A DNA stretch of 44,097 nt from Bdellovibrionales bacterium (lineage in GTDB: Bacteria > Bdellovibrionota > Bdellovibrionia > Bdellovibrionales > JAMPXM01). Each line of letters starts with the position of its first letter. Within the stretch, counting starts at the first letter, position 1. The notes beneath the pieces are model-generated. The model had not been told where the DNA came from, made no database searches, and saw only the letters and a list, made by a program, of their open reading frames with translations. Where the stretch lies: contig JAYUEN010000211.1 of NCBI GenBank assembly GCA_043739185.1, positions 1 through 44,097 on the forward strand, written 5' to 3'. This document shows, one piece after another, positions 1 to 44,097 of the stretch. The translations under genes and the position numbers were made by a program.

Positions 1-126
1 AATCTCCGAAAATGCTTTGAGAATTTTGGTTCATCGCAATCAGATTCAAGTTTTCAGATTCGGAAGGAGACTCCGATTTCGGCTGAGTGATTGTCAGGCC
101 CTTTTCATCAAGAAAGGAGCCTGATT

Positions 127-1218
127 ATGGCAATCACGCCGTACATCGAGGATGGAAAGAAATTTTACGAAGTGTATGTGAATGGATCAGATTCTAGAGA
201 CCGTCGAGTTCAGCGACGAAAAAAAGGAATCGACACTTTAAGAAAAGCGGAAACACTTGAGTTTGAATTGAAGCGCGAGCTTGCTAAACTCAGAGAAGAG
301 GCCGTCTCTTATCGCTGGGGTGAATGGTACGACGAATGTCTTAAGCGTATGAAAATTAGCATGAGCTATTCATCAACCAAAAACTACGAGACGCAGCTTA
401 AGAAATGGGTTTCACCAAGGTGGGGCAACCTAGAGATTAAGAAAATCACGAAGACCCAAGTTCACAGGTTGGTGTTTGAAGAACTAGATCAAAATCTTTC
501 GCCTAATACAAAGCGAACGATTCTTAAGATGATCAAAAGAATTTTTCAAATGGCACTTGAAGAGGGTATCGTTGATCGCAACCCTTCAATGGGTATTCAA
601 ATGAGAGTTCCTGAGTCTGATGCTAAGGTGCTCACTAATTCAGAAGTTGAGATCTTTCTTAAGGAAGCACGAAAAGCAAATCATAGGTTTTTTCCAATAT
701 GGTTTTTAGCTTTGGCTTCTGGGATGCGCTCAGGAGAATTGATGGCCTTATGCTGGCAGGACATAGACTTTGATCAACGGACCATTTCTGTTTCTAAACA
801 GTGGACCAGCAAGACTGGATTTGTTCCAACGAAGACTCAGCGAAACCGAATGGTGCCCATCGCAGACGATCTGCTAAAGTTCCTCAAAGAATTAAAACTT
901 CAAAGAGGGACTGAAGAGTTTGTTCTACCCCATCTCCTTGAATGGGAGAATGGCGAGCAAGCTCGAATCACAAGGGAGTTTTGTACAGCCGTCGGAGTTA
1001 CGCCAGTTAAGTTTCACGACCTTAGAGCAACCTTCATCACGAACCTTCTTTCCCGAGGAGCATCTTTGGCTCAGGTAATGTCCACAGTCGGCCATAACCA
1101 GTTAAAGACGACCAACGGGTACTTAAGAAAGGCCGGAGTGGAAGTTAAAGGACTCACTGATTTACTTGGCTACAAGTTGCCTGATGAGTTGAATAAGGTA
1201 GCCGCCTCACTTGAATAA
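127..1218 (+). CDS. Tyrosine recombinase / phage-type integrase
   Basis: Catalytic R (SGMRSGE), K (PTKT), HxxR (HDLR), H (VGH), Y (NGYL). N-terminal arm-binding-like region. AAGGAG RBS before ATG 127. Confidence 0.95.
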   Translation: MAITPYIEDGKKFYEVYVNGSDSRDRRVQRRKKGIDTLRKAETLEFELKRELAKLREEAVSYRWGEWYDECLKRMKISMSYSSTKNYETQLKKWVSPRWGNLEIKKITKTQVHRLVFEELDQNLSPNTKRTILKMIKRIFQMALEEGIVDRNPSMGIQMRVPESDAKVLTNSEVEIFLKEARKANHRFFPIWFLALASGMRSGELMALCWQDIDFDQRTISVSKQWTSKTGFVPTKTQRNRMVPIADDLLKFLKELKLQRGTEEFVLPHLLEWENGEQARITREFCTAVGVTPVKFHDLRATFITNLLSRGASLAQVMSTVGHNQLKTTNGYLRKAGVEVKGLTDLLGYKLPDELNKVAASLE

Positions 1219-1314
1219 GAGGGGGCTAACTTGAAAAATGACAGAGAAAACGTATTGCTACTTCTTGCTACTCGCAGTATTCGATCAATTGAGATTTCGG
1301 GGGTTTAGAGAATT

Positions 1315-1331
1315 TCCCATCGCCCCGACCA
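1315..1331 (+). mobile_element. tRNA-Pro 3'-end fragment, probable attR of the integrase element
   Basis: TCCCATCGCCCCGACCA matches the T-stem 3' strand, acceptor 3' strand and CCA of tRNA-Pro (..CCGA-CCA). No 5' half upstream. About 100 nt after the integrase stop. Confidence 0.7.
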
Positions 1332-1370
1332 AATAAAAAAACCTTTACTTAAGTAAAGGTTTTTTTATTT
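1331..1370. terminator. Perfect 40-bp palindrome, bidirectional intrinsic terminator
   Basis: AAATAAAAAAACCTTTACTT|AAGTAAAGGTTTTTTTATTT is its own reverse complement, with U-tracts on both strands. Confidence 0.8.
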
Positions 1371-1487
1371 GTCAAGGCATGGGGATACTCGATCTGGGAT
1401 TGATCTGTCGCAGGATCGATCGAAATAGCAGGAGGCTATTTCGAAGGCGCCGCCGCGAAGCGGGCGAGAGCAGGAAGCTCGAGACCC

Positions 1488-1505
1488 ATCCTGTCGCCCC
1501 GACCA
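1488..1505 (+). mobile_element. Second tRNA-Pro 3'-end fragment (att-like)
   Basis: ATCCTGTCGCCCCGACCA; shares TCGCCCCGACCA with 1320-1331. Confidence 0.7.
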
Positions 1506-1617
1506 ATTTTTTGAAGCTGTGAGAGTAAGAAACCCCAAAAAACCAAATGTACTAAGTACATAAAACCATTGAAAAGCGCCTGACATCCTCAGCCCGAATC
1601 TTTCACGAAATGTCGTG

Positions 1618-1667
1618 TGTACAGGTTAAGACATAGGTAACATGAGAGTTTCACTACATAGGTGACA
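1618..1667. mobile_element. IS481-family-like terminal repeat remnant
   Basis: Starts with TGT and carries two ACATAGGT(A/G)ACA subterminal repeats (1631-1642, 1656-1667), a pattern recalled from IS481 ends. No transposase nearby. Confidence 0.5.
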
Positions 1668-1916
1668 TAGTTAAATAGTCGTTTGCTACTTTTTCATCAG
1701 CATTTCGTTTGCAGTTACTCATCTCTGCTAGCCATTTTGTAGAACTCAAAATTATAGGTTCTATGGGCAGGTTCGTAAGATCAGCAATCAAGCCTTATAT
1801 AAGCATAATAAAAATTAAAAAAATAATCCAATCTTCATGTTAAGTCGCTACACGGAAAACTTTACGAATTCAAAAGTATGAGTGGTTAGTCGGGTTCCGA
1901 CTAACCACTCATTTGA

Positions 1917-2243
1917 TCATGACTCATTTTGCTTATCACTCTCAGAACGCGCTGGGGAAGAACAAACGGGATTCTTACGTGATGCGGGTAAGTTCGAGTC
2001 CAAGCTAAAGCTAGCGCTTCGAGCATTGCAAGTGACCGTTCCTTTACTGCAAAAATCGACAGAGTATGGGGCAGGACACATTTTGAATTCACTGCCAATC
2101 ATTGGCAAAATCGGACTATATAAATCTGCAATATCAAATGTTGGTGATGCCTTGCTGACTAACCCAGCAAAGGAAATCGCAAGGATGGAAAACAAAGCTT
2201 GAACTGCCGTTAGATCTAAATTTATTTTACCAGTTTTTCTCAT
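1917..2243 (-). CDS. Hypothetical protein with N-terminal hydrophobic segment and 4 Cys
   Basis: GAGGAGG RBS before ATG 2243; co-oriented with the upstream ORF. Confidence 0.55.
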   Translation of the reverse strand: MRKTGKINLDLTAVQALFSILAISFAGLVSKASPTFDIADLYSPILPMIGSEFKMCPAPYSVDFCSKGTVTCNARSASFSLDSNLPASRKNPVCSSPARSESDKQNES

Positions 2244-2262
2244 TTTGCACCTCCTCATTTGT

Positions 2263-2571
2263 TTAGTTACTTGAAATCATTTGCTTCCAATTTTTATTAT
2301 TTCGATAACTACGCAGGAGATTAAAGTATTTTTCTCTTAGCGCCTGTGTCGTATCGTTGAAGCCATATTTTTCGTGACACAGAATGTACTCAGACCATAA
2401 GACTTTGAGCTCTCTCTCAATTTCACTCAAGTAATCTAAGTCCAATTTCTGGGAGTTGCCACTTTGTCGTAAAGCGTCTCTCGTCTCGTCATTTGAAAGC
2501 CGCGAGATGCTCCCGGCATTTACGTGTGTAAACTCGATTTGGTTCTGATTTGTTCGCATGGTAAACATCAC
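2263..2571 (-). CDS. Hypothetical helical protein (start may be ATG 2559)
   Basis: ORF with GGAGG at 2571-2575; plausible protein composition. Confidence 0.65.
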   Translation of the reverse strand: MMFTMRTNQNQIEFTHVNAGSISRLSNDETRDALRQSGNSQKLDLDYLSEIERELKVLWSEYILCHEKYGFNDTTQALREKYFNLLRSYRNNKNWKQMISSN

Positions 2572-2637
2572 CTCCGTTCAAAATGAGAAACATATACAGA
2601 TACCTTTAATATTTGGATCACCTATCGATCTAACTCT

Positions 2638-2666
2638 AGAATGAGATCACCATTTAACTTGTCAAG
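2638..2666 (-). promoter_or_regulatory. Putative promoter CTTGAC-N14-TCTCATTCT (sigma32-like)
   Basis: Same boxes and spacing as the divergent copy at 2721-2749. Confidence 0.55.
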
Positions 2667-2720
2667 TGGCCAAGTATATCATTGAAATCATTGTATTTTT
2701 TAAAAATTGCCGCCAGCAAA

Positions 2721-2749
2721 CTTGACGACGTAAAACTCCACCTCATTCT
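2721..2749 (+). promoter_or_regulatory. Putative promoter CTTGAC-N14-CCTCATTCT (sigma32-like) for the Hsp20 gene
   Basis: Resembles RpoH consensus CTTGAA-N13-15-CCCCATNT; 38 nt before the Hsp20 start. Confidence 0.55.
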
Positions 2750-2787
2750 TTGAAAAAATAACCACGTAACTTAACTCTGGAGGTAGT

Positions 2788-3441
2788 ATGAAAGAGATAA
2801 TAAAAAAAGTGGCTGTACCATTAACAAGTGCAATTGTCGGTGGGCTTGCTGTCATTGCAGCACTTAGGCTTAGTCCTTCAATTCGACATAAAATAAAGGT
2901 CGATAAAGATTCCGCCCAACATGATGGGCAGATTTACGACGATATCATAAAACAACAAGAAGCTATTAGACGCCAGTTCGACGATTTATTTAAAGAAGAC
3001 TTTTTAGCCCAAAATGATCCATTCGAAGAAATGAAAAAAATGCGAAATCAAATAGGAAAGCACAGGGAACGACTTCATGGAAAAAATCAATCAAAGGACA
3101 ACTCATTTGATTCATGGTTTTCGGATAAATTCGGAGACGGAAGCATAAATGACATTTCAAAAAGAGAGGATGATAACTTTGTTTACTATGACGTTAAAAT
3201 AGACGACGTCAACTCTACTTCAATTAATACAAAAGTTGAAAATGGGTACGTAAGGATCAGCGGAACAATTGAGAAAAAATCCGATTCCGAAGAGAAAGAC
3301 AAAAGTTATTCAAGTCATAACCTATTCAAATCTTCGTTTGATCGGACCTTCCCACTTCCAGAGGATATCGATCAAAATAAAATGCAAATGATAACCGAAA
3401 AGGATAAAATTATTTTGAAATTTCCAAAAATAAAAGTTTGA
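2788..3441 (+). CDS. Hsp20/alpha-crystallin family protein with N-terminal membrane anchor or signal
   Basis: C-terminal alpha-crystallin pattern (KVENGYVRISG...FDRTFPLPEDID...IILKFPK); hydrophobic N-terminus; GGAGG RBS. Confidence 0.88.
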   Translation: MKEIIKKVAVPLTSAIVGGLAVIAALRLSPSIRHKIKVDKDSAQHDGQIYDDIIKQQEAIRRQFDDLFKEDFLAQNDPFEEMKKMRNQIGKHRERLHGKNQSKDNSFDSWFSDKFGDGSINDISKREDDNFVYYDVKIDDVNSTSINTKVENGYVRISGTIEKKSDSEEKDKSYSSHNLFKSSFDRTFPLPEDIDQNKMQMITEKDKIILKFPKIKV

Positions 3442-3517
3442 GGTCCCTTAAAGGGTAAGTAAAGGCATAAAAGTTTCATAAGCTATATCTATCCCCCCAA
3501 CCTGCATGAACTCTTTT

Positions 3518-3552
3518 AAGTGACTGTCTCAACTTTAGACAGTCACTTTTTT
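3518..3552 (+). terminator. Intrinsic terminator after Hsp20
   Basis: 12-bp stem AAGTGACTGTCT/AGACAGTCACTT, 7-nt loop, U-run. Confidence 0.8.
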
Positions 3553-3760
3553 ATTTTAAATTGAGTGCGTCACTAAGCTTTTTATTTCACTAAAATTTTA
3601 AAACTTAGGTCTAATTTTCAAAAAAAATAATTGCGTGTGCTCTTGACTTTTTTTTCAGCGATCCGAAAATTAGCTTAGAAACAGCAATACGATTGTAAAA
3701 GCTGTAACTTCTTAATTCTATCTATTTCCGTACGTCTTTGACGTATTGAGGGAGGTACAA

Positions 3761-3802
3761 GTGAGAATTCCGTCAGGAGTCCCACCGAATCTAGTTCGGT
3801 AA
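3761..3802 (+). CDS. Putative 13-aa leader peptide MRIPSGVPPNLVR
   Basis: GGAGG at 3751-3755, 5 nt before GTG; TAA at 3800-3802; lies upstream of the HPF-like operon. Confidence 0.35.
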   Translation: MRIPSGVPPNLVR

Positions 3803-3915
3803 GCAAATCCCAATTAAATTTCATTTTAAACTTATTTTTTGTTCGAGCTTCATTCCAATGAGGTTTTGAATACAAGCATTATGATTTAACAGACGTTTAG
3901 AGAATTGGAGGTGTT

Positions 3916-4242
3916 ATGAATCAAGAAAATATGCAGTTTGAATTTATGGGCTTCGATCCGGATAGGGATATTAAGGCGTTCATTTCAATTGTTGCCGAGA
4001 GGCTTCACCTGAATGCTCCGAGCGATTCAACGCTAAAATTAGCACTCCAAAATGGTAAGGACGCCATTCGCGTTTCTTGTCGAATTGTTTCGCGGGTTGG
4101 AACCTTCGTTGCCGAGGCTGTCAGTGATAGCCAAATGCGTGCCGTGAAACTGGTCGAACAAAAAATGAGAGTTCAGTTAGACAATTGGAAGGCTTGGCGT
4201 TTTCAAAATAATGCAAATATGCCATTTCAAAAGCTTCAATAG
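3916..4242 (+). CDS. HPF/RaiA (S30EA)-fold-like protein 1
   Basis: About 100 aa with a beta-alpha-beta-beta-beta-alpha pattern and basic C-helix (FVAEAVSDSQMRAVKLVEQKMRVQL); GGAGG RBS. Confidence 0.65.
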   Translation: MNQENMQFEFMGFDPDRDIKAFISIVAERLHLNAPSDSTLKLALQNGKDAIRVSCRIVSRVGTFVAEAVSDSQMRAVKLVEQKMRVQLDNWKAWRFQNNANMPFQKLQ

Positions 4243-4251
4243 GAGGATTTT

Positions 4252-4605
4252 ATGGATCTATTTAATCAAGAGCTTATGTACGAACTTCATGCCAAAGACC
4301 TGACACAGATCGAGGCCCTTAAGCAGTATGCCGACCATGCAGTGAAAGAAATTAAATTCACGTATGGCTGGGACGCTGATGTACAGATTCACATAGAGCC
4401 AGAGGCAAAAGATAAACATCTTTTTGCTGTTGCCATGAGCGTATGCGGATTGGGTGAGCCAATCCTCGTACGAAAAGATGGAAAGCACGTGATGTCAGTG
4501 CTGCGAAAGGTAAGAAAGGCCGTCATGAGGCAAATCCATCGAGTGAGTGAAAAGAGAGTAACTAACCGAAAACGAAATTTTTTAAGAGAGCAATTCGCTT
4601 CATAA
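4252..4605 (+). CDS. HPF/RaiA (S30EA)-fold-like protein 2
   Basis: ELHAKDLTQIEALKQYA resembles HPF ..ITEALREFV; basic C-helix VLRKVRKAVMRQIHR; AGGAGG RBS. Confidence 0.7.
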   Translation: MDLFNQELMYELHAKDLTQIEALKQYADHAVKEIKFTYGWDADVQIHIEPEAKDKHLFAVAMSVCGLGEPILVRKDGKHVMSVLRKVRKAVMRQIHRVSEKRVTNRKRNFLREQFAS

Positions 4606-4622
4606 CTTGAGAGGAGGAAATT

Positions 4623-4976
4623 ATGATTTTAAATGACGTAAAAATTTATTTTGAAGGACTAGAAATGAACCACGACTACGACGAAAAGATTCGTCAGCTC
4701 GTCGACGCGATTAAGCTACTTTCGCCTACTCCGGATATCAGCATAAGGTTTCTGAAAAGCCGAAATATCTACGAAGGACTTCTTTGGGGAAGAGCCGGTG
4801 ATATTCCAATTGGCTTTTACCATCGCGGACATTCTATAGCGCAAGTTTTAGAGAGCCTTAATAAAAAAGTAAAGAAGGAGTGCTTGCTCAAGCTTTGGAA
4901 AATGAAGGGGGCTGAAATGAAGTCTAGACAAAAACCTCAATTCCAAAAACAACCGCCAATGGCGATGGCTGGTTAA
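4623..4976 (+). CDS. HPF/RaiA-fold-like protein 3 (divergent)
   Basis: Same predicted secondary-structure order and length (VKIYFEGLEM...IAQVLESLNKKVKK); GAGGAGG RBS. Confidence 0.55.
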   Translation: MILNDVKIYFEGLEMNHDYDEKIRQLVDAIKLLSPTPDISIRFLKSRNIYEGLLWGRAGDIPIGFYHRGHSIAQVLESLNKKVKKECLLKLWKMKGAEMKSRQKPQFQKQPPMAMAG

Positions 4977-4994
4977 ATATTTTAGGAGGACAAA

Positions 4995-5453
4995 ATGAAT
5001 CAGTTAACAATACTAAAAAAAATGAGAGGATTAAAAGCAACTCAAACGCAACCTGCGTTTAAGAAATCGAAACCCTATTCAGAAAATATTCTGACTCCGG
5101 TTAGTTTATCGGGAGTCATTTCGCCGTGGATTGAGAATCTTGGCGTGGCTCACACTTCAGACTATAAGCTTATTAGCTACAACGGTCTTGAGTACTTCAT
5201 CGTCGCCGACCCTGAGTGGCGAGAAATTTTATCGACCTATTGTTGGGAGGAAGTCAAAGTGATCGGCCTTCTCAATATTTCAAACATGACCTTGATTCCT
5301 CAAAAGGTTTATCCGAAGGGCCCTTCGGGCGAAAAGGAAAGCGTGATCGAGTGGGCTTCTTCGAAAAGCGATGAGCTTGTGAAAAAAATGATTGAAAATG
5401 TAAACGACTTAGTGGTTTTGCCAGCAACCGCCTCGACGGCAATGGCGGCTTAA
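4995..5453 (+). CDS. Hypothetical protein, OB-fold-like; paralog of the next gene
   Basis: LSGVISP..YKL..EYFI..WEEVKVIGLLN aligns with 5484..5951; AGGAGG RBS. Confidence 0.7.
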   Translation: MNQLTILKKMRGLKATQTQPAFKKSKPYSENILTPVSLSGVISPWIENLGVAHTSDYKLISYNGLEYFIVADPEWREILSTYCWEEVKVIGLLNISNMTLIPQKVYPKGPSGEKESVIEWASSKSDELVKKMIENVNDLVVLPATASTAMAA

Positions 5454-5483
5454 ATTAAGGTTCAGCTTAGAGAGGAGGACAAA

Positions 5484-5951
5484 ATGTATTTCGAAAATTC
5501 TTTCACCCAAGTATCACCAGCGCTTTTACGAAATGAATCAGCTCAGTTCAATCATAGTATGGAGACGTTCCATGATATATTTCAGCATACGCTGAATATT
5601 AAGTCAGGATCTCGTCCTCCTAAAATTGAACTTACTGGAATTCTTATTCCTTGTAATAAAATGATTCAAGGCAAGTTGTGCAGATTCAAACTTGAGACCA
5701 AAACAAACGAATACTTCTTGAGCTTGAGTAGCGGGCTCGCGCTTGTCGCAAAAAAGATTGCATGGGAGGATATAACGGTTAAAGGCAGATTGAATATTGA
5801 TAGTAATCTATTTGATGTTGATAAAATGAGCCTTTTACAAAAGACGGAGAACTTCAAGCTCCTCAGAGGGCCTGTCGATTCATATTTTGAACTTGATCAA
5901 TACAAGCGGACAATTGTTCAGAGAGGTAAACTGGATATTGCTAGCGACTAG
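5484..5951 (+). CDS. Hypothetical protein, OB-fold-like; paralog of the previous gene
   Basis: LTGILIP..FKL..EYFL..WEDITVKGRLN; same AGGAGGACAAAATG start context as the previous gene. Confidence 0.7.
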   Translation: MYFENSFTQVSPALLRNESAQFNHSMETFHDIFQHTLNIKSGSRPPKIELTGILIPCNKMIQGKLCRFKLETKTNEYFLSLSSGLALVAKKIAWEDITVKGRLNIDSNLFDVDKMSLLQKTENFKLLRGPVDSYFELDQYKRTIVQRGKLDIASD

Positions 5952-6167
5952 TTGGAATTTCAAAATGGGAAGTTTGGGGCTTTTTTGGCCAATTTGTACG
6001 AAGCCTCAATGTTTTAGCTATAATTTGCGTAACCAAGTCATAAGAGCGGTAGAGAACCGCTTGGCGCAGTCTATCTTGCCTTTGATTTTCCTCTAATATG
6101 GCCACTCTTTGCGCAGCTCGTCTCATTGCGAATTTTCGGGTTAGAAAAATTGCCTTAACAAGTATTT

Positions 6168-6851
6168 CTAAAGCGTTCCTACGCAAGCCCACAAGAGGGC
6201 GTGAGCCAACCCCGGACGAATCAAAGATCGGTCCCGACCTCTCGACAGGCCAAAGATGATTCCTAGCGCGAACTTTCCAATAAAAATCGGTAACTGAAAT
6301 TTCAGATGATAGGCCGCAAAAATAAAACTTGTGAAGAAGAGCCCAAACACAAAACCAAACTTTTGAATTGCGGTGGGCTGTAGAAAACCTCTAAAAAGAC
6401 TTTCTTCGATAAGACCGGCATTTAATCCTATCAATAAAAACACGATTCGGTTTGAAAAGCTAAACTTCATTTCTTCGCCGATGAACTGTTGCTCATCCCA
6501 GGTTCCAAAAATTAATCCAAGCAAATAAACTATACCTACTGCGACCGCAGCACCTGCAACCCCATAGAGAACGTCCAACTTTAAATTATCAACTCGCCAG
6601 CCAATTTGCTCGAGAGAAAGTCCGCCAAGCTTTATAATCCCGAGACGCAAAACTAAAAACGCCCCGATTAAAGTGTAAAATACGACAAAGATCGCAAAAC
6701 CAAGATCAAGCTGGGCGAATGGATCTTCGACCTTCGCTAAATAGGCATAAAGGCTTATCGAAAGCACAAATAGAGCAGCTAATGAAACTGCCAACCCGAG
6801 ACCGAGAAATATCTTGCTATTCGAGTCTTTGAAATTTTCATTTGTGTTCAT
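6168..6851 (-). CDS. CPBP/CAAX-type (Abi) intramembrane glutamic endopeptidase
   Basis: EExxFRG (EESLFRG), FxxxH (FAAYH), late H (HALLW); multiple TM helices. Confidence 0.92.
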   Translation of the reverse strand: MNTNENFKDSNSKIFLGLGLAVSLAALFVLSISLYAYLAKVEDPFAQLDLGFAIFVVFYTLIGAFLVLRLGIIKLGGLSLEQIGWRVDNLKLDVLYGVAGAAVAVGIVYLLGLIFGTWDEQQFIGEEMKFSFSNRIVFLLIGLNAGLIEESLFRGFLQPTAIQKFGFVFGLFFTSFIFAAYHLKFQLPIFIGKFALGIIFGLSRGRDRSLIRPGLAHALLWACVGTL

Positions 6852-7001
6852 CCCATTAGCTTCCCTAGCTATAACCGAACGGTCAACATTCTAATTTCTC
6901 TGAAACCAAGATCGTTATCGCGGCAACGGTCTTTTTAAAGCCTCATTAAGGGGAAAAAAACTTTTTCTGGTTTTCAAAGTTGGGGACAAATTTGAGCCCG
7001 T

Positions 7002-7520
7002 GCAGCCAGCGAAAATGTCCCCGGATTCGAGCGGTCAGGTGAGCTGGCATATTTGAAGCAGCGGATTGGCCTCGCCAGACCAGGCTCCGAAATGGGCTTT
7101 ACAAAGCCAAATGCATGGATCTCTCGCTGACTGATCCTCAAAATCTTTTTGCTGAACTCGACAATAAATATCACGGCAAAGCTCCCGCAGGAATATTTAA
7201 GATCATGAAAAATGAAAATGCGAATATAGAAAATATATTCAAGGAGCTCTCAGCAGAAGGTGGCGAGCTCTGTCAGGGTTTTAGATCTGACGATTTTAGT
7301 TTGTTAGGCGATGGCCTTTCTAAAACATTCACCTACAGGACAGTCTAATTTTGAAGCCAAAGAACTCCCTCATTGTCTTGATAAAACTCTAAAGACCGAA
7401 GTGTGTCGCGTGAACCGAGTAGCAGCTGTCGCTCGCATATACAATAACTGGGTCATTCAAAACTGCAGACCTTCTTCAAACGGAAAATTGGCTCCAAAGC
7501 CGCAGCTAGCAGATCAATGA
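7002..7520 (+). pseudogene. Possible degraded gene remnant
   Basis: Short protein-like ORF pieces in successive + frames (7115..7348, 7311..7520); no family recognised. Confidence 0.25.
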
Positions 7521-7619
7521 AGCTGAAAACTGCATAAGCTAGCAGGACCAAACTCATGCTCGCTGAATAGTGCCTTTCTAGACTTGAGTTAGCCATCAAA
7601 ATTAACTATTCTTTAAGAA

Positions 7620-8105
7620 GTGAAATGGATGGCTGTTTTTTTATTTTTAGTTAGTCAAGCCTCGGCATTGGATACTGCCCAAATGATACCGATTTCTTGT
7701 AAAAAAGCTGTCGAGAAAGATTCTCTTAAAATACGGGGCAGAATCCAAACAAAATGCGGGTCTGGAAATTTCTGCTTAACTCAAGCCGAGTGTTTTTATG
7801 TAGATCGAAAGATTTTAGAAACCGAATATAATAATGATCCATATAGGGCCTTTCGCGGTGAAGGCTATATAGGTACTCAAATTCGGTCTTTTTTTGAAAA
7901 AAATGGGGGAAATCCGCGACACTATACAAGTGAAGTCAATATTGCCTGCTATTCTGAAAATTCAGACACGTGTCCTCCCTTACTTGAGTGTTTAAAAATG
8001 AAGAATGTGTTGGACGGTACACTCAAACATTCTAAATACGAAAGTGATGAAGAAGGTACGATTCCTCCGCTATACCCCAACTTACCGCAACGTGCCACCC
8101 ATTGA
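7620..8105 (+). CDS. Secreted Cys-rich hypothetical protein
   Basis: Short Sec signal ending ASA; 7 Cys. Confidence 0.7.
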   Translation: MKWMAVFLFLVSQASALDTAQMIPISCKKAVEKDSLKIRGRIQTKCGSGNFCLTQAECFYVDRKILETEYNNDPYRAFRGEGYIGTQIRSFFEKNGGNPRHYTSEVNIACYSENSDTCPPLLECLKMKNVLDGTLKHSKYESDEEGTIPPLYPNLPQRATH

Positions 8106-8323
8106 AACTCATTCTATTTGTATTTTTTTTATTTTTCTTTCAGGTAAAAGCGGGCCAAATTGGAGATCAAACAATTGAAGGTGTCGTGAAAGGCTTTGAC
8201 GAAAAATACGTACGCATTGAGAAAAATGGTGAAATATTTGAATTCAATATCAATCGAGTTGTGAACCGTAAAGCTTTGAAAGTCGGCAAGCCAACGAAAA
8301 TTTCACTCGAAATTCAAAAATAG
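8102..8323 (+). CDS. Small secreted hypothetical protein
   Basis: Signal MKLILFVFFLFFFQVKA; start overlaps the upstream stop. Confidence 0.6.
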   Translation: MKLILFVFFLFFFQVKAGQIGDQTIEGVVKGFDEKYVRIEKNGEIFEFNINRVVNRKALKVGKPTKISLEIQK

Positions 8324-8688
8324 ACGGGTTTACTGAAGGCGAACCCAGGCCTGGTAACTCGAAAAATCTCAGCCTCAACCCCCAATAAAGTCTCAACTCC
8401 AGATTTTTTCATTCCGAGTTTTTGCGCAACTTTTTTAGAAGCGATATTATCTGGAGTGATTGAGGCGCAGATTTCATAATCAATTTGTTGAGCGACGAAA
8501 TTATCAGAAACATTAACGACTAATTTTACAGACCCCAATTGATCTGAAATTAATTTATAAACATTGCCAGCCGAGGCTTCCGAAGCTGCGTTATACCGAG
8601 CACCGTCGCTGCAAGACCAGCCACTTCTAAAAATCTCATCTATCTCTATTGTTAAAAACGACAGATTGTATTCTTGGATAGACATCAA
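8314..8688 (-). pseudogene. Chimeric remnant: Rhs repeat fragment fused to a RimJ/RimL GNAT C-terminus
   Basis: YKLISDQLGSVKLVVN..VAQQIDY (Rhs core-type motif, ~8476-8568), then ASITPDNIASKKVAQKLGM (GNAT C-terminal motif). Confidence 0.65.
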
Positions 8689-8727
8689 ACATTCGATTCA
8701 AACAATGAATAATCAATACGAAAATTT

Positions 8728-9801
8728 TTATTCGCCATCTAGGTAGAGCAATTGGGAGGCCTTGCCAATGGCCGCATGTTCAAGAAGTGGTTTGGCTAGC
8801 ACCCATCCGTCATTGTTTTCGGCTTGCCAATCCGCACCCCAAGAATTGTGTATTTTCACCAAATCTATACAGCTGGATTCTTTGCATACCTTTTTGTATC
8901 CGGAAATAACTGCGCAGTGACTGCCAGTTTTGCAATTACCGACATCATTTGTCTGAGGAATTTCATTTGGGCAAAGCGAAATTCCGATGGGTGTATTTTG
9001 ATTCAAAACCTGCTTAATTTTAATGAAGGCATCATCGTAAGTCACAGGTGTCGTGCTCATTTTTCGTGGCCATACCACATGAGAACTGACTGTGAACTCG
9101 AGGCCTGTGTCGCAGTTGCCAAGCAACAAATGATGTAAAAAGGATTCAAAACTGGATTCATTGAGGGCGTCGTTTACATTTTTTACATCTGAAAAGATTC
9201 CAAATTTACTTTCAATTATTGAGCAGGTATTTACATCATGTTTTTGGCGCTGTTCGACATATAATTTTCGTAGTTCATCGAAGGCACCGCGTGAGGCTTG
9301 AACCTTGTCATTGATCGTACCTTGGGCATAGCGGGCTGAAAACTGATCATATGGAAAACATGATTCGGGCAATATGAGTCCGGAATCTCGAGCCTTTAAC
9401 AATAAAAACTCTAAGCCAGCGCCTTTATCAAGTGAAATGGGATTGTCCTTTCTCAACGACGGCCCATTTTTAGAATTAGCCAAAGCCGCGAGTGAGAGGG
9501 CAGATGGAACTCTATCCAAAGGTGTTGATGCGCAATCACTTGTGTCTTCAATTTTGCAATCATGCTGCATATAAAGTGTAACCGCTGCCATCGCACAGCA
9601 AATAGGTAAAGCAAGTTGGGAATGAACAGCTGGCATATATGACACTTCACTAGACGATCCGGACTCTACATAATCGTTTGTTGGTATTACAAATGCGGCC
9701 GTCTCGGATGAAGGCTGAGCATCAGCAAAAGCTAGATCATTAGCAAATGAGAGGCAAAGCAAAAGGGCGAATATTTGGACTATAAAATTATATCTTCGCA
9801 T
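8728..9801 (-). CDS. Secreted papain-like cysteine peptidase (C1-like)
   Basis: Q-x5-C (QLALPIC), His (SHCAVISGY), Asn (IHNSWG); signal peptide. Confidence 0.85.
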   Translation of the reverse strand: MRRYNFIVQIFALLLCLSFANDLAFADAQPSSETAAFVIPTNDYVESGSSSEVSYMPAVHSQLALPICCAMAAVTLYMQHDCKIEDTSDCASTPLDRVPSALSLAALANSKNGPSLRKDNPISLDKGAGLEFLLLKARDSGLILPESCFPYDQFSARYAQGTINDKVQASRGAFDELRKLYVEQRQKHDVNTCSIIESKFGIFSDVKNVNDALNESSFESFLHHLLLGNCDTGLEFTVSSHVVWPRKMSTTPVTYDDAFIKIKQVLNQNTPIGISLCPNEIPQTNDVGNCKTGSHCAVISGYKKVCKESSCIDLVKIHNSWGADWQAENNDGWVLAKPLLEHAAIGKASQLLYLDGE

Positions 9802-9818
9802 GTTTATAATATTATATA

Positions 9819-11798
9819 ATGCAACCGATCAATGCCAGTAAATTGAAAATTCCTACACCAAGTCTCATCACTTGGGTTCGTAGATCTATGTGTTTATTGC
9901 TTTCTCTCATTGTAATTAGGGCTTCGGCCCAAATGGATACTGCCCAAAGGTCGGGATCTATAATTAAGGGCGCTGGTGAACAGACCACGTATTTTTTTAT
10001 TTCAGGAAGTTCACCTTCGTATCTTCATAAATATGCAAATAGTAAAATAGAAGCACTCATTAAAAATGATGGCGAATTCTATAAATTCAAAATCGAGCGT
10101 AACTTCATACAAGAAGCCATTGTCGAAAAGCGTTTCGGAAATATAAGAGTGGTGGCAAATTTTATTCTTAAAGATGAAAAATACCAGCTACAAAAATTTA
10201 CATTCAGCAACAGATTCGGTTTTGCGTTCGACGCTACCTGTTCGCAAGAAAATGCAGTCATAGGTCCCGGGTCAAATCTTTCAGACATCACAAAAGTGGT
10301 AAAAAGGAAAGATACGGCGAAAGAGAAAAAAGTAGAATTCTTATCTCAATCTTGCAAAAACTTGAATCTTGCTGATGCTAGAAAGCTGCAGGAATTATAT
10401 AATTACTTCAAGGCTAAAAATGATTTGAGCAAACGCTTAGTTCGGTGCCTTTCGAAAAAAACATTGTTGCAAATTATAACTAAGAACAATAAAGATTTTG
10501 AGTCCACTGGAACGAAAGATCAAGATGATCCGGCCCAAATCCTGAGCGGCGCAATCGATCAAATTAAAAAGACATTCCAGGGTGATATTGAACAGGCCAA
10601 TGGCGGCGTGAGTCCTCTTAGCATAGAATGTGAAAAAAATGTGGATGCAAAGAATACCAATCCAGCCAAGTTTGACGCGGACACAGGTAAAATAATTTTT
10701 TATTTAAAAGATGAATTAGATGCAAAAGGCAGAGACGCTCTATTGGATGCGCAGAACTTACGTCATGTGTTTGTCCATGAGTTTGTTCACTCATCGATCT
10801 CACAACCCCATATGTGTTCAGCTGACATAGAAGATAAAATTGCAGAGAGTATTGCTGTCGCCTGCGCACCTATGCCGAAAAGCAAATTTGTAAGTGCTAG
10901 TTCGAACGTCACCAAAGCAGTGGTCATGAGTGCCACGGCCCTAGATGTAAGCTTGAGCGATACAGCAAAGATTTCTGAAGCAGGAGCGATTGAGATTACT
11001 GCTGCCGTCGCTGGAATTCCGGTGCAAAACGTGGATCCGACCACACTTTCTTATGTAAGTAATCTTCCGAGTTCAGATCAAGAGCCTGCGGCAGTGGAGC
11101 AGGTTCTACCAGCTAGTTTTGCCCCGGCCATGTCACATTTTACAAAAGCCGTCGGCCAGATTGCAGAGATAGTGATCCCTCATGCAGAGGCACAAATTGC
11201 CAAAGGGTCCGTTCGGGCAAATGGCGTGAGTTCATCTGCGATAATCGAAGATAGTATTGTGCCAAATCCAAGTCTTAATCACCAAGATGTTCCATCGTAT
11301 TCGATTGAAGATAAAACCTATTCACCAACTCCTGGAAATCTAGCCGTGGCAAGTACAATATTAGATGAGCCAAGAGTGATTGCCGTGCAACCCAAATCTC
11401 CTGCCGAAGTTCCACGAAGAGATTCATTGACAGAACGGTTAAAGGCTGGCGGCGATAAAAATTCAAACTCCGGGGCGAGCACATTTGGAGCAAAGCCGCC
11501 GGTAGCTGCTCTTGGCGTATCGGCATTCGATCTCAAGCTACAAAGATTGGCCTTGAACGAAGCTTTAGCCGTTCCACAAAGCTATCCCATTGGCGGGGTA
11601 CCCTTTGGCAACCACAGTCTTGTCGGCGACGACTATGCAAAATTTCTTTCAAGAATGAAGGACCCTGAATTTTTGAAGACACTCGAGCAAAATGGCATTC
11701 TCATATCTCGCAAAGGGGTAGTTCTCACTCAACCCAAAAAGGTAGCGGTAATCTACATTGATACCGGCGTAGCACTGCTTTACGGAAATATTCAGTGA
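9819..11798 (+). CDS. Large secreted protein with HExxH zinc-metallopeptidase-like motif (start may be 9888)
   Basis: VFVHEFVH followed by a candidate third-ligand E; signal-like N-terminus; Ser/Ala/Pro-rich C-terminal half. Confidence 0.65.
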   Translation: MQPINASKLKIPTPSLITWVRRSMCLLLSLIVIRASAQMDTAQRSGSIIKGAGEQTTYFFISGSSPSYLHKYANSKIEALIKNDGEFYKFKIERNFIQEAIVEKRFGNIRVVANFILKDEKYQLQKFTFSNRFGFAFDATCSQENAVIGPGSNLSDITKVVKRKDTAKEKKVEFLSQSCKNLNLADARKLQELYNYFKAKNDLSKRLVRCLSKKTLLQIITKNNKDFESTGTKDQDDPAQILSGAIDQIKKTFQGDIEQANGGVSPLSIECEKNVDAKNTNPAKFDADTGKIIFYLKDELDAKGRDALLDAQNLRHVFVHEFVHSSISQPHMCSADIEDKIAESIAVACAPMPKSKFVSASSNVTKAVVMSATALDVSLSDTAKISEAGAIEITAAVAGIPVQNVDPTTLSYVSNLPSSDQEPAAVEQVLPASFAPAMSHFTKAVGQIAEIVIPHAEAQIAKGSVRANGVSSSAIIEDSIVPNPSLNHQDVPSYSIEDKTYSPTPGNLAVASTILDEPRVIAVQPKSPAEVPRRDSLTERLKAGGDKNSNSGASTFGAKPPVAALGVSAFDLKLQRLALNEALAVPQSYPIGGVPFGNHSLVGDDYAKFLSRMKDPEFLKTLEQNGILISRKGVVLTQPKKVAVIYIDTGVALLYGNIQ

Positions 11799-13846
11799 GG
11801 AAATTGAGTCTTCGCAATTTGCCCCTCAGCTTAAAAATAAGTCTGTTCGCATTCGTAAGTATACTGAGTCTAAACATATTGGCGAATATCTTTTTCAAAA
11901 GCAAAATTGTTTCAGAAAATTCCGAATTTTTTCGAGCCTCGGCAGAACAGTGTTTAGATTCGATCAAAACGCCACTTGCAAATGAAGATCTTGGAGAGGC
12001 TTGCGCTCTTATGCAGAAAGCTCATGACCGAAAACTCACCAAATTTTTTATCATTCACGCCGGCTCCATCCCAATATGCTATGCTCCTGCCAATCAAGCT
12101 GAATCGATCAACCGAAAATTTCAGGTATTTGATCAAGTCGTACATGAGCCCGTTGGACGTTTTGATTTCAAAAGTATTAAGTCCCATAATTACATTGCAA
12201 CGGTAGGTTGGCTCAACACTTCAAGCGAAAATTACTTTCGTAGTTTCATATTTAAGCTCCCGACCATTTTGTTTGGAATTTTGATATCTGTAGTTGTCAT
12301 AGGAATCATTGTATTTCGAGAAACACGAGCCATAAAAAAATTACTTTCAGTATTTAAAAAGTCGGCCAGGGTTTCCGAACACATGATTGAACATAAAAAG
12401 AAATTAAGCGGGGAAGCAGTCGAAATTCAACAGCTCTGGAGGTCAGCTTATGCAATCGAAAGGAGTACTGAGCAGCTCAAAAGTGAAGTCAAATTTGTAG
12501 CTCAGGATGCACAAAATGCATTGCGTAGAGAAATCGCTCAGAAGGGTGAGACAATTCCATATCGTTTTTTTTCGGCCATGCTTCGATTTGATATGAATAA
12601 TTATACTAAGACCTTCATTGAAAATCCGGAGGCAACTCAAGGCCTAATTTCGCGGCTAAGTATTGAAGTAGATGAGCTTGTGCACCGTTATGGTGGTCTC
12701 TTTTATGGTTTTGCTGGAGACGAATACTTGGTGCTCTTTCGCGACAGCGAAAAGCTAAATGCTAAGAGTCTCGCTTTTGCCTGTATGAGAGATATTTTTA
12801 CGAAATGTGAAGAAGTATTCGGTGAAGCCAGCGGTGGTCCTATGGTCACGCTAAAAGCCTCAATTAGCTATAGCGAGAATGTACTATTTGAAATTCCAAA
12901 TGGGATGTTTTTGAGAGGACTCAATCTTATTCTCGGCCAACGGTATTTAGCTAATGTCTCGGTAAAAGATGTGAATAAATTGGTGGTAAACGCTCAAGAT
13001 ATTGAGGCGTATGAAGCCCTTGGTAAATTTTCACCTAGCCAAACAGTAAAGCTCAAGGGCATTGAAGGACAATGTGAGCTTCATGAACAAACTGAATTTA
13101 AAAGCCTTTCGGAGGGCCTTGAGCAAGATAATTTTTCATATCTGAGCTATTTCCGCTCCAATAATGATATCTTCAAATTGCTGAAGAACATCGAGCAAAA
13201 TACATTCACAATTGAAATTAAAATGAAAATTTTGGAGCACCTGAGAAGTTTTGTAGTAAGTCGAATTGACGGGAAAATTGCAGCCGAATTTTTAAATGTT
13301 TTTCAAATCTTAGATAGGCAGCCGCATGAGAATAAGCAGGTGCTGGCGAGCTTATTAACCGCTGCCGAGAGGTTTTTGCCCATTCAAATATGGACTGAAG
13401 AACTGAGCGCAGCACTGTTGGCTGCGAATTGCAAAAGTGAGCCTAGATGCAAAAGTGAAATTTTAAATTTACTTGCCATGCGAGCACCAACAGAAAAGTT
13501 CGATTTGTATGTCAACCAATTGCTTGAGAAACACAAGGGTCACGACCTCCGTGCATTTGGCAATTATCTCATGGCTAAAGCAAAATCTGGGCTCGATGAC
13601 AAACTATTGGGTGAGTGCGAGCGTATGCTTAAATCAAAAAATGAACTCGAGATAGCTACCGGTATTTATGCAACTTCTCGAATTATACAAACCCAGAACA
13701 ATATAGACCCAGTTGCGCTTTCCCAGTTTGATATCATACCAGAGTTAATTTTGCGTATTCGCAATTTACAGACGCACCCAGAGGCCATTGTGAGCTCGCG
13801 CGCTTTGATTGAATTGCGTGAGTTGAAAAATATTGAGATAGAGTGA
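11795..13846 (+). CDS. Membrane-bound class III adenylate/guanylate cyclase-like protein with helical C-terminal region
   Basis: Two TM segments around a periplasmic domain; FDMNNYT, YGG..AGDE, LKASI, VKLKG motifs. Confidence 0.85.
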   Translation: MRKLSLRNLPLSLKISLFAFVSILSLNILANIFFKSKIVSENSEFFRASAEQCLDSIKTPLANEDLGEACALMQKAHDRKLTKFFIIHAGSIPICYAPANQAESINRKFQVFDQVVHEPVGRFDFKSIKSHNYIATVGWLNTSSENYFRSFIFKLPTILFGILISVVVIGIIVFRETRAIKKLLSVFKKSARVSEHMIEHKKKLSGEAVEIQQLWRSAYAIERSTEQLKSEVKFVAQDAQNALRREIAQKGETIPYRFFSAMLRFDMNNYTKTFIENPEATQGLISRLSIEVDELVHRYGGLFYGFAGDEYLVLFRDSEKLNAKSLAFACMRDIFTKCEEVFGEASGGPMVTLKASISYSENVLFEIPNGMFLRGLNLILGQRYLANVSVKDVNKLVVNAQDIEAYEALGKFSPSQTVKLKGIEGQCELHEQTEFKSLSEGLEQDNFSYLSYFRSNNDIFKLLKNIEQNTFTIEIKMKILEHLRSFVVSRIDGKIAAEFLNVFQILDRQPHENKQVLASLLTAAERFLPIQIWTEELSAALLAANCKSEPRCKSEILNLLAMRAPTEKFDLYVNQLLEKHKGHDLRAFGNYLMAKAKSGLDDKLLGECERMLKSKNELEIATGIYATSRIIQTQNNIDPVALSQFDIIPELILRIRNLQTHPEAIVSSRALIELRELKNIEIE

Positions 13847-13847
13847 G

Positions 13848-14267
13848 GTGAGTTTGAATAATCTTTTAATCATTTTCTTATTTGCTTCAAATGTGTATGC
13901 AGGGTCAGGACCGGTAAAGGTACCTAAGTTAGCAAACGCTGAGTTTGCGGTGTTTGACGGAACTAAATACAGAAAATTTAGCACCTTCATTGCTTATGGA
14001 TTGAAATTGAGTTCAGAATGTAAGCCCAAGAAGGGCCCAATAATATGTAAGGCTTTCGAAGCCTCAACTAAAAAAATTGAAAAAATCATTAGTCCCGCCT
14101 CACAGATGAATCCGGCATCGATTTTGTGCAATCAACTAGGCGGCAAAAACTTAATAGCACTTAATAATGCGCGTGAAGAATTTAATTATTGTGAATTTGA
14201 AGATCGGTCTATGGCTAACTCCTGGTCGCTTTACTACAAATTCTATCCTAAAAATATAATGAAATAA
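13848..14267 (+). CDS. Secreted protein with C-terminal DUF333-like domain
   Basis: MNPASILCNQLGGK...YCEFED...WSLY matches the DUF333 pattern; signal peptide. Confidence 0.75.
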   Translation: MSLNNLLIIFLFASNVYAGSGPVKVPKLANAEFAVFDGTKYRKFSTFIAYGLKLSSECKPKKGPIICKAFEASTKKIEKIISPASQMNPASILCNQLGGKNLIALNNAREEFNYCEFEDRSMANSWSLYYKFYPKNIMK

Positions 14268-14353
14268 TTGGTAGGGGCGAAGCTAACATAATCGAACCAA
14301 CCCAGCTCTCAATAAAGAAAGTTTACATGGTTCATTAAGGCCCTCTTTTTTTA

Positions 14354-15592
14354 TTAGTAAGGCTGCCTGAGTGCGGGATTGTTTCCTAACTCCATGGCGA
14401 GGGCAATTGCAATTTTAGAATACATTACCGAGTGCTTCCAGCTCATGAGTGGCGATACAATATCATTGGCAGTATGAATATTTCCGTTCATTGTGCCCAT
14501 AGTGGCTTCAAAGGGCATTAGGGTTGGATAGCCTTGGCGATACCAAGAAGCATGATCTGAGCAGCCATAGCCGCAACGATCCTCTACAACTTTGGCTCCG
14601 ATATAATTTTTGTTAATTTCAACTAATATTTCTCGCATCCAAGAGCTTGTATAATCAGTCATACTTCCGATCACGAGTTCGCCTGCGCCAGGAAATAAGG
14701 TCATATCTAATTGAAGTGCGCCAATCACATCGAGAGCCGCATCTTTGTATTGTTTAGCAATTTCAGCTGAGCCAAGCAGGCCTGATTCTTCGCCCGCATA
14801 CCAAAAGAAATCTACAGTTCGGGCCATTGCAGGTTGGCCCAGCAAAATTCTCAGCGCTTCAATCAAATTCGCTGAACCTGAAGCATTGTCATCTGAACCT
14901 GGAGCTCTTTTTTCGCCATCCATATTGATAGAATCTAAGTGACCGCCCAAAACAATTATTTCTTGAGGCTTAGAGGCGCCCACTAATCTCAGGCGAATCG
15001 ATTTTTGCTTTGTGCTCTGATGATCTATTAAAACTACACTCCCTTGGCGATGCGAAGATTGCAACATGAGATCAAGCTTGGCCTTTAATTGCACCACATG
15101 CTCATTGGGATTTGGATCTCTGTTATAGCGATTCGGAAAGGCCGAAAGCCAATTGACCACGCTCATGAGGTTTTTTTCTTCAATCTGAGAAATTGCATTT
15201 TCGATTTCAGGTCTCTTAGGCAAAGCAACGGACCTGAAAGGCGCTCTTGCAAAGGTATAATCTAAAATCAAATGATTTTTTAAGTTCTGAAAAATATTAC
15301 CATAGTTATTTTGGCCGCCTAAAACCCGAGGTGTGAGAGCTTCAAATCCACCGCATTTTCCGTAGCGATGAGCTAGTTGGCTTAACTTAGCCTGAGCGTG
15401 GATATCTAAAAATGCCAATCCTAAATTCAATTGCTGATCTTCGTACTGAATCTGAGGGCTAATTTGTTTCAGCAAGTGAAGGTCAGCAAGGACGGGCGTT
15501 CGAAGCTGATTGGGCTGACCGACTTGAGCAATTGCAGAAAGTTGAAAGCTGAATAGGCCAAGAGTGACAAGAAGCTTTGAAATGAATGCCAT
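14354..15592 (-). CDS. Secreted M28 family leucyl aminopeptidase
   Basis: GGHLDS, GSDDNASG, GEESGLLGS, QLDMT, CSDHASW; signal plus propeptide. Confidence 0.93.
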   Translation of the reverse strand: MAFISKLLVTLGLFSFQLSAIAQVGQPNQLRTPVLADLHLLKQISPQIQYEDQQLNLGLAFLDIHAQAKLSQLAHRYGKCGGFEALTPRVLGGQNNYGNIFQNLKNHLILDYTFARAPFRSVALPKRPEIENAISQIEEKNLMSVVNWLSAFPNRYNRDPNPNEHVVQLKAKLDLMLQSSHRQGSVVLIDHQSTKQKSIRLRLVGASKPQEIIVLGGHLDSINMDGEKRAPGSDDNASGSANLIEALRILLGQPAMARTVDFFWYAGEESGLLGSAEIAKQYKDAALDVIGALQLDMTLFPGAGELVIGSMTDYTSSWMREILVEINKNYIGAKVVEDRCGYGCSDHASWYRQGYPTLMPFEATMGTMNGNIHTANDIVSPLMSWKHSVMYSKIAIALAMELGNNPALRQPY

Positions 15593-15729
15593 ATTTTGAT
15601 TTCCTCCGGAAGGAGATCATGCCTATTAAGCCGTTCAGAAGACAAGTTGATTCTTCACTTGGCAGCGTATCAATTTGCATTAAGTGATGAAATAGTGATG
15701 TGCCGCGCTTGATTTGAAAGAGGTCGGAC

Positions 15730-16032
15730 TCAGCCGTCGGAACTAGCGTCCTCAATAGCCTTTAATATTTTCTTATTGCCCTTGTATTTCTTTTCAATGG
15801 ACTGAAGATCTTTATCAAATTTGCTGCATTGGCATTCTTGCATAGCCTTTTCAATTTCAATCTTTCTTTCAGCATCATAGGGTTCTTCACCGCTCCAGTG
15901 TCCACAACAGGACTTTCGCTCGATTATTTTTTGAACCTCTTTAGGAAAATCGGGCGCTGCTGCGTTTTCGGCTTTAATTGGTTGGCAAAGAAATATCGAA
16001 AAAATTAAAATCAAAGTCATATGTGTATTCAT
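15730..16032 (-). CDS. Small secreted Cys-containing hypothetical protein
   Basis: Signal peptide; CGHWSGEEPYDAER segment; overlaps the upstream stop. Confidence 0.7.
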   Translation of the reverse strand: MNTHMTLILIFSIFLCQPIKAENAAAPDFPKEVQKIIERKSCCGHWSGEEPYDAERKIEIEKAMQECQCSKFDKDLQSIEKKYKGNKKILKAIEDASSDG

Positions 16033-16556
16033 TTAAATTCCAAACTAGCGGTTTTCTTCTCTTTAAGAAGGGGGCCTATTACTTTCTCTAAATCGTCTAG
16101 GGTCATATTGTGATCTAGAATCCATCCATCTTTCTGTAAAATCCTATTTCGATCAATAAGAAAGGTCAATGGCAGGCGCCAAATACGGCCAAAAGATTTA
16201 AAGCTCGCCTCTCTAGCAAAGCCAGAACTAAAACTGTATTTCATCATCAATTCGCGCGCTTTTGATTCATGTTTTGCGGTGTCCATGCTGATGGCAATAA
16301 GCTGTAGGCCTTCATCGTGATGATTTTTAAAATACGAGTCGAGTAGGGGCATCTCAGTTTTACAAGCTTCGCACCAGCTGGCCCAAAAATGTATGAGCAC
16401 GACCTGGCCTGAGTTTTTTGCGAGAGAAAACTTCTCGCCATTAATTAACTTTGCTTCAAACTCAGGTGCAAGTTTGCCCACTGTTGCTGAACGACATGGG
16501 CAAAATGCTAATACGAGGAGAGTAAAAAATAAAAATTTGATAACTTTCAAATTCAC
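16029..16556 (-). CDS. TlpA-family thiol:disulfide oxidoreductase
   Basis: APEF..FWASWCEAC..EMP; GTG 16556 with GGAG RBS. Confidence 0.9.
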   Translation of the reverse strand: MNLKVIKFLFFTLLVLAFCPCRSATVGKLAPEFEAKLINGEKFSLAKNSGQVVLIHFWASWCEACKTEMPLLDSYFKNHHDEGLQLIAISMDTAKHESKARELMMKYSFSSGFAREASFKSFGRIWRLPLTFLIDRNRILQKDGWILDHNMTLDDLEKVIGPLLKEKKTASLEFK

Positions 16557-16593
16557 GCTAAGTCTCCCGCGACAAGTGGTCATCGCTAAAAAG

Positions 16594-17580
16594 CTAAAAC
16601 AAATACCGAGCTCCAAGAGAAAAAGTATAAGTTGGAGCGAGCTGCACACCAAACAGATTCTGAAAAATCGGCAGTTGCAAAAAGGTATAGAGCTCAACCC
16701 CAGACCCACCGATAGGCACGCCAACTCCTGGGCTCAGATATGCTATCGTGCCCCCGGTACTCACGGTATCAGCGTTTGCTCCTGTATCGTGTTCGACATA
16801 ACGAGCATTGATCTGAAGCTGAGGAGTCATAAACTCAACTCCAAAATAGCGAAAACCAAAACTAAAGTTGAGCGCACTTCCAGGCTTGTAGGCATCTTTT
16901 TCGCCCAGAGCTGTTTGATATATTCCCTCGCCAAAATAATCCCAACTCTTACTCATAGCTTGATTGAAATAGGCTCCAACTATTAGATCTGTCGTTCCGC
17001 TTCCTGGTTGCAAACCGCGATCAATTGCCACTGGCCCTGAGTTAGCTGTATCTGTTGAATTGCCAGTGAGTGAATGGCTGCCGGTTGCAAGCTTTAATCC
17101 GAAAAGAACGCCAAAATCATGTTCTTCATTGAAGCCTTGAAAACGGCTAATGAGTTTAGCATCTCCTAGATTTGAGGTTTCTGAATCGTATTGGCCACCG
17201 CCAGTTCCCGCCGTATAACCATCGGAGGCCGTGCCCAAAGTACTATGCTTACGCATAATATAGGGCAGTTGCAAACTTAGCTTCCAAGAAGAATTGAAAC
17301 TGTATTCGCTAGTTGCAGTTATATAATTATTCTTTGTATAAGTTTCGACTTCTTGTGGATTGCCACTACTCAATAGCTTACTTGCCGCCTGAGGAGAAAT
17401 GCTTGAAGTTTCACTTCGAAGTTGGCTTTGATTGATATAGTCATATCGAAGGTCGAATTTAAAACCAGTGGTTGAGGATTGCTCCCAATCCGAGCTAAGC
17501 GTACAGCCGCAACTTGCGCAGGCCCAGCTAAGTACAGGTGAAAAAGCAAATGCTAAAAATACAATTAAAATACTGAACAT
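16594..17580 (-). CDS. Outer-membrane beta-barrel channel with N-terminal CASCGC motif
   Basis: Signal then CASCGC; amphipathic strands; C-terminal GARYLF. Confidence 0.78.
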   Translation of the reverse strand: MFSILIVFLAFAFSPVLSWACASCGCTLSSDWEQSSTTGFKFDLRYDYINQSQLRSETSSISPQAASKLLSSGNPQEVETYTKNNYITATSEYSFNSSWKLSLQLPYIMRKHSTLGTASDGYTAGTGGGQYDSETSNLGDAKLISRFQGFNEEHDFGVLFGLKLATGSHSLTGNSTDTANSGPVAIDRGLQPGSGTTDLIVGAYFNQAMSKSWDYFGEGIYQTALGEKDAYKPGSALNFSFGFRYFGVEFMTPQLQINARYVEHDTGANADTVSTGGTIAYLSPGVGVPIGGSGVELYTFLQLPIFQNLFGVQLAPTYTFSLGARYLF

Positions 17581-17820
17581 TATATGACATGGCCATCTAT
17601 TTGGCAAAACAGAGACCAACAACAAAAAATAAGGAAGGCTTTTTTTAAAACACTCATTTTATTCGCACCCAGAAAAATTAGAATAGCTCTTTGGATTTGG
17701 GCAATCAAGACAAAAGTTCATTGAGTGTAAGAGCTGTTCCGAGCTTTGTGATTCCTTACTTAAGGGCCCTAAAATAGTCGTAAAGCTCAAAGCCACTTTA
17801 GGAAAGTCTTAAACTAAATT

Positions 17821-19308
17821 TCAGTCTGCTGAAATATGAAATATCCTGTCTTGAATCAGAGGTAATAATGTTGTTTCATACATAAGTGGATCACTATAAA
17901 AAACAAAGTGATCAATTGCAAAGAGAGCATCCTCGGCAATGACGACTCCATAAAAATTGCCATAGTAACGGCTATAAACCTTTGGGGCATTTAACAAGAG
18001 ATGTTTGAAATCAATGGTCTTGCGCTGATAACTTTTCGCCCAGTCGATGCTACAAGGCGCGACAATAGGGTCACCGCAAGTTGAGGCATCCGGAATGCTC
18101 GTTTGGCCAGGAGCAGGCAGCCACTCTTTGGTGTCAAAATCATCTTGAACGGCGACAATATTACCTGTTTTGTCCTTCATGACCCGAAAAGGACCAGCAT
18201 CATTTGTAAGGCCATCGACAGAATCTCGGTCTTCTATAATTTTAATGTTCTGAGCAAGCTCTTGATCATCTGTCCAGGTGCTTCTCATTCCACTCACCAT
18301 GGCAGTAGTTGCATCTTGAGTTAGGCGCGTGCTGAGTGTTTTCATCCCCATTATAATAGCTCGTGAACTTGAAATTTGAAGATTCGAACCACTTCCCTCG
18401 CCCTTGGTATAATTGATTGGGCCCTGAATGAAAACGCTGCCAGTAACATGAAGTCGACAACCCTTGCTATCTGTATCGAGGTTAAGATTGTTGAGTAAAA
18501 CAACTCCATCTATGATGATGTCGCCTCGGCAATGAACGATGTCTGTATTTGTGAGAAAGAGATGACGGTTCAAGGAGCTCTGTTTGACGATGAACCCATC
18601 GGCTGAGTCACGTGCGCTCGCCTTGTAAACAATTATGCCTAATTTTGCAAAAATTTGCACGGCACCCGGGGCCTGTTGCAGAGATCTCATTTCATCTTCT
18701 GAAGGGGAATCTATCCAAATTTCCTTTCTGCTAAGAAAATTTCCTCGTAGCCCGGGTACACTTATGTCCGTCGAATTTGTCCTCTCAATAATCGAGACTG
18801 GAGTCGCCCCATTATTAATCCAAGGATTTAAAAATTTTCCGTTTAGGAAATCAAGGATGCGCAAAGAGCTAAGAGGTTTTGCATTTCCGGCTATTGGATC
18901 ATTATAACTAGCCAACAAACGTGCGTCCCCGATAGTTTGATCTGGGACATAGACATCACCCATGATACTTGAATTTTTCCAGAGGGCATCCATCCAAGAA
19001 AAGTGTTTGCTCGCAAATGGACTATAATATGAAGCTTGTTGAGGGTGGTTGACACTTTTATCTGTGCCCATGAAATAGGGACTTCCAAATCCGAAGTCAG
19101 TAACAATATCGCCATGAATTTGTGCGTGACACATAATGCAGGCAGTATTTCGAACTGCGAGAACTGGCTTTAGAGGGCCAAACAAAGAGCCAGTAGACTG
19201 AAGATTTTGTGAGAGCGGGTCTAAACTAATGTTAGAGCAATTCTGCGCCCCAATTATGATGGCTAAAAGTAAAAGAGCAATTGAGAATTTAGTTTTCAAA
19301 TAATTCAT
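17821..19308 (-). CDS. Lipoprotein (AQNC) with one CxxCH; paralog of 40695..42002
   Basis: Lipobox-like GAQNC; CIMCH; beta-rich C-terminus. Confidence 0.8.
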   Translation of the reverse strand: MNYLKTKFSIALLLLAIIIGAQNCSNISLDPLSQNLQSTGSLFGPLKPVLAVRNTACIMCHAQIHGDIVTDFGFGSPYFMGTDKSVNHPQQASYYSPFASKHFSWMDALWKNSSIMGDVYVPDQTIGDARLLASYNDPIAGNAKPLSSLRILDFLNGKFLNPWINNGATPVSIIERTNSTDISVPGLRGNFLSRKEIWIDSPSEDEMRSLQQAPGAVQIFAKLGIIVYKASARDSADGFIVKQSSLNRHLFLTNTDIVHCRGDIIIDGVVLLNNLNLDTDSKGCRLHVTGSVFIQGPINYTKGEGSGSNLQISSSRAIIMGMKTLSTRLTQDATTAMVSGMRSTWTDDQELAQNIKIIEDRDSVDGLTNDAGPFRVMKDKTGNIVAVQDDFDTKEWLPAPGQTSIPDASTCGDPIVAPCSIDWAKSYQRKTIDFKHLLLNAPKVYSRYYGNFYGVVIAEDALFAIDHFVFYSDPLMYETTLLPLIQDRIFHISAD

Positions 19309-19617
19309 AATTTCCCTATAAATTAATTATCCTCCAAATATGAGTCTTTAAATAGAGTCAAAATTTCATTAAGTGTTGAACTTTTGAGGGAAAAAACTTC
19401 GGGTAGATAGTTTTACTAAAGGCTTAGTTTAAGCTATGTTCAGTTGTATATTCTTTGACATCAAAATGCTTTCAAAGATCGATCACAATTTATTTGGCGC
19501 TTTCTTCAATTTGGCAAGCAAGGATCGGTTAAAAAATAAGCTGAATAAGTGAAGCCCAAATATTGTTTCAAAATGGCACAAGGGTAATTGAGGTGCCTTG
19601 CATGTGTCAGGGGGTTC

Positions 19618-19824
19618 TGGTGAAATATTGAAAATATCAGGGGCCGGCAATCCTGAATTCAGTAAACGGAAGCAGCTCCAGATTCAGAGCCTCGATCCGG
19701 GCGCGCAGCCTGATACACTGAGCCCCGAGACCGAAACCGCCAAACTGTTGACGGCCGCAGCTGCCGTTAAGACTGATTTAAAATCTAGAGTTGAAACAAT
19801 ACCAACGAAAAAGAAGACAGAGCC
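19618..19824 (+). repeat. Dispersed intergenic repeat, copy A (long)
   Basis: Core CCGAAACCGCCAAACTGTTGACGGCCGCAGCTGCCGTTAAGACTGATTT starting at 19731; aligns with copy B over ~200 nt. Confidence 0.85.
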
Positions 19825-20044
19825 GTTTAGGTGTAAAACTTAATTTTTCGTGTACTTGTTTTTCGCTTTGGATAAATAGGGATTAGCACGTTCAAAGTAA
19901 ATTTTATGGATTAACCTATGATAAATAGATTTTTCAGAAGATCTTTTAAAAGTCGATGATTCATCGAAGTGTCCCGATTTTGCCGAAAATTGGCACAAAG
20001 CCTAGACGATCTCCTCTAAAATAATAATAGAAGTATAATTAAAG

Positions 20045-20060
20045 TGGCACGAAGCTTGAA
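20045..20060 (+). promoter_or_regulatory. Possible sigma54 promoter (variant -12 box)
   Basis: TGGCACGAAGCTTGAA: good -24 box and correct spacing, but GA instead of GC at -12. Confidence 0.35.
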
Positions 20061-20183
20061 GAGATATCTTCAAAAATGTGCCTTGTCTATTGGATCTTAG
20101 GAAGACGTAATATTAGATAATGGGAAAATAAGTTCCTATTTCTCTAAATTATTTCGCTGGCACCAAATACCAGGAGTAGTTTT

Positions 20184-20552
20184 ATGAAAGCATTAGTTGT
20201 GACCTTGATTTCAGTTTTGGCTTCGAGCTCTTTTGCTTCTTTAGCCCATATTTATGATTGCGGCAGCTTAAAAATGCAAGGCCAAACACAAGTTGGCAAA
20301 AATACTTATAGTGTCGAAATCGCAAATGGCGAAATCGGGAAAAGCGTTTTTTTAACAACCACTATTCCCGGCTCTCAAACTGCCCCAAAAACTGAAAGAC
20401 TTCTAAACAATGCCAATATGTATTCACAAGCCAAAGGTGATTTAGACGTTGTCATCTCGGAGAGAAGTGATGGGTTCGTGAACGTGCAAATCGTAAAATC
20501 AACCAATCCCAACATCAGAGCTCAATGTGCTTTGAAAGTTTCTGGTCAATAA
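20184..20552 (+). CDS. Secreted hypothetical protein
   Basis: Signal ending SFA; AGGAG RBS; terminal Cys pair. Confidence 0.8.
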   Translation: MKALVVTLISVLASSSFASLAHIYDCGSLKMQGQTQVGKNTYSVEIANGEIGKSVFLTTTIPGSQTAPKTERLLNNANMYSQAKGDLDVVISERSDGFVNVQIVKSTNPNIRAQCALKVSGQ

Positions 20553-20577
20553 CAGTCAAATTTAGGAAGCTTGAATT

Positions 20578-20609
20578 TCCCAGGCCTCAAATACGCCTGG
20601 GATTTTTTT
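20578..20609 (+). terminator. Intrinsic terminator between convergent genes
   Basis: TCCCAGGC-N9-GCCTGGGA followed by T7. Confidence 0.75.
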
Positions 20610-20643
20610 AAACAGATGAGTAAGCCGGTTGTTATATTGTCTC

Positions 20644-21948
20644 TCAATTAAACTTTCTTGTGTATTGAACTCCACAGCGAAAATCTTCATTATTATTGCC
20701 ATTGTATTTCCAAGCAGGATTTTTGTAGTCTTCTTTGCAATGTAAGGTGAGAGAATTTTTAGTAGGATTGATTTGGTCGCCCCATGTACGGGTAATTCCA
20801 ACTGTAATCCCGTACTCATTGGATATTGAAGCCTGTTGCCCGAGGGCCTGTAAATAATCAGCGTGTCTATCAACTTCAGTATAAGAGCTAGCTTTGAGTA
20901 ACGGAGTTTGAGCGCCGACATCCACAATAAAGCTTGTCATTCCTTTTTGATTTCGATCATAGCGAGTAATGGCGCCAGCAATATGCGCGTCTGTTACTAA
21001 ATTGACTCTTTGATCAGATGGCTGATATCCACCAAAGACGGTGCTTTGAATATTAACTCCGAGTCCCGCTCCCGCAGTTGCAGCCCAATTGTCGGTGATT
21101 CGCTGAGTATAAACGAGGTTGCTATGGACCCCCACTGCGGCTTGATCAAAGGGTCGTGAAACCGGAATCTGGGCTTGAACTCCCATATCCAAGCGAAGCT
21201 TCGAATTCGCATGTTCAAATATAGTTTTATATTGATCGTATTTGATTCGAATCGGTAGCATATAATATTGGCCTGCATTTGGCTCAAAGGCATTGCCCTT
21301 TAAATCAACCAGTTCAGCATTGGCAACGTCATAACCCATTTCTTTGCGGCCGTAAGGATCATTGTAACCCTTGTAGGAGTGGTAAGCTTCAATGACCTTG
21401 TCTGAAACGGCGTAGGCAATCAGATCACTGCCTGGGCCGCCAATTAATTGAAATGCACGAATGCCAATGCTAATTGAACTTTTGCAGTCGCCTTTTTCTA
21501 GTTTGAGCTCCCTGGTTTGGCCAATGCCTTTAACTTGGGTGAAGCGCGATTGATTTGATGGATTGGCTAGAAAATTTGAGTTGATCATCGAGCTGGCATC
21601 AGTCTCGGATAAGCTCGCGGCATTTTCTCCACAATCTCTGAGTGAAAAATTAGTCGGCGCCCGAAATACCAGAATGAGGCCTGCATCGTTTGAAGCATCG
21701 TAGTGTGGAGACTGCAAATCACGAATTTTGTTTTCGCTTACATTGTTTCTTAAAATGATAGGGATCTGAACTTTTTCTTCAGGGCCTTCACCCGCAAATT
21801 GTGCATAAACCGAATTGGTTTCTCGTAATTCGGCCTGGTAGGCATTGTATTCTGCCAACGAAGCCGGCGGACTCTGGCCCATGGCTGATGATAAATTGAT
21901 AAAGCTGACAACCAATACGACCCGCGCCACTTGACTAAATAAAAACAT
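20644..21948 (-). CDS. Secreted protein with probable C-terminal beta-barrel
   Basis: Signal peptide; alternating beta-strand pattern; ends GVQYTRKFN. Confidence 0.7.
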   Translation of the reverse strand: MFLFSQVARVVLVVSFINLSSAMGQSPPASLAEYNAYQAELRETNSVYAQFAGEGPEEKVQIPIILRNNVSENKIRDLQSPHYDASNDAGLILVFRAPTNFSLRDCGENAASLSETDASSMINSNFLANPSNQSRFTQVKGIGQTRELKLEKGDCKSSISIGIRAFQLIGGPGSDLIAYAVSDKVIEAYHSYKGYNDPYGRKEMGYDVANAELVDLKGNAFEPNAGQYYMLPIRIKYDQYKTIFEHANSKLRLDMGVQAQIPVSRPFDQAAVGVHSNLVYTQRITDNWAATAGAGLGVNIQSTVFGGYQPSDQRVNLVTDAHIAGAITRYDRNQKGMTSFIVDVGAQTPLLKASSYTEVDRHADYLQALGQQASISNEYGITVGITRTWGDQINPTKNSLTLHCKEDYKNPAWKYNGNNNEDFRCGVQYTRKFN

Positions 21949-22159
21949 CTTTTGTTCCTTAAGGGGAGTTCGGTCGAGGGCCAGATTATATCCGAATCGA
22001 TTCCCGAATAACAGAAGGTGAAAAGAATTTGAATTTATTTCTTAAAGCAAGTCTTTGCCGAAAAATGTCATTTTTGAACTAATCCAAAGAGTCTTTTGGG
22101 ATTGAAGATTGACTCCGCCTTTTTTGGGAAGTTAGTCTAAACTTCAATAGGAGGTTTTT

Positions 22160-22420
22160 ATGAAATTATGGATGATTGCTGGTTCTTTGATTTTGACATC
22201 AACTTTTGCAATGGCGATTGAGCAAGAAGCTCCACCAGCAGAGAATTGGGTCTGTTACGCTCAAGGCAAGCAAAGTTTTGGCGGACCGGTAGGGGATATC
22301 TGGTTCACAGTGGTTGGCTACGGCGATAGCGAGATCAATGCTGCGGACAGAGCTCAACAAAATTGCTTTTCACAGGCTCTGCAATTGTGCATGGTCACAA
22401 ATTGCATTAAGCACAATTAA
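22160..22420 (+). CDS. Small secreted Cys-rich protein
   Basis: Signal ending AMA; 4 Cys; AGGAGG RBS. Confidence 0.8.
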   Translation: MKLWMIAGSLILTSTFAMAIEQEAPPAENWVCYAQGKQSFGGPVGDIWFTVVGYGDSEINAADRAQQNCFSQALQLCMVTNCIKHN

Positions 22421-22504
22421 ACTGGCCCACAAGACTGTGCAAATATAAAAATATTCAATAAAAACAATGGTATATTTTGGCTGCACAGTCTAAGGGCCCA
22501 GTTT
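22419..22504. repeat. Imperfect inverted repeat between convergent genes
   Basis: AAACTGGCCCACAAGACTGTGCA ... TGCACAGTCTAAGGGCCCAGTTT around an AT-rich spacer. Confidence 0.6.
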
Positions 22505-22510
22505 TTAAAG

Positions 22511-23254
22511 TTATTGAGCTGGTCCCGAAACAGCTCGTAAGCCGGCGGATTTCCATTGGTCGATATTACTAAAATAAAGGCTGTTGAAACCTTCATCTTT
22601 TAGTTTTTCGGCCATTCTCTTTGATCTTATTCCTGAAGCGCAATAAAAAATAAGCGTTTTCCCTTTGGGTAGACTTTGCTTAAATTCACTCCATGCATTT
22701 TGATCTTTTGCTCTTGAGGTCGGAAACCACAATTCTCCGGGAATGATCTCGTGGCGCTCTTCATTTTCTCGAACGTCAATAATAATGGCTTGCTTATGCT
22801 CTACCAGTTCGCTGGCCTCTCCGGGTTCAACGTCTGCGGCTAAAATGCCAGTGCTTTTATGTTTAATTTTAACTAACGTTTTGCCGGATTTTTTCCAACC
22901 ATAAATTCCTACTTTCAAAACACTTACATTTTTGTATCCGGCGGCAATAGCTTTATTGGCAGCAATATGTGAGGACGTACACATTTCATTTGCGCAGTAA
23001 AAAACCAATGCTCTAGACTTATCTGCAGGCAGTTGAACTTTCACATCATATTGGCTCGCACTATCGATGAGTTGGGCACCAGAGATGACACCAACAAAAG
23101 TTCGAGTGCTTTCAACATTGACGTCATAAATTGATAATTCTTTTTTGCTTTTCATTAAGTTTTCAAGCTCATCAATGCCGATTGTTTTAAAGGATTCAGC
23201 TGCGAATGTTTGAGCGCCTACAAAAAATAATATGATCGACACAAAAACTTTCAC
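22511..23254 (-). CDS. Secreted tandem rhodanese-domain protein
   Basis: Two rhodanese domains (VFYCANEMC; IIDVRE..IFYCASGIRS); signal peptide. Confidence 0.9.
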   Translation of the reverse strand: MKVFVSIILFFVGAQTFAAESFKTIGIDELENLMKSKKELSIYDVNVESTRTFVGVISGAQLIDSASQYDVKVQLPADKSRALVFYCANEMCTSSHIAANKAIAAGYKNVSVLKVGIYGWKKSGKTLVKIKHKSTGILAADVEPGEASELVEHKQAIIIDVRENEERHEIIPGELWFPTSRAKDQNAWSEFKQSLPKGKTLIFYCASGIRSKRMAEKLKDEGFNSLYFSNIDQWKSAGLRAVSGPAQ

Positions 23255-23561
23255 GAGCGCTCCTTAATTATTGCAAAAAGCTAAGATTCTTCATTTTTTA
23301 GATTTTTACATAGTAATTTTAACTTTGATCGAGAGTCATTTACCAAAGATTGAAAGGCTAAGAAAGGCTTGATTTGGGGCGCCGCACAAACATTTGCATT
23401 TAAGTAAATAAAATCTTGCGATGCCAAATATCCTTTAGCTTGTTATCAATTGTGAAAATGATATCTGAGGCATGGCTTGCTTTTCAAGCTTGGCAAAGAT
23501 AAAAATTGAAGCAGGGCACATTTAGGCTTCGACAATTTTTTCAAAAGGTGAGTGTATAAGA

Positions 23562-24029
23562 ATGAAGAATCTAATTGTAGGTTTATTTGTTTTTTTGAGC
23601 CTGCTGAGCTTTGGCGCGAATGCAGATGATATGGATCAATGGACTGAGAATTATAATAAAATGGTCCGTGTGCTCAAAACCACAAATCATATAGGCGATT
23701 GCTTGGTTGGCCTTTCTTCAGATCCGCATTCACCAATTGATTCGTGGATAATTGAATTGACGAAAAATTCTGCAAGCAAAATGAATTTTGAAATTATTCC
23801 TCCGGTTATTAGTTTTGGCCGAACTCAGGTTCGACTGCTAGGAAAAGATTATTTGCAATATCGTCAAGCGGATATAATTGGTTGGATCAATATGAATATA
23901 AAGCTGGATATAAATAATAAAATCATATTGAAGTTAGATCTAAATAAAAGTTTACCAGACGGAAGTATCTATGAAAAAGGCTTTAATTGTGAAATTCCTA
24001 ATCGCAACGCTTATACTTCTGTTCTTTAA
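23562..24029 (+). CDS. Secreted hypothetical protein
   Basis: Signal ending ANA. Confidence 0.7.
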   Translation: MKNLIVGLFVFLSLLSFGANADDMDQWTENYNKMVRVLKTTNHIGDCLVGLSSDPHSPIDSWIIELTKNSASKMNFEIIPPVISFGRTQVRLLGKDYLQYRQADIIGWINMNIKLDINNKIILKLDLNKSLPDGSIYEKGFNCEIPNRNAYTSVL

Positions 24030-24723
24030 CTCATTGAGGGCTGAGCAAATTGTGTTGATAGGCGATTCGCATTTGTGTGGAGCTTTTGGCAAATCCCTCT
24101 TTCAGAATCTATCAAAAACTTATGACGAAGTTAGTTTGTATTGTGCGGTTTCAAGTGCGCCCGAGCATTGGTTAAAGGGGAGCAATCCCATAGGTCAGAT
24201 TTGCAGTCAGATGACGACCAAAGATTCGAATTTGAGTCCCTGTATTGATTCGGGGAGAGTGCCAAAACTTGAACAAATTTTAACTCAATATCCTCGTGCA
24301 AAATTTGTAGTTGCTTTGGGTACAAATTCTCTTTTGTCGCCAGAAGTCTCCGCCGAATATAATAAGCTTGCTTTGAAAATCACCGAAAGTGGCAATGCCT
24401 GCTTTTGGATCGGGCCCCCTCATTTGAATCCCTCGCAATCCAAAGGATTTCCGGCGGGCCGAATTGCAACGGAAGAGAAGAATCTAAATGACTTTTATGA
24501 ATCCTTAATGAAGGCGATTGGGACTAAATGTAAGCAAATCGATAGTCGCGACTCAACTTCAGTAAATACAGCTGGAAATCAAACTGTTGATGGCGTTCAC
24601 AGAACGAAAGAAGCGGCTGAGTATTGGGCCGTAGCTTTAAAATCCGAGTTTTCAAATTCTGACCCAATAAATCAAATCGATATTAAGAAGCTTTTAAATA
24701 AAATTAAAAATCCTTTTGACTAA
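23971..24723 (+). CDS. Secreted SGNH/GDSL hydrolase
   Basis: IGDSH, LGTN, DGVH blocks. Confidence 0.85.
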   Translation: MKKALIVKFLIATLILLFFNSLRAEQIVLIGDSHLCGAFGKSLFQNLSKTYDEVSLYCAVSSAPEHWLKGSNPIGQICSQMTTKDSNLSPCIDSGRVPKLEQILTQYPRAKFVVALGTNSLLSPEVSAEYNKLALKITESGNACFWIGPPHLNPSQSKGFPAGRIATEEKNLNDFYESLMKAIGTKCKQIDSRDSTSVNTAGNQTVDGVHRTKEAAEYWAVALKSEFSNSDPINQIDIKKLLNKIKNPFD

Positions 24724-25502
24724 TCCTTGGGTAAATCAATGCATTTGCCAGATTCACATTCATTCATATTGGCTTGAGCGATTGGCATCTTAAGCCAAGA
24801 TTGAATTTCAGGTTCGGCTTGGCATGTGCTTATATCAAATTTAACAGGCTTAAAATCATCAGTATGGGCAGAGGTTTCAAGAATATAGTTTTTAGCGACG
24901 GCCGTATACTTTAAGGTGATGACATAGTTGATATTCTCAAGCTTGGTATTGATTTCACCTAAAGCCGCAAAACCTGCTGTGGCCACATTCTCGCCCACCG
25001 AAATTCCAAATGTTGGAATCCCATCATATTGATCCCTGATCGTAATATCCGAGCCTTGGCGATCAATGGGGGGATTCGGATAAGTTATTTGCTTGAGATA
25101 AATAGTTCCCGATGAGGGCTCAATATGAGGTGCTGTTTGTACAAGTCCCTCAAGTTTAAACATTGTGCCGATGTCATTTAGAGAAGCCAATGCTAAAAAC
25201 TGTGCTGCATTGATTTCGTCTTGGGTATATTTGCTGGGAGTTGCTCGCCGATACATTTTGGCGCCGTTGATAAGGTTTTGAATCAAGGCAGGTGGGAACT
25301 GTTTTACGCTTTTGTCTAAACCCAATTTGACTCTGTCTAGGCCTGCATCTTTAAGCTTCACAATGCTTTGACGGCATTCACTAACGGCCTTGTCTAAAGT
25401 CTTATTGTGTAAATTGGTTTGGATAGGGCTTTGAGCTGGAGTTCCGGTGCAAGACAAGGCGACTAAGCTAAAAACTATTGAGGTGAACATAAAAATCTTC
25501 AT
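24720..25502 (-). CDS. Lipoprotein, hypothetical
   Basis: Lipobox ALSC. Confidence 0.75.
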   Translation of the reverse strand: MKIFMFTSIVFSLVALSCTGTPAQSPIQTNLHNKTLDKAVSECRQSIVKLKDAGLDRVKLGLDKSVKQFPPALIQNLINGAKMYRRATPSKYTQDEINAAQFLALASLNDIGTMFKLEGLVQTAPHIEPSSGTIYLKQITYPNPPIDRQGSDITIRDQYDGIPTFGISVGENVATAGFAALGEINTKLENINYVITLKYTAVAKNYILETSAHTDDFKPVKFDISTCQAEPEIQSWLKMPIAQANMNECESGKCIDLPKD

Positions 25503-25726
25503 AGGTATGCCTTTGCAGGTTTAAACATTTTGAAATGATTGCTTTATTTATACTTGAAATATCTCAACTGCGCCATACATAGAAATTTCAAAGATAGCGC
25601 CAAATTTGGGCTTCAGCTTTCAACTTCTCGAAGTGTCGCATTCCTGTAAGATAGTGCGATAAGAGAAAGAATCGCTCTCAATTTAATTTTCATAAGCTTC
25701 CCGCGGTATTGTCTATAGCTTAATAA

Positions 25727-25742
25727 AGCAAGGCCAGGGCCA
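25727..25742 (-). promoter_or_regulatory. sigma54 promoter
   Basis: TGGC-N7-TTGCT (TGGCCCTGGCCTTGCT), upstream of 24720..25502. Confidence 0.55.
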
Positions 25743-25811
25743 TAGGAGTCATTACAAGGCTTAATTAGTTTGTACTAAGTCTTAAAAGCTTAGGCAAAGA
25801 GCCGCAAATAG

Positions 25812-26465
25812 TCACTGTGGATTGGCTTCAATTCGAATCAAAGCAGCTTGCAATTTCCACTCAGGATTCATGCCGGGAGGTGGACTGTGTCTTGCGATTC
25901 GACCCGAATCAAAGCCGTCTGAGATATAAATAAGAGATCCCGCTATGGCTTGAACTTCAAATTTTAAGTGCAGCTCAATTTTAAGTTTTGGATCTGTGGA
26001 CTCAAGTTTATAAATTTCTGTAATTTGGTTTCCTTGAGCCAGCTGCATGGGTTTTTTTACTTCGATATTTGTTTGCATAGTCAGAAATGGCGGTCTTGAA
26101 CTTGTAATTTGAGATTCATGAAGTCTAGAGCTTAAGTGCAAATGCGTGCGAGTTTGAGAAGCGCCAGTTGAATTTAATATATTTTCGATTTCTACATTGA
26201 TAGTGATTGCATTATTAGAATTCGAGTTGGGGCGGCTTTGTTCAAAGGCTTTGGCGATAAAGCGAAAGCGTTCTATTCCGCTCTGTTCAGATGAATTTAT
26301 TAAATAAAGTGGTAGGCCTTCTTCGTCACTTACTTTTGTTGTATTAAGAGATGAGGACCGCTTATTAAATAAATCTTCACAGGTCTCGGCAGTCGATTTT
26401 AAAGAAAAAAACATCAATGTGAAGCTTGCAAGGAAATACAATATTGTAAATTTAGACTTTGCCAT
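25812..26465 (-). CDS. Secreted hypothetical protein
   Basis: Signal followed by ETCEDLF. Confidence 0.7.
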   Translation of the reverse strand: MAKSKFTILYFLASFTLMFFSLKSTAETCEDLFNKRSSSLNTTKVSDEEGLPLYLINSSEQSGIERFRFIAKAFEQSRPNSNSNNAITINVEIENILNSTGASQTRTHLHLSSRLHESQITSSRPPFLTMQTNIEVKKPMQLAQGNQITEIYKLESTDPKLKIELHLKFEVQAIAGSLIYISDGFDSGRIARHSPPPGMNPEWKLQAALIRIEANPQ

Positions 26466-26642
26466 AAATCATTTCTATGCAAATCGTGCCAATTTTTATG
26501 GATTGCGCTTTAAATAGGAAATTAAGTGTTGAATATTCTAATAAGTACAATGGCTAAGCCAAGAAGTGTTGAATTGGAGCCTAAATTAGTCATTCATAAA
26601 TTCAATTCTCCGATAGGAATCATAAGTATGGAGTGAAAGCTT

Positions 26643-27452
26643 ATGAAGCTCTTATTTTTTGTAGTGGTCGTTTTGAGTTTTAGCTGCTCAAGAGTTAATT
26701 TTACGGGGAATCCCCTAAGTGCAGATCAGCAAATTCAGTCGCCGCGAAATCCGCCGATTTGCAGCGGCGGAATTTCTGAAACCACGAAAATGCTTCGCAT
26801 TATTTTTATGGTAGACAATTCGGGTTCGACTGCCACAACCGACCCCAATCAAATCATTCGCGTTCAAACTATAAAAAACTTTTTATCAAAATATAGTTCG
26901 AAGAAAAATCTAACTTACGGGATCGGATATTTTTCAGATGATACTTTTATTTTCAATACCAGCACTCGGCAATTTGAAGATGTCACTCAATCGGGGAAAA
27001 TGCCAAAAAATGTTTTTGGTGACAGTGACGATTCGATGCGAGCACTTTCAGTTCTTCACGATGTAGATCCTATAGGCAGTACAAATTACAGATCAGCATT
27101 GAGTGCGATTCACTCGATGATTTCAAATGACCCGAAAAGTAACTCAAATTGGAATTATATTCTGGTTTTTATGTCAGATGGTCAACCAAGTGATATTGCA
27201 GATCCGGTGATTTCAAATCTCCAAAGTTTGATTGATTCTGTGACCGATGCATCAGTTGCGCATGGAGGGCTCACGACTACGAGTATGGTTTTATTTGACC
27301 CAGCTGCAGATGCTCAATACTTTTCGAGTGCACAAAATCTCAAGGCCATGGCAGATCGAGGAAAAGGTCAGTTCTTTGATATCAATAAATCTCCAGCCAG
27401 TGGACTTGTGATTGATGATATTATTTCGATTCCTGGTCAGAGTTGCAACTAA
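26643..27452 (+). CDS. vWA-domain lipoprotein
   Basis: MIDAS DNSGS, GSTNY, FMSDG; lipobox-like SFSC. Confidence 0.88.
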   Translation: MKLLFFVVVVLSFSCSRVNFTGNPLSADQQIQSPRNPPICSGGISETTKMLRIIFMVDNSGSTATTDPNQIIRVQTIKNFLSKYSSKKNLTYGIGYFSDDTFIFNTSTRQFEDVTQSGKMPKNVFGDSDDSMRALSVLHDVDPIGSTNYRSALSAIHSMISNDPKSNSNWNYILVFMSDGQPSDIADPVISNLQSLIDSVTDASVAHGGLTTTSMVLFDPAADAQYFSSAQNLKAMADRGKGQFFDINKSPASGLVIDDIISIPGQSCN

Positions 27453-28916
27453 TTATCGAATTCCCCTTGGAATCAGCCAGCGATCTACGACTTCAAATAA
27501 TAAATGCACTAAGATGGCGAGAAGAGCTGAGGGTATGGCGCCCTGAAGAATGATTTGACTGTTATTAAGGGCAAGGCCAGTGACAATGATAGCACCATAG
27601 CCACCCGCTCCGATAAAAGCAGCAAGTGTGGCGGTTCCCACATTTATGACCGCAGACATTTTAATGCCAGATATTATAGTGGGCGAGGCAAGTGGTAGCT
27701 CAATAAGTCTGAGTCGTTCAAAAGAACTTAGGCCCAAAGTTTGTGCGGACTCAATTAAACTTTTATCAATCTGAATAAGTCCCAGATAAGTATTTCGTAC
27801 AATAGGTAGTAGGGCATAAAGAAACAAGGCCACAACGGCGGGCAAATAGCCAATTCCAAAAATCGGAATGAGAAAACAAAGTAGTGCAAGTGAAGGAATG
27901 GTTTGCAAAAGCCCGCTTGTTAATAAAACCCCTTGCGCCAAATATCTCAATTTGGCAGCCAATATGCCGAGTGGCAATCCGACAATCAAGGCTGCCAGCA
28001 AAGATAAAAAAACCAATGAGAGATGTTCCTTGGTGCGCTTCATTAGGTTTTGCCAGAGGTCGGTATTTTGACCACTTGATTTTTTCAAAAAGTAGGCTGC
28101 AGTTTTTTCAAAGCTCCAATGTTCAAGCTCAACTTTGGCATTGAGCTCGATCATTTTTTCTTCATTGATTTGACCCTCTAAAGAGCGAATGGCTTGCCAA
28201 GTTTTAGGATATTTTTGCATAAGGTCTTTTCGCAAAACAAAAACCGCAAGATAGGGAGGGAAGAACTCTTTGTCGTCTTTTAATATTTTTAAATCATATT
28301 TGGCAATTTTGGCATCGGTAGAATAAACCTCTATCAGATCTAATTTATTATCGGAAATTGATTCGTAGGCGAGACTATGCTCCATGCCCTTCATATTGCT
28401 TAAGTTAATGTGATAAAACTTCATGAGCGCTTCATAGCCGTCTTGACGCTTAATAAACTCATGGGTGAATCCGGCGCGCAAATTTGAAAAATTGGCAAGC
28501 TCACTGATTTTCAAAATATTTTTTTCTTGCGAAAGTTTTTGAGGAATTGCGAGTGCATAATTATCGCTAAATCCTATACTGCCAGAAATTTGCAATTGAT
28601 CTTTCGCAAGGCTTTGATTGAGCTGCTCGATGCTCTTAAGACTAGGATCCTTTAAGATGGCTTCTGAGATTGTGCCAGTATATTCAGGGTAAATATCAAT
28701 TTGCCCAGATTTCAACGATTCAAATATGATTCCTGTGGCGCCGAGACCCAAGCGTCTTTGAACTTGAACCTCCCCAGTGTCTTCGATTTTTTGTGCTAGA
28801 ATTTCGGCCAAAATATAATTTTCAGTAAAAGTTTTAGACCCCACTACAAGAATTGGTTTGTCTCCGGCCAAACAATTCATCGAAAAAAGAAAGCAGCCAA
28901 GTAAAGTTTTCTTCAT
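27453..28916 (-). CDS. Osmoprotectant (Opu/glycine-betaine type) ABC transporter, fused substrate-binding and permease
   Basis: GSKTFTE, YPEYTGT; permease QTIPSLALL and EAA-like loop ESAQTLG. Confidence 0.92.
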   Translation of the reverse strand: MKKTLLGCFLFSMNCLAGDKPILVVGSKTFTENYILAEILAQKIEDTGEVQVQRRLGLGATGIIFESLKSGQIDIYPEYTGTISEAILKDPSLKSIEQLNQSLAKDQLQISGSIGFSDNYALAIPQKLSQEKNILKISELANFSNLRAGFTHEFIKRQDGYEALMKFYHINLSNMKGMEHSLAYESISDNKLDLIEVYSTDAKIAKYDLKILKDDKEFFPPYLAVFVLRKDLMQKYPKTWQAIRSLEGQINEEKMIELNAKVELEHWSFEKTAAYFLKKSSGQNTDLWQNLMKRTKEHLSLVFLSLLAALIVGLPLGILAAKLRYLAQGVLLTSGLLQTIPSLALLCFLIPIFGIGYLPAVVALFLYALLPIVRNTYLGLIQIDKSLIESAQTLGLSSFERLRLIELPLASPTIISGIKMSAVINVGTATLAAFIGAGGYGAIIVTGLALNNSQIILQGAIPSALLAILVHLLFEVVDRWLIPRGIR

Positions 28917-29665
28917 ATTAACTCAAGTAATTCTAAGGGTGGTACTTGAGCGCGGATAAAGCGTGTTACAAATTCGTTGGCTGGTTTTTTGATGAAGCTT
29001 TTAAAGTCACCATGTTGAATAAGAATTCCTTCGTCAAAAAGGGACAAGCTATGTCCGAAAAATGCAGCTTCACCGACATCATGAGTAACCATCACAACGG
29101 TCTTTTTGACTAGATTAAAGATACGCTTGAGTTCGCGTTGCAATTCAGATCTCACTAGTGGGTCAAGCGCACCTAGTGGCTCATCTAATAATACAAGAGG
29201 AGGATCGAGCATTAAGGCTCTCATTAAGGCAATTCTTTGGCGCTGACCTCCACTCAATTCCTTTGGAAAATGTTCTAAAAAACGCTGCTCAAGCTGAACC
29301 AGCTGACAGAGCTCTGAAATGCGAGCTGTGATTCGGCTTGGACTCCAGCTAGCTAATTTCGCCGCCAGCGCCAAATTTTCTCGACCACTAAAGTGCGGAA
29401 AGAGGCCGCCTTCTTGAATGACATAGCCAATTCGCGAGCTGAGGTTTTTTTGAATACTGTTCGAAATCAGTTCGCCATTGAGGCGAATTTCTCCTTCATC
29501 GGCCTCAATGAGTCCACTTAAAAGGCGTAGAAGTGTCGACTTGCCGCTACCGCTTGATCCTATAAAAACATGAGTTTCACCTTCTTTTAGCTTGAGATTA
29601 ATATTTTTCAGCGCGATCAGGTCGCCGTAGTATTTTGATACATTATTGATCTCAATCATGATCAC
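28913..29665 (-). CDS. ABC transporter ATP-binding subunit (Opu-type)
   Basis: GSSGSGKS, LSGGQ, LLDEP, VTHD. Confidence 0.95.
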   Translation of the reverse strand: MIMIEINNVSKYYGDLIALKNINLKLKEGETHVFIGSSGSGKSTLLRLLSGLIEADEGEIRLNGELISNSIQKNLSSRIGYVIQEGGLFPHFSGRENLALAAKLASWSPSRITARISELCQLVQLEQRFLEHFPKELSGGQRQRIALMRALMLDPPLVLLDEPLGALDPLVRSELQRELKRIFNLVKKTVVMVTHDVGEAAFFGHSLSLFDEGILIQHGDFKSFIKKPANEFVTRFIRAQVPPLELLELI

Positions 29666-29678
29666 TCAATCAATGTTG

Positions 29679-30809
29679 TTAAAGTTTTCTGTTGAACGGA
29701 AAATAAAGTTGTCGAAAATAGCCTTTCGGCACATAGTCGCCGACCACGCCGTATTGATTCGGCCACTTTTGATCGGATTTGACCGCTGAGCCAAAAATAT
29801 AATCTAAGAATGCGAAGTGTGCGGCATAATTTTTATCAATGGCCTCGGTGTCTTGTGAATGATGCCAATGATGAAAATTCGGAGTCACAATAATATAGCG
29901 GAGTGGGCCTAGTCTGACGCTGACATTGGCATGATTGAAAACAGCTTGAAAGCCTACAATGATAATATAAATATCGATCACCTCTTTGCTAAAACCTAAA
30001 ACGTAAATGGGTGCCAAAACAAGGGTGCGGGTGAGAATGAGTTCGATAATATGTTGTCTTGAGCCTGCGAGCCAATCCATACATTTCACGCTATGGTGAA
30101 CGGCGTGGAGGCGCCACAATAGTGGAATCTCGTGATAGGCTCTATGCGTCCAGTATTGCACAAGATCAGCAACCAAAATTATAGCGAAAATTGAAATTGC
30201 AAGGGGCAGATCTTGCACCCAAGCTCGAATGCCGTCTTTTGCGGCCCAGCCAAAAAATTTATGCACCAATAAATTAGTTGCAAGTAAAACAAAGCCAACT
30301 ACGATGTGATTTACAATGAAATGATGAAAGTCGGTTTGCCATTCTTCTCGAAAGATAGGCTGATCTTTTCTCAATGCAAATAATTTTTCGATGAATACAA
30401 AAATCAAAGTCGAGCCGAGAAGATCTAAAATGAACCAGTCCAAACCTATATAGGGAGTGTGATCCGGAAAATTATTGACGGGAACTTTGCTGCCGCCCAA
30501 TGCGAGCGACAAAGCCACAAAAATAAAGGCAGTCAGACTTAGCCAGCGCTCTCTTCCGCGAATGATGTTAAAAAGTGAAATGGCTCCCGCTAGTGTCATC
30601 GACCAAAAAAGAAGTTGGCGCAAAAAATCAACGCTATATGATTTCCGAAGTTCCGGAGTGGTCAAATATTCTGGGAAGTGAAAGGCCAATACCCCCAGGA
30701 AGCAAAGGCATGCAAGTGCCAAGGCAATTATTCCTGAAACCAGACCGACTCCGGCAGTCAACTTTCCGTGGGACTCTGCTAATTGATTTAACTTTTCAAA
30801 TTCCTTCAA
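29679..30809 (-). CDS. Sterol desaturase / fatty acid hydroxylase family protein
   Basis: His boxes HRAYH, HAVHH, HANV, HHWHH; TTG 30809 with GGAG RBS. Confidence 0.9.
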   Translation of the reverse strand: MKEFEKLNQLAESHGKLTAGVGLVSGIIALALACLCFLGVLAFHFPEYLTTPELRKSYSVDFLRQLLFWSMTLAGAISLFNIIRGRERWLSLTAFIFVALSLALGGSKVPVNNFPDHTPYIGLDWFILDLLGSTLIFVFIEKLFALRKDQPIFREEWQTDFHHFIVNHIVVGFVLLATNLLVHKFFGWAAKDGIRAWVQDLPLAISIFAIILVADLVQYWTHRAYHEIPLLWRLHAVHHSVKCMDWLAGSRQHIIELILTRTLVLAPIYVLGFSKEVIDIYIIIVGFQAVFNHANVSVRLGPLRYIIVTPNFHHWHHSQDTEAIDKNYAAHFAFLDYIFGSAVKSDQKWPNQYGVVGDYVPKGYFRQLYFPFNRKL

Positions 30810-30849
30810 GAAGAGACTCCTGGTTGTGGTCTCTCTATGAAAGCATAGT

Positions 30850-31566
30850 TTATCTAGCAAAAGAAGCAGAATTCATTTCAAAGCTGGCGCGATCCATTAA
30901 AAAATGGCGGTAGTTTTCGTCGCCCTTTGGGAAATCGTTCAGGCCTAGTTTTTGAAGCACTGTCTGTGAACCAATATTGCTTTTTAGTGAACGTGCATAA
31001 ACATAATCAGCGTCTAGCTCCTCAAATGAATATTGCAGGAGACGTCTCGCGGCCTCTGTTGCGACACCCTTGCCCCAGGAATTTGGGAATAAATGAAGAC
31101 CAAGGGCAAAAATTCTTTCGCCCTCTTTCAGAGAAACATAAGTTCTTGTAAGGCCTGAATAAATTTCGCAAGTGCCTATGAGTTCCCCTCGAAAAAAAAT
31201 TCCGAAGTACAATATAAAGTTTTGAATGTTCACGTTTCGGCTTCTGGCATATTTAAAAGTTTTTAAAGTAGCCATTGATAATTCACCAAAGGCAGCGATT
31301 TTAGAAACCAAATTAGAATTGGAATAGCGACCGAAATCACCGCTCATTTTTTGCACGGAATTATCGGTTAGAAGAGAGGATGCCGCTATCATTTCTTTGT
31401 AATTCAGTGGACGCAGACTTAGTCTTGGCGTTTGTATAGAAAGATTCAGTGGTCCGGAGGCATTGAGGAATATCTGTTCACAGCGATTGGCTGCGAGGGT
31501 ATTTTGACTTAGAATCGCAGTTGTGAAAAATACTAATATAAAATATTTTAAAATAAAGCTTTTCAA
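30850..31566 (-). CDS. RimJ/RimL-type GNAT acetyltransferase with N-terminal signal-like peptide
   Basis: TPRLSLRPL, WGKGVATEA, NIGSQTVLQKLG. TTG 31566 chosen because the sigma54 promoter abuts ATG 31611. Confidence 0.85.
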   Translation of the reverse strand: MKSFILKYFILVFFTTAILSQNTLAANRCEQIFLNASGPLNLSIQTPRLSLRPLNYKEMIAASSLLTDNSVQKMSGDFGRYSNSNLVSKIAAFGELSMATLKTFKYARSRNVNIQNFILYFGIFFRGELIGTCEIYSGLTRTYVSLKEGERIFALGLHLFPNSWGKGVATEAARRLLQYSFEELDADYVYARSLKSNIGSQTVLQKLGLNDFPKGDENYRHFLMDRASFEMNSASFAR

Positions 31567-31611
31567 AACAGTCCTTAAGCTTATAAAACTTGTTTCAGTT
31601 GAGAAATTCAT

Positions 31612-31627
31612 TGCAAGCTAGGGGCCA
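31612..31627 (-). promoter_or_regulatory. sigma54 promoter
   Basis: TGGC-N7-TTGCA (TGGCCCCTAGCTTGCA). Confidence 0.6.
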
Positions 31628-31747
31628 TATTTGGAATCAAAAATGTATCTGGCGGCTTGAGCGTTTGGGCTTGAGGTCGCATCTGAAAGTAGCTTTGAAT
31701 TGCATGGGCTTTATGCGGCAATATGTCTTAATCTTTGACAGCAGATT

Positions 31748-31937
31748 GGCCCTGTTTTCTTTTTATTGATCTAGGTTTAATTCTCGAATTCAAAGCAGTT
31801 TTTACGGCAGCAGCGGCCGTCAACCGCTTGTCAGTTTCGGAGATCAGCCTTCAGTGGGTTAGCCGATTCTGATTCTGGATCAGCTGCCGTTGACTGAATT
31901 CGGCATGCCCGCCGCAGAAGCTTTCAACATTTTACCA
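31748..31937 (-). repeat. Dispersed intergenic repeat, copy B (long)
   Basis: Reverse-complement core CCGAAACTGACAAGCGGTTGACGGCCGCTGCTGCCGTAAAAACTGCTTT. Confidence 0.85.
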
Positions 31938-31948
31938 ATTAAAAAATA

Positions 31949-32380
31949 TCAATTGGGGTGGCGATTATTGGCGTAATAAATCAATACTGACCAAGCCAAA
32001 ACTACGATAGGTCCGATTGCAAAATTAAAAATCTTATCGGACTCAGATAATTTTTCTTTAGAAAAAAAATACCAACCGCCATTTTCTGAATCCTGAACCC
32101 GATAATTACAAATTTTAAAAACCGGCACAAAGAAAAAAGTAAAGGTAAGTGTTGAAAGATAACGGCCCTCTGAATCCAAATCTTTTTTTCCAAGGAGTCT
32201 CAGGCCAATCCCATTGATCGTCCGAAGAAAAGGGGGTTTTATTGAGGGTGTGAATTCAGGCGCTTCAGAATTTTGAACTTGCTTCATTTTCGATGCAAAC
32301 CTTTCTGGCAAATGGATGCTCTCAGGTGAACTATTAAGTTTCGTCCACAGTCTTGGTTCTCGCCTTTTCTGAACCGTCAT
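31949..32380 (-). CDS. Hypothetical membrane protein
   Basis: TINGIG..TFFFVPV..YRV segment; C-terminal TM. Confidence 0.65.
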   Translation of the reverse strand: MTVQKRREPRLWTKLNSSPESIHLPERFASKMKQVQNSEAPEFTPSIKPPFLRTINGIGLRLLGKKDLDSEGRYLSTLTFTFFFVPVFKICNYRVQDSENGGWYFFSKEKLSESDKIFNFAIGPIVVLAWSVLIYYANNRHPN

Positions 32381-33533
32381 TCATATATTCTATTTTTTCA
32401 ATTTCTTTTCCTGATTGAGCATCGTAGATACTTTTGGTTTTCGGCTTTCCTTTTTCCCAAATCGTAACGGTTTTTTGATCTATATCGTAATAGGTAGACG
32501 GGCCATCGCGCAGGCCATTTTTGTAATTATTTTCAATAATAAGCTTTCCGTCCTGGTCATAAACCTTATAGGCACCGACGTATTTGCCCCAATATTCTCC
32601 ATGCTCAAACTTCATGGTATGTTCCGAATACGGCTTGCCTTGATCTGAAAAGGATCGCGCCACTTCAGTTCGAGAGAATTGATCATAGGTTATTTTTACA
32701 ACTTCAGAGATTTTACCATTTTCAAAATAATCAAGACGCTCAGATAGCTTTTCATTTGAAAATGTGCGTTTGCTTTTTTTAGCACCACTTTCAAAAAATT
32801 CTTCTTCACTTTCAGGAAAACCATTTTTGTAGTTTGCCTTCAGCTGAATTTTACCATCTTCAAAGAACTTCTCGTACGCACCAACATATTTACCATTGAC
32901 AAGAGTTGCTTTGAATTTAACTTTGCCGTCCTGATATTTGGTTACGACCGGACGGTTCATTTCTGCGAAGTGTTTTTTGATTTCGCCGTCGATGAAGCTT
33001 CGTACTTCTTTGTCGAATTCAGAATATTTCATATTGAGGCAGGCAGAATAATAAATCGAATCACGATCGCCATTTTCCCAGCAGCCGGGAATGACTTCGA
33101 GTACTTTTCCATTTTCATTTGCCAGAAATTCAACTCCAATTTGTTTTCCTAAGCTAAAATATTTAATCCACCACGCCGTCTTAATATTGTGCCAGCTTCG
33201 AGCAGTTGAAAAGTCACGGTATTCTCCGTCGAGCTGTCCGGCTCTATATTGGGCCCGAATGGTTAAAATATTGGTAAAGGAGCGGCAGATGAATTCGCCA
33301 TCTAATTCCCCGTTGATGAAATTGGCAGATCGCAAGACAATTTTGGGATTGTCTAGGGCATGACAAATCTCACTGCCTTCTTTTCGATTGTGATTGATTT
33401 TCACTTCACATAATTTCTCTTCTGCTTCTTCAAGTTGACAGGCTTTGTAGCCCATTTCATTTGCCTGTGCTTGAAGCTGAACCATGAAAAGGAAAAATAA
33501 AATAATTTTGAGGTTGTGTTTGATTGTATTCAC
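32334..33533 (-). CDS. Secreted MORN-variant repeat protein (YwqK-like)
   Basis: Repeated YKNG..G....Y/F..NG units; signal peptide. Confidence 0.85.
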   Translation of the reverse strand: MNTIKHNLKIILFFLFMVQLQAQANEMGYKACQLEEAEEKLCEVKINHNRKEGSEICHALDNPKIVLRSANFINGELDGEFICRSFTNILTIRAQYRAGQLDGEYRDFSTARSWHNIKTAWWIKYFSLGKQIGVEFLANENGKVLEVIPGCWENGDRDSIYYSACLNMKYSEFDKEVRSFIDGEIKKHFAEMNRPVVTKYQDGKVKFKATLVNGKYVGAYEKFFEDGKIQLKANYKNGFPESEEEFFESGAKKSKRTFSNEKLSERLDYFENGKISEVVKITYDQFSRTEVARSFSDQGKPYSEHTMKFEHGEYWGKYVGAYKVYDQDGKLIIENNYKNGLRDGPSTYYDIDQKTVTIWEKGKPKTKSIYDAQSGKEIEKIEYMNDGSEKARTKTVDET

Positions 33534-34327
33534 TGGCCATCTCCGTAAATCTGAATCGCTTTTTGTAGTCCATCTTGATAAGTTTTTGATGCTTCTTGCA
33601 TTTTTTGTGATTTGACTTCAGGTTTATCTGAACTTTTTTGTATGCTCGCCATTTGATCTTGAAGCCATTTAGAAAGTCGAGTGGTCTCAGTTTGGTAGAC
33701 TTCGGCTTTCTTTTTTGCGCGCGTTTGAACTTCAGTGACTTGCTTTTTAATTTTCTCTTCTCGGTTTTTGGCTTCGAGCTCACGGTTTTCATCACGTTCT
33801 TTTTCTTCATTTCTTCGCGATGCTTCACGCTTTTCTTCGCGCGATTGAACATTTAAATTGAATAGTTTTTGCAACTCTTCTTTTACAAAGGCCGAGTCGG
33901 ATGGGCCGGGGCGTTCACTGCGAAAATCATTTGAAAGGTCCGCTGAAAACATGAGGGAGCGTCCCACAAGCTTGAGCTGGCGCTGATCCTTTCCTCCCAA
34001 TTGGCAATGAAGAGTATCAACTTTGGCTAAGATACTTTTCGTAGAATTCAAATCTTTTTGACAAAAATCTGCAATTTGTTCGAGTGGTATCAAACAAGGT
34101 GATATCGAATAATCACGGTTTGCAATTAAATAGTTTTTAAAACCAGGCCAATCTATTTCGACGCCTATGCCTTTCTTGCAGCTATTTTGGAGTTTCTCTT
34201 TGAGCTGTGCGAGTTGGTAAATCAGAGTGCCACGTTCTCGGCAAAGTTCGACGTCGACTACGCAATTTGCGAAAAGACGAAATGGTATAAAGTGCAAACA
34301 AATTATTAGAGAGAGCGCTCTCTTCAT
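33530..34327 (-). CDS. Secreted Cys-rich protein with charged coiled-coil C-terminus
   Basis: Signal; 6 Cys in the mature N-half; E/K/R-rich helix. Confidence 0.75.
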   Translation of the reverse strand: MKRALSLIICLHFIPFRLFANCVVDVELCRERGTLIYQLAQLKEKLQNSCKKGIGVEIDWPGFKNYLIANRDYSISPCLIPLEQIADFCQKDLNSTKSILAKVDTLHCQLGGKDQRQLKLVGRSLMFSADLSNDFRSERPGPSDSAFVKEELQKLFNLNVQSREEKREASRRNEEKERDENRELEAKNREEKIKKQVTEVQTRAKKKAEVYQTETTRLSKWLQDQMASIQKSSDKPEVKSQKMQEASKTYQDGLQKAIQIYGDGQ

Positions 34328-34490
34328 TTTAGATTCCTTTGTCAGTTGAAACAATTGAGATGAGAAAATTGTGGCTCAAGAGATTCATCACAGTCAAATC
34401 AATTGGCAATATATGACGTCGACCTTGGTCAAGCTGAAGTTTGTGCAACTTCAATAGTTTAGATAGAATTAAAAAATTTGTTCTTTTGGA

Positions 34491-34539
34491 CTTGAAGTAC
34501 GCAAAATGTACGTATAGCTTGAAGTACGGCAAATGTACG
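34491..34539. promoter_or_regulatory. Tandem 22-bp direct repeat, each containing GTAC-N7-GTAC (operator-like)
   Basis: CTTGAAGTACGCAAAATGTACG (34491-34512) and CTTGAAGTACGGCAAATGTACG (34518-34539). Confidence 0.75.
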
Positions 34540-34565
34540 AAATATTATTTTTTTCAGGAGGAAAA

Positions 34566-34955
34566 ATGCAAAGTCTAATCGCCAATCCAGCAAAGGTTTT
34601 GGGTTTTATTGGTCGTCACAAAGCAAAGGCCAACAGGGCTAAGCTTCAAGTGCCATTTTTATTTATTCAAGATGGTGAGGATTATTATTGCCTGAGAGTT
34701 TCAGGGGATTCAATGATTAGTAGTCGCGCTCGAGACGAACAAGATGATGTCGTGCTGGTTAAAAGGACAGAGGAGGCTAAAAATGGCGATATTATAGTCG
34801 GAGTAGTAGATGGTACGCCAATGCTTAAAAGATATCATAAGTTTGAAAATCGCATTGAATTGCATTCGACAAATTTTCAAAGTCGACCCATTGTAGTAAG
34901 CGCCGAGACTGATTTTCGAGTCGCGGGAATTTTTGTCGGCCACTTTAAAGAGTGA
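34566..34955 (+). CDS. S24 (LexA/UmuD-type) peptidase-domain-only protein
   Basis: LRVSGDSM catalytic Ser, MLKR catalytic Lys, AKNGDIIV; no HTH; AGGAGG RBS. Confidence 0.85.
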   Translation: MQSLIANPAKVLGFIGRHKAKANRAKLQVPFLFIQDGEDYYCLRVSGDSMISSRARDEQDDVVLVKRTEEAKNGDIIVGVVDGTPMLKRYHKFENRIELHSTNFQSRPIVVSAETDFRVAGIFVGHFKE

Positions 34956-34965
34956 AAAAATATCC

Positions 34966-36123
34966 TTATTGAGGGCCTGAATCAATCCATTGACCAATGA
35001 GATTGATTGCCTCTTGATGTAAGACACTGCTGCCGACAAGTGGCATTCGCGTTCCGTTGGTGAGCGAACTCATTCTGGCAAATACGTCACTTAACGCCTT
35101 GTTGCCCGAATTAATTCGGGCTTCTCCAGCACCCAATGCAAGCGAAATAGTTGGGGCCACGCCAATGAGATTCGTCATGGCAAGGCTAGTGGTTGATCTG
35201 AAATCAATGCTGATAAAAGGAGTAGCGAAGCCTCCCGGCTGATGGCAGACAGAGCAATTAACAGACAAATATGCGCGTGCACGATTTTGAACACTTATGG
35301 TGGTATCTGCTAAACCCGGATAAGCGGGAAGAATACTTGGGTCAGAAACACTTACACTCAAGAGGCCTGCATCGCTAAAGGTTTTGATTTGGTTGCGTGC
35401 ACCCACTTTATAATTGAATGATTTGTTGAGCTGAAGGGGGTTGACTCCAAGCACATAACCGGCCGCCTGTGAATGGCATTTGGCGCAATTTGTGACTGAA
35501 TGATTCCAATTTACACTTACTGATTGAGCGGGAGTATTCGGGTCCTGAGCAAGATAAGTATCTGTCATATCTGCAGTGACAAGGAGTGCATCGCTGCCAT
35601 CGTCTTTCCATTTATATAAATAGCCTACCCAAATATTATTTTGTAAAGTGGCGACTCGAGTTTCAATCCTTTTTATGCTGCCATCAGACATCGTAAGATT
35701 AAATTGTTTTACAAAGACAGACCCATTTGGAAACGTCCAAGTGGGAGCGCCCCCTATATTGTTTATGCTAGATTGTGCAGGAATGGCCATCCATCTGTTT
35801 TTGATTGCACCATCCGTCCAAAGAGGCATATTCACTTCATAGTTTACTAGCATCGGATTGGGGACCATAGTGCCAGCGACCAATGGGTCCCAAGAAGCAA
35901 ATAGCATGGTTTGTGCGAGTGTCGCAGCCCCTAGATTGAAGGTGCCAGGAGAGTATTTTCCGGTAATGATTTGCGAGGATGAGACCGGGGTGGGATTGAC
36001 TGCATTCGAAGAATTGCTGGCAATGTCAGTTAGAGTTGTGAAGCCAGTGCCGCAATTTTGAAAGCTTACTAAAATAAACGAAGTAATTGCTACAAGACCT
36101 AAAATCATCTTTTTTGTGATCAT
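34966..36123 (-). CDS. FQNC lipoprotein, diheme c-type cytochrome (SO2930-like)
   Basis: PLWTDGAIKNRW, FPNGSVFVKQF, IETR, CAKCH, RARAYL..NCSVCH, RMP. Confidence 0.85.
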   Translation of the reverse strand: MITKKMILGLVAITSFILVSFQNCGTGFTTLTDIASNSSNAVNPTPVSSSQIITGKYSPGTFNLGAATLAQTMLFASWDPLVAGTMVPNPMLVNYEVNMPLWTDGAIKNRWMAIPAQSSINNIGGAPTWTFPNGSVFVKQFNLTMSDGSIKRIETRVATLQNNIWVGYLYKWKDDGSDALLVTADMTDTYLAQDPNTPAQSVSVNWNHSVTNCAKCHSQAAGYVLGVNPLQLNKSFNYKVGARNQIKTFSDAGLLSVSVSDPSILPAYPGLADTTISVQNRARAYLSVNCSVCHQPGGFATPFISIDFRSTTSLAMTNLIGVAPTISLALGAGEARINSGNKALSDVFARMSSLTNGTRMPLVGSSVLHQEAINLIGQWIDSGPQ

Positions 36124-36292
36124 TATATAGCCCTCAATCTTAAAATTGGAATCTCTATATAATCGGTACAAAATTGAGAAAACTAAAAAAATACTCTCAG
36201 TTTGAGCTATTTAAAGCTCGTTAATGTCTCAATATATATCATCTTTTTTATATGCGGATTTATGTCGTCGTTCGGATATCAATTTGGATCGC

Positions 36293-36359
36293 TTTTAAAT
36301 CAGTTTTAACGGCAGCAGCAGCAGTTAGTCGTTTGGCAGTTTCGGTTTACTGAATTCGG
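36293..36359 (-). repeat. Dispersed intergenic repeat, copy C (internally deleted)
   Basis: Reverse complement CCGAATTCAGTAAACCGAAACTGCCAAACGACTAACTGCTGCTGCTGCCGTTAAAACTGATTTAAAA joins the two conserved blocks of copies A and B directly. Confidence 0.8.
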
Positions 36360-36675
36360 TCAATTGAAGTGAGTGAAGTTTGTGAGATTAACAAATACTT
36401 AAGGAGAGCTTGTTTGAAAATAGAGCCTTGGTACTCGACTAAAGCTTGGCTCATTGCCAGGTGATCCAATAGGTATAGCAGCGTGCTGGTGAGGGCGCCA
36501 TTGTGTACGACATTGAAGGATGCATCTCATTGCATTGTGCAATTTCCTAATGAAAACGGAGACTAGACCTCCTCGAGTAAAGTCACATCAAGTGTGTATT
36601 TACTTTTCAATTTATAACTTTGATACAGCAATAGTGGGTGCGGGCACTGAGGCTTTGGATTAGCATAGATGCATT

Positions 36676-39600
36676 ATGTCTCTATCTGAGATTTCAATTC
36701 GAAGACCAGTACTCGCTTGGATGTTGATGGCGGCACTCATCATTTTTGGTGGGGTTTCATTTTCAAAAATGGGAATCAGTCAACTTCCGGATGTTGATTT
36801 TCCGGTGGTAACGGTTAATCTTCGTCTTGAAGGAGCTGCACCAGAAGTAATTGAAACTGAAATTGTAGACTTTGTTGAAGACGCTGTTATGGGTATTGAA
36901 GGAGTGCGCACCGTTACTTCAAGGTCTGAAAACAGTGAGGGAACCATAACGATTGAATTTCAGTTGGGTCGAAGTGTTGATTTGGCTGTGCAAGACGTGC
37001 AGGCCAAACTCTCACAAATACAATCCAGGCTGCCCAGAGAAATCACCGCCACTACAATTTCTAAAACCAATCCGGAAGATCAACCGATTTTAATGCTCAC
37101 ATTAGAGAGTGATCAGTATCCGCTGCGCGAACTGATGTATTATGTAAATGATCATTTGAAAGATCAATTCGCAATGGTCTCAGGTGTGGGTGACATAACT
37201 TTGGGTGGCTATGTGGCACCCAACCTCCGCATTTGGGTTTCTGCAGATAAACTTAAAAAATTAGAATTATCAGTTACTGACATCATCAATACTATTCAAA
37301 ATGAACACTCCGAACAGCCAGCGGGGAAGCTTGAGAGCGAAAACAAAGAGCGGATGTTTTACGTACGCACCATGGGCGAAGCAAATAGTGTTGAGCAATT
37401 TTCTGATCTCATTATCAATCAAAGAGGAGGGCAGCCAAATTACCGAAAGATTCAGCTCAAGCAAGTGGCCAAAGTTGAAGACGGGGTGGCTGATATCTCA
37501 GGCTTTAGCCGAGCCATGGGCGTCCCTGGAGTTGCATTGGGAATTTTAAAGCAAAGAGGCGCCAATGCGGTTGCTGTCGGAAGAGGGGTGCGAGAAAAAA
37601 TTGCCATTATTCAAAAAGCCCTGCCCCAAGGTATGCGACTGGGAGTCAATTTCGACAGCACCCTCTATATTGAACAAGCGGTAAATGAATTGAACTTTAC
37701 TTTACTTTTGTCTGCGCTTTTGACCGCACTCGTGTGCTGGGCATTTTTAGGTTCGTGGTCTTCAACCGTAAATGTTATTGTTTCAATTCCGACATCTATA
37801 ATTGGAACTTTTATCGTGCTCCACTTTTCAGGATTCACACTCAATACTTTTACGCTATTGGGTTTGAGTCTTTCAATCGGAATTGTAGTTGATGATGCTA
37901 TCATGGTGCTAGAAAATATCATTCGACATCAAGAACAGGGTAAAGAAAAATTAGAAGCGGCACTACTCGGCGCAAAAGAAATTAGTTTTGCGGCGATTGC
38001 AGCGACCATTTCAATTGTTGCGATTTTTTTACCGGTGGTTTTCATGAAAGGTATTATCGGCAGATTTTTCTTTCAATTTGGCGTGACTATCACAGTTGCA
38101 GTTTTACTCTCTCTACTTGAGGCTCTTACCTTAACACCTATGCGCTGCTCTCAGTTCGTTGAAACCAAAGCTCGAACGACTCGCATTGGTCGAGGGATTG
38201 ATTTGAGCCTTGAGCTCTTCACTAATTCCTATGCCCGCAGTCTTTCTTTTATTTTAAATCATCGATTGAAAGTGATTGGCGTTGCCATTCTGGTATTCGG
38301 TCTAAGTTTAACAAGTTTAAATTTCTTAAATAAAGAATTTTTGCCGCCCGAAGATCAAGGGCGTTTTGTGATTCGCCTCAAAACAAAAATCGGCTCTGCG
38401 CTTCAGTTTTCAGATTCGAAATTCAAAGAAGTCGAGAAGTTTTTAGCAAATCGTCCCGAGGTTGATCGTTATGTATTGAGAGTCGGCGGAGGCTCACCAG
38501 GAGATGCCAATAGCGGCAGTGTTATGGTGACCCTTAAAGAGCGCGGCAAGCGCGGCTTCGATCTAGATACTCACAAAGAGTTGAGTCAGCAAAAATTTAT
38601 GGATGTTTGTAGAAAAGAACTTAAAAAAATCACTGGCCTGCGCGCCGTTATTCAAGACCTATCGATAAAAGCTTTCACCGCGACTCGAGGTTTTCCGGTT
38701 GAGTTTACCGTGCAAGGACCTGAATGGGGACAGTTGGCAGATTTAAGTAAAAAAATGATGGTGGCATTAGAGAATTCAGGTTTGATGAGCGATCTTGATT
38801 CGGATTACGATTCAAATATGCCAGAATATCATGTCGTGCCCGATCGCCAGAAGGCTTCAGCGCGAGGAGTGAGCATTTATAATATTGGGCAAACGGTGAA
38901 TGCCATGATTGGCGGAGTCCTCGTCGGGCGTTACCCAAAAGGCGGGCATCGTTATGATATTCGCCTCGAACTTGAGGACAATCACAAAGATCCGATATCT
39001 AAATTAAATGATTTGAATGTGCGAAATAATCGCGGAGAACTGATTCCGCTCATGCAGGTTGCAAGTGTTGAAGAGCAAACTTCGATGGTCGAAATTAATA
39101 GACGTGAAAGAGAGCGAGCCATCACCATCTATGCAAATGTAAAGACCGGAAAATCGCAGCAATTAGCTCTGCAGGAAGTTGAGCTAATTGCAAAAAAAAT
39201 ATTGCCTCCGCAATATCATATTGTCATGAGCGGAAGTTCTGAGACTTTTTCTGAAACCTTTAAGAGCTTAATCGCGGCTCTTATTCTCGGGCTGATCGTT
39301 TCCTATATGGTACTGGCTTCACAGTTCAATAGCTTTGTAGACCCCATTTCGGTTTTAGTGGCTTTGCCTTTTAGCGCGTCTGGCGCTTTTGTGGCCCTCT
39401 TGCTCGCACATCAATCTATTAATGTTTACAGCATGATTGGCTTGGTCCTGCTCATGGGAATCGTAAAAAAGAATTCTATTTTACTGGTAGATTTCACCAA
39501 TCAAATTAAAGCTCAGAGTCATATTAAAAGTATTCGCGAAGCACTTATTGAGGCTTGCCCGATTCGACTACGGCCCATTTTGATGACATCTGTTGCGAGT

Positions 39601-39783
39601 ATTGCGGGAGCTATTCCCGCAGCTCTTGCGCTCGGCCCAGGGGCAGAGAGTCGGGTGCCAATGGCAATTGCTGTTATCGGCGGAATTACAGTTTCAACTC
39701 TTCTGACCTTATACGTTGTGCCTTGTGTTTATAGTTTGCTTTCAAGTCAGCGACAATTGAGAGTTCCGACCAATTCACCCTGA
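36676..39783 (+). CDS. RND efflux permease (AcrB/AcrD/AcrF family)
   Basis: SIRRPV, VVDDAI, KNSILLVDF, RLRPILMT; 1035 aa. Confidence 0.96.
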   Translation: MSLSEISIRRPVLAWMLMAALIIFGGVSFSKMGISQLPDVDFPVVTVNLRLEGAAPEVIETEIVDFVEDAVMGIEGVRTVTSRSENSEGTITIEFQLGRSVDLAVQDVQAKLSQIQSRLPREITATTISKTNPEDQPILMLTLESDQYPLRELMYYVNDHLKDQFAMVSGVGDITLGGYVAPNLRIWVSADKLKKLELSVTDIINTIQNEHSEQPAGKLESENKERMFYVRTMGEANSVEQFSDLIINQRGGQPNYRKIQLKQVAKVEDGVADISGFSRAMGVPGVALGILKQRGANAVAVGRGVREKIAIIQKALPQGMRLGVNFDSTLYIEQAVNELNFTLLLSALLTALVCWAFLGSWSSTVNVIVSIPTSIIGTFIVLHFSGFTLNTFTLLGLSLSIGIVVDDAIMVLENIIRHQEQGKEKLEAALLGAKEISFAAIAATISIVAIFLPVVFMKGIIGRFFFQFGVTITVAVLLSLLEALTLTPMRCSQFVETKARTTRIGRGIDLSLELFTNSYARSLSFILNHRLKVIGVAILVFGLSLTSLNFLNKEFLPPEDQGRFVIRLKTKIGSALQFSDSKFKEVEKFLANRPEVDRYVLRVGGGSPGDANSGSVMVTLKERGKRGFDLDTHKELSQQKFMDVCRKELKKITGLRAVIQDLSIKAFTATRGFPVEFTVQGPEWGQLADLSKKMMVALENSGLMSDLDSDYDSNMPEYHVVPDRQKASARGVSIYNIGQTVNAMIGGVLVGRYPKGGHRYDIRLELEDNHKDPISKLNDLNVRNNRGELIPLMQVASVEEQTSMVEINRRERERAITIYANVKTGKSQQLALQEVELIAKKILPPQYHIVMSGSSETFSETFKSLIAALILGLIVSYMVLASQFNSFVDPISVLVALPFSASGAFVALLLAHQSINVYSMIGLVLLMGIVKKNSILLVDFTNQIKAQSHIKSIREALIEACPIRLRPILMTSVASIAGAIPAALALGPGAESRVPMAIAVIGGITVSTLLTLYVVPCVYSLLSSQRQLRVPTNSP

Positions 39784-40289
39784 TTGCTGTCTGAAAAAAT
39801 CTTAAGCATAGCTTGATTAGAAATCATTTCGAAAACCGCCTGCAATTCTGCACTTGAAACATTCCATCGGTAGCTCATGGTGCCGTATCCATAAAATTGA
39901 TTTTGCAATTTTCCCTGCAATGAAGTGGCAGAGTTTTTTGAATTCCTTGGCACGAAAATTTGAAATTCTGATTTACTAGCAGTTAGTATCGTATCCAAAT
40001 TTGAAAGAATTTCGTCGCCACTTTGAATTGAGGCCTTCGTCATTCGGTAACAACTGCCATGACTTAAAAATGCAAAGCGAGAGCGCTCCATTCCACATTC
40101 GACTACCTCAGCAATGTGAAGTGAAATAAAAGTCATTTGAGGAGGCAGTGCTCTCTCGGCTTTTGTCAGATAAGGATTCTTTGAGCTTAAAAGTAAGTTA
40201 CCCTGACAATTCATTGCAGGAAAGTTGGCTGCTGATAGATTTAAACTAAACAAACAAATGAGAGTGCAAAGGATATACAGGCTCTTCAT
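39747..40289 (-). CDS. Secreted hypothetical protein
   Basis: AAGGAG RBS before ATG 40289; signal ending LSA. Confidence 0.75.
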   Translation of the reverse strand: MKSLYILCTLICLFSLNLSAANFPAMNCQGNLLLSSKNPYLTKAERALPPQMTFISLHIAEVVECGMERSRFAFLSHGSCYRMTKASIQSGDEILSNLDTILTASKSEFQIFVPRNSKNSATSLQGKLQNQFYGYGTMSYRWNVSSAELQAVFEMISNQAMLKIFSDSNQGELVGTLNCR

Positions 40290-40332
40290 AAATCTCCTTG
40301 AATCGCAATCAATTGGCAATACGCTATTAATT

Positions 40333-40348
40333 AGCAATCGCAGGGCCA
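40333..40348 (-). promoter_or_regulatory. sigma54 promoter
   Basis: TGGC-N7-TTGCT (TGGCCCTGCGATTGCT), 43 nt before ATG 40289. Confidence 0.65.
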
Positions 40349-40458
40349 AAGCCAATTGGCTTGATGGGCGAGTTAATTGACATTGAATCCAAAGGCATTG
40401 TTTAAATTTCAAAGCATAGCAATTTTGCGCCCAGCTAGCGCACTGGACCACTGATGAA

Positions 40459-40523
40459 CCACTGATGGCTGATCACCGAAACGGGCAAACAGTTGACTGC
40501 CGCTGCTGCCGTTAAAACTGATT
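40459..40523 (+). repeat. Dispersed intergenic repeat, copy D (short)
   Basis: CCACTGATGGCTGATCACCGAAACGGGCAAACAGTTGACTGCCGCTGCTGCCGTTAAAACTGATT. Confidence 0.85.
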
Positions 40524-40694
40524 CCTTTAATCCATCAAAAAACAACTGCACCTGTGCCCAATGAAAGATCCCTAAAAGTACACTTTTCTAGACAGTTGAT
40601 CTAGTTTTAGACACTGTGGTGAATTTCCCCTAAGTATATGCCAACTCATAGGACCTAAGAATTGCAGTTATAGAGTATAGGGTGGGCTGCAAAA

Positions 40695-42002
40695 ATGTAT
40701 CATAATCAAACATTTAGATATTTTAGTTTATTGATCATAACAGGTCTACTCATGATCAATTTTCAGAACTGTCAGAGTTCTTACAGCTTTGATCCGAGTG
40801 TCACTCAAAACTCACTTTCTGATCCCGGCGGAGGGTCAACGTCAACAGGTCATACACTTAAAACCATGAAGCCAGCTCTTGCGGTTCGAGGAGTTGCTTG
40901 CCTGTTTTGTCATGCCGATGTTCGGGCCAATGTGATAACTGATTTTGGTTTTGGAGATCCTTTTTATCTCGGCAATGATATGGCCTTAGACGGTGTAGAT
41001 GGAAGTCCTCAGAGCTGGTACAACAATGATGCACATACATGGCAGTCGATGAAAAATCTAAATGGCACGGTCATAGTGCCCAATCAACTTATTCCTCAAC
41101 ATGTACAAGACTCAATGGGAGTGACAACTGCAAATGGTGCCCCTCCTATGAATATTGAAGGTATGTTACGAATGCCCTATCAAGCGACTTGGAATTGGGA
41201 CCTTCAGCAAGATGGCTCTTCGACCTTGTATGCTCAACAGGGCCAAGGCTCTATGCTTATGAAGGTGCAGCCGCAAGCAGGTCAGGCGCAAGTTGTCTCG
41301 GTCAAACACATACTAATTAGCTCTCCCAGTGAAGCCGATATCAATTCGATAGCGGGTGGTCTGGCAACGGATCTGGTGATACGTGTGGGTAATAGGGCTC
41401 CCGTGCAGTTTGTAAATGTAAACGGGACCAGCGGCACCTATATTGCCAACGATCCCACGCAAACACTTCAATGTTCAAATTCAGATATTGTAGTGAGGGG
41501 AACTTTGTATTTGCGAAAGTTAAAATTGAATGCCACTGGCGGTTGTCGCCTCTATGTCACAGGTTCAGTATTTATCGAGGGAAATATTTTTTATTCAGAT
41601 AGCGGAGCAACCCAGAATTTGCAAATTACCAGCGCAAACGCCATTATCATGGGCATCAATCATGATCACCTAGTACAAAGATGGAATGACCGCAGATTGG
41701 CCGCAATTTCAGACCCTCTTCGTAATTTTGATAGTCGCTTTCAGCAAATAATAGATGAATCAGTAAATATCGGAAGTTTAGCCGATGCCGCCGACGCAAG
41801 CCCTCGTACTTCAATTGATTATCATGGGCTTTTGTTAAATGCGCCAATTATTGAGGGTCGTTATTTGGGAAGTATTCGAGGAACCATCATTTCGCAACTT
41901 GCACTTTTTGCTCTTGAGAATTTTCATTTTGTTTACGACGAGGTTTTTAGCAATGTTGACGTATTTCCGCTACTTACGAAACCCATACTTCTGGTTGAAT
42001 AA
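40695..42002 (+). CDS. FQNC lipoprotein with one CxxCH; paralog of 17821..19308
   Basis: FQNC; KPALAVR..CLFCHA..TDFGFG; GCRLYVTGSVFI; LLLNAP. Confidence 0.82.
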   Translation: MYHNQTFRYFSLLIITGLLMINFQNCQSSYSFDPSVTQNSLSDPGGGSTSTGHTLKTMKPALAVRGVACLFCHADVRANVITDFGFGDPFYLGNDMALDGVDGSPQSWYNNDAHTWQSMKNLNGTVIVPNQLIPQHVQDSMGVTTANGAPPMNIEGMLRMPYQATWNWDLQQDGSSTLYAQQGQGSMLMKVQPQAGQAQVVSVKHILISSPSEADINSIAGGLATDLVIRVGNRAPVQFVNVNGTSGTYIANDPTQTLQCSNSDIVVRGTLYLRKLKLNATGGCRLYVTGSVFIEGNIFYSDSGATQNLQITSANAIIMGINHDHLVQRWNDRRLAAISDPLRNFDSRFQQIIDESVNIGSLADAADASPRTSIDYHGLLLNAPIIEGRYLGSIRGTIISQLALFALENFHFVYDEVFSNVDVFPLLTKPILLVE

Positions 42003-42013
42003 TTACACTCAAA

Positions 42014-42652
42014 TCAAATCATTGAAATATATTGTTTTTGGAGTTCGCTGAGCGGGGTACTCCAGTGTTGCTCCCAATTTATTGGGAAGAGGGGTTTTGA
42101 ATGCCTACCCATTATCCAACCTCGGGCAACGCTATCGACAATCTGTAAGGCTTCTTTGGGGTCACGTACCACAATGGCAAAGAGTCTCCCGCCGATGAGA
42201 AGGGGAGCAAGGGGGCTATGGGTTTGTGCCATCATAAAGGCCTGTAAGCCAAGTTCACCTGGGACTGAAGTATCAAAACCGGTCATCATATGCCAAAGGT
42301 CATGGGTTTGTCTGAGTCTCATCATTCCGAAAGTTACGCCATCTACGATTTCGATGTTCTTGTAAAATTCAGGATCTAAATTGTGTTTGAGCATATGGGC
42401 GGAATATATTTTTCCCAAAGTGCCTTCGGCTAATTGATTGAGTTCTTTTAGGTCAATACGACTCACAAGCTTTCGCGCCTCGATGACTTCGACTGAATCC
42501 TGATCTGAACGCAGTTTTTGCTCTTCGGCTTCGAGTAAACCCAAAGATCTTAAGCGCTCGGCAATCGCCAAAGCAGCGGCGGTATTTTTAGGATTGCTCG
42601 CAACTCGGAACAATCCTAAGTAAAGTCTCACAATATTTAAAACTCTCAGCAT
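42014..42652 (-). CDS. Coq4 family protein
   Basis: EGTLG, R.RQTHDLWH..TG....GELGLQAF. Confidence 0.88.
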   Translation of the reverse strand: MLRVLNIVRLYLGLFRVASNPKNTAAALAIAERLRSLGLLEAEEQKLRSDQDSVEVIEARKLVSRIDLKELNQLAEGTLGKIYSAHMLKHNLDPEFYKNIEIVDGVTFGMMRLRQTHDLWHMMTGFDTSVPGELGLQAFMMAQTHSPLAPLLIGGRLFAIVVRDPKEALQIVDSVARGWIMGRHSKPLFPINWEQHWSTPLSELQKQYISMI

Positions 42653-42653
42653 T

Positions 42654-44039
42654 CTACCTTGTCCACTTTTCTAAAAGAATCTGCAATGTAGCAGCGGCAT
42701 TCTGCAATGCCAATGTTTTATTCCGGCGTTTGTAAGAAAGATCATCTGCATGAGAAGAGCCGTCGATCATAAATGCGTAAATGTGATTGTTGCTCCAATT
42801 TCCGTTTTCGAGTGCGATTCCCAAGGGCATCCAAGGGTCAAGGCTACCATTGGTAAAATAGATTTCAGAAGCTAAGTGCCGATTTAGCATCGGCTCAAAA
42901 TAGCGCTCATTACTTTCTTCAACGCCTGAGTGAAAGCCTTTTCCGAAAAGGCGCTCGCAGCCTTTATTCATATAATCCATATTCAACCTTTGCGAGCGAA
43001 CTGAAATTTTGGGGTCATGATAGGCAGTTTGAAAGAGCCCGTACTCATTGCATTGTTGATAATAAAAACTTCGCAAATCACTGATCGGTCCGCCAGCGGT
43101 TGTGTCCGAAGCGACAGCAAAAGAATAAGAATTCGGAAGATATCCCAATGTACTTGCCATGGTACTTAAAAAATCCGCAAAATCCTGAAGAACGTCAGCG
43201 CTTTTAAACGAGCTGCATAAAACACTGGTCCGGCGATACTGAACGGCTGCCGCCGCAACATCGGCAATTGAAAATAAAAAATCATCTGGATCAGTCAAGC
43301 TATCGGCCGCGAAGAGTTTTCGTAAGCTTGCAAATTGCACGGGATCTTGTACGGCTTTTTCGGCGAGGCTTACCACTTGCCTAAGAGAATTTCCACACGC
43401 ATCGCCCATGTCCTTGCTCATTTGCAAATCGTAACTTTGATCATCGTCAATGACATGCATGGGAGCTGAAGAAGCCCATGCGCCTTTTACCAAATGTGGA
43501 TACTGCAATCGGAAGTCGGCAGCGAGCATGCCAGAATAAGAACCGCCGGCGACAACCCAAGGGCCTCGCATATTTTTTTCTTCTTTTAAAAAGCGCACGA
43601 CGTCGGCAAAGTCAGCTAGTGCTTGGGGCATCGAAAGCCAGCGAAGATTTTCACTGGTATTTTGTTTAAAGGGCTGGCTTGTACCGTAGTAACGATGTTC
43701 AATTACAACCACCGAAGCCTCAATTAATTGTGCCCATGGGAGCATAAAGTTGACGTCATCTGGGCTGCACGCAGTCTCGCCGCAAATATAAAACAAAACT
43801 GGGGAGTTTTCGTTTTTTGAAAAGCCAGGAGACACCCAATAATTTTCGTTAAAACTGCGATGATCAAAAAAATTAAAATGATCGAGCTTTTGTTTGAAGG
43901 TATAGGCCTGAATTGGGATGTCAGCAAATTCTTGGTAGGTTTCGCTTCGTAGTTTAACCTTATTGAGGCCATGAGCTTTTACAGAAGTAAAATTGAGTAA
44001 GACCGCACTCAAAAGCAAAGTTAGAAATAATTTATGCAT
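42654..44039 (-). CDS. Secreted S28 family serine peptidase
   Basis: QKLDHF, EHRYYG, QALAD, GGSYSG, NGSLDPW, SHADD; GGAG RBS. Confidence 0.92.
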   Translation of the reverse strand: MHKLFLTLLLSAVLLNFTSVKAHGLNKVKLRSETYQEFADIPIQAYTFKQKLDHFNFFDHRSFNENYWVSPGFSKNENSPVLFYICGETACSPDDVNFMLPWAQLIEASVVVIEHRYYGTSQPFKQNTSENLRWLSMPQALADFADVVRFLKEEKNMRGPWVVAGGSYSGMLAADFRLQYPHLVKGAWASSAPMHVIDDDQSYDLQMSKDMGDACGNSLRQVVSLAEKAVQDPVQFASLRKLFAADSLTDPDDFLFSIADVAAAAVQYRRTSVLCSSFKSADVLQDFADFLSTMASTLGYLPNSYSFAVASDTTAGGPISDLRSFYYQQCNEYGLFQTAYHDPKISVRSQRLNMDYMNKGCERLFGKGFHSGVEESNERYFEPMLNRHLASEIYFTNGSLDPWMPLGIALENGNWSNNHIYAFMIDGSSHADDLSYKRRNKTLALQNAAATLQILLEKWTR

Positions 44040-44097
44040 TGAAACTCCGTGATTAATTTTTGGTTTGAAAATCAATTAAGGCTAACAATTTTTCACA

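Follow-up and report, generated by a model that had tools for sequence, protein, structure and literature searches.

The window analyzed here is a stretch of 44,097 nucleotides (contig JAYUEN010000211.1 of assembly GCA_043739185.1) from a Bdellovibrionales bacterium. It carries five tandem genes, preceded by a structured leader which contains a short open reading frame, or ORF (Table 1). As stated in the first-pass annotation, the five are co-oriented, being plus-strand ORFs separated by gaps of 9, 17, 18 and 30 nt, and each has a strong ribosome-binding site (RBS), GGAGG. The high divergence noted among genes 1–3 was also found, as their products share no mutual BLASTP similarity, and genes 4 and 5 are the paralogs they were taken to be (BLASTP E 0.003; profile-profile comparison 95%, E 3.5e-8). 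That annotation began at gene 1, and overlooked the conserved RNA leader with its diproline ORF, as well as the AS or AG ending of some products. The operon is present in two copies in the genome. Because dN/dS values between the copies are low (0.37, 0.09, 0.23 and 0.14 for genes 1, 2, 3 and 4), the genes are, by this sequence measure, under purifying selection.

Table 1. Coordinates of the features in and around the operon, numbered from the first nucleotide of the window
Feature	Position	Strand	Remarks
Integrase	91-1218
att-like duplication	1488-1617	+	tRNA 3' end plus flank; 95% identical to C234:34949-35078, 94% to C497
Small divergent ORF	2263-2571	-	conserved near the locus
Hsp20-domain protein	2788-3441	+	PF00011, E 1.1e-6; hydrophobic N-terminus; commonest upstream neighbor
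Terminator-like site	3518-3548		between the Hsp20 gene and the leader
Sigma-70-type promoter	3643-3670	+	predicted; TTGACT-N16-GAAAAT; conservation across leaders
Structured 5' leader	3678-3760	+	hairpin predicted to sequester the leader-ORF Shine-Dalgarno site GGAGGT (3751-3756)
Leader ORF MRIPSGVPPNLVR	3761-3802	+	predicted; 13 codons; Pro-Pro-Asn motif
Hairpin between leader ORF and gene 1	3840-3874	+	predicted; in MFE and centroid structures
Gene 1	3916-4242	+	108 aa; divergent HPF/RaiA-fold protein (by model); PSD and W-K-x-x-R-F motifs
Gene 2	4252-4605	+	117 aa; probable HPF-fold protein; last helix very basic; C-terminus AS
Gene 3	4623-4976	+	117 aa; possible HPF-fold protein; C-terminus AG
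Gene 4	4995-5453	+	152 aa; OB-fold paralog of gene 5 (by paralogy and Atlas model)
Gene 5	5484-5951	+	155 aa; OB-fold protein (by model; residues ~41-120) with flanking helices, without signal peptide

Gene neighborhood

The genes co-occur in other genomes, as the first-pass annotation had anticipated: a conserved neighborhood, Hsp20 included, recurs throughout the order, which named relatives identify as Bdellovibrionales. In counts which are not independent, since the loci come from related genomes, gene 2 lies next to gene 1 in 22 of 29 close loci selected by gene 1, an OB gene is found in 14 and Hsp20, recognized by Pfam or HMM, in 15; among 26 loci selected by the OB gene, 15 have an HPF-like neighbor no more than 3.6 kb away, and 4 more have Hsp20. 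Five-gene order is identical in another family, at 22–39% identity (locus L066, genome G057). Gene 2 was found in none of 3 genomes from the same genus as the present one. Deletions and fusions are frequent among the operon loci. A near-complete version (hsp20, leader, genes 2–4) resides at locus L139 of genome G102 and, as this genome is a single contig, cultured material may exist for tests. A heteromeric complex of the five products had been suggested. Because all five genes are intact in only 5/29 close loci, the set is not fixed, and the variable gene content is easier to reconcile with a modular operon than with a complex in which all five parts are obligatory.

The Hsp20 gene reported beside the operon lies upstream of it, and is probably on a separate transcript. 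A cytosolic Hsp20 occupies the same position in most relatives. Stress genes in the neighborhoods also include ClpB, DegP-like proteases and a member of the ferritin/Dps family; chaperones, proteases and an SDR oxidoreductase are the neighbors that recur. A domain similar to gene 1 is fused to a receiver domain on contig C94 of this genome, as at locus L132, and homologs of genes 2 and 4 lie among Hpt, receiver and kinase genes at locus L140. The small divergent ORF was detected by tblastn (E<1e-9) in 12 distinct loci when 70 regions were scanned, and matched no Pfam family over cut-off. The integration site proposed nearby is real, being marked by the integrase and by the att-like duplication, whose C234 copy lies behind an intact tRNA gene (tRNA-Pro, as read by eye). 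Genes for tRNA or tmRNA were found in 5 of the 70 regions.

HPF-fold and OB-fold proteins

The S30EA/HPF fold assigned by eye to genes 1–3 is borne out by a model for gene 1 and supported by profiles for gene 2; for gene 3, matches are weak. None of the five window proteins, searched singly, was assigned to a family by Pfam, NCBIfam or PADLOC, with PF02482 and the OB families of Pfam and NCBIfam among those missed. The gene 1 model (pLDDT 89.5) is a single domain which hits HPF/RaiA proteins by Foldseek at E 6e-7, and confirms the fold at the level of prediction. A gene 1 ortholog at 50% identity (G040:C112) passes the PF02482 gathering score, which the window proteins miss. The gene 2 profile matches solved HPFs over the full length at E 0.006 (E 0.54 with a deeper profile), and hhalign pairs it with gene 1 (71%, E 4e-5) and with canonical HPFs (63%, E 7e-5), which makes it a probable HPF-fold protein. 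Gene 3 is a possible one, the likeness being reached via genes 1 and 2 and an Atlas lead, rather than by a direct match. By hhalign it is paired with gene 2 (60%, E 9e-5; 20% with a deeper alignment), the Atlas lead (0.82) is to a cluster in which 18% of the members carry PF02482, and comparisons to PDB sequences, canonical HPFs and one bridging HPF gave nothing significant. The C-terminal dimerization domain of long HPFs is absent from genes 1–3, whose products measure 108–117 aa; the canonical HPFs of the order are short as well (95–132 aa).

At least 10 HPF-like ORFs were counted in this assembly. A canonical HPF is encoded elsewhere in the same genome, and has been retained in 59 of 61 genomes. 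Matches to the gene 1 profile occur in 211/384 genomes; no gene 1 relatives were found in the plasmids or viral contigs searched.

In S. aureus HPF, according to the available text of PMC4889938, binding is lost only once all four basic residues K27, R30, K84 and R87 are altered. Equivalents of these are kept, in the same order, in 27, 25, 30 and 23 of 30 canonical HPFs, while the window proteins retain 2 (gene 1), 1 (gene 2) and 2 (gene 3, register assumed). In this four-residue comparison none of genes 1–3 features the full patch. The R30 equivalent is basic in 0/63 gene 1, 2/27 gene 2 and 1/12 gene 3 proteins, against 25/30 canonical ones, and the K27 equivalent is acidic in 26/27 gene 2 proteins. 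The helix-1 basic patch and D-x-Y motif of the canonical HPFs of the order are partially or totally lost in the paralogs, all three of which lack the conserved Tyr. Basic residues of helix 2 are partly retained, at the K84 equivalent in 51/63 gene 1 proteins, at the R87 equivalent in 23/27 gene 2 proteins, and at both positions in 12/12 gene 3 proteins (register assumed in the latter). Gene 1 proteins feature new invariant residues, P35-S36-D37, F64, W91 and R95.

The OB fold proposed for the last two genes stands, by a model for gene 5, and through paralogy and an Atlas model for gene 4. The AF2 model of gene 5 (pLDDT 81.8) matches the OB domains of SSB, PriB, RPA, ExoVII and AspRS, as those of YgiW and SilF (best Foldseek E 2.8e-3; VIA Z 8.8, rmsd 2.8, 72 aligned), and confirms, as a prediction, an SSB/RPA-like OB fold. 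Nucleic-acid binding is only putative, and YgiW and SilF, non-binding OB folds, score level with the nucleic-acid-binding matches. The fold matches listed for gene 5 include no cold-shock domain, and PF00313 is not among the families matched by 70 family members. A periplasmic role of the YgiW type is disfavored, as signal peptides are lacking; a hydrophobic N-terminus was seen in 4/70 members. Median pI of gene 5 is 6.2. The Atlas model of gene 4 (pLDDT 0.51) matches DUF5818 clusters, and DUF5818 (PF19135) is matched by 2 of 70 OB-family members (best E 0.001). The OB barrel (gene 5 residues 41–120) is shared with SSB/PriB/RPA and DUF5818; gene 5 adds helices at both ends. OB family members reside in 36/384 genomes.

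The AS/AG ends are similar to protease tags. The C-terminal motif A[ASG] was found in 17/27 gene 2, 70/85 gene 3 and 41/70 gene 5 proteins, as in 14/30 canonical HPFs, against a background of 73/3496.

Leader RNA and diproline ORF

Promoter-like sites in the window are at chance level (8 found, 8.1 expected), and the promoter call relies on conservation: across 31 leaders a TTGAC(A/T) hexamer is present 85–128 nt upstream of the leader ORF, in most cases with a run of T after it. The family helix ACUUCUUU/AAGGAGGU is paired in 95.6% of cells in 30 sequences, among which changes are one-sided only, with no two-sided covariation, and U-G pairs occur within the conserved Shine-Dalgarno (SD) helix. 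The window copy is in a shifted register, and is still predicted to bury the SD site. From 25 to 55 C its predicted SD pairing is almost constant; melting is predicted in some members only. A search of Rfam with positions 1-8000 gave no match near the gathering score, and an RNA-model match at locus L163 (E 0.002) was discarded, because leader features are absent there.

The leader ORF was found in 20 of 26 regions upstream of gene 1, and is missing from 6. The motif G[IV]PP[NDS] occurs in 27 distinct leader coding sequences, with 4 Gly, 3+3 Pro and 2 Asn codons in use; residues are fixed while third codon positions vary freely, and the distance from the second Pro to the stop is four codons in 24/27. 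Of 836 short ORFs with an RBS in this genome, the two operon copies are the only ones with G[IV]PPN. In distant leaders PP is retained within different motifs (IPPP, APPE, HPPP). Judged by these comparisons, the leader ORF is a short RBS-led ORF with a Pro-Pro-X motif conserved at the peptide level. PPN is among the strongest pause motifs of E. coli and is EF-P-dependent, as described in the available text of PMC13602936 and PMC4140641; an EF-P gene is present in the genome.

Many relatives have predicted hairpins of unrelated sequence in the place of the hairpin preceding gene 1. At two loci the leader hairpin, which in the window covers the SD of the ORF by prediction, lies directly on the first gene, a distant gene 1 homolog in one case and a gene 3 homolog in the other. 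The SD of gene 1 is extended (GAGGGG) in 11/20 loci with the ORF, against 2/50 downstream genes. Stall-driven opening of this SD was modeled, and the average effect is small (mean pairing 0.75 to 0.68; window copy 0.75 to 0.72). A role of the Pro codons as a specific anti-SD for gene 1 is not supported (preferential pairing with the cognate SD in 8/14, p 0.38). The spacer is not C-rich in the manner of Rho sites, C exceeding G in 4/28, and a two-state switch based on a CAGGGC/GCCCUG helix reached p<=0.05 in 10/29 leaders, the window copy not among them.

Function and relation to known systems

Hibernation factors are known to be under the control chiefly of starvation and stress regulons, and predatory Bdellovibrionales alternate a non-growing attack phase with growth inside prey. 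Conserved in Bdellovibrionales, the operon groups diverged HPF-fold and OB-fold genes downstream of a leader ORF with a diproline motif; the ribosome silencing attributed to it in the first-pass annotation was inferred. We tentatively favor, at a little under an even chance, an inducible ribosome-protection module switched on by translation stress, in which ribosome binding is putative. The HPF fold, the linkage of the genes, the Hsp20 and other stress neighbors, purifying selection, the PPN leader in a genome with EF-P, the partly kept helix-2 residues, the shortness of the canonical HPFs of the order and the frequent A[ASG] ends support this reading. It is weakened because no paralog keeps the full basic patch and the conserved Tyr is lost, because the fold of gene 3 is unproven, because the gene 5 OB domain resembles SSB/RPA and YgiW and not a cold-shock domain, the median pI of gene 5 being 6.2, and because domains similar to gene 1 are fused to receivers and lie among two-component genes. 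Gating by the leader is weakened by the small modeled stall effect, the absence of preferential pairing of Pro codons with the cognate SD, the predicted SD pairing of the window copy, which hardly responds to temperature, the loci missing the ORF and the two with the hairpin directly on the first gene.

In the favored reading, the hairpin, while closed, would limit the loading of ribosomes onto the leader ORF; heat or a bound factor would open it. Ribosomes may then pause at Pro-Pro-Asn, longer if EF-P or prolyl-tRNA is limiting, and alter downstream expression in either direction. HPF-fold proteins could use the basic second helix to bind the decoding channel of the 30S subunit, or an rRNA site next to it, the contacts made by a single ancestral HPF being divided among the paralogs. 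OB proteins might act in trans on single-stranded RNA, a role which in HPFcold belongs to the fused cold-shock domain, acting in cis, and small C-terminal residues might mark the proteins for removal during recovery.

Operon proteins differ from short HPF/RaiA (YfiA, PF02482) in sequence (12–23% identity) and incomplete basic patches, as in organization, two or three paralogs residing in an operon with its own leader ORF and the canonical HPF being kept apart. Coxiella HPFcold, as described in the available text of PMC13392368, likewise pairs an HPF domain with an OB-type domain, a cold-shock domain which protects the 16S anti-SD; in the operon the OB domains are separate genes, of the SSB/RPA/YgiW type and DUF5818, without a cold-shock domain among the listed matches. 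In other phyla HPF truncation accompanies extra copies (Chan et al., 10.1101/2025.11.04.686544), and truncated ancestral HPFs with additional or chimeric copies at variable, mobile loci recall the present case; the main text of that work mentions neither Bdellovibrio nor Hsp20 or heat shock, and the available text describes no tandem paralog operon or leader ORF. MgtL (mgtA) and SecM are similar as short upstream ORFs with prolines that delay the ribosome and regulate the genes that follow (PMC12856214, available text); here the spacer is not C-rich, the SD of the leader ORF is predicted to be buried, and the target is a ribosome-factor-like operon. Literature searches returned no description of this locus, and no paper on hibernation factors of Bdellovibrionales.

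The HPF fold may have been repurposed, a possible though less probable reading, for unstable RNA-binding or adaptor regulators acting off the decoding site, the leader hairpin perhaps being their own binding site. Such regulators might repress specific mRNAs, or be partners of two-component and chaperone systems. Loss of the helix-1 basic residues and D-x-Y with gain of new invariants, the receiver fusions and two-component surroundings, retention of the canonical HPF and the hairpins lying directly before two homologs argue for it. However, helix 2 remains basic, some gene 1 orthologs pass the PF02482 cut-off, and published HPF fusions are regarded, in the available text, as hibernation factors. 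It is improbable that true hibernation factors are accompanied by an incidental leader ORF, with control residing in the promoter or in a hairpin that acts like a thermometer, and with RNA pairing as the reason why the Pro codons are kept. The extended gene 1 SD, the ORF-less loci and the U-G pairs of the SD helix would agree with this, but residues are fixed where third positions are free, PP-to-stop spacing is constant, PP persists in distant leaders, and no preference for cognate pairing was found.

Patchy spread (OB family, gene 2), frequent deletions and fusions, the nearby att site and the tRNA or tmRNA genes in some regions would suit mobile stress-island cargo with mostly redundant, decaying paralogs; dN/dS of 0.09–0.37 and the gene order retained at 22–39% identity in another family make this reading quite unlikely. 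Least probable of all, and very unlikely, is the phage-defense role suggested earlier, a translation shut-off system. Island location and the adjoining integrase are in its favor, but PADLOC matched none of 7 proteins, and the neighborhoods, in which chaperones, proteases and the SDR oxidoreductase recur, hold no pointer to it.

A more elaborate form of the ribosome-protection reading, which we regard as rather doubtful, is that stalling on the Pro-Pro-Asn leader turns on a split, multi-subunit hibernation apparatus of three HPF-fold and SSB-like OB proteins, working with small heat-shock proteins and cleared by tags on recovery. Such a feedback circuit would belong to an order-wide expansion of hidden HPF-fold proteins. 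In such a circuit the diproline leader ORF would tie the synthesis of hibernation factors directly to elongation status. Pfam misses most of these families, so that counts of hpf copies in published surveys will be too low.

Operon genes, folds and second copies

Genes 1–5 (3916–5951, + strand) agree in number, sizes, 9–30 nt gaps and GGAGG upstream sites with the first-pass annotation, which had also proposed HPF/RaiA folds for the first three products. Searched singly, none of the five proteins matched a relevant Pfam or NCBIfam family. The HPF fold holds for gene 1, is probable for gene 2 and only possible for gene 3. The gene 2 profile matched solved HPFs over the full length (E 0.006; weaker, E 0.54, with a deeper profile), and aligned at 71% to gene 1 and at 63% to a set of 30 canonical HPFs from Bdellovibrionales, the OB families used as negative control giving 3% and 0.1%. 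Gene 3 is linked only to genes 1 and 2 (10–60%, E 9e-5 to 5e-3) and to one Atlas cluster with some PF02482 members (match 0.82), to be taken as a lead only. Genes 4 and 5 were correctly described as mutual paralogs. The gene 5 model is an OB barrel (residues 41–120), best matched by SSB, PriB, RPA and synthetase OB domains, with YgiW and SilF as ties. In-frame fusions within the operon were observed at three related loci, and join the gene 3 start to gene 4 (L013), gene 2 to gene 5 (L061), and gene 4 to gene 5 (L123).

The window corresponds to contig C211 in an assembly of 4.85 Mb. Genes 1–4 have a second copy on contig C225 (82–92% protein identity), the Hsp20 region one on contig C522. Since the assembly has 3.7% contamination, the duplicates could come from a second organism. 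dN/dS between the two copies measures 0.37, 0.09, 0.23 and 0.14 for genes 1 to 4, respectively. The cytosolic Hsp20 gene, which follows the hydrophobic-N-terminus Hsp20 in the C522 copy and in relatives, is absent from the window copy (3441–3607 compared with C522).

Proteins ending in AS, AG or AA are frequent in the gene 2 (17/27), gene 3 (70/85) and gene 5 (41/70) families and among canonical HPFs (14/30), and rare in the gene 1 family (3/63) and in the ORF background (73/3496). Such ends may resemble ClpX-type tags. A tmRNA tag in the order ends LAA. Gene 5 of the window terminates several codons before its relatives do, with SD as the last residues.

Features in the window and at compared loci
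Feature	Position (strand)	Remarks
Integrase	91–1218	fragments 94–95% identical on contigs C304 and C510
Palindrome, near-perfect	1330–1371	after integrase (region 1311–1389)
att-like tRNA-end repeats, two	around 1311–1389 and 1488–1617	
tRNA 3' end and flank repeat	1488–1617	copies on two other contigs
Small family-less ORF	1917–2258 (-)	kept upstream of hsp20 in 4 loci
Small family-less ORF	2263–2571 (-)	kept upstream of hsp20 in 12 loci
Short leader ORF	3761–3802	product MRIPSGVPPNLVR; predicted start codon after AAGGAGGT
Similar-looking secreted proteins	17821–19308 (-); 40695–42002 (+)	C-xx-C-H close to N-terminus; may be paralogous c-type cytochromes (by eye)
MORN-like repeat protein	32334–34354 (-)	beside DUF-like coiled-coil protein (by eye)
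LexA/S24-type peptidase gene	34533–34955	no obvious DNA-binding domain; after MORN-like region (by eye)
Receiver fusion (gene-1-like HPF-fold domain), contig C94 of the assembly	39232–40014	beside Hpt-like and sigma-54 response-regulator genes
Receiver fusion, related locus L132	5667–6665	N-terminal membrane segment
Receiver fusion, related locus L144	5892–6476	

The leader ORF and its predicted hairpin

The 420 nt upstream of gene 1 were aligned from 26 loci. Conserved features are a TTGACA-type hexamer, a CTTCTTT tract and, ~100–160 nt upstream of gene 1, a start codon preceded by AAGGAGGT. The leader ORF was found in 20/26 loci; in 5 of the other 6 the site is wholly missing. A scan of 72 regions for short RBS-led ORFs with PP gave 37 ORFs, and 31 after dropping 6 off the leader position; because PP was required, the unbiased frequency is the 20/26 of the alignment. 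The ORF also accompanies operons whose first gene has changed, whether to gene 2, to an OB gene or to something else. G[IV]PP[NDS] occurs in 27 distinct coding sequences, in which third codon positions vary freely; the spacing between second Pro and stop is four codons in 24/27. PP also persists, in different contexts, in four distant leaders. Among the 836 short RBS-led ORFs of the genome, G[IV]PPN was found only in the two operon copies. In E. coli, PPN and PPD rank with the strongest motifs for EF-P-dependent pausing (excerpts of PMC13602936 and PMC4140641); few PPX motifs pause, and context counts (PMC4140641, excerpts).

The CTTCTTT tract and the SD of the leader ORF are paired in 95.6% of cells, counted across 30/31 leaders, changes being one-sided only; as the SD cannot vary, the pairing fits a helix and is not proof of covariation. 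The covariance model matched 15/151 genomes. Of four matches outside the model, two have the hairpin immediately before a homolog of gene 1 or gene 3, without the ORF, and one is an ORF without hairpin or operon. The fourth looks false. An orphan promoter and leader ORF, with neither hairpin nor operon, is convergent on an ada/ogt-like gene at a related locus (L160:1576). The SD of gene 1 is G-extended in 11/20 loci with the ORF, versus 2/50 downstream genes. Neither cognate pairing nor stall modelling clearly indicated how a pause might act on gene 1.

Spread, neighbourhood and mobility

The host group was treated as Bdellovibrionales because the named kin of gene 1 belong there. The gene-1 profile matched 211/384 genomes of the order, the OB profile 36/384. 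In a phylum sample 8/401 genomes matched gene 3, strong hits being all inside the order. Neighbourhood counts are descriptive only, as kin are not independent. Among 29 close gene-1 loci (E<=1.1e-29), gene 2 comes directly after gene 1 in 22 and is lacking in 5, the contig ending there in the other 2; an OB gene is present in 14. An Hsp20 gene adjoins the operon in 15 (Pfam or HMM), and 3 more carry the hydrophobic-N-terminus type (by eye). The full five-gene set is intact in 5/29 loci, one belonging to another family (22–39% identity). Selection by OB genes yielded 28 further regions, 26 of them new (2 repeats); an HPF-like gene lies within 3.6 kb in 15/26, in several gene orders, Hsp20 without HPF-like gene in 4/26, neither in 7/26. 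An SDR oxidoreductase is often found downstream of the operon; ClpB, a ferritin/Dps-family gene and DegP-like proteases are other neighbours at related loci. At L132 and L144 an OB gene lies directly 3' of an ABC-F (Uup-like) ATPase, at L144 also with a DEAD-box helicase.

The operon may lie within, or just past, an element inserted at the tRNA-end site. A tRNA or tmRNA gene was found in 5/70 related regions, gene 2 in none of three same-genus genomes, and gene-1 relatives in none of the plasmids or viral contigs searched.

Hibernation-factor signature and proposed role of the locus

Four basic residues are defined in S. aureus HPF, either pair alone still permitting binding (PMC4889938, excerpts). 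Their positions were mapped by alignment, the register of gene 3 being assumed. Canonical HPFs of the order keep them in 27, 25, 30 and 23 of 30, the gene 1 family in 38, 0, 51 and 26 of 63, the gene 2 family in 0, 2, 0 and 23 of 27, and the gene 3 family, in the assumed register, in 1, 1, 12 and 12 of 12. The three families fall short of the four-residue signature; the partial loss is compatible with ribosome binding, since either S. aureus pair sufficed. All three are basic overall (median pI 8.8–9.8). A canonical HPF gene, short, was found in 59/61 genomes. The main alternative, that HPF-fold proteins have been repurposed as regulators, is possible, if less likely than the main reading; it is favoured by the fusion of gene-1-like domains to receiver domains, by which the fold is put to other uses in the order.

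Extra hpf copies and fusions of HPF to stress domains are already known (10.1101/2025.11.04.686544, the fusions also from PMC13392368), as are proline leader peptides (PMC12856214; all excerpts). No paper linking the three, or describing the locus, was found in the literature searched. The main text of 10.1101/2025.11.04.686544 does not mention Bdellovibrio; its supplements may list such genomes.

At least 10 HPF-like ORFs reside in the assembly (E<=0.01, gene 3 excluded). Stand-alone ones were observed on contigs C116, C386, C498, C76 and C358, only the first two passing the Pfam cut-off, which suggests a hidden expansion across the order. The locus itself is most readily, if tentatively, viewed as a putative translation-stress-gated ribosome-protection module.
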